DNA from: Vibrio cholerae ATCC 14035
GTDB taxonomy: Bacteria; Pseudomonadota; Gammaproteobacteria; Enterobacterales; Vibrionaceae
Direction: 5' to 3'
Assembly: GCF_000621645.1 (NCBI RefSeq)
Contig: NZ_JHXR01000002.1
Location: forward strand, 323,446 to 355,445
Length of the DNA stretch: 32,000 nt
In this document: piece by piece, positions 1 through 32,000 of the stretch
Numbering within the stretch: position 1 is the stretch's first letter
Layout: each line of letters starts with the position of its first letter
The notes under the pieces: generated by a model
The model's input: only the letters and a program-made list of their open reading frames with translations
Told to the model about the DNA's origin: nothing
The model's database searches: none
Position numbers and translations under genes: made by a program

Positions 1-56
1 AACACCGCGACAACGTTAAGCAGGAAGGGGATAAAGCCACATGATAAGTTAGGACG

Positions 57-1472
57 TTATTCGCAATTGCGAAAACGAACAACAAAGGTATTACGCTCAT
101 CAGTACGTGGCAGCAAGAGCACTTGACCGCCATGAAGCGCTGCAATATCACGACAGATCGACATGCCAAGCCCTGCGCCATCGCCTTTTTGGCTGTTGGC
201 ACGGTAGAAGTTATCAAACATTTTTTCACGAGTCAGATCGTCAATCGCGGCCCCAGTATCCGACACACGCACTTCAATCTCACCATCGTGGTCGCTAAGC
301 TCTACCGCTATCTGGCTAGAGTGGCCGGAATAACGAATGGCATTATCCAGCAGATTTTTAAATAAAATGCCCAGGAGTAACTCATCTCCCCATAAACGCG
401 AACTTTCGCCATGAAAACTCAGCTGCTGATCCTGCTTAAAAGCGATAGGTGCTAAATCCGCTATCACTTGTTTAATGACGTTTGCCAGCTCAACCGGCTG
501 TTTCCTTAAGGTTTGTGTACTTTCTACTTTGGCCAGCATTAAGAGCTGATGAATCAATCTATCGGTGCGCTCTATACCTTTGAAAATACGTTCTAAATCT
601 TGCTTTAACTGTTCCTGATTGGTGCTACGCAGGGCATTTTCGGCATTCACTCTTAAAACGGTCAGCGGGGTTTTTAACTCATGTGCCGCCATTCGAGTAA
701 AACGTTTCTCACGCTGCCATGCTTGCTCTAGCTCATTGAGCAGTTGATTCAACGTCTCCACCAAAGGCAAAAGTTCCACCGTAGGTTTTTCGACATAAAT
801 TCGATCTAGCTTATGGATGCTGCGCAGAGCAATCGCTGCTTTCAGCGCTTGGATTGGCTGAAAGCTACGTTCAATCAGCACCACCAAAACCACAATCAAG
901 CACAGAATTAAAATTAATTGCGGAAGTGCGGTGGATAAGGCGATCTCATTAATCGCTTCATCACGAATGCTTTGCTTTTCTGCAACCAAAACATACTGTT
1001 TACCCTTTTCTTGATCAGGGAGACTCAACTGGAAATAACGCCAGCTTTCGCCGTTGAGCGTGATATCACTAAAACCATTCGCATCACGGCCAAGACTCAG
1101 CGCAGGCAAATGAGTATCAGAGCTAAAGAGAAGATCGCCCTCTCGATAAAACTGGAATAATAAATACTGTTCATACGGGTGGCCAAAGAGCGTGGCGACA
1201 TCATCGTTGGCTTTGGAAAGGCGCTGAATATGCTGCATCCACAGATTGAACTGCTCATGCTGATTACGATCTGCAAATTCATTGGCCGAAACAGAAGTGG
1301 CGATCAGTAATAATTTGGCGGACTGCCCAAGACGGGCATCGTACACTTCTCCCACTTCATGTTGGGCGTTGGAATAACTGAACCCAAACGAGACCAGCAT
1401 CAAACCGGTACTCAGCAAAACAGAAGTCAGGGTAAGTCGGCGTTTAATGGAAAAGAGAGGTTTATTTTTCAA
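57..1472 (-). CDS. Sensor histidine kinase, QseC/PmrB-like (N-terminal TM, periplasmic loop, second TM, HisKA + HATPase_c)
   Basis: 471-aa ORF. H-box MAAHELKTPLT, N-box LLDNAIRYS, G-boxes SDTGAAI and GAGLGMSI. Hydrophobic segments LTLTSVLLSTGLMLVSFGF and LPQLILILCLIVVLVVLI. Its start overlaps the stop of the upstream response regulator by 11 nt. Confidence 0.9.
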   Translation of the reverse strand: MKNKPLFSIKRRLTLTSVLLSTGLMLVSFGFSYSNAQHEVGEVYDARLGQSAKLLLIATSVSANEFADRNQHEQFNLWMQHIQRLSKANDDVATLFGHPYEQYLLFQFYREGDLLFSSDTHLPALSLGRDANGFSDITLNGESWRYFQLSLPDQEKGKQYVLVAEKQSIRDEAINEIALSTALPQLILILCLIVVLVVLIERSFQPIQALKAAIALRSIHKLDRIYVEKPTVELLPLVETLNQLLNELEQAWQREKRFTRMAAHELKTPLTVLRVNAENALRSTNQEQLKQDLERIFKGIERTDRLIHQLLMLAKVESTQTLRKQPVELANVIKQVIADLAPIAFKQDQQLSFHGESSRLWGDELLLGILFKNLLDNAIRYSGHSSQIAVELSDHDGEIEVRVSDTGAAIDDLTREKMFDNFYRANSQKGDGAGLGMSICRDIAALHGGQVLLLPRTDERNTFVVRFRNCE

Positions 1473-2118
1473 TCATGTACCCCACACCTCGTACATTTTT
1501 AACCAGATTATCCGGCAATTTTTTGCGCAGATTATGAATATGTACTTCGATTGCGTTATCACTGCTGCCTTCATCCCAGCCGTGCAGTGCTTGCTGCAAA
1601 AGCTCTTTACTCATCACTCTTCCCGCTTGGGTCATCAAACTGGCGAGGATTTTGTACTCATTTCGCGTTAATTTCAGAGCTTGCTGAGCGTAGTAGATTT
1701 CTTGTTTAGAGAGCGAAAGGTCAAGTTCCCCAACGGAGATGAGCTCCTCTGCGCTCCCTGAGCTACGACGAATGATCAAGCGTAAACGTGCGAGCAGCTC
1801 TTCGAGCGCAAACGGCTTACCTATGTACTCATCTGCACCGCCATCCAACCCTTTGACCCGATCACTGATATCATCCCGTGCCGTGAGTATCATGACAGGC
1901 AATGTATAACCCGCTCGCCGAATTTGGCGCAGGACTTCCAAGCCATCCATATCTGGCAAGGTGAGGTCCAAAATCAGTGCCGTAAATTGCTCGGTTTTCA
2001 GGGCGGTCACGACGCCACCACCCCGCTCCAGCCAGTCAACCGTATAGCCTTGTCGGCTTAACGCTACTTGCATTGATTCACCGAGCAACGTGTCATCTTC
2101 AACTAATAGTAAACGCAT
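1462..2118 (-). CDS. OmpR-family response regulator, QseB/PmrA(BasR)-like
   Basis: The track ORF is 1462..2295, but the receiver domain begins at MRLLLVEDD (ATG at 2118, 4 nt after the upstream stop). Motifs: ILDLTLPDMDG, LTARD, GADEYIGKPF, and winged helix EVHIHNLRKKL...GVGYMIEK. The upstream 59 codons overlap the TPR gene. Confidence 0.9.
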   Translation of the reverse strand: MRLLLVEDDTLLGESMQVALSRQGYTVDWLERGGGVVTALKTEQFTALILDLTLPDMDGLEVLRQIRRAGYTLPVMILTARDDISDRVKGLDGGADEYIGKPFALEELLARLRLIIRRSSGSAEELISVGELDLSLSKQEIYYAQQALKLTRNEYKILASLMTQAGRVMSKELLQQALHGWDEGSSDNAIEVHIHNLRKKLPDNLVKNVRGVGYMIEK

Positions 2119-2122
2119 AAGG

Positions 2123-2755
2123 TTACTTGATGCTCTCCAATAAGTGCGCAATCTCTTCCTGACGTCCCGCATCCGCAATTTCTCGTTTCGGTCTTGCGGG
2201 TGCATGCTGAGCTTGCAGTAAATAGCGCTTTGCCTCTGCGCTACGGCCTTCTTGTAGCAAAAAATCTCCGTAGAAATAGTTGGCATCAATGCCATTGGGA
2301 TTCACGGTCAAGGCTTGTTTAAGCAGCTGCTCTGCTTTTTCTTTATCCCCAAAGGCGACAGGCCAACCCGGCACTTTATAGTATAGCGTGCCCAAACTGG
2401 TCAACGCGGAGCCTTCCAGAGTATTTGGCGCTTGCGCGATGACCTCTTCAAATAAACTTTTGGCCTCTTTCACCAGCGATAAAGCCCCCAATCCGCCCCT
2501 CACTCCCGCTAAAGAAGATTGGTTGATGGCCAGCCACACTTTCAACTCGGGGTTATCGCCCGAAATCGTTAACTCCAGTCGATTACGCGCGATCGTGCGT
2601 TCAAAACAGCGCTCTTGCTCCTTAGCAGAAGCGGTACGGTATTGGCATTTTGCCCAATCCGTTTGCACTTGTTCTAAAGGCGTAATCGCGTAACTTGAGT
2701 GGGCATACCCGAGCAACAGTGCGCTAAGACTCATCCATTTAAGCATAATGTTCAT
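2123..2755 (-). CDS. Secreted TPR-like repeat protein, function unknown
   Basis: ATG at 2755 is preceded by AAGGAG. Signal peptide MNIMLKWMSLSALLLGYAHSSYA. The C-terminal half has TPR-like helical repeats (AEQLLKQALTVNPNGIDANYFYGDFLLQEGRSAEAKRYL). The stop lies 4 nt before the RR start. Confidence 0.7.
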   Translation of the reverse strand: MNIMLKWMSLSALLLGYAHSSYAITPLEQVQTDWAKCQYRTASAKEQERCFERTIARNRLELTISGDNPELKVWLAINQSSLAGVRGGLGALSLVKEAKSLFEEVIAQAPNTLEGSALTSLGTLYYKVPGWPVAFGDKEKAEQLLKQALTVNPNGIDANYFYGDFLLQEGRSAEAKRYLLQAQHAPARPKREIADAGRQEEIAHLLESIK

Positions 2756-2782
2756 AAACTCTTCTCCTTGAATTATCACGCT

Positions 2783-3580
2783 TTAGCGATTTAAAAATGA
2801 CAATAAGACGGGTTGTTGCTTTCTAATTGCCCGAGAAACCAAGCTCGGCAGTAGTTGGTTAAGACGCACCAGAAGTTTCTCCGGCCAACCGATCCACATG
2901 ACGTTTTGCTCCGTTTCAATCATTTTGGCCACCTGCGCAGCAACCAAGGAAGGCTCATCACTGCGATTCCCCAGTGCTCGATTGAGCTGTTGAACGGCCT
3001 CACTGTTGAGCGAAGTATTGGTGGCTCGTGGCGCTAAATAGAGCACTTTCATTCCCGTCCCCGCGAGCTCTCGGTTCATCGCTTCGCTAAAACGGTGCAA
3101 TCCCGCTTTCGCGGCACAATAGCTGGCATAGCCCGGATACCCTATCGCCCCGAGACTGGAACCAATATTGATGACCATCTGCGGTTTACGGCTCCATTGC
3201 AAAACATGGTGCATGATTTGGATTGGCGTCATTAAATTCAGAGCTAACTCACGCTGCACCGACTCCATCGAACGACGCGCCAACAAACAGAACTGATTGG
3301 TCCCTGCATTATTGATCACGACGGCGATGCGCTGCTGGGCGCGGTTTAATTCTTCCACCAAAGCCTGCAGTTGCTCCATTCCCGCTTCACTGGTTAAATC
3401 TGCGCTCACAACCCGATGCAGCTCAGGCTTGGGGAGTGATTGACGCAATGCTTCAAGTTTTTGCGCATCACGCGCTAACAAGATTAACCGCGCACCACGC
3501 GCCGCTAAAGTATGGGCGATAGGCTCGCCAATGCCACCTGAAGCGCCCGTTAACAACACATATTGTTGATGAATGTCCAT
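2783..3580 (-). CDS. Short-chain dehydrogenase/reductase (classical SDR)
   Basis: 265 aa. TGASGGIG cofactor motif, NNAG, and catalytic YCAAK (YxxxK). AGGAGG RBS lies in the 9-nt gap after the upstream stop. Confidence 0.9.
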   Translation of the reverse strand: MDIHQQYVLLTGASGGIGEPIAHTLAARGARLILLARDAQKLEALRQSLPKPELHRVVSADLTSEAGMEQLQALVEELNRAQQRIAVVINNAGTNQFCLLARRSMESVQRELALNLMTPIQIMHHVLQWSRKPQMVINIGSSLGAIGYPGYASYCAAKAGLHRFSEAMNRELAGTGMKVLYLAPRATNTSLNSEAVQQLNRALGNRSDEPSLVAAQVAKMIETEQNVMWIGWPEKLLVRLNQLLPSLVSRAIRKQQPVLLSFLNR

Positions 3581-3589
3581 AAACGCCTC

Positions 3590-4273
3590 CTAAGCTGCCT
3601 GTTGCTGGGTCTGGGGCAGTAATTCACGCAACATCTGCCCATACAGATAAAACACCTGATTCGCCGAGTGGATAATCGCTTGCTGATCCTCTTCCGCGGT
3701 AATTTTGTCCATTAAGGATTCGAAGAAGCGAATGTGGTCTTGATCCAGTTCACTGTGTGAGGTGAGATAGCTCATGGCTTTAGCAGGTAAATTGAGCTGC
3801 TGTTTGACCAAGCGCGCTATGTTGCCGCCCACGCCCACACTCGTCCCTTCGAGCACCCAGACCATACCAAACAACGCGAGCGGATTGGCGCGATCAATCT
3901 GGTGGTAAAGATAAGCGACCATCAATTCAATCGGTGTACTGACTTGCCCCACCCCTTGGTTATTTCGCACCGCTTGAGCATCACCACCACAAACTCGAAT
4001 ATCATTGAGGATCCATTCTTGGTGACCTTTCTCCTCATCGATATAGTCGGCAATGGCAATGCGCACCCACTCATAACGATCACTCAATCGTCCCCCACAC
4101 GCCATTAACAGTGGTACGGTATGTTTGACGTGATGGTAGGCTTGGGTCAAAAAGCTTAAGTACATGTCAAGCGTGATCTCGCCGCGAGCACAAGCTGCAA
4201 ATACTGGAGCTTGTAACATCTGTTGCTGAGCCGCTTGCGTCTCTTTTTGTAAACGTTGAAAAAATCCTGTCAT
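3590..4273 (-). CDS. Heme-oxygenase-like fold protein (iron-containing redox enzyme / HDO-type candidate)
   Basis: The most likely start is MTGFFQRLQ (ATG 4273, GAGGAG RBS); the track ORF extends to 4300. All-helical composition. Carboxylate/His motifs YHHVKH, DYIDEEKGHQEW and HSELDQDH resemble the metal-ligand helices of heme-oxygenase-like diiron enzymes. Confidence 0.65.
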   Translation of the reverse strand: MTGFFQRLQKETQAAQQQMLQAPVFAACARGEITLDMYLSFLTQAYHHVKHTVPLLMACGGRLSDRYEWVRIAIADYIDEEKGHQEWILNDIRVCGGDAQAVRNNQGVGQVSTPIELMVAYLYHQIDRANPLALFGMVWVLEGTSVGVGGNIARLVKQQLNLPAKAMSYLTSHSELDQDHIRFFESLMDKITAEEDQQAIIHSANQVFYLYGQMLRELLPQTQQQAA

Positions 4274-4315
4274 GAGAGTTCTCCTCATCGTGAGCCTCAA
4301 AGAGGCCCGAACGAC

Positions 4316-5839
4316 TTACCGTGAAATGTCGCCAATACCGCTACCGCTTCTTGCCGGAAGGGGATACAGGTATTGCCAATTGAGGTCGGGCGCATTACGC
4401 ACTCGACGAAAAGTGTGCTGCGCGTTCTCAATCAACGCTCGCTTGGGTCGGCCATTGGCCGTCAACCAAGCCTGCCATGCGCTCGGCTGATTGACGAAAA
4501 GCAGTTGTTGGATCTGTGCGTAGTCGGGTAACTGATGATTTATTTGTTGCACACGTTGCTCCAGATCGGGCATTAGGCGATCAATCACAGCCACTAACCC
4601 CACCTCATCATCGCCGACCACCACGAAACGGCATTGCGGTAACCAAACTTGCGCGTGAGACTCAATCCATTCCGGTGCGATGTTGCGCCCAAACGGAGTA
4701 ATGATGAGATTTTTTTTGCGCCCTACGATACAAAGAAATCCCTGCTCATCGAGTGTCGCCAGATCACCCGTGGCAAGCCATTCGTCGGTCAATGGCTCGC
4801 CGATATAACCCAGCGCACTATTGCCACGAACCCACAATTCACCATCTTCAGCCAATTGGATTTGTAGATGGCTCAGCGGCTTGCCACAACTACCGGGCTG
4901 GTCATGTTGCGGTGTATTCATGCTAACCACCGAAGCGCATTCAGAAAGTCCATAGCCTTCATAAGCAGGAATGCCCAGAGCTCGTGCGCTATGGATAAGT
5001 TCAGCCGCAACGCGCGCGCCCCCTACCGCCACCCATTGCAGCGACTTCGCCAACTCGGGAGCCTGTTTCACCACCTGAATCAGCGCCATCAATAACGCTG
5101 GGGTAAGAACCAAACTGGATGGCTGATAAACGCTCAATACGTTGGCAAACTGAGTGGGAGAAAATTGACTAGAGCCAGACAGCCCTACCGATTCACCAAA
5201 CAGTACGCTTGAAGTCACCCCGAGCAACAAAGGCACGTAAATTCCTGTGATATTTTCCAGCAGCGTGGCGAGCGGCAACATCACCAAATGCTGCTCAACT
5301 TGCGCGCTCATCTGCTCTGCGATGGCCAGCGTAACGCGCTCTAGATTTTCTTCACTCAAACAAACACCTTTCGGGGTGCCTGTTGAGCCAGAGGTGAACG
5401 TGATTTTTTGTGTACCCGCCAAAACGCGATTGGGTCTATTCCTCGGTTTATTGCCCTGATAGTGCCAAGCGTCAAAGCCACCGACTGTCAGTGAAGGCGA
5501 ACCCAACTCAGGCCAATCACCAAGACAGAGTTCAACATTCGCCTCATTCAGTAAATGAGCGACTTGTTCTGATGTAAAAAAGGTCGGGACAGGAACCATA
5601 ACGATGTGTGACCACATCGCGGCTAAATCGAGCGCAACCCAGTCGACACTGTTTTGTGCACGTAATGCGATGCAGTTTGCGGATAACCGCTGCAGCTGAT
5701 TAGCGATCAGGTCGACTCGCTCTAACAGTTGAGAATAATTGAGAGCTATCCTCTCTTGCTGAGCGTTATGGCCAACAAAAGCCATTTTCTGCGGTTGGTG
5801 CAAGGCATGCTGCTGCAGCGCAGCGAGAATTCGATTCAT
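4316..5839 (-). CDS. AMP-dependent synthetase/ligase (adenylate-forming enzyme, acyl-CoA ligase-like)
   Basis: 507 aa. AMP-binding signature ITFTSGSTGTPKGV, plus YGLSE, ATGDLA and GRKKNLII motifs. No carrier or condensation domain is fused. Confidence 0.9.
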   Translation of the reverse strand: MNRILAALQQHALHQPQKMAFVGHNAQQERIALNYSQLLERVDLIANQLQRLSANCIALRAQNSVDWVALDLAAMWSHIVMVPVPTFFTSEQVAHLLNEANVELCLGDWPELGSPSLTVGGFDAWHYQGNKPRNRPNRVLAGTQKITFTSGSTGTPKGVCLSEENLERVTLAIAEQMSAQVEQHLVMLPLATLLENITGIYVPLLLGVTSSVLFGESVGLSGSSQFSPTQFANVLSVYQPSSLVLTPALLMALIQVVKQAPELAKSLQWVAVGGARVAAELIHSARALGIPAYEGYGLSECASVVSMNTPQHDQPGSCGKPLSHLQIQLAEDGELWVRGNSALGYIGEPLTDEWLATGDLATLDEQGFLCIVGRKKNLIITPFGRNIAPEWIESHAQVWLPQCRFVVVGDDEVGLVAVIDRLMPDLEQRVQQINHQLPDYAQIQQLLFVNQPSAWQAWLTANGRPKRALIENAQHTFRRVRNAPDLNWQYLYPLPARSGSGIGDISR

Positions 5840-5849
5840 CTTTCACTAC

Positions 5850-6452
5850 TCACGCTTGCTTTTGATTAAGGTGTAATTGATTGAGATGGGTGCAACCATG
5901 CACTAAATTGCCCGCCAAAATACGCGGACGGTGCTGATAGTAAGTTCCCCAGATTTGAGAAGCATTGGGAATACGAGCTGGAGAAGCTTGGGCAATCAAG
6001 GTGAGTTGCAGGCCAAAACGACGCATCAGGGCATGCAGAGGATCGGTTGCAGTAAAAATGCACCACTCAAACCCCATGGCGACCAACTGCTGTGCCATCA
6101 AACGAAAGTGAAACGCTGAAAGCCCGCGACCAAAAGAAGCAAGATGGCCAAATTCAATCAACTTGCCACGAGGTATCGGACATGCAAAACGTTGTGCAAG
6201 AAGACGATCGGCAGGCTCATCGAGATATTGTTCAAGAAACAGCGGCTCTTGCTCTGCAATCCGGTATCCACAGACAGACTTCATGACCTGTTTATCAAGT
6301 AGCGCTAAATAAGCAGGCATATAAGCGGTGAGGTGGGCATCAAACGCTTGCTGATAGCGCTCATCAACCAGTTTGATCGCCTCATTCCAACGTGGATGCG
6401 TGGGTGTAATGACTTCCAGTGTCAAATCGGCTAGACAAGGTAGAGGTTTCAT
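5850..6452 (-). CDS. dth: Thermostable hemolysin (delta-VPH) family protein, first gene of the operon
   Basis: 200-aa ORF recognised by recall as the Vibrio delta-VPH / delta-thermostable-hemolysin family. No signal peptide and no TM segment. The stop lies 10 nt upstream of the ligase start. Confidence 0.7.
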   Translation of the reverse strand: MKPLPCLADLTLEVITPTHPRWNEAIKLVDERYQQAFDAHLTAYMPAYLALLDKQVMKSVCGYRIAEQEPLFLEQYLDEPADRLLAQRFACPIPRGKLIEFGHLASFGRGLSAFHFRLMAQQLVAMGFEWCIFTATDPLHALMRRFGLQLTLIAQASPARIPNASQIWGTYYQHRPRILAGNLVHGCTHLNQLHLNQKQA

Positions 6453-6499
6453 TGGTGTTTCCCTTTGCTTACTCTGTAAGTCAAAAGTAATCCACCTAA

Positions 6500-6516
6500 C
6501 TTAAGAATCCCTTAAT
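6500..6516. promoter_or_regulatory. PmrA/QseB-type direct repeat CTTAAG-N5-CTTAAT (candidate binding site for the operon-encoded response regulator)
   Basis: Plus-strand CTTAAGaatccCTTAAT fits YTTAAK-N5-YTTAAK and lies 48-64 nt upstream of the dth ATG. A third copy, CTTAAA, is at 6529..6534. No convincing -10/-35 could be placed. Confidence 0.35.
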
Positions 6517-6625
6517 ATACCGAAACGACTTAAATTAGCAGCTCGCCAGCCAATACGTTCATCCTGATGAGCAGAGACAAGTTCGATGCTTGAGGCAAAC
6601 CCACCTAGCCAGCACCGCCGCAACG

Positions 6626-8659
6626 TCAAATAGGTAAAGTATATTTACACTGTAAATTCACAAGCAAAGCCAAGATTTCCGTTCGCACCGCTTGCTCGAC
6701 TTGCCGCTTCCCACTTAACTGAAACTGCTCGGCACAGGCCGCCCAACTTTTACGCTGCAGAATTTTACTGATCAACAAAGGGGATAGGCTCTCTAGTGAT
6801 GGAGCCGTTGCCAGTAGCCAAGCATAAAGCCACACCGCCACGCTTTCGTAATTTGCTCCACCTCGCGCGTAACGCTCGATCAATTCTAAAGGGATCAGAG
6901 GTTGAGGCAATGCGACAGTGCTAGGTAAAAGCTGTTGGATGATTTGTGGCTCCAACGCTTGTAGAGAATCACTGAGTTCAAAAATCCAATGCGCACTAAA
7001 CTGCTGTTTGGCTTGCTCCAACCAATCGAGATGCTCTCCGCGCACCATCAAGAGAGAGTAACAACCACTCGCCTGATCTCGATGCGAACCGAGTTTTATT
7101 GGTACGAAGTGGTTAGCTAGCCAAAATGGCAACAAATCTTCACTCACCCCGAAGCTGGTGGCGTAATAATCCGCGTGATGCTGCGCAATAAAATGGGTCA
7201 ACAATTGGCTACCTATACCTTGGCGTTGGCAGTCGGGATGGACGGCAATGCGTAATATTCGCCAACAAGATTGGCGCGCCGCTTGGCTAATTCCTAATTG
7301 ATTCGCCAAAGTCACGGGGGTTAAATGCCCTTTCGGACGCCGCGTTCCCAGTTGAATCGCCTCAATCGTCGGCGCGTCTAACTCCCCTTCACGGACCGCC
7401 AAAACGCAACCGACGCACACCTCTCCTTGATAAGCGACGAACAACGTCATCGCTTCATCTTGCAGTAAAGCAAAGAGATCGTTGGGCGAGGTTTGATAAT
7501 GCGCATTGACCAAAAGTGCAAACACTTGTGCTAATCGCTCAGGTTGCTCCACACACTCAGGCTGACTGAATAAAGAAAAAGACAGCGGTTCTCTCGCCTG
7601 CTCTAGGGCAACTTCAGGCAACTCACTTTGTAGAAGAAATACCTGATTTTGCCACTGTTCCAGCGCATCCCCCGCCGCCCAGCGGATCGGCTGCTCAAGA
7701 TGCAGTGAGCGCATCTGCGGGCGCTGTACTTGCAACCAACTCTGAAATTTTAGAGAAAAACCGCGCCCACACCCTTCGTAGCCATGAATGGTCGAAGAAA
7801 ATACTGCGCGGTGATAGCGCTCCACCCAACGTTTTAAAAATGGCAACGGCAGCGCAGCGGCTTCGTCGACCAGCAATAAATCACTCTCAGGTTGAGTGCG
7901 CAGTAGCTCATCCGGAGCCATAAAACGTAAGCTTGACTGTGCCGTTTGCACCTCACCGCGCTGGCGATGGGCTTGCGGTAATGTGCGCTGGGCATGCACA
8001 AACAGCGGCTCCACGGCAGCCAAAGTAGGTGCAGTCACCACAATATGCATAGAGCGCGATGACATCAGCTCTGCGGCCGCCAATCCCAGTGCGCTGGTTT
8101 TTCCACGCCCGCGATCGGCAGTCAGCACTAAAGGACGCTTGCGATGCCCAGTCACGACTTTAATGATGCTGTCGATCGCCAATCTTTGTTCGGTATAAGT
8201 TTGTTCGGTATTCGTTCGCGTAACCGAATCCGAATTGGGTAAAGCCGGCACCGTTTGTGGCGTAATCACAAGCAAGCGATGACAAGCGCGCTCTAGCCAG
8301 ACTCGCGCACAATGGTTGAGCGTAGTCGGTTCGCCAACCACCAACAGTAATCCGCCGCCCACCAAGGTACCCAGCACCGCATTAAAGCTATTGGCATCCC
8401 AACCTTGCGTTAAATCTACGATCAGGAGTTGGCATTCTCGCCCTAACCATTGCTGACCTTGGCGATAGTCGACACAAGTCACACCCTCTAGCTCAGTTTG
8501 TCCTAACATCAATATCGGTTGTTCGGCAAAGTGCGGAACAAGTGTTTTCAATAAGTGATGCTGCCACTGTGCATCACCACGCAGCCAACAGCCAAAGCGA
8601 ATCTGTCCTTGCTTGGCGAGCTGCTGAAGTTGCAATAAATAGGTGATTGGCTGAGTCAT
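6626..8659 (-). CDS. tmcA: tRNA(Met) cytidine acetyltransferase TmcA
   Basis: Helicase-like P-loop ADRGRGKTSALG followed by a GNAT domain (RIAVHPDCQRQGIGSQLL). By recall, the E. coli TmcA N-terminus aligns with MTQPITYLLQLQQ (ATG 8659). The track ORF allows a longer form up to 8752. Confidence 0.85.
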   Translation of the reverse strand: MTQPITYLLQLQQLAKQGQIRFGCWLRGDAQWQHHLLKTLVPHFAEQPILMLGQTELEGVTCVDYRQGQQWLGRECQLLIVDLTQGWDANSFNAVLGTLVGGGLLLVVGEPTTLNHCARVWLERACHRLLVITPQTVPALPNSDSVTRTNTEQTYTEQRLAIDSIIKVVTGHRKRPLVLTADRGRGKTSALGLAAAELMSSRSMHIVVTAPTLAAVEPLFVHAQRTLPQAHRQRGEVQTAQSSLRFMAPDELLRTQPESDLLLVDEAAALPLPFLKRWVERYHRAVFSSTIHGYEGCGRGFSLKFQSWLQVQRPQMRSLHLEQPIRWAAGDALEQWQNQVFLLQSELPEVALEQAREPLSFSLFSQPECVEQPERLAQVFALLVNAHYQTSPNDLFALLQDEAMTLFVAYQGEVCVGCVLAVREGELDAPTIEAIQLGTRRPKGHLTPVTLANQLGISQAARQSCWRILRIAVHPDCQRQGIGSQLLTHFIAQHHADYYATSFGVSEDLLPFWLANHFVPIKLGSHRDQASGCYSLLMVRGEHLDWLEQAKQQFSAHWIFELSDSLQALEPQIIQQLLPSTVALPQPLIPLELIERYARGGANYESVAVWLYAWLLATAPSLESLSPLLISKILQRKSWAACAEQFQLSGKRQVEQAVRTEILALLVNLQCKYTLPI
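6643..6657. promoter_or_regulatory. parS2 centromere-like site (ParB2 binding palindrome)
   Basis: aTTTACAcTGTAAAt is a perfect match to the chromosome II parS2 consensus NTTTACANTGTAAAN. It sits inside the last codons of tmcA, about 190 bp upstream of the dth operon start codon. Confidence 0.85.
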
Positions 8660-8879
8660 AACGAGCGATATTCCAAAATGATGCGCCATGTTAGCACAAG
8701 CCCAACCGATCGCTGTAACGCCTTGAAAGGCATCGTAAGAAGGAGGAAACATTTGTTAACAGAAGGCTAAAATATTTTTTCTTAACGACAAATTATATTT
8801 GCTTTATCACAGCAAAAAATTCACTAATTATGCACTCGAACCCCGGCATTGGGCTGGGCTAAAAAGGAATCAAAATGCA

Positions 8880-9911
8880 ATGAAAACTTTCATTAAAGGA
8901 TTGGTACTTTCTGCAGTCGTTGCCTCTTCTCAGGTTTATGCAGAGCAAACCCTAAACGTGTATGCGTGGGGTGGCTATCTGCCAGAGAAGTCGCTGAAAG
9001 CTTTTGAACAACAAGAAGGCGTTACTATTAACTATTCAACCTTTGAGAATAATGAGTCAATGTATACCAAACTCAAACTTCTGAAAGGCACTGGTTACGA
9101 TGTCGTGTTTGCGTCCGCTTATTTTATCGAAAAGATGGGCCGTGAAGGGCTACTGGCAGAAATCGATCATAACCAAATCCCGAACATGAAAGATGCAATG
9201 CCAACCGTATTAGGACTGGCGCACGATCCTCAAAACAAATTCTCACTCCCTTACATTTGGGGGATTACGGGTCTTTACTACAACTCGTCTACCCTGCCTA
9301 ACGGAATCACAAAATGGGCAGATCTGTGGGATAAGCAATACGAACAGCAAGTCATGCTGATTGACGATATCCGCGACGTGTTTGGTATGGCTCTAAAGCT
9401 TAACGGCTTTAGCATCAACACCAAAAATGAAGAGGAAATCAAGAAAGCGTACGAATCTCTGGTGGCACTGAAGAAAAACGTATTGCTGTATAACTCAGAT
9501 GCGCCACACGTGCCTTACGTTTCTGGCGAAGCCACACTGGGCATGCAGTGGAACGGCAACGCTTACCAAGGCCAAGTGGAAATGCCTGAGCTGAAATTCG
9601 TTATGCCAGAAGAAGGCGCGGTACTGTGGATGGATAACTTCACCATTCCTTCAGGCAGCAAGAACATTCCGTTGGCGCACAAGTTTATTAACTTTATGTA
9701 CCAACCAGAAAACCAAGCTGAGATTGTACAAAGCTTAGGTTATGCCTCTGCCACCAAAGGCGGTCGAGCGCTGCTACCGGCAGAACTGCGTGATAACCCG
9801 ACTATCTTCCCATCGGATGAAGATATGAAAAAAAGCGAGTTCATTAACGATGTCGGCCCAGAAACGCTGGCGATTTATGAAAAGTACTGGCAGCGCCTAA
9901 GAAACCAATAA
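8880..9911 (+). CDS. Periplasmic spermidine/putrescine-binding protein (PotD/PotF family), orphan
   Basis: The start is chosen at MKTFIKGLVLSAVVASSQVYA (signal peptide); the track ORF begins at 8799. Size (343 aa) and sequence resemble PotD. No potABC genes are adjacent. Confidence 0.8.
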   Translation: MKTFIKGLVLSAVVASSQVYAEQTLNVYAWGGYLPEKSLKAFEQQEGVTINYSTFENNESMYTKLKLLKGTGYDVVFASAYFIEKMGREGLLAEIDHNQIPNMKDAMPTVLGLAHDPQNKFSLPYIWGITGLYYNSSTLPNGITKWADLWDKQYEQQVMLIDDIRDVFGMALKLNGFSINTKNEEEIKKAYESLVALKKNVLLYNSDAPHVPYVSGEATLGMQWNGNAYQGQVEMPELKFVMPEEGAVLWMDNFTIPSGSKNIPLAHKFINFMYQPENQAEIVQSLGYASATKGGRALLPAELRDNPTIFPSDEDMKKSEFINDVGPETLAIYEKYWQRLRNQ

Positions 9912-9933
9912 GGCTAAGCCCCCTAAAACGCAC

Positions 9934-9962
9934 AAAGCCCGCATCAGCGGGCTTTGTTATTT
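9934..9962. terminator. Bidirectional rho-independent terminator between convergent potD-like and parB2 genes
   Basis: AAAGCCCGC-atca-GCGGGCTTT stem-loop followed by GTTATTT. Confidence 0.75.
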
Positions 9963-9970
9963 GAGTTGAC

Positions 9971-10942
9971 TCAGTTTAGCTTACGCTGCACAAAATCAAG
10001 AATATCTTGCATCAGCTCATCATCAATTTTCTTCAAATTCAGCACCAAATTATTGCCTTTACGAGCATAGCTGGCGCGGCCTTTGATGAGCTCCACCTTC
10101 GGTGTTTCGGTGCGCTTAGGAGGTAACACATCTTGAATCCAGCTTTCGATAGTTTCCGTGACTTCTTTGGTAATACGCGCCACACCTTGAGCTTGAGATT
10201 GCTGCCACACGAAACCATTTTCTTGATGGCATTTCGCTAATAATTGCTCACGCTGAGCCTCATTCAGCTCGTTAAACTGTTTATGTAATTTAACGATAGT
10301 AGGGCGGCCCAGCTCGACAACACTCGGATACGCCTGCAAAAGCTCTAGCGGTAAAGCGGCGGCTTTTAAGGCACCACTGACCAATGCCTCGCTGCACTGG
10401 AACATTTTGGCAAGCGCTTTTTGGTCTTCCGCTTCACCACTATCGAGCTTGGCTTGCATCTCTTTACCTTTCTCATATAGAGAAAGAGGTTTATGCGCAT
10501 TCGCGACATCAGACAAAAACTTAGCGTGCTCAGCATTGATATTTTCAGCCACATACACCAAAAACTCTTTGCCCGCCAAGATACAAGACATGCGACGACG
10601 GCTACCATCAAGCACTTCGATTTTGCCATCTGCGGTTTTACGGCCAACGGCTGGGTATTGCTGTCCACGCTCACGCAATGTGGTCAGAACATCAGCCAAG
10701 GCATGTTCGGTTAAAAACGCCTGTTCACGGGCATTTTGAGCAAACACCACGGTTTTTTCCGCGACTTCATCAGCCGGAATTCGCATCAGTTCAAAGGTCA
10801 CTACCTCTTCACCCGCTACAGCCAACTCAATCATCTGTGCTTGTGCTTTCACCGCAGATTGCGCTTCTGCAGGCGTCGTTGCACGGCGCTTATCCGCCTT
10901 TCCAAACAGCTTTGCGTTCAGTTCAGAAGTTTTAATTGCCAT
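9971..10942 (-). CDS. parB2: Chromosome II partition protein ParB2
   Basis: 323 aa. ParB box LDGSRRRMSCILAG. Lies immediately downstream (7 nt) of parA2 and beside oriCII. Confidence 0.9.
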   Translation of the reverse strand: MAIKTSELNAKLFGKADKRRATTPAEAQSAVKAQAQMIELAVAGEEVVTFELMRIPADEVAEKTVVFAQNAREQAFLTEHALADVLTTLRERGQQYPAVGRKTADGKIEVLDGSRRRMSCILAGKEFLVYVAENINAEHAKFLSDVANAHKPLSLYEKGKEMQAKLDSGEAEDQKALAKMFQCSEALVSGALKAAALPLELLQAYPSVVELGRPTIVKLHKQFNELNEAQREQLLAKCHQENGFVWQQSQAQGVARITKEVTETIESWIQDVLPPKRTETPKVELIKGRASYARKGNNLVLNLKKIDDELMQDILDFVQRKLN

Positions 10943-10949
10943 AAGTTAC

Positions 10950-12173
10950 TTACCCCTGATTCAGTGAAGACCAATGTGAATGAAGTACGCGCTCTAGCTC
11001 TAAAGCACTTTTTTGTACCGCATCCTGAGCGGTCGCCAAGGTTTTTTTACCGCCCTCGAAATCGTTAACGGTCAAATCAAAGACGGTACTGTAAGTATCC
11101 GCACAGGTTTCAAACGCACGGCTGCGTGGGATGGTGGCCATCATGACTTGATCGCCCAACAAATAATTCATTTCGGTCAGTACCGACACCTGCTTCTTGT
11201 TGTCATCCTCAAACATGGTTGGCATCAGGCGTACAAATTCGAGCCCTTTCCAATCTTCAGGGAACATCTCGTACACCGTGGGCAAATGTTGGAAGAAATT
11301 GACCGTAGAAGCCCAGTCCAGTCGCTTCGCCGCACAAGGGATCAGTAAGGCATTCGAGGCATACATCGCGTTCCATACCAGTGGATCAACGTGTGGACCA
11401 GTATCAATCATGATGATGTCAAAATCGCTGGCAATTTTATCGATCAGCTTCTCTTTGAGTAAGCGAACAATATCTAGTGATTGATTTTGTGAGAGATATT
11501 GCCACGCCTCTGCGTTAAACATCGCATCTTCAGGAAACGCAGAAATGGTTTTCAAATTCGGATATTGAGTTGGCAACATCACGTTTTTGCGCAAAAACTC
11601 AGTGTCCACTTGCACCCCATCTGGCACATTATCCAGCATGATATCAACCGCGGAATAGATATTCGTATGCTCAGCCAGACTGATTTGTGGATTCAAGAAT
11701 AGGCGTAATGAACCTTGTGGGTCTAAGTCAATCAAGCAGATGCGGTAACGCTTATCCAAATTGAGCGCTAAACAAGCGGCAAGGTGTACCGCGGTCATTG
11801 ATTTCCCCGTACCACCCTTTTGGTTCTGCACGTTGATGATCCACGGTTTATTCTCATTATTTTTTTTGCGCTCATGGAATTTAGGCACGCCAGCGGCATC
11901 CATCAACATATGCGCTTCGGAAAGAGAGATAGAGTAGTGATTCGCGTTATTTTTGGTAAATTGATGTCCCGCTTCTTCCATCTTAGCGATAGCTTCATCA
12001 AGCTTGCGACGTGTTAAGCCTGAACGAGTTTCCATAAGGGCTTTAGACATTGGAGGAAAATGCTCATCACGGCGCTCCTCTAATACAATCTCAATTCGAT
12101 CGGCCTGCACTTGTTGGGTAAGTTGTGCAAGCTGGTAGAGATTCTCTATCGTTTGTTCTCTTTTCATTGCCAA
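10950..12173 (-). CDS. parA2: Chromosome II partition ATPase ParA2 (type Ia ParA with N-terminal extension)
   Basis: 407 aa. Deviant Walker A QKGGTGKSMTAVHLA. An N-terminal extension of about 100 aa is typical of plasmid P1/F-type ParA. Confidence 0.9.
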   Translation of the reverse strand: MAMKREQTIENLYQLAQLTQQVQADRIEIVLEERRDEHFPPMSKALMETRSGLTRRKLDEAIAKMEEAGHQFTKNNANHYSISLSEAHMLMDAAGVPKFHERKKNNENKPWIINVQNQKGGTGKSMTAVHLAACLALNLDKRYRICLIDLDPQGSLRLFLNPQISLAEHTNIYSAVDIMLDNVPDGVQVDTEFLRKNVMLPTQYPNLKTISAFPEDAMFNAEAWQYLSQNQSLDIVRLLKEKLIDKIASDFDIIMIDTGPHVDPLVWNAMYASNALLIPCAAKRLDWASTVNFFQHLPTVYEMFPEDWKGLEFVRLMPTMFEDDNKKQVSVLTEMNYLLGDQVMMATIPRSRAFETCADTYSTVFDLTVNDFEGGKKTLATAQDAVQKSALELERVLHSHWSSLNQG

Positions 12174-12385
12174 TTTCCGTTATTAGGGCTTTAAACAGAT
12201 TGTACAGCATAGTTTATTTAAAACAACAAAAAGGTGAACATAAAACAATGAATCAAAATCACACATATTGGAGTATTAACAGAAAATTGATACCAAACGA
12301 ACAAAGTTAAGTATAAAAACCGCGTTTAAATAACCCACATATTCTTCGATAAGGAGAAAACATTTTAAATATTACAGTGTCACTT

Positions 12386-12400
12386 ATTTACAATGTAAAG
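12386..12400. promoter_or_regulatory. parS2 site within the rctA-like region (parS2-B equivalent)
   Basis: aTTTACAaTGTAAAg is a perfect parS2 palindrome, 213 bp upstream of the parA2 start codon. Confidence 0.85.
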
Positions 12401-12439
12401 CCACGTTTTGAAGTGATGATGAATAAATAAAAGCGAGCC

Positions 12440-12480
12440 GTAAGCGGAACGATTAAACCGAGCCACTAAGTTACGGTGAA
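12440..12480. promoter_or_regulatory. RctB 39-mer-type inhibitory site (copy 1, rctA side); boundaries approximate
   Basis: GCGGAA (12444-12449) and TTACGGT (12471-12477) are 27 bp apart start to start, the same spacing as in copy 2. There is no GATC inside. Confidence 0.6.
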
Positions 12481-12567
12481 TGCCATTCTGATTGAAATGA
12501 TGCGCAGGATTCAAGCAAGATGAGAAAATGCCTATCTTTCCTCCAGCGAATAGGTATCACCGAAACG

Positions 12568-12707
12568 ATGATCAAGAGCAGCAGCTTGATCATTCTTCCG
12601 TAAAAAATAGAGGGTTAAGGAAACATGATCAAGAGCTCATCATGGCTATGAGTCGAGGCAAGAGAATTAACAATTGAAGATCTTCAATCGGATCGATGAT
12701 CAAGAGG
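12568..12707. repeat. Four GATC-containing RctB 11/12-mer iterons (regulatory, incII)
   Basis: ATGATCAAGAGC at 12568-12579, TTGATCATTCTT at 12586-12597, ATGATCAAGAGC at 12625-12636, ATGATCAAGAGG at 12696-12707. Confidence 0.8.
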
Positions 12708-12712
12708 TAAAT

Positions 12713-12753
12713 CGTCGCGGAAGCATGTAAATTCATTATCAATTTACGGTCGA
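12713..12753. promoter_or_regulatory. RctB 39-mer-type inhibitory site (copy 2, incII); boundaries approximate
   Basis: GCGGAA (12717-12722) and TTACGGT (12744-12750) have the same 27-bp offset as copy 1. The internal inverted repeat GTAAATT/AATTTAC is present, and there is no GATC. Confidence 0.6.
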
Positions 12754-12845
12754 TGTCAGGCAGAGTAAGGCTTTGGCTAGTCAGTGATGAAAAACCGTCT
12801 ATCCTAACAAGTCTCAGTCAAAACAAGATAAACAGAACAACAGCC

Positions 12846-12857
12846 ATGATCATGCTT
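12846..12857. repeat. RctB 12-mer iteron (isolated)
   Basis: ATGATCATGCTT is identical to the repeats of the phased array. Confidence 0.75.
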
Positions 12858-12966
12858 TCGTAATCCCGCTCCGTCACCTTGGCCAGCGCAATATGGCGCT
12901 GAAGATGTCAATTGGAAGCACAAGTCACAAGTATTCATTGCGATATGGCCAAGAAATCATCCTCTC

Positions 12967-12978
12967 TTGATCATCTTT
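12967..12978. repeat. RctB 12-mer iteron (isolated, hybrid flanks)
   Basis: CTCTTGATCATCTTT carries the CTCTTGATCA flank (reverse complement of TGATCAAGAG) and a TGATCATCTTT flank. Confidence 0.7.
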
Positions 12979-13043
12979 CCGTGGTCATGAGAGTACGAGA
13001 GGAAGGAGATACAACGACCTATCTTGATGTCATCCACTCAGGT

Positions 13044-13052
13044 TGTGGATAA
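13044..13052 (-). promoter_or_regulatory. DnaA box
   Basis: TGTGGATAA is the reverse complement of the perfect consensus TTATCCACA. It lies 15 bp left of the six-iteron array. Confidence 0.85.
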
Positions 13053-13066
13053 ACTGTGTGAGCACC

Positions 13067-13192
13067 TTGATCATGCTTAGAAGCTTACGTTGATCATTGA
13101 TTCTGTTGACTGATGATCATGCTTAGAGGAACAAATGATCATGCTTTCGATCTTGTATTGATCATGGTTTCCATCGATACATGATCATGCTT
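13067..13192 (+). repeat. Array of six phased RctB 12-mer iterons (minimal origin)
   Basis: TTGATCATGCTT at 13067, TTGATCATTGAT at 13090, ATGATCATGCTT at 13113, ATGATCATGCTT at 13135, TTGATCATGGTT at 13158, ATGATCATGCTT at 13181. Start-to-start spacings are 23, 23, 22, 23 and 23 bp. Confidence 0.9.
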
Positions 13193-13360
13193 CTGAATGG
13201 CTTAAAATAATCTCTTTTAATTACAATAAATTAGAACTAAAAATCGTCACAGATCATTAGATCACTCTAATCATATTTAATCATTTAAATCAGAAAGATC
13301 AGTTATTTAAAAACAACAAATTTTTCTTTATTTATGATCTCTTTTTCTTTATTCTCTTGG
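13193..13360. other. AT-rich region (candidate DNA unwinding element) overlapping the rctB promoter region
   Basis: Strongly AT-rich. It contains repeated ATCAT/ATCAC units (agATCATtagATCACtctaATCATatttaATCATttaaATCAG), four GATC sites, and an exact 12-nt direct repeat TTTTTCTTTATT at 13321 and 13342. Confidence 0.7.
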
Positions 13361-13385
13361 AACTATAGTGATATTACGGTAAGTG
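13352..13385. promoter_or_regulatory. Truncated 39-mer (29-mer-type) RctB operator upstream of rctB; boundaries approximate
   Basis: TTACGGT at 13374-13380 followed by NNNTG, as in both 39-mer copies, but without the GCGGAA half. It ends about 20 nt upstream of the rctB ATG. Confidence 0.5.
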
Positions 13386-13401
13386 TGATACGGATCTAAC
13401 C

Positions 13402-15378
13402 ATGAGCTCAGAAGAAAAACGATTGATCAAATTGCCAAGAACTCACAAAGATGGTCATCTTTTTGAAGTCTCTGAAGCCGCGATTGACTGGATTGAACAG
13501 TATCAACACTTTAAAGGTGTCACGAAAAGCATTGTTGAACTTTTGAATCTGATCTCACTGCGTGGATTACGCAGTAGAGATGGCTTAGTTTCAACCACAG
13601 AACTGATTGATGCAACCGATGGGCAGCTGACGCGTGCAGCCATCCAGCAGCGCTTGAGAGCAGCGGTAGCTGTTGGATTGTTCAAACAAATCCCAGTGCG
13701 TTTTGAAGAGGGGCTGGCTGGCAAAACCATGCTCCATCGTTTCATTAACCCCAACCAATTGATCTCGGTACTCGGCTCAACCAGCTTAGTCACTGAATCG
13801 GTTAAGCAAAATGAAAAGCAAAAGCGCTCAAAAGCATTAGCGCAGACGCAAGTCAATCAACGTTTACTGCATGAGCATGGTTTAAATACACCGCCAGCCA
13901 TGAAAGATGAGGCTGATCAGTTTGTGGTCTCACCGACTAACTGGGCAGGGATCATTGATCAAGCGTTAGCGCCACCCAGAACCCGCAAGAGCTACCAAAA
14001 GTCTATGGTTTCGATATCGGGTACTCGTGCTGTGATTGAAACACGATCGTCTAAAAACATCATGACGGTCGACGATCTGATGACTTTGTTTGCCTTATTC
14101 ACTTTAACAGTGCAATACCATGATCATCACCAAGATGATTACCATTTCAATGCTAAACAAGCACCAAACAAAACGCCGCTGTATATCACCGACATTCTCT
14201 CTTTACGTGGCAAAAAAGACAGCGGCCCGGCACGTGACTCGATCCGTGACAGTATTGATCGTATTGAATTTACCGATTTTCAGTTGCATGAACTGACGGG
14301 TCGTTGGCTCAGTGAGAATATGCCAGAAGGCTTTAAAAGCGATCGTTTTCGCTTTTTAGCGCGCACCATCACCGCTTCCGAAGAGGCACCTGTGGAAGGC
14401 AGTGATGGCGAGATCCGCATCAAACCCAATCTGTACATTTTGGTGTGGGAGCCTTCGTTTTTTGAAGAGCTATTGACGCGAGATTATTTCTTCCTATTTC
14501 CACCGGAGATCTTGAAACAACATACCTTGGTATTTCAGCTCTACTCCTATTTCCGTAGCCGAATGTCTCGTCGTCATACCGATGTAATGATGCTGAGTGA
14601 ACTCAACCAAAAATTAGCCAGAAACATCGAATGGCGACGGTTTTCTATGGATCTGATCCGCGAACTTCGTCGTCTCTCCGAAGGGAAGGGGAGTGAAGAT
14701 CTGTTTGTGGTCAATCTCTGGGGTTATCACTTGACTGTGAAAAGCATTGAAGAGAAAGGCAAAGTGGTGGATTACCAAGTCGATATCAAATGTGATGTGG
14801 AAGAGGTACTGCGCTATTCACGCGCCAAAACCACCAACGCGGGTAAACGCAATATGGCTCCAACCTTGCCTAACCCTTTACGTAACGAGCTGGTTTCCAA
14901 GCAGAAACTGGCTGAGTTATCGAGCATCATCGATGGTGAATTTGAACCAATCCAGCGCAAAGCCCCTTCGCCGAGAGGCCGCTTAGGTCGGCGCGTGAAG
15001 CTACGTAAACATCTTGTCGAAATCAATGCTGATGAAATCACCATTACTCTATCGCGTTATACCTCTCCAGAAGCGCTAGAACGCAGTATAACGGCTTTAG
15101 CGGCTATGACTGGACACGCCCCTTCATCAATCAAAGAAGAGTGTGTAGAGCTCATAGACAAGCTAGATTGGCTGCGTGTTGAAAACGATGTGATCCAATA
15201 CCCGACATTGAGCAAGCTGCTTGAGCTCTACAACAGCCAAAATGAGAGTAAACATCTGTCGATCGAAAAATTGATCGCAGGTTTAGCGGTACGCCGTAAA
15301 GTCTGTAAATTGGTTCAAGATGGGCACATTGACGAAACGGTGTATCGAGCCTTAGATGAGATGGCCGCTGGAGCCTAA
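13402..15378 (+). CDS. rctB: Chromosome II replication initiator RctB
   Basis: 658-aa ORF recognised by recall as RctB (MSSEEKRLIKLPRTHKDGHLF...). It lies directly adjacent to the iteron origin and opposite parAB2. Confidence 0.92.
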   Translation: MSSEEKRLIKLPRTHKDGHLFEVSEAAIDWIEQYQHFKGVTKSIVELLNLISLRGLRSRDGLVSTTELIDATDGQLTRAAIQQRLRAAVAVGLFKQIPVRFEEGLAGKTMLHRFINPNQLISVLGSTSLVTESVKQNEKQKRSKALAQTQVNQRLLHEHGLNTPPAMKDEADQFVVSPTNWAGIIDQALAPPRTRKSYQKSMVSISGTRAVIETRSSKNIMTVDDLMTLFALFTLTVQYHDHHQDDYHFNAKQAPNKTPLYITDILSLRGKKDSGPARDSIRDSIDRIEFTDFQLHELTGRWLSENMPEGFKSDRFRFLARTITASEEAPVEGSDGEIRIKPNLYILVWEPSFFEELLTRDYFFLFPPEILKQHTLVFQLYSYFRSRMSRRHTDVMMLSELNQKLARNIEWRRFSMDLIRELRRLSEGKGSEDLFVVNLWGYHLTVKSIEEKGKVVDYQVDIKCDVEEVLRYSRAKTTNAGKRNMAPTLPNPLRNELVSKQKLAELSSIIDGEFEPIQRKAPSPRGRLGRRVKLRKHLVEINADEITITLSRYTSPEALERSITALAAMTGHAPSSIKEECVELIDKLDWLRVENDVIQYPTLSKLLELYNSQNESKHLSIEKLIAGLAVRRKVCKLVQDGHIDETVYRALDEMAAGA

Positions 15379-15524
15379 CCAAAACGGATTAGGCTGGGCG
15401 TTGGTTTTGTGACTTAAACCTGACAACAGTCTGACATTGAACCGAATAACCGCCGATACACTGCTTCACGAATAGACAACCTTTTGTCCTATCTGATGAA
15501 TTGTAGATTGGCTCATATGTTTTA

Positions 15525-15553
15525 AGCGAGTTTAAATAGCTCGCTCTTTTTTT
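15525..15553 (+). terminator. Rho-independent terminator candidate downstream of rctB
   Basis: AGCGAG-(9 nt)-CTCGCT followed by CTTTTTTTT, about 150 nt after the rctB stop. Confidence 0.5.
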
Positions 15554-15597
15554 GCCTACGATTTGGCAAAATCCTGACTCAGTGCTTTCTATCCCGA

Positions 15598-16182
15598 CTA
15601 TCCGCGCATCGGATCTCGAGTTCCTTGATCATCGTTCCAAGCATGAAACGCCATAAAACGTACATGCGCATCGATCAAGGCGTGAGATTGAGATTCTCCA
15701 CCCACTTGATGGTTGAGATGTTCAAGACTCAGCACCATCAGCTGTTGCATCCGTAGCAAACACCAAGATTTCAACTCCAAGTCACACTCAGGTTGAGCGG
15801 CGCAGAGCTGGAATCGACCGTAAGCCAAATTGAGATATTGCAAGGCCTTCTCGGTATCCGTCTCGCGATAAAACTCAAATTGACGCAAACAGGCATCAAG
15901 CCAGCAGGCAATCGCTTTGCTTTGAGTGGAATTGAGCGCAGGCTGCCAGAGTGCTTGCGGTGCGCCAAAAATCAAAGGTTGTAATTCAGCGACGGCAGCA
16001 CAATCGTTATGTTGATACCAGTGATGAATGGTGTGTAACCAGTGCTGTAGTTCATTCATACCGTAAGTCTCGATCATCAAAAAAAGAGTTGATCCCATAA
16101 GATCAACGATCTGAAGCAAACCATATGGCTGATGCCACGCTTTCATTCTTGTAGTGTGGTTCACGAAGGCAATGTTTGCCAT
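15598..16182 (-). CDS. Hypothetical protein (Trp/His/Gln/Cys-rich, predicted helical)
   Basis: The ORF is open from 16212 (TTG); the first ATG is at 16182 (MANIAFVNH). I recognise no motif. It is kept as coding because it is the only long ORF in this interval. Confidence 0.5.
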   Translation of the reverse strand: MANIAFVNHTTRMKAWHQPYGLLQIVDLMGSTLFLMIETYGMNELQHWLHTIHHWYQHNDCAAVAELQPLIFGAPQALWQPALNSTQSKAIACWLDACLRQFEFYRETDTEKALQYLNLAYGRFQLCAAQPECDLELKSWCLLRMQQLMVLSLEHLNHQVGGESQSHALIDAHVRFMAFHAWNDDQGTRDPMRG

Positions 16183-16306
16183 ATACTCTTGATAGGGAAA
16201 GGGGAAGATCAATAAAATGACCGAGAAGAGAGGCGTTGTACTGCGAAATAACGCGCCAATTTAGCGGTGAGTTTGGGTATTAGCAAAAAGAATATCTATA
16301 GTTTTA

Positions 16307-16336
16307 TTGATAGGATTTCTGAAGTATTGCCATAAT
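16307..16336 (+). promoter_or_regulatory. Sigma-70 type promoter candidate for the 65-aa ORF
   Basis: TTGATA (16307-16312), 18-bp spacer, CATAAT (16331-16336). Confidence 0.4.
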
Positions 16337-16421
16337 CACAATATGGATTAAATCTACTTAACAAAGCACAGCGCCTTTGCTACAGATTAGCTGTTCCTAG
16401 CATGGTTTTTCGGAGGTATCT

Positions 16422-16619
16422 ATGTCCATTAATTCTATTGACCATGATGACATGACGAACATTGCCAACAAATGGGATTCAATTGAAGAAATTGAATCCC
16501 AGCGACCAACAAAGAACTTGAAGTCAGCGGAAGCTCGACGCCGTATTGAAACGCTACGTGAGATACGCGAAAGCGGCCTGACTATCGAGGAAGCTAAAGA
16601 GCTGGGTTTGTTGCACTAG
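16422..16619 (+). CDS. Small acidic conserved hypothetical protein (DUF3545/PA3496-like by recall)
   Basis: 65 aa. Strong GGAGG RBS 7 nt upstream. Acidic N-terminus followed by AEARRRIETLREIRE. A strong terminator follows. Confidence 0.6.
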   Translation: MSINSIDHDDMTNIANKWDSIEEIESQRPTKNLKSAEARRRIETLREIRESGLTIEEAKELGLLH

Positions 16620-16643
16620 CCTTTGGTATCAGAGATATCGATG

Positions 16644-16675
16644 AAGGGTGACTTAGGTCACCCTTACTTATTTTT
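16644..16675 (+). terminator. Rho-independent terminator
   Basis: AAGGGTGAC-ttag-GTCACCCTT followed by ACTTATTTTT. Confidence 0.75.
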
Positions 16676-16781
16676 ATTGCTTTAGTTGATTTGAAGCACC
16701 CAAAGCAACATTTTGACTCTTAATTTTCCGCATTCCTATGTTATATTTCGCCCCACGATTTTATTGACTGTGGGCTTACTA

Positions 16782-16991
16782 ATGTCTTTCAACCTTGCAT
16801 TACTGACTGCGGCAGAAAAAAACAGAGTAGAACTTGATAAACAAGCTTCTTACCTTGTTTGGCGACTTAAGCAAGCAAAAGCGGGACCGGAAGAGATCAC
16901 TAAGCAGATGGCCAAGATTGCTTCTGAAAGCGAAAAACAGTGGTTTCAACAGTCGATAGAGAAGTACAAAAGAGTGATGGGCGTTGCGTAG
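16782..16991 (+). CDS. Small hypothetical protein (start uncertain; a TTG at 16713 would add a signal-peptide-like N-terminus)
   Basis: The ORF is open over 16713..16991. The ATG at 16782 gives 69 aa. The longer form has a hydrophobic stretch ILLTVGLLMSFNLALLTAA. No clear RBS precedes either start. Confidence 0.35.
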   Translation: MSFNLALLTAAEKNRVELDKQASYLVWRLKQAKAGPEEITKQMAKIASESEKQWFQQSIEKYKRVMGVA

Positions 16992-17078
16992 CGTCTATGC
17001 TCAGCAGGTGGCAAATTGCAAACAGCAAGCCTTCTGCTAAAATCCGTCGCAACACATTGAATTAGAGAGAACATCCCA

Positions 17079-17798
17079 ATGGGAAGAAGTTTTGAAGTGC
17101 GCAAAGCCTCAATGGCGAAAACTCAAGGCGCAAAGATTAAAGTTTACTCAAAATACGGTAAAGAGATTTACGTTTGTGCGAAAAACGGCGGTACTGACCC
17201 TGACATGAACTTATCGCTGCGTCATCTGATCACGAAAGCGAAAAAAGACCAAGTACCCGCACACGTTATCGAAAAAGCACTGGATAAAGCCAGCGGTGGA
17301 GCAGGTGAAGATTACCAACCAGCACGTTACGAAGGTTTCGGCCCTGGTGGCGCGAGTGTGATCGTTGACTGTCTAACGGACAACGGTAACCGTACCTACC
17401 AAGACGTGCGCCAATGCTTCGTCAAAACGGGCGCGAAAATTGGTACTCCAGGTGTGGTTGCACACATGTTTGATCACCAAGCGGTTTTCCAATTCCAAGG
17501 CGATGATGAAGAAGCTATTCTTGAAGCGCTGATGATGGCTGACGCGGAAGTGACAGACATCGAGCATGAAGATGGTGTGATCACTGTATTTGCACCTAAC
17601 ACCGAATTCTTCAAAGTGAAAACTGCTCTGAACGAAGCATTCCCAGATCTGACTCTGGATGTGGAAGAGATCACTTTCGTTCCACAAAACCGCACTGTTG
17701 TAAGCGGTGAAGACGCAGAAAAATTCCAGAAGTTCCTCGATATGCTGGATGACTGCGATGACGTACAGCAGGTTTACCACAACGCGGATATCGAATAA
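17079..17798 (+). CDS. YebC/PmpR-family DNA-binding transcriptional regulator (YeeN-like)
   Basis: 239 aa. [39 protein letters not shown] and [13 protein letters not shown] are typical of the YebC/YeeN family. Confidence 0.9.
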
Positions 17799-17808
17799 TC
17801 GTTATCTT

Positions 17809-17836
17809 AAAAAGCCGAGCGAAAGCTCGGCTTTTT
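17809..17836 (+). terminator. Rho-independent terminator
   Basis: AGCCGAGC-gaaa-GCTCGGCT followed by TTTT. Confidence 0.8.
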
Positions 17837-17912
17837 CATTTTGGGATATCAGCATCCTACCTTCAGCGCCAAGTCATTTGGGTATAAAAACAAAAATCAT
17901 AAGGAGAACAAG

Positions 17913-18788
17913 ATGAGAGTCAGCTTTATTGGATTAGGCGTGATGGGGTATCCCATGGCGGGACATCTACAAAAAGCCGGTTTTGACGTCACGGTTTTTA
18001 ATCGTACTCAGGCGAAAGCGGTGGCGTGGGCGAAACAGTTTGGCGGGCAGTATGCTGAAACGGTAGCAGAATGTGTCAAGAACGCCGATGTGGTACTCAC
18101 TTGCGTAGGTAATGACGATGATGTACGCAGCATGACCACGGCAGCTACTGGCGCTATTCCCGCGATGAAACCGGGCGCAGTATTGATCGATCACACCACG
18201 ACCTCAGCACTGTTGGCTGAAGAGTTGTCGGCAGCGGCGCAGCAAGCGGGTTTGCATTTTATGGATGCTCCTGTTTCTGGTGGTCAGGCTGGCGCTGAAA
18301 ATGGCGTCTTGACCATTATGTGTGGTGGCGACGAAGCACTCTTTGCCAAGATGCAACCTATCTTTGCCGCTTACGGGCGCTCTTCGGTTTTGATGGGTGC
18401 GGCAGGGCAGGGGCAGCGCGCTAAGATGGTCAATCAGATCTGTATTGCCGGTGTGCTGAATGGTCTGTCTGAAGGACTGATGTTGGCAGAGCAAGCCGGT
18501 TTGGATATCCCGAATCTGGTGGCGTGTTTGAAAAATGGGGCGGCTGGCTCTTGGCAGATGGAAAATCGCGCGCTCACCATGAGCCAAGAGAAGTTTGATT
18601 TTGGCTTTGCGATTGATTGGATGATCAAAGATTTGGGTTTTTGCCTAGATGAAGCCGCGCAGTTAGGCCTGAGATTACCGATGACAGAAAACACGATGAC
18701 CGCTTACCAGCGCCTTTCTGCGCAGGGGTTAGGTCGTATGGATACTTCCGTACTGATTCAAGCGGTAAAAGAAGCTGCTAAGAAATAA
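17913..18788 (+). CDS. NAD(P)-dependent oxidoreductase, 3-hydroxyisobutyrate dehydrogenase family
   Basis: The start is at MRVSFIGLGVMGYPMAGHL (AAGGAG RBS, Rossmann GxGxxG); the track ORF starts earlier at 17841. 291 aa. Confidence 0.88.
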   Translation: MRVSFIGLGVMGYPMAGHLQKAGFDVTVFNRTQAKAVAWAKQFGGQYAETVAECVKNADVVLTCVGNDDDVRSMTTAATGAIPAMKPGAVLIDHTTTSALLAEELSAAAQQAGLHFMDAPVSGGQAGAENGVLTIMCGGDEALFAKMQPIFAAYGRSSVLMGAAGQGQRAKMVNQICIAGVLNGLSEGLMLAEQAGLDIPNLVACLKNGAAGSWQMENRALTMSQEKFDFGFAIDWMIKDLGFCLDEAAQLGLRLPMTENTMTAYQRLSAQGLGRMDTSVLIQAVKEAAKK

Positions 18789-18801
18789 CCATGCTGACCA
18801 C

Positions 18802-18830
18802 AAAAAGCGCCTCAGTGTGAGAGGCGCTTT
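18802..18830. terminator. Hairpin terminator between convergent genes (better T-tract on the minus strand, i.e. for the MCP gene)
   Basis: AAAAAGCGCCTC-(7 nt)-GAGGCGCTTT. Confidence 0.55.
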
Positions 18831-18873
18831 GGGTCAACAGTGACCTTGGTGCAGTTCGTGGTATAGCGGTTCA

Positions 18874-18888
18874 ATTTACACTGTAAAC
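18874..18888. promoter_or_regulatory. parS2 centromere-like site
   Basis: aTTTACAcTGTAAAc is a perfect parS2 palindrome in the 3-prime intergenic region, 4 nt beyond the MCP stop codon. Confidence 0.85.
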
Positions 18889-18891
18889 AAC

Positions 18892-20553
18892 TCACACCTT
18901 AAAGCGCGCCACCAGCTCATACAGCTCGTGAGCTCGTCCATTTAATGTCTGGCTACCTTGACGGTTCTGGTTCGCTAAATCCGCCGATTCGCTACTTTGG
19001 TCAGAAATTACCACAATACGTTGTGAGATCTCTTGTCCGACAATGCTCTGCTCTTCAGTAGCCGTCGCGATTAAGGCGTTCATATCCATAATAGTGCCAA
19101 TTGACGCTTGGATTTTTTGGAGCGCTTCGGCCGCCGCGTTAGCTTCACGCACGGTAGTAATACTGCGCTGTTGGCTCGATTCCATCGCTTTTACGGCTGC
19201 GTCTGAGCCCGCTTTCAACTGTTGGATCATTGTGTGAATTTGCTGAGTACTCTCTTGAGTACGGCTAGCAAGCTTACGGACTTCATCGGCGACCACGGCA
19301 AAACCGCGGCCTTGCTCTCCGGCACGCGCGGCTTCAATTGCTGCGTTGAGGGCGAGGAGGTTAGTCTGTTCGGCAATATCTTGAATCACGGCCAATGAGC
19401 TAGTGATGTTATTGACATCGCCTTCAAGTTTGGCAATGACGCTGCTGGCATCGGCCACTTCTTCGGCCAAAGCTTGGACTGAGCGAGCCGCAGCGTTAAC
19501 GATGTTATGAACGTCGGTCGCGTTATCTTCAGCATCTTTGGCTGACTGCGCGGCATTATTCGCGTTGTTAGAGATCTCTTGAGCGGTCGTTGTCATCTCG
19601 GTCATCGCAGTGGCCACTTGTTCGGTCTCTTCTCTTTGATTCGATGCTAAATGGTCAACTTGAGTCGCCCGTTGGCTCATGGCATTGGTCTCTTCAACCA
19701 CTTGCTGCCCAACTTGATTGACCCGTTTAATGATGTTTTGCAAGCTCTCTACAAAGCGGTTAAAGTTGTGGCTCAATTTATGAAATTCAGGAACACTGAA
19801 TTTTTCCATGCGCGCGGTTAAATCCGCATCGCCACTGGCAAATGAACTAATTGAATTATCAAACAGCTCCAGTGGGCGCATGATGCTTCGGTTAATCATT
19901 ATTGCCATCACGCTAACCAGAATGACAATAAGCAGCGTAATGCCAGCCAGTGTATATAGTCCTTGTTCGAGCTGCTCTTCTGCGCGCGCTTCCATCTCTG
20001 CAATTTCAGCATCGACATCGTCAGTGTAAAAACCGGTCCCTATAGTGAGATCCCACTGCGGGAGATAGACCGAATAACTCAGTTTAGGTAAGGGCGTCTG
20101 TTCGCCGGGTTTGGGGAAATAATAGGTTGTGAATTGGTTTAATTTGGCGTTTTTCAGCAAATCTTGAATCAGATAGTTGCCTTGGGTGTCTTGCATGTTC
20201 ATAAAGTTGTCGCCTAAGCCATTCGTCGCTTTACCTAATAACAGGCGAGTACCTTTTGAATCATAACCAAAGATATAACCGCTTTGTCCAAACTGAATTT
20301 CACGTAATATCGCGATTGCATCATCGAGAGGGGCTTGGCGGGCTTTGAGTGGAGCAAGCGCAGTATCCGCGATTTGCAAATAGGATTTCAGTTCGGCCTG
20401 TTTCATTTCCATCATGGCCTCACGGGTATTGCGCATCTGCTCTTGGCTGAGTAAGCGGGTTTCGCTAAAAGTAAAGTACATCATACTTAATGCTATGGTG
20501 AGTAAAGGCACCAAAGAAAGGATGTACAGGCGTTGTCGAATCGTCAGGCTCAT
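18892..20553 (-). CDS. Methyl-accepting chemotaxis protein (periplasmic Cache-like sensor, HAMP, MA domain)
   Basis: 553 aa. Two TM segments flank a periplasmic domain of about 170 aa. Highly conserved signalling hairpin [35 protein letters not shown]. Confidence 0.92.
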
Positions 20554-20831
20554 AGTTGTGGCTCACTTCGTTAGTTATTATTCCCTTTCTCGTTGAAGCG
20601 GTATCGGTATTGGCTACGTCCGTTTACCCCAATCACATCGTCTGCTTATGCTCATGGGGATCAACTTGCTTGCACCTATCTGCAACTCCAAGTCGTTTGG
20701 GGATATGAGAACTTTATTAATAAGCCTAGTTCAAAAAGGGATATTGTGTAGTGAGTGGCGGAAGATGTTTGAGTATAAGCAAAGAGAGCGTGCTATACTC
20801 TGCGCCCTTTCAGTTCGATAGAGCGACCATC

Positions 20832-21188
20832 ATGAACCTTAAAACCGATATTCAACAACTCAACAATCGCATCGATACTTGCCGCCGTAAGTTGGATGCT
20901 GCAAAAAGTCGTGCCGATTCAGAGATGGTCAGCAAGTTTACCGATGAATTAGAAGCCTTGACTAAGCGTTTGAATAGCGTGAAAGGCAAGCAAGATTACG
21001 AACTCAATAAAATGCGTAAAACCATTGCCGATATGCCTTTCTCTCGTGAGCTGACTAAGCTTGAGCAAGCGGATTTAGGTAAGCTGAAAAAATCGGTGAA
21101 AGGGTTAGTGATCGTGCATCCGACCACCAAAATCGGTAAAGCATTGCGTGTCGAAGTGATGACGGGTTTTGCGCCTAAGCCATTCTAA
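20832..21188 (+). CDS. yibL: YibL-family ribosome-associated protein
   Basis: 118 aa from MNLKTDIQQL. The C-terminal MPFSRELTKLEQADLGKLKKSVKGLVIVHPTTKIG...MTGF matches my recollection of E. coli YibL. The track ORF starts at an upstream GTG (20751). Confidence 0.8.
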   Translation: MNLKTDIQQLNNRIDTCRRKLDAAKSRADSEMVSKFTDELEALTKRLNSVKGKQDYELNKMRKTIADMPFSRELTKLEQADLGKLKKSVKGLVIVHPTTKIGKALRVEVMTGFAPKPF

Positions 21189-21210
21189 ATATGGCAAAGA
21201 ATTTAAATAG

Positions 21211-21237
21211 AAAGAGCCAGCGTTTGCTGGCTCTTTT
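21211..21237. terminator. Bidirectional rho-independent terminator (yibL / malT convergent)
   Basis: AGAGCCAGC-gttt-GCTGGCTCT, flanked by AAA and TTT. Confidence 0.75.
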
Positions 21238-21254
21238 GCGTTTGTCAGGTCGAT

Positions 21255-23963
21255 TTAGTAGCCCATCAGCTGCAATAGTTGCTCGGCCGTTTGTACCGCT
21301 TCTTTGCGGTTGGCGATATTGAGTTTCTGATACAGATTACGAATGTGGGTTTTGATGGTGGTACCGGCCACATCCAACTCATGGGCAATCTGCTCATTAC
21401 TGAAACCGGAGTAGATGAGCCCAAGCACTTGCCATTCACGTTGCGTGAGTGGACTAGTGCGCACTAGCTCTGGAATGTTCGGGTGATTCACCAGCTTTTC
21501 GACAAACTCTTCATCAAAATGAATGGATCGGCTGCGCTGAGTGGTGGAGATCTCCTTGAGCAGCAGATGGGCACGATGGCGCTCCAAATCCCCTAGCTCA
21601 CCTTTGTGAACCAGCTTCTCCAGCAGATGACCAATCTTGCTGCCATCAATTAAGAAATTACCAATCATGCCGGTTTGGTTGGTGAGGCGAAGTGCTTGTT
21701 TGAGCTTATCGCAGGCTTGCAGATCATCCCCTTCAGTGATGGCCAAAAGCGCTTGCACAATCAGGTTGCGATTGGTGTCGGTGACCAGTTGGTACTTGTG
21801 CGCCTGTTCTTGAATAAACGCGAGAGTAGAACGCGCTTCGTCTAGCTCGCCTAATTGAATTTGCGCGCGGGCAATATTGCGCCACTGCAGTTGAAGGAAG
21901 TGGTTACACGCTTCCTCTGGGCGAATGCTAGATTGCAGCCATTGACGGATCTCGGCGTTGTTCTCTTTGGCTTGCCAGTAGAGCAGCAAGGAGAGTGAAG
22001 CGTTCGCCGTCCAATCCACATGGTAAGTAGATTGCTTGAGCAGGTGTTGGATCTGCTCAATGAAGCGTCCGGCTTTATCCAGCTCACCTCGGCCAATCGC
22101 AATTCTAGCTAGCATCGAATAACAGTGCAGGTGCTTACTTTGCGAATGGTTTTCTAGCACGCTCAGCCCCTTATAAGCGGCTTGTTCGGCTTCATCTAAG
22201 CGGTTCCAGCACCATAAAATCTGCGCGCGAATCCGCAGCAAAAATTCATGTAGCGGAACTTGGTGCAGTTGCTGCTCTTCAATCAATTTAAACGCGTTAT
22301 CCTGTACTTCGTATGCGGCCTGCACATAGCCCTGCGCCAGTAAAATTTCACTTTGCTGCAGCAGAGCCCACAGTGCTTGGTGATACACCTGATATTGGCG
22401 TGCCAGTTTCTCGGTCTGCTGCATCATGGAGAGGGCACGGGTGAGGTGTCCTAATACGTGGTTCACTTCACCAACGACAGAGGTCGCGACAATGCGGCTG
22501 CGATAGGTGGTGTGATCCAACTGGCTTAACGCGAGTTCAGCGAGTTCCAGTGCTTTTTCTGGCTCGTTTTGGTTAATTGCGACTTGGGCACGCAGCGCGT
22601 TAAATTCGCCTTGCTCTTTGGTGGAGAGTTCTACATTCAGTGCCTGCATCTCTTTCGCTGCTTTGGCGAGTAATGCGCCCACATCGTTATAGCGATGCTG
22701 ACTCTGCGCGAGCCAAGCTTGCAGCATGCACAATTTAGGCTCGCGATACAGTTGAGCGGGTGTAAGCAGATTGATTGCCGATTCCAACACCTCAAGCTCA
22801 CCTTGGTTAAACATCTTCCAACCAAACTGGCTCAAAATGCTCGCCAGCAACTCGCTATCTTGCGCCAAACGCGCATGACGCAGTGCTTGATGAGGTGCCG
22901 CGGCTTCTAACCACGCTTTGGCGGCGGCGCGTTGCAAATCTTGCTCTTGCTGCGGAATGCGCGCTTGACGTTGGTGCGCTAAAAATTCAGCAAACAGATT
23001 GTGGAAGCGATACCAGTTAGTTTCCCCTTCCAGCGGTGAGATAAATAGCCCGAAGCGGTTAAGTGACTCAATCATTGCCAGAGCATCATCGCGCCCTGTT
23101 AAGCTGCAGACTAATGCATCGTCAAAATGATCGAGTACCGAACACTGCATCAAGAAATAGCGGGTTTCATCGTCGAGCAGATCAAACACTTCTTCGACTA
23201 GATAATCCCAAAGATGCGCATGGTTAAAGTGCGAAACTGATTCGATGGTTTGAGCGAGCGTGCGGTGCTGATGCTGCGCTTGGAGAGCGATGAGCTGCAT
23301 CGCAGAAGGCCAACCTTCCACATAATCGCGTAGGTGATTCGCCGTCAGCGCATCAATCCCATCGGAAACGCGTTGGTTGAAAAAGCGGGTCGTCTCTTCG
23401 GTATCAAAAGCCAAAAGCTCATTGCCGATCTCAATCATTAAATCACGCACGCGCAGGTTAGCCGTACCCAAAGGTGGAGTTGAACGGCTGGTGACCACCA
23501 AGGTTAAGTTATCGGGCATGTGCTTTAAGAAAAAGCGCATCGCTTCGTGAATGGTTTCATCATGGATCAGGTGGTAATCGTCCAGCACCACATAACATTC
23601 GCCGTGGTAGTCGGCCATCTCGGCAAACACTTCACTAAACAGCGAATGCAATGACGAAAACTGACGCTTCTCTGCCAATTTTTGCGCATTGGGGCAGGCG
23701 TTATGGGTTGCTTTATTAATCGCTTGCAGCAGGTAGTTCATAAAGCGGAACGGATCGTTATCGCTATCATCAATGCTGTACCACCCCAGATTAGGCTTGT
23801 CGGCAAGCCACTGCGCGGCCATGGTGGTTTTGCCATAGCCGGCGGGGGAACGAAACAGCACCAATTTATAACAGGTGGCGTGCTGCAATAAATCCAGCAC
23901 TCGGGGGCGGACGATGGCGTTATGCAAACGTCCCGGGCGAGTCAGTTTCGAAGGGATCCACAT
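21255..23963 (-). CDS. malT: Maltose regulon transcriptional activator MalT
   Basis: The start at [13 protein letters not shown] parallels E. coli MLIPSKLSRPVRL. P-loop [10 protein letters not shown]-terminal LuxR-type HTH ([43 protein letters not shown]). 902 aa. Confidence 0.93.
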
Positions 23964-24163
23964 CTTCTTTCTCTCGTCTATTCCAGTCAGAGCCTCATGC
24001 TCTTTTAACTTGAAACGCAAGTTCCAAGCCTAAGGGGAGGTGAATACGCGAGGCGCATCACACTCAGATGGGCGAATGTTACTTGAAGTCATTCTGTGCG
24101 TTTATTGATCCATACTGAGTTTTTTGTCTTCTTCACGTTTCGCACGTTACTACGCCCTATATT

Positions 24164-24179
24164 TGTGATGTTTATCACT
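24164..24179. promoter_or_regulatory. CRP-binding site candidate (malT side)
   Basis: TGTGAtgtttaTCACT, compared with the consensus TGTGA-N6-TCACA. About 200 bp upstream of the malT ATG. Confidence 0.5.
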
Positions 24180-24346
24180 AATCAATCTTTTTAAAACGGA
24201 CGATATTGTTCAAGCCTCTACGCCATTTAGTGAAAAATGGGTAACAACTGCGAAATTATTGTGATCTATTTAGCAGAGTGGACAAATGAGTGATGGCTCG
24301 TTTTCTGACTTTTCATAAAGCCTAGCTATGGTTAATCGGCAGGTGG

Positions 24347-24362
24347 TGTGATCCGAATCACT
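24347..24362. promoter_or_regulatory. CRP-binding site candidate (malP side)
   Basis: TGTGAtccgaaTCACT, about 180 bp upstream of the malP ATG. Confidence 0.45.
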
Positions 24363-24439
24363 GCTATCTCTGGCTGAACGGTGCATTGATGGGAGCTAGA
24401 TCACTCACTACCAGACTCCTGTGCCTCTACGCCTTGGCT

Positions 24440-24449
24440 CCTCCTCCCA
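24440..24449 (-). promoter_or_regulatory. MalT box candidate
   Basis: The reverse complement tGGGAGGAGG matches GGGGA(T/G)GAGG at 9 of 10 positions. Confidence 0.5.
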
Positions 24450-24463
24450 ATTGATGAGAAAAG

Positions 24464-24473
24464 TGGGAGGATG
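24464..24473 (+). promoter_or_regulatory. MalT box candidate
   Basis: tgGGAGGAtg contains the core GGA(T/G)GA, about 70 bp upstream of the malP ATG. Confidence 0.4.
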
Positions 24474-24539
24474 TTTTGCAAAAGTCGTAGAGGCAGGATA
24501 GGGCTCAGATGGATTAGAACCAAACAGTGAGAGTTCACA

Positions 24540-26993
24540 ATGAAACCTACTCAACAGAAACAGTTTGACAAGAAGTTGTTCCAAGAAAACGTAAAGCGTC
24601 ATTTGACCGCAACTTATGCTACAACAGTAGAGCACGCTTCGGCGCGTGCTTGGTATTTGGCGATGGGACGTGCCCTTGCTGAATTTACGACGTTTGATTT
24701 GCTGGAAACCGAACAGGATGAACGCATCCTCAATAGCAAAAGCCTGAACTACCTATCGCTGGAGTTCTTGATTGGCCGCTTAACCGGCAACAACTTGATC
24801 AGCATGGGTGTGTATGAAGCGGTTGCAGAAGCGATGGAAGAGCTTGGCCAGAACCTGAGCGACTTGCTGGAAGAAGAGCGCGACCCATCATTAGGTAACG
24901 GTGGTTTAGGCCGTCTTGCCGCCTGTTTTATGGATTCTTGCGCGGCGCAAGAATACCCGACCGTGGGTTACGGTCTGCATTACGAATATGGTTTGTTTAA
25001 ACAGTCTTTTGAAGAAGGCCGTCAAAAAGAAGCGCCGGATGCATGGTGTGGAGTCGAAGGCTACCCGTGGGAAGTCGCGCGTCCTGAGCTGAAGCAGGAA
25101 ATTGGTTTCTACGGCCACGTTGAAGTCGTCAATGAAAATGGCAAAGAGCGTCGTCGTTGGGTACCGGGCATGCTGGTGCAAGCGATGCCGTGGGATCTGC
25201 CGATTGTCGGCTACCAAAGTGATACGGTTTACCCGCTGCGTTTGTGGGAGTGTCGCGCAATCGCGCCTTTCTCGTTAGAAAGCTTCAATAACGGTAACTA
25301 CTTTGAAGCGCAGCACGCGCTGATCGATGCAGGCAACATCACCAAAGTCCTGTATCCGAATGACAACCACGAAAAAGGCAAAACCCTGCGTTTGATGCAG
25401 CAGTATTTCCACAGTGCAGCGTCGGTGCGCGATATTCTGCGTCGCCACGAGGCGGCAGGGCACGCGTTGGCGGATCTGCCGAAATACGAAACCATTCAGC
25501 TTAACGATACGCACCCAACCATCGCGATTCCTGAGCTGATGCGCATTCTGATCGATGAAAAGCTGATGTCGTGGGAAGCGGCGTGGGCGATCTGTTCGCA
25601 CACTTTTGCTTACACCAACCACACTCTGCTGCCAGAAGCACTGGAAACGTGGAGTGAGTCGCTGATCCAACGCCTGCTGCCACGTCACATGGAGATCATC
25701 TACGAGATCAACCACCGTTTCTTGCAACAAGTGCGTGCCAAATGGCCGGGTGATGTCGCGAAACAGCAAAAGCTCTCCATCATCGAAGAAGGCTTCCACC
25801 GCATGGTGCGTATGGCCAACCTGTGTGTGGTCGGCTCTTATGCGGTGAACGGCGTAGCGGCGCTGCACTCAGAATTGGTGAAGCGTGACCTGTTCCCTGA
25901 ATTTGTTGAGCTCTATCCGGGCAAAATCCAGAACGTGACCAACGGTATTACGCCACGTCGCTGGCTGAAGTTCTGTAACCCAGGTTTATCGGCGCTGATT
26001 TCAGAGAAGATTGGCCATGAGTGGCCTGCGAAGCTGGATCAACTGACCAAAGTGGCGCAGTACGCGGAAGATGCGGCGTTCCAAAAACGCTTTATGGAAG
26101 TGAAAAAAGCCAACAAAGCGCGTCTGGCTGAGTGGGTGAAAGATCACATGGGCATCGAGCTTGATACCAATGCGATTTTTGATGTGCAGATCAAACGTCT
26201 GCATGAGTACAAGCGTCAGCATCTCAATATGCTGCACATTTTGTCGCTCTATCACCGCCTCATCAATGATCCAAGCTTTGACATGCATCCACGAGTGGTG
26301 TTCTTCGCTGCAAAAGCGGCGCCGGGCTACCACTTGGCGAAAGAGATCATCTATGCCATCAACATGATCGCGCAGAAAGTCAATAACGATCCGCGGGTCG
26401 GCAACAAGCTGAAAGTGGTATTCATCCCTGACTATCGCGTCAGCATGGCCGAAATCATCATTCCAGCGGCAGATGTGTCTGAGCAGATCTCGACCGCAGG
26501 TAAAGAAGCATCCGGTACCGGCAACATGAAGATGGCGCTCAACGGTGCGCTGACCATAGGTACCATGGATGGCGCGAACGTCGAAATTCGTGAAGAAGTG
26601 GGCGATGACAACATCTACATCTTCGGTCTTGAAGTGGATGGCGTAGAAGCACTGAAAGCGCGTGGTTATAACCCATACGATTTCTATCATGCCGATCCGC
26701 TCCTCAAAGCATCGCTGGATCTGCTGGTGGGTGAAGAGTTTACGCCGGGTGCTCCGGGCAAACTGCGCGCGACCTATGACAGCTTGCTCGATGGCGGTGA
26801 CCCATATCTGGTGTTGGCAGATTTCGCCTCTTACGTGAAAGCGCATGAAGCGATCGACAAACAGTATCGTGACCAAGCGGGCTGGGCGAAAAAAGCCATC
26901 CTCAATACCGCGTTAGTGGGCAAATTCAGCTCCGACCGCAGTATCCGCGACTACGTGAATAACATTTGGAAACTGAGCGCTGTACAGCGTTAA
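24540..26993 (+). CDS. malP: Maltodextrin/glycogen phosphorylase
   Basis: 817 aa. Pyridoxal-phosphate site EASGTGNMKMALNGALTIGTMDGANVE. Divergent from malT as in E. coli. Confidence 0.95.
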   Translation: MKPTQQKQFDKKLFQENVKRHLTATYATTVEHASARAWYLAMGRALAEFTTFDLLETEQDERILNSKSLNYLSLEFLIGRLTGNNLISMGVYEAVAEAMEELGQNLSDLLEEERDPSLGNGGLGRLAACFMDSCAAQEYPTVGYGLHYEYGLFKQSFEEGRQKEAPDAWCGVEGYPWEVARPELKQEIGFYGHVEVVNENGKERRRWVPGMLVQAMPWDLPIVGYQSDTVYPLRLWECRAIAPFSLESFNNGNYFEAQHALIDAGNITKVLYPNDNHEKGKTLRLMQQYFHSAASVRDILRRHEAAGHALADLPKYETIQLNDTHPTIAIPELMRILIDEKLMSWEAAWAICSHTFAYTNHTLLPEALETWSESLIQRLLPRHMEIIYEINHRFLQQVRAKWPGDVAKQQKLSIIEEGFHRMVRMANLCVVGSYAVNGVAALHSELVKRDLFPEFVELYPGKIQNVTNGITPRRWLKFCNPGLSALISEKIGHEWPAKLDQLTKVAQYAEDAAFQKRFMEVKKANKARLAEWVKDHMGIELDTNAIFDVQIKRLHEYKRQHLNMLHILSLYHRLINDPSFDMHPRVVFFAAKAAPGYHLAKEIIYAINMIAQKVNNDPRVGNKLKVVFIPDYRVSMAEIIIPAADVSEQISTAGKEASGTGNMKMALNGALTIGTMDGANVEIREEVGDDNIYIFGLEVDGVEALKARGYNPYDFYHADPLLKASLDLLVGEEFTPGAPGKLRATYDSLLDGGDPYLVLADFASYVKAHEAIDKQYRDQAGWAKKAILNTALVGKFSSDRSIRDYVNNIWKLSAVQR

Positions 26994-27001
26994 GCCCCTT
27001 T

Positions 27002-27033
27002 GGTGAGTCAGACCCCTCTGGCTCACCTTTTTT
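27002..27033 (+). terminator. Strong hairpin plus T-tract between malP and malQ (intra-operon attenuator/terminator candidate)
   Basis: GGTGAGTCAG-acccct-CTGGCTCACC (10 bp including one G-U pair) followed by TTTTTT, 9 nt after the malP stop. Confidence 0.65.
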
Positions 27034-27078
27034 ACATACCCTACACGGAAGGGGAAAGCAGTCCCTTCGGAGAGAGCG

Positions 27079-29259
27079 ATGAATCAAGACAATGCATTAA
27101 AACAAGTCGCTGCAATGGCAAAAATTGCCGATCGATATGTCAGCGCGTGGGGCAGTGAAGCTCAAGTGGAAGACGACACGATCCGTCGTCTTTTGGCGTC
27201 TCTTGGCTATGACACCAGTAGCGATGAAGCCTTGCTGCAATCGGCAGAGAAGAAACACAAAAAAGATGTGGTGGATCCGGTACTCGTGGTTCACCAAGGT
27301 TCGGCGATCGAAGTCCCGCTCTACCTTGGCGTGAGTGCGCGCGAAAGCGAATTTGATTGGCGCTTGCAGACCGAGCAAGGCGAGGTGCTGGAAGGCTATC
27401 TGCAATCACAAATTGTACGTGATGAACGTGCCGAAGGCGGCCCACTGGTGTTTGCTCTGCCTAACGATCTGCCTTTGGGCTATCACACCTTATTGATTGC
27501 CCGTAAGCGTCGCAAAGCACCTTACGAAATGACCCTGATTGTGACGCCACAAGCTTGCTACAAGCAACCAGCCTTGGCACAAGGCAAAAAGCTGTGGGGA
27601 CCGAGCGTTCAACTTTATACCCTGCGTACCCAGCACAACTGGGGCATGGGAGACTTTGGTGATTTGAAACAACTCGTGGCGGATATTGCATCACGCGGCG
27701 GCGATTTTGTTGGCTTAAACCCGATCCATGCGCTGTTTCCAGCCAACCCAGAGGGCGCAAGCCCGTACAGCCCATCCTCTCGCCGTTGGCTCAACATTCT
27801 GTACATTGATGTGAGCTCAGTACCTGAATTTGCCCTCAGCGCCGAAGCGCAGCAAAAAGTCGGTAGCCCAGAGTTCCAACAGCGCTTGCAAAAAGTGCGT
27901 GATGCCCATTGGGTAAACTACAGCGAAGTGGCTGAGCTTAAAATGAGCGTCTTACCTCTGCTGTTTGCCGAATTTAAAAAACGTCATCTGGATAAGCAGA
28001 CCGATCGCGCGCATGCGTTCTTAAAGTTTGTGGAAGAGGGCGGAGAAAGCTTGCTGCATCAAGCGGCGTTTGATGCGCTGCATGCCGAGTTACATGCACA
28101 AGATGCATCGGTGTGGGGCTGGCCTGTTTTCCCAGAGAAATATCGCCGTTTTGATCACAGTGCGGTACAAAAATTTATTGAAGATCATCAAGATGCGGTG
28201 CACATCTACATGTACTTACAGTGGATTGCCGATACTCAGATCCACGAAGTGCAATCCCTGGCCGAAGAAAAAGGTATGGCCGTTGGCTTATACCGCGATC
28301 TCGCCGTTGGCGTCGCTGATTCTGGTAGTGAAACGTGGGCCGATCACGGTAACTTGCTGCAAGATGTCAGCATTGGTGCACCGCCGGATGTACTGGGGCC
28401 TTTGGGGCAAAACTGGGGCTTACCGCCACTCAACCCACAGGCGCTTCAAGCCACGGCGTATGGCGCGTACATCAAACTGCTGCGTGCTAACATGAAACAC
28501 TGTGGCGCATTGCGTATCGACCATGTACTGGGTTTGCTGCGTTTATGGTGGATCCCGAAAGGCGAAAACGCGACGAAAGGCGCGTACATTTACTACCCAG
28601 TCAAAGATATGTTGGCGATTTTGGCGCTCGAATCTCACCGTCACCAGTGCAGCGTGATTGGCGAAGATTTGGGAACCGTACCAGATGAAATTGTTGAGCT
28701 GCTACGCGACGCGGGCGTGCATTCGTACAAAGTCTTCTTCTTCGAAACCTCGAAGGAAGATGGTGGTTACGTTTCTCCGGCGCATTACGCAGAGCAATCC
28801 ATGGCCGCACTTTGTACTCATGATATGCCAACCCTGCGCGGCTTCTGGCACTGTGATGATCTTAAAATGGGACGTGAAATAGGCCTCTATCCCGATGAAG
28901 AGCAGCTGCAAGGCTTATTTGACGATCGCCTGAAATCCAAACAGGGTATTCTCGATTCAGTGGCGTGGCACGGCTATTTACCGAATGGCGTTGGGCGTGA
29001 TGCGACTCAGGTTCCGATGGATTCCTACTTGAGCGAAGCACTGCAACTGCATGTGGCGGCAGGCTCTTCCGCGTTACTGAGCGTGCAGTTGGAAGATTGG
29101 CTAGAGATGGATAAGCCAGTCAATATTCCGGGAACGGTCAACGAATACCCGAACTGGCGACGTAAGTTATCGATGAATCTGGACGAGATTTTTGCGCGCG
29201 AAGAAGTGAACCGCATTGCGGCACGTCTGACCGAAGTGCGCAGCAAAGCCAGCCAATAA
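27079..29259 (+). CDS. malQ: 4-alpha-glucanotransferase (amylomaltase, GH77)
   Basis: 726 aa. GH77 motifs RIDHVLGLLRLWWIP and IGEDLGTVP. Downstream of malP. Confidence 0.93.
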   Translation: MNQDNALKQVAAMAKIADRYVSAWGSEAQVEDDTIRRLLASLGYDTSSDEALLQSAEKKHKKDVVDPVLVVHQGSAIEVPLYLGVSARESEFDWRLQTEQGEVLEGYLQSQIVRDERAEGGPLVFALPNDLPLGYHTLLIARKRRKAPYEMTLIVTPQACYKQPALAQGKKLWGPSVQLYTLRTQHNWGMGDFGDLKQLVADIASRGGDFVGLNPIHALFPANPEGASPYSPSSRRWLNILYIDVSSVPEFALSAEAQQKVGSPEFQQRLQKVRDAHWVNYSEVAELKMSVLPLLFAEFKKRHLDKQTDRAHAFLKFVEEGGESLLHQAAFDALHAELHAQDASVWGWPVFPEKYRRFDHSAVQKFIEDHQDAVHIYMYLQWIADTQIHEVQSLAEEKGMAVGLYRDLAVGVADSGSETWADHGNLLQDVSIGAPPDVLGPLGQNWGLPPLNPQALQATAYGAYIKLLRANMKHCGALRIDHVLGLLRLWWIPKGENATKGAYIYYPVKDMLAILALESHRHQCSVIGEDLGTVPDEIVELLRDAGVHSYKVFFFETSKEDGGYVSPAHYAEQSMAALCTHDMPTLRGFWHCDDLKMGREIGLYPDEEQLQGLFDDRLKSKQGILDSVAWHGYLPNGVGRDATQVPMDSYLSEALQLHVAAGSSALLSVQLEDWLEMDKPVNIPGTVNEYPNWRRKLSMNLDEIFAREEVNRIAARLTEVRSKASQ

Positions 29260-29356
29260 GGAAATCAGTGACCAATTTCTTAACTATGGCCAAAAGAAGT
29301 TTCGGGTTGGTCACTCTTTCCTCCTTGCTAAGTCCGGTAAGATGGACACACGCTTT

Positions 29357-29381
29357 GCCCGCGCCTTGCGGGCTTTCTGTT
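29357..29381 (+). terminator. Rho-independent terminator candidate about 100 nt after malQ
   Basis: GCCCGC-gcctt-GCGGGC followed by TTTCTGTT. Confidence 0.55.
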
Positions 29382-29464
29382 ATACCCAAATACCTTGAAG
29401 AGGCGCTAACACGCCGATCTTTAAGCCGGAAGGGGATATTCGCTAGTTAGGTTAGGAGTTAGGT

Positions 29465-31654
29465 TTGAAGATCACAAAAAAACCATCCAAGGTTCAACAA
29501 TTTTATGATCAGTTGGCGCGTGCAGCGTTTGCTGATCCCTTTTCATTTCTAGGCCCTTACATTCCCGCTGAACAAGGTGCGCTGCGAGTGTGGATGCCGG
29601 GGGCTGACAACGTCGCGTTGGTGGTTGAAGGGCAAGCTCGTGTGGCGTTAGAGCGTGAAGGCGAGGGCGGCTTTGTGCTGAAAGATGGCCGTAATCTGCG
29701 TTTTACGCACTACCAATTGGCTGTCGATTGGGCGGGTACCGAGCAGTTACTCGATGATCCGTATCAATATCACGGCCTCTACGCTGAATATGAAGATCTG
29801 CATACGCCAAAGCAGATGTATCACCATATGGGGGCGCAGTTTGTCACCCTAGAGCGTGATGGAAAAATGGTCTCTGGCGTACGTTTTCTGGTGTATGCCC
29901 CTCACGCGGCGGCGTGCAGTTTGATTGGCGCGTTTAACCATTGGGATGGTCGTCGCCATCCGATGCAGCGTCTCGATTACGGTATTTGGGGAATTTTTAT
30001 CCCCGGCTTGCCGGAAGGCACGCAATACAAATTTGAGCTGAAAGGCCCACATGGAGAAGGTCTGCCGCATAAAGCGGATCCGTGGGGTTTTTATGCTGAG
30101 CAATACCCTTCTTTTGCTTCTGTGACTTATGATCACCGTCGTTATCAGTGGCAAGATACGGCTTGGCAGCAGCGCCCTGTGACTGAAAAGCGTAAACAAG
30201 CGCTCTCGTTTTATGAGCTGCACGTTGGCTCATGGAAGCGAGGCGAAAACGGTGAATTCCTCAATTATCGTGAATTGGCCGATCAATTGGTGCCTTATCT
30301 GGTTGAGATGGGTTATACCCATGTTGAGTTAATGCCTGTCGCTGAGCACCCATTTTATGGTTCTTGGGGCTATCAACCGGTTGGTCTGTTTGCGCCCACT
30401 AGCCGTTACGGCTCGCCGGATGATTTCAAATATTTTGTCGATTTGTGCCACCAAGCGGGGATTGGTGTGGTGCTCGATTGGGTGCCTGCGCACTTCCCGT
30501 CGGATTCTCACGGTCTGGCCAATTTTGATGGCACGCCCTTATTCCATGATCCGGATCCACGTCGCGGTTGGCATCAAGACTGGAACTCTTACATCTACGA
30601 TCTTGGTCGCGAGCATGTGCGCCGTTTCTTAGTCGCTAATGCGCTGTATTGGTTTGAGATGTTCCATATCGATGGCATTCGCGTTGATGCGGTCGCATCG
30701 ATGCTCTATCTCGATTATTCGCGTAGCCATGATCAATGGATCCCGAATGTTGACGGTGGACGCGAAAACTACGATGCGATTGCTACCTTCAAATGGATGA
30801 ACGAGGAGGTGTACAAACACTTCCCGAATGCGATGACGATTGCCGAAGAGTCGACTGCGTTTCCTGGCGTTTCTGCCCCGACCTTTATGGGCGGTCTCGG
30901 GTTTGGTTTTAAGTGGAACATGGGCTGGATGCACGATAGCTTATCGTACATCAAAGAGGATCCGGTGCATCGTAAATACCACCACAATACCCTGACTTTC
31001 CCGCTGATTTACGCGTTTAGTGAAAACTATGTGCTCTCTTTATCACACGATGAAGTGGTGTATGGTAAGCGCTCGCTTATGTACAAGATGCCGGGTGATG
31101 AGTGGCAGCAAACCGCCAACTTACGCGCCTACTTGGGTTATATGTATGGTCAGCCGGGCAAAAAACTCAACTTTATGGGTACCGAATTAGGACAGACTGC
31201 GGAGTGGGATCACGATGGTCAGTTGCAGTGGTTCTTAACGCAATTTGAGCGCCATGCGGGGATCCAGCGTTTGGTGCGTGATTTGAACCATCTGTACCAA
31301 GCCCAAACCGCGTTGCATCAGCTTGATTGCGATCCGCGTTGCTTCGAATGGCGCTTACAAGATAATGCCGATCTCAGCGTGATCGCCCATGAACGGATGG
31401 ATGAAGCTGGTAATCGTGTGTTAGTGATCACCAACTTCACGCCTGTTCCACAGCAGGCATTTCGCTTAGGTGTTCCTAAAACAGGGAAGTACCGCTTGTT
31501 GCTCAATACTGATGCCAAGCAGTACAACGGCAGTGATTATCCGGTATTGCAGGATGTGAGTACGGAAGCGATCAGCAGTGAAGGTTTGGATCAATCGCTG
31601 CTATTGAGTGTGCCGCCGCTCGCGACGCTATTTTATCAATGGAGTGCGAAGTAG
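29465..31654 (+). CDS. glgB: 1,4-alpha-glucan branching enzyme GlgB (TTG start)
   Basis: 729 aa. N-terminal [11 protein letters not shown] parallels E. coli GlgB. GH13 motifs [26 protein letters not shown]. The TTG start is preceded by AGGAG with a 6-nt spacer, and there is no in-frame ATG nearby. Confidence 0.92.
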
Positions 31655-31673
31655 CTCTTCCCGTTTGTCGTTA

Positions 31674-31719
31674 TATAGCCTTCCTACTTGAAGCTGCAAC
31701 GCCAAGTAGGAAGGCTATA
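31674..31719. repeat. Perfect 17-bp-arm inverted repeat (hairpin) just after glgB
   Basis: TATAGCCTTCCTACTTG-(12 nt)-CAAGTAGGAAGGCTATA. Confidence 0.8.
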
Positions 31720-31726
31720 CCTTATG

Positions 31727-31752
31727 AAAAAAACCGCTGTGGCGGTTTTTTT
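31727..31752. terminator. Bidirectional rho-independent terminator
   Basis: AAAAAAACCGC-tgtg-GCGGTTTTTTT. Confidence 0.8.
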
Positions 31753-31956
31753 GTTGATTTCCTACTCATGCTCTTCTACCTGCAGGGCTAAGTGGTGAGT
31801 GGATCTCTCTGAATACGGGATCTTTGCCAAAGATCTCTGCTTCCTAAACTCGTGACTTTTTGCCCGCCAAGCAAGATCTTGCTCAGCGTTGGGCAGCTTT
31901 TTGCTTTGTTGATGGGACTATTTCTATAACTTATTGATTTTGAATGGTGTGAAAGT

Positions 31957-31972
31957 TGGCATCCCACTTGCT
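31957..31972 (+). promoter_or_regulatory. Sigma-54 (-24/-12) promoter candidate pointing out of the window
   Basis: TGGCATcccacTTGCT fits TGGCAC-N5-TTGCW, with the exact GG-N10-GC spacing (GG at 31958-59, GC at 31970-71). Confidence 0.6.
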
Positions 31973-32000
31973 CTTTGTATCGCGACGGTGCGCAGAGCGC

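Follow-up and report, generated by a model that had tools for sequence, protein, structure and literature searches.

A conserved seven-gene operon around the thermostable hemolysin family gene dth of Vibrio cholerae as a candidate envelope-lipid pathway

The dth Region of Vibrio cholerae

The window analyzed here is a 32-kb stretch (32,000 nucleotides) of Vibrio cholerae ATCC 14035 DNA. It contains the chromosome-2 “dth region”, VCA1104–1111, in which seven minus-strand genes follow one another head to tail. The genes and the features of the promoter in front of them are listed below by position in the window.

6453..6625, minus strand: promoter-bearing intergenic region between tmcA and dth, from sequence inspection
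6500..6515, minus strand: PmrA/BasR-type box TTAAGGGATTCTTAAG, a TTAAG-N6-TTAAG direct repeat 63 nt upstream of the dth ATG
6484..6489, minus strand: candidate -10 hexamer TACTTT, exactly 10 nt past the box
5850–6452, minus strand: dth (VCA1111), thermostable hemolysin family protein Dth
4316–5839, minus strand: ligase gene (VCA1110)
3590–4273, minus strand: HDO gene, with its ATG at codon 10 of the listed open reading frame
2783–3580, minus strand: SDR gene
2123–2755, minus strand: TPR gene
1462–2118, minus strand: response regulator gene (RR, VCA1105), real start MRLLLVEDD
57–1472, minus strand: histidine kinase gene (HK)

The gaps of 10, 42, 9, 27, and 4 nt and the one 11-nt overlap reported in the first-pass annotation were confirmed, and independent public gene calls on this V. 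cholerae DNA agree on the gene boundaries. The 277-aa RR reading frame is over-extended relative to the start given above, because family alignments start at residue 60. A Shine-Dalgarno-like sequence precedes most genes of the cluster. As had been claimed, no junction holds a terminator—the terminator-like matches on the coding strand are all intragenic, and their number is at chance (13 observed vs 10.7 ± 3.1 expected). The cluster encodes neither a carrier protein nor an inner-membrane exporter, and signal peptides and transmembrane segments are absent from all four enzymes.

The Four Enzymes and the TPR Protein

Every family assignment made in the first-pass annotation stands in a Pfam profile search, and the motifs it had listed (TSGSTGTPKG, YGLSE, TGD, GRKKNLI, EEKGH, and HSELDQDH) are all found in the translations. 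Dth matches Pfam T_hemolysin (201 bits) and, as had been noted, lacks a signal peptide; it has no transmembrane segment either. The top Foldseek matches of its AF2 model (pLDDT 91.5) are LasI, TofI, MesI, FeeM, BjaI, RpaI, and EsaI, at E-values of 1e-7 to 4e-5 and TM-scores of 0.50–0.60, a moderate match; at the sequence level Dth has no similarity to LuxI, FeeM, or other GNAT Pfam families, even at E <= 10. An LFLEQYLD motif, R95, G102, T134, and WGxYY are invariant in Dth across 87 loci. On the strength of the model, Dth is predicted to be a cytoplasmic GNAT-fold acyltransferase of the LuxI/FeeM branch, and it is probably the amide-forming enzyme of the set.

The ligase is a stand-alone adenylate-forming (ANL) enzyme (Pfam AMP-binding, 156 bits). 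Its P-loop, YGLSE, TGD, and GR motifs are conserved across 74 loci, and Arg464, at the usual A10 lysine position, is 96% conserved (74 loci). Among solved structures its closest relatives are MenE, oxalate-CoA ligase, and FadD-type ligases; since the first two are aromatic- or small-acid enzymes, the substrate may not be a fatty acid. A vca1110 transposon mutant has an altered pattern of odd-chain fatty-acid elongation (PMC12208996). The ligase is fused to HDO in Psychromonas (743 aa) and V. vulnificus (730 aa), and these fusions suggest that oxidation is coupled to activation.

HDO belongs to Pfam Haem_oxygenas_2 (107 bits), and its AF2 model (pLDDT 87.9) gives Foldseek TM-scores of 0.83 with 3DDE, 0.80 with CADD, and 0.70–0.74 with UndA. 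Conservation across 75 loci is 99% or higher at E81, H84, E142, H173, D177, and H180, and the ExxH...E...HxxxDxxH ligand set is complete; HDO is predicted to be a heme-oxygenase-like dimetal oxidase/oxygenase with a CADD/UndA-like fold. The SDR, of the classical type (Pfam adh_short, 126 bits), scores 386 bits against the NCBIfam PRK09072 equivalog (cutoff 238), keeps its TGxxxGxG motif and N115/S141/Y154/K158 tetrad across 68 loci, and has FabG 3-oxoacyl-ACP reductases as nearest solved relatives.

The TPR protein (Pfam TPR_19, 38 bits) finds its best PDB sequence match in the sterol-binding BstC (7T1S, E 2e-8 over 132 residues), whose family has hydrophobic/sterol ligand pockets (PMC10942540). 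All eight orthologues inspected (8/8) carry a type-I signal peptide, with no clear lipobox. By sequence, the protein appears to be a secreted BstC/TatT-type “T-component”, a putative periplasmic binder of hydrophobic ligands.

The Two-Component System and the dth Promoter

RR carries Pfam Response_reg and Trans_reg_C domains and scores 246 bits against NCBIfam PmrA and 205 bits against QseB, both under the equivalog cutoffs. Full-length identity to E. coli BasR is 44%, and the recognition helix, EVHIHNLR, is that of BasR; RR belongs to the PmrA/BasR–QseB group of the OmpR family. HK (Pfam 2CSK_N, HisKA, and HATPase_c) matches NCBIfam QseC over its full length (216 bits), whereas PmrB aligns from residue 166 only and the 29% identity to BasS covers the cytoplasmic part only. 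HK is a sensor kinase with a QseC-like periplasmic domain of ~140 aa; approximately aa 176–200 form its second transmembrane helix.

The box upstream of dth is the sole exact match in the window. Among 16 non-redundant loci that have two-component genes linked to the cluster, 13 carry it in exact form ~63 nt ahead of dth; box density is 0.68 per kb upstream of dth vs 0.014 per kb elsewhere in the loci, an enrichment of ~50-fold. All aligned orthologous promoters have a -10-like hexamer ~10 nt past the box; most of these hexamers fit TAnnnT, and in a few (CATGAT, GAGAAT, CACACT, and CAGAAT) just the second-position A and the last T are retained. The same pattern occurs in the promoter of E. coli eptA: CTTAAGgttggCTTAAT. 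One lineage has a TTCAG variant box, and its RR alone has the conserved helix histidine changed to serine. The box/-10 geometry would place the transcription start of the dth promoter; a scan found no strong terminator after tmcA, so read-through from that gene is also possible. In Methylophilaceae clusters the box upstream of dth is absent, as is the TPR gene.

Conservation Outside Vibrio and the Link to eptA

The first-pass annotation had proposed a neighborhood search outside Vibrio, and this was strongly positive: the cluster order recurs. A dth relative is encoded in 427 species genomes, and the order dth-ligase-HDO-SDR is found in nearly all of the 80 non-Vibrio species loci inspected (60/69 loci by strict automatic criteria; all but two on inspection). 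After the SDR gene comes the secreted TPR gene in most loci, followed in a subset by the two-component genes. The full set of seven is present in Marinomonas, Thorsellia, V. alginolyticus, and V. vulnificus, and also in a metagenome where Dth identity is only 30%; the five-gene module often occurs with no two-component genes, as does the four-gene core with no TPR gene. Such identical gene order across distant taxa points to a cluster beyond chance, and the operon appears to be conserved in hundreds of proteobacterial species.

This distribution bears on an earlier proposal that the last three genes form a dedicated envelope sensing module. The family calls hold, but the single module does not: in many loci without two-component genes the TPR gene directly follows the SDR gene, and thus travels with the enzymes, and its product is of the lipid-binding BstC/TatT type. 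Nor is the two-component system private to the operon, as a PmrA/BasR-type box fronts both dth and eptA. The latter (VCA1102), a polymyxin-resistance gene, is encoded on the other strand, 151 nt past the kinase gene and just outside the window. Its box is the only other exact one in 17.4 kb, and its promoter, behind a strong terminator, has the same box-spacer--10 geometry as that of dth.

Elsewhere the two are also found together: in Thorsellia, eptA and dth share a divergent intergenic region with one box for each, and the cluster has EptA and/or PAP2 genes as direct neighbors in Methylophilaceae and a gammaproteobacterial MAG (a Nevskiaceae MAG has a weak PAP2-like match only). EptA, PAP2, and ArnT-like genes adjoin the cluster in unrelated lineages. 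Most cluster-bearing genomes have no eptA nearby. VCA1102–1111 is gained and lost as a single block (PMC8357300). Given the box at both dth and eptA, the two-component system is likely part of a lipid A/antimicrobial-peptide remodelling regulon rather than, or at least besides, a self-contained signal circuit. Another PmrA-like regulator of V. cholerae, CarR/VprA (VC1320), might use the same boxes.

A Proposed Function in Envelope Remodelling

The gene set resembles a biosynthetic pathway without an assigned product, as had been suggested from the first reading, and none was found in literature searches. In our best reading, to which we give a probability of roughly 0.55, this is a PmrA-type operon, autoregulated and devoted to envelope remodelling, whose gene products make and deliver a lipid, and not a toxin gene with bystanders; the product is most likely an oxygenated N-acyl lipid for the envelope.

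We infer the following course of events, from stimulus to export. The membrane kinase, with its QseC-like periplasmic domain, would phosphorylate the PmrA/BasR-like regulator, which would bind the TTAAG-N6-TTAAG box overlapping the -35 position and activate one promoter upstream of dth, driving all seven genes; as this promoter also drives the regulator's own gene, the circuit would have positive feedback. The operon would be switched on together with eptA by its own PmrA-type regulator. The ANL ligase would then activate a carboxylic acid (a fatty acid is most likely), the dimetal HDO would oxidize the activated acid with O2, and the FabG-like SDR would interconvert the resulting hydroxy/oxo groups. 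Dth, as a LuxI/FeeM-like GNAT, would move the acyl group onto an amine to give an N-acyl amide, either a lipoamino acid or an N-acyl amine. The BstC/TatT-like TPR protein may bind this hydrophobic product in the periplasm and carry it toward the outer membrane, or may instead present it to the kinase. A pathway of activation, transfer, and oxidation/reduction had been proposed before; the pathway is retained, but the ligase-HDO fusions argue against oxidation following transfer.

The hemolysin label is, we agree, a legacy one: Dth has a GNAT enzyme fold and no signal peptide, and judged by its model it does not look like a toxin. Fallarino and colleagues reportedly found, in 2002, no direct contribution of dth to virulence. 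The cloned gene of the thermostable hemolysin gave hemolytic activity in earlier literature, as summarized in PMC4046660 and PMC6474259; a lipid product with detergent-like action, not the Dth protein, is the best explanation for this historic heat-stable hemolysis. In Bacteroides, the “hemolysin” ChoA is an N-acyltransferase, and hemolysis is due to the N-(3-hydroxypalmitoyl)glycine that it makes; the purified ChoA protein is not hemolytic (PMC5643525).

Alternative Explanations

The alternative that we take most seriously, while considering it unlikely, is a self-contained signal circuit with quorum-sensing-like positive feedback. Dth would be a CoA-dependent LuxI-like synthase fed by the ligase, and its diffusible N-acyl signal would be captured by the TPR protein and received by the kinase, with RR amplifying the operon. 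AHL synthases, including the CoA-dependent RpaI, BjaI, and MesI, are indeed the top structural neighbors of Dth, but the LuxI family profile gives no match to it. The gene for a periplasmic ligand-binder stands immediately before the RR and HK genes, with a 4-nt gap; however, the two-component genes are often absent where the five-gene module occurs, as is the TPR gene where the four-gene core occurs. In Serratia, a variant operon (TauD, ligase, dth homologue, and efflux pump) is under strong RsmA repression, like many secondary-metabolite genes (PMC4046660), which would suit a signal. The autoregulatory box upstream of the operon fits as well, although autoregulation is usual for PmrA-type operons anyway, and the same box at eptA, together with the EptA/PAP2/ArnT-like neighbors in unrelated lineages, points to envelope remodelling and against such a circuit.

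It is doubtful that the product is instead a non-lipid small molecule, with HDO, in the manner of CADD, BesC, and AetD, making or tailoring an aromatic or amino-acid-derived acid, the ligase activating it, and Dth amidating it. HDO is nearer CADD (TM 0.80, with a weak TIGR04305 match) than UndA, MenE and oxalate-CoA ligases are the best solved ligase relatives, and RpaI-type synthases use aroyl-CoA donors; against these stand the 3-oxoacyl-ACP reductases nearest to the SDR, the hydrophobic/sterol ligand pockets in the TPR protein's family (PMC10942540), the odd-chain elongation change in the vca1110 mutant (PMC12208996), and heat-stable hemolysis, which fits an amphiphile, as with ChoA (PMC5643525).

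Salvage or detoxification coupled to lipid A modification, in which fatty acids or by-products of EptA/PAP2 action are re-activated and no new envelope lipid is made, is very unlikely. The cluster is repeatedly next to eptA and PAP2 genes, eptA function elsewhere needs a co-encoded by-product recycler, DgkA (bioRxiv 10.1101/2024.10.10.617683), and exogenous fatty-acid handling is affected in the ligase mutant (PMC12208996). A recycling route would, however, not be expected to include an amide-forming transferase like LuxI/FeeM, an HDO that depends on O2, and a periplasmic carrier, and most genomes have no eptA near the cluster. Finally, that Dth is a true protein hemolysin or virulence factor with functionally unrelated neighbors, as its historic delta-VPH/thermostable hemolysin annotation and the hemolysis by the cloned gene (PMC4046660, PMC6474259) would have it, is extremely improbable for a GNAT-fold protein without signal peptide or amphipathic or pore-forming features, whose order with three enzymes is kept down to 30% identity and whose clusters occur also in methylotrophs, sulfur oxidizers, and iron oxidizers without an animal host—and the ChoA precedent is that such “hemolysins” work through a lipid product (PMC5643525).

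Comparison with Known Systems

The ligase differs from ANL enzymes in general, which normally have a catalytic A10 lysine where the cluster ligase has arginine. Structurally, the fatty-acid enzyme UndA is more distant from HDO than are the pABA synthase CADD and an uncharacterized Shewanella protein. For the predicted fold of Dth, the closest counterparts are AHL synthases of the LuxI type and FeeM, an N-acyl amino acid synthase, and ChoA provides the precedent of a Bacteroides “hemolysin” that acts via its N-acyl lipid product.

Organization of the gene cluster

The seven head-to-tail minus-strand open reading frames (ORFs) described in the first-pass annotation were all recovered at 57-6452, and their boundaries agree with the public gene calls of identical V. 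cholerae DNA after two start corrections. The genes encode the delta-VPH "thermostable hemolysin" protein (Dth), a ligase, a heme-oxygenase-like dimetal oxidase/oxygenase (HDO), an SDR, a TPR protein, a response regulator (RR), and a histidine kinase (HK).

Genes of the cluster, in cluster order (window coordinates)
5850-6452, minus strand: dth (ORF listing and public gene calls)
4316-5839, minus strand: ligase, ANL type (ORF listing and public gene calls)
3590-4273, minus strand: HDO (start corrected to the ATG at 4273)
2783-3580, minus strand: SDR (ORF listing and public gene calls)
2123-2755, minus strand: TPR protein (ORF listing and public gene calls)
1462-2118, minus strand: RR (start corrected to 2118, MRLLLVEDD, where all family models begin aligning)
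57-1472, minus strand: HK (ORF listing and public gene calls)

The family assignments and quoted motifs were likewise borne out (Pfam, NCBIfam), as were the junctions—in cluster order these measure +10, +42, +9, +27, +4, and -11 nt, all 42 nt or less, and none holds a hairpin terminator. On the coding strand, terminator-like matches are all intragenic and their count is at chance (13 against 10.7 ± 3.1 expected), there are no promoter-like matches ahead of internal genes except one within the HK gene, and a Shine-Dalgarno-like sequence precedes most cluster genes. A single strand, short junctions, no internal terminator, and one upstream promoter predict a single operon; we consider it highly probable that the cluster is both an operon and a conserved module. 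No exporter or transporter genes, including those of RND and TRAP type, are present in the cluster. Two smaller observations concern the TPR gene: the mechanically called RR ORF (1462-2295) runs 59 codons into it, which is an ORF-calling artefact, and a weak 5-bp hairpin with a T-rich tail lies within it at 2294-2281.

Dth is 99% identical to the V. cholerae "thermostable hemolysin"; the locus tag of dth is VCA1111 (PMC6474259), and that of the ligase is VCA1110, with the name "DthC" (PMC12208996). VCA1105 is listed as a response regulator (PMC4441509) and is probably the cluster RR. The CarRS/VprAB system (VC1319-1320) was considered as the identity of the two-component genes and ruled out, the locus being VCA1104-1111 on chromosome 2. 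In the literature we found annotation-level mentions only, and no product or pathway for the cluster.

Because the window also holds parA and rctB, it covers the region of the V. cholerae chromosome-2 replication origin; farther along, at 21255-29259, is a maltodextrin gene set of the ordinary kind.

Other features of the window (window coordinates)
9971-10942: 323-aa ORF where parB2 is expected, no Pfam match; may be ParB2
10950-12173: ParA
12174-13401 and 15379-15597: non-coding stretches around rctB
13402-15378: RctB, chromosome-2 initiator (RctB_central, 791 bits)
21255-24020: MalT-like regulator
24540-26993: glycogen/maltodextrin phosphorylase
27079-29259: 4-alpha-glucanotransferase MalQ

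Conservation of the gene neighbourhood

Dth relatives with an invariant LFLEQYL motif were found in 427 species in a scan of one genome per species. We read the neighbourhoods of the 80 loci, out of these 427 species, that are most similar to a distant Dth member; the sample is phylogenetically uneven and skewed to Methylophilaceae because a distant member led the query alignment. Included are Methylophilaceae, Sedimenticolaceae, Chromatiaceae, Gallionella, Thiobacillus, Mariprofundus, Hyphomicrobiaceae, Caldimonas, and Nevskia, together with Pseudomonas, Acinetobacter, and Bacteroidota MAGs.

A search for the same neighbourhood outside Vibrio had been suggested as a check on the cluster, and it turned out in its favour: the order dth, ligase, HDO, SDR recurs there, with 60 of the 69 sufficiently long loci passing strict automatic criteria. 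Seven of the nine failing loci are ORF-calling artefacts with the genes present on inspection; two lack the SDR. Naive ORF calling mis-scored GC-rich or frameshifted loci, which makes the tallies of TPR and two-component genes minimum values: at least 27 of 58 loci have a TPR-like gene of ~215 aa next after the core, and at least 12 of the 58 have RR and HK genes next. All seven genes stand in this arrangement in Marinomonas, Thorsellia, V. alginolyticus, and V. vulnificus; a metagenomic lineage with a Dth of only 30% identity has them as well.

The HDO is the best-conserved cluster protein, with ~65-74% identity among Vibrio species versus ~50-57% for Dth. It is fused to the ligase in Psychromonas ingrahamii (743 aa, locus L001 10615-12846) and in V. 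vulnificus (730 aa, locus L094 10670-12862), and these single polypeptides argue that both enzymes act on the same intermediate.

Dth as a candidate acyltransferase

Dth matches the Pfam family T_hemolysin (PF12261) with 201.1 bits against a cutoff of 27, over residues 16-186 of 200 aa, and the distant family members P0095 and P0098 also match it. At E ≤ 10 there is no second Pfam family for Dth, which falls outside the Autoind_synth profile, and the 37-member Dth family profile finds no PDB sequence match at the same threshold. The structural model built from the 37-sequence alignment (pLDDT 91.5, pTM 0.87) has as its best PDB neighbours in Foldseek LasI (E 1.5e-7), TofI, MesI, FeeM (E 1.4e-6), BjaI, RpaI, and EsaI, with generic GNAT acetyltransferases ranking lower than the AHL synthases and FeeM. 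The match to LuxI/FeeM structures is moderate (E 1.5e-7 to 4e-5, TM 0.50-0.60), and the model suggests that Dth shares a three-dimensional fold with LuxI-type AHL synthases and FeeM.

No signal peptide or hydrophobic segment was seen in Dth, and this, together with the GNAT-type model, points to a cytoplasmic acyltransferase of the LuxI/FeeM branch rather than a toxin. A secreted hemolysin or pore-forming toxin was considered and rejected: there is no export signal, and the confident model is a GNAT enzyme fold. It is very likely, in our judgement, that Dth is an enzyme and not a toxin. An instructive case is ChoA, a "hemolysin" that is an N-acyltransferase; its product, N-(3-hydroxypalmitoyl)glycine, is hemolytic and the purified protein is not (PMC5643525). 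The dth product has been described as a heat-stable "hemolysin" without a signal peptide (PMC4046660), and by analogy the ChoA precedent would offer a direct explanation for this combination.

The ligase, the HDO, and the SDR

The ligase matches the AMP-binding profile at 155.7 bits, and its core motifs (T147-G158, Y296-E300, T357-D359, G373-R374) are at least 97% conserved across 74 loci. The profile and the motifs—P-loop A3, A5 YGxTE, A7 TGD, and A8 GR—place the protein, by sequence, in the ANL superfamily. The position of the catalytic A10 lysine of that superfamily is Arg464 ("TANGRPKR") in the ligase, 96% conserved across the same number of loci; Lys466 lies two residues past it. Among proteins of solved structure, the ligase is closest to MenE, oxalate-CoA ligases, and FadD-type ligases. 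A vca1110 transposon mutant fed C13:0 makes C15:0 and not C17:0 (PMC12208996), which hints that the ligase touches exogenous fatty-acid handling.

The HDO matches Haem_oxygenas_2 at 106.6 bits, and Heme_oxygenase partially, over C-terminal residues 132-226 (34.5 bits). Its model (pLDDT 87.9) superposes on the uncharacterised Shewanella protein 3DDE with a TM of 0.83, on CADD with 0.80, and on UndA with 0.70-0.74; the UndA/beta-hydroxydodecanoate structure 4WX0 is among the matches. Heme oxygenases also superpose, HmuO at TM 0.73-0.77, and heme binding by the HDO is conceivable. Residues E81, H84, E142, H173, D177, and H180 are at least 99% conserved in 75 diverse loci, and these three histidines and three carboxylates are the predicted ligands of an ExxH...E...HxxxDxxH dimetal pattern.

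Conserved positions of the SDR (68 loci) are T11, G12, G15, G16, G18, N115, S141, Y154, and K158; the TGxxxGxG motif and intact N-S-Y-K tetrad predict a classical member. The protein matches the PRK09072 equivalog (386 bits vs a cutoff of 238), and its nearest structures are FabG 3-oxoacyl-ACP reductases.

A periplasmic TPR protein related to BstC

The best PDB sequence match of the TPR protein is the sterol-binding BstC structure 7T1S (E 2.3e-8, residues 46-177 vs 79-210), a member of the TRAP "T-component" family with Treponema TatT and a hydrophobic ligand cavity (PMC10942540). Type-I signal peptides are found in all eight of the TPR orthologues examined, and no clear lipobox was seen in the TPR protein. 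Homology to a solved member and predicted periplasmic export put it in the BstC/TatT family; against the NCBIfam BstC equivalog itself it scores 40.6 bits with a cutoff of 350, which is below equivalog-level identity. The first-pass annotation had grouped the TPR, RR, and HK genes as one sensing module, and this grouping does not hold: many genomes that have no two-component genes still carry the TPR gene with the enzymes, so this gene is part of the biosynthetic module and not of the sensor.

A PmrA-type box and the link to eptA

The direct repeat TTAAGGGATTCTTAAG lies at 6500-6515, 63 nt upstream of the dth ATG, with TACTTT exactly 10 nt on. This is the PmrA/BasR-type box TTAAG-N6-TTAAG; the E. 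coli eptA promoter, a classic BasR/PmrA target, reads CTTAAGgttggCTTAAT and has the same pattern. Of 16 non-redundant loci with linked RR and HK genes, 13 have the box, ~10 nt, and a -10-like hexamer (in most cases TAnnnT) at the position seen in V. cholerae, and two more have a box with a single mismatch. Box density is 0.68 per kb upstream of dth versus 0.014 per kb elsewhere in the loci. The box is an advance on the earlier reading of this DNA. In one metagenomic lineage (locus L003) a TTCAG-N6-TTCAG repeat stands at 8225-8240 instead, and the RR of that locus (12655-13314), alone among the regulators, has Ser for the conserved recognition-helix His (EVYVSNIR)—a single case, suggestive of co-variation between regulator and site.

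The V. cholerae RR is 44% identical to BasR, and the recognition helix EVHIHNLR is common to both. NCBIfam equivalog cutoffs are not reached: the RR scores 246 bits vs 330 for PmrA and 205 vs 345 for QseB, and the HK scores 170 vs 314 for PmrB, with only the cytoplasmic part aligned, and 216 vs 475 for QseC, with a full-length alignment that includes the periplasmic domain. Unlike PmrB, the HK has a ~140-aa 2CSK_N/QseC-like periplasmic domain. By regulator-box type, judged from sequence, and putative eptA control, the pair would count as a PmrAB (BasRS) system. The boxes could also be used by CarR/VprA, a second PmrA-like regulator of V. cholerae.

In public V. cholerae contigs an EptA-family gene is convergent with the HK gene, 151 nt past the HK stop and just off the left edge of the window.

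The adjoining gene (coordinates of L091, a V. cholerae contig)
L091 9568-11220, minus strand: V. cholerae eptA (VCA1102), beyond window position 1

VCA1102 is among the previously characterised Vibrio EptA variants (bioRxiv 10.1101/2024.10.10.617683). Its promoter box, TTAAGcgagtaTTAAG (L091 11262-11277), is followed by 10 nt and then TATAAA, lies 57 nt before the ATG, and is the only other exact box in the 17.4-kb L091 locus; a strong terminator with a 12-bp stem (L091 11461-11434) stands directly ahead of it. The association recurs elsewhere: in Thorsellia, eptA is divergent from dth, with two boxes in the shared intergenic region, and in a gammaproteobacterial MAG (locus L085) the cluster adjoins both eptA and a PAP2 gene. 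For a Nevskiaceae MAG (locus L083) the only sign is a weak PAP2-like match. In a published survey, VCA1102-1111 come and go as one block: every V. cholerae and V. metoecus genome surveyed has it, and V. paracholerae lacks it (PMC8357300). Taken together, PmrA-type control common to dth and eptA is likely.

The Methylophilaceae loci (L006, L011-L031) have a different layout. Here the four-gene core lacks the TPR gene, the two-component genes, and the box, and eptA-PAP2 runs divergently from it. Upstream is a sigma-54 RR/HK pair; the genes close by downstream are cytochrome b561-like and ArnT-like (PMT_2). This locus looks like an LPS-modification island under different control.

Proposed pathway and its alternatives

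In the mechanism we propose, the QseC-like sensor would activate the PmrA-type regulator, which would switch on its own operon and eptA. In the cytoplasm the ligase would activate an acid; the HDO, attached or adjacent to the ligase, would oxidise the activated acid with O2; the FabG-like SDR would adjust its hydroxy/oxo state; and Dth would form an amide, giving an acylated amine. Once in the periplasm, the hydrophobic product would be handled by the BstC-like TPR protein. Three points make a 3-oxygenated acyl chain attractive: the SDR resembles 3-oxoacyl reductases, UndA-type HDOs attack the beta position, and known aminolipids use 3-hydroxyacyl amides. That the product is an N-acyl lipid destined for the envelope is a tentative proposal, to which we give somewhat less than even odds.

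In its most far-reaching form, this idea would have the cluster encode a new ligase-HDO-SDR-GNAT pathway, dependent on O2 and independent of fatty-acid synthase, that yields a 3-oxygenated N-acyl aminolipid or an N-acyl polyamine, with a BstC-like periplasmic carrier ferrying the lipid to the outer membrane. With EptA it would form the second arm of a PmrA-type antimicrobial-peptide or acid response, found in more than 400 proteobacterial species, and VCA1104/1105 would be the missing V. cholerae eptA regulator. We put the probability of this combined reading at about 0.3.

A non-lipid product, aromatic or another small amide, is compatible with the cluster, and the closeness of the HDO to CADD and of the ligase to MenE speaks for it. 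Salvage of EptA by-products by a recycling pathway is possible, though the enzyme set fits it poorly. A circuit resembling quorum sensing, in which a LuxI-like synthase would act with a periplasmic binder and a kinase, is a less probable reading, with the eptA link and the many loci that lack two-component genes counting against it. That Dth is a protein hemolysin is effectively excluded.

If the envelope-lipid reading holds, several consequences follow. Vibrio genome surveys, for example PMC6474259 and PMC5592226, still count the delta-VPH/dth gene among virulence markers; the dth "thermostable hemolysin" would be re-read as the acyltransferase of a lipid pathway. The few PmrA-type envelope defences known would gain a widely conserved module of five genes, one that could affect resistance to polymyxin and antimicrobial peptides in V. 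cholerae, V. vulnificus, and V. alginolyticus. VCA1104/1105 are a concrete candidate regulator for V. cholerae eptA, with a candidate binding site; the BstC-like protein would broaden the repertoire of known periplasmic lipid carriers; and the ligase-coupled HDO and the GNAT family, the latter with no characterised member, are attractive enzymology targets.

Comparison with known systems

The likeness of Dth to FeeM/NasY, ChoA/GlsB, and OlsB-type COG3176 proteins is that it too appears to be a small cytoplasmic GNAT-fold enzyme, with FeeM among its top structural matches; with ChoA it also shares the "hemolysin" label, traced for ChoA to a lipid product. Dth differs in having no detectable sequence similarity to these proteins, and its donor probably comes from the dedicated ligase/HDO/SDR trio and not from acyl-ACP of fatty-acid synthase. 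RpaI, BjaI, and MesI, the CoA-dependent LuxI-type synthases that draw on acyl-CoA ligases, are among its best structural neighbours and suggest a common logic—a ligase makes acyl-CoA and a GNAT-like synthase makes the amide; however, Dth has no match to the LuxI family profile, and the cluster has a PmrA-type two-component system and a box common with eptA in place of a LuxR-type receptor. N-acyl-dehydrotyrosine (stieleriacine) clusters were considered as a match and set aside, since their gene set is another one (NasY, adenylyltransferase/cyclase, nitroreductase).

UndA, which converts fatty acids to 1-alkenes, and the pABA synthase CADD share with the HDO the seven-helix heme-oxygenase-like fold (TM 0.70-0.80) and the ExxH / E / HxxxDxxH ligand pattern; however, the HDO is only 12-21% identical to them, its nearest structure is 3DDE instead, and it is fused to or adjoins an ANL ligase. 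We know of no such fusion or adjacency for UndA or CADD. The TPR protein resembles the Methylococcus sterol carrier BstC and TatT/Tp0956 as a secreted TPR-like protein with BstC homology (E 2.3e-8), in a family with a hydrophobic ligand cavity (PMC10942540), but it lies far below the BstC equivalog cutoff, has no clear lipobox, and has no neighbouring RND or TRAP transporter genes. In Serratia sp. ATCC 39006, or1352-or1355 combine a TauD/TfdA dioxygenase, an AMP ligase, a dth homologue, and a Bcr/CflA efflux pump, and show the strongest up-regulation, 184-fold, in an rsmA mutant (PMC4046660); here another oxygenase stands in for the HDO, and an exporter takes the place of the TPR protein.

At the level of regulation, the cluster is compared with systems that modify the cell surface. 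V. cholerae AlmEFG, in which AlmE is an adenylating enzyme, adds glycine to lipid A under VprAB/CarRS, and the P. aeruginosa PA4773-PA4775-pmrAB operon makes surface spermidine; both pathways alter the outer-membrane surface and lead to cationic-peptide resistance. The likeness is a PmrA-type system driving a small biosynthetic or transfer pathway; the cluster differs in its enzyme families, has no carrier protein, and alone has an O2-dependent HDO and a putative periplasmic lipid-binding protein. Like pmrCAB (eptA-basR-basS) of Salmonella and E. coli, the cluster would be an autoregulated operon with envelope-modification genes before a PmrA-type RR/HK pair; the direct-repeat pattern of the box is the same and its spacing to a -10-like element about the same, the RR is 44% identical to BasR with an identical recognition helix, and eptA adjoins with the same box in V. 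cholerae and Thorsellia. In contrast to pmrCAB, both RR and HK lie under the PmrA, PmrB, QseB, and QseC equivalog cutoffs, the HK has a ~140-aa QseC-like periplasmic domain where PmrB has a short loop, and the cargo consists of five genes—GNAT, ANL ligase, HDO, SDR, and periplasmic TPR protein—instead of eptA.
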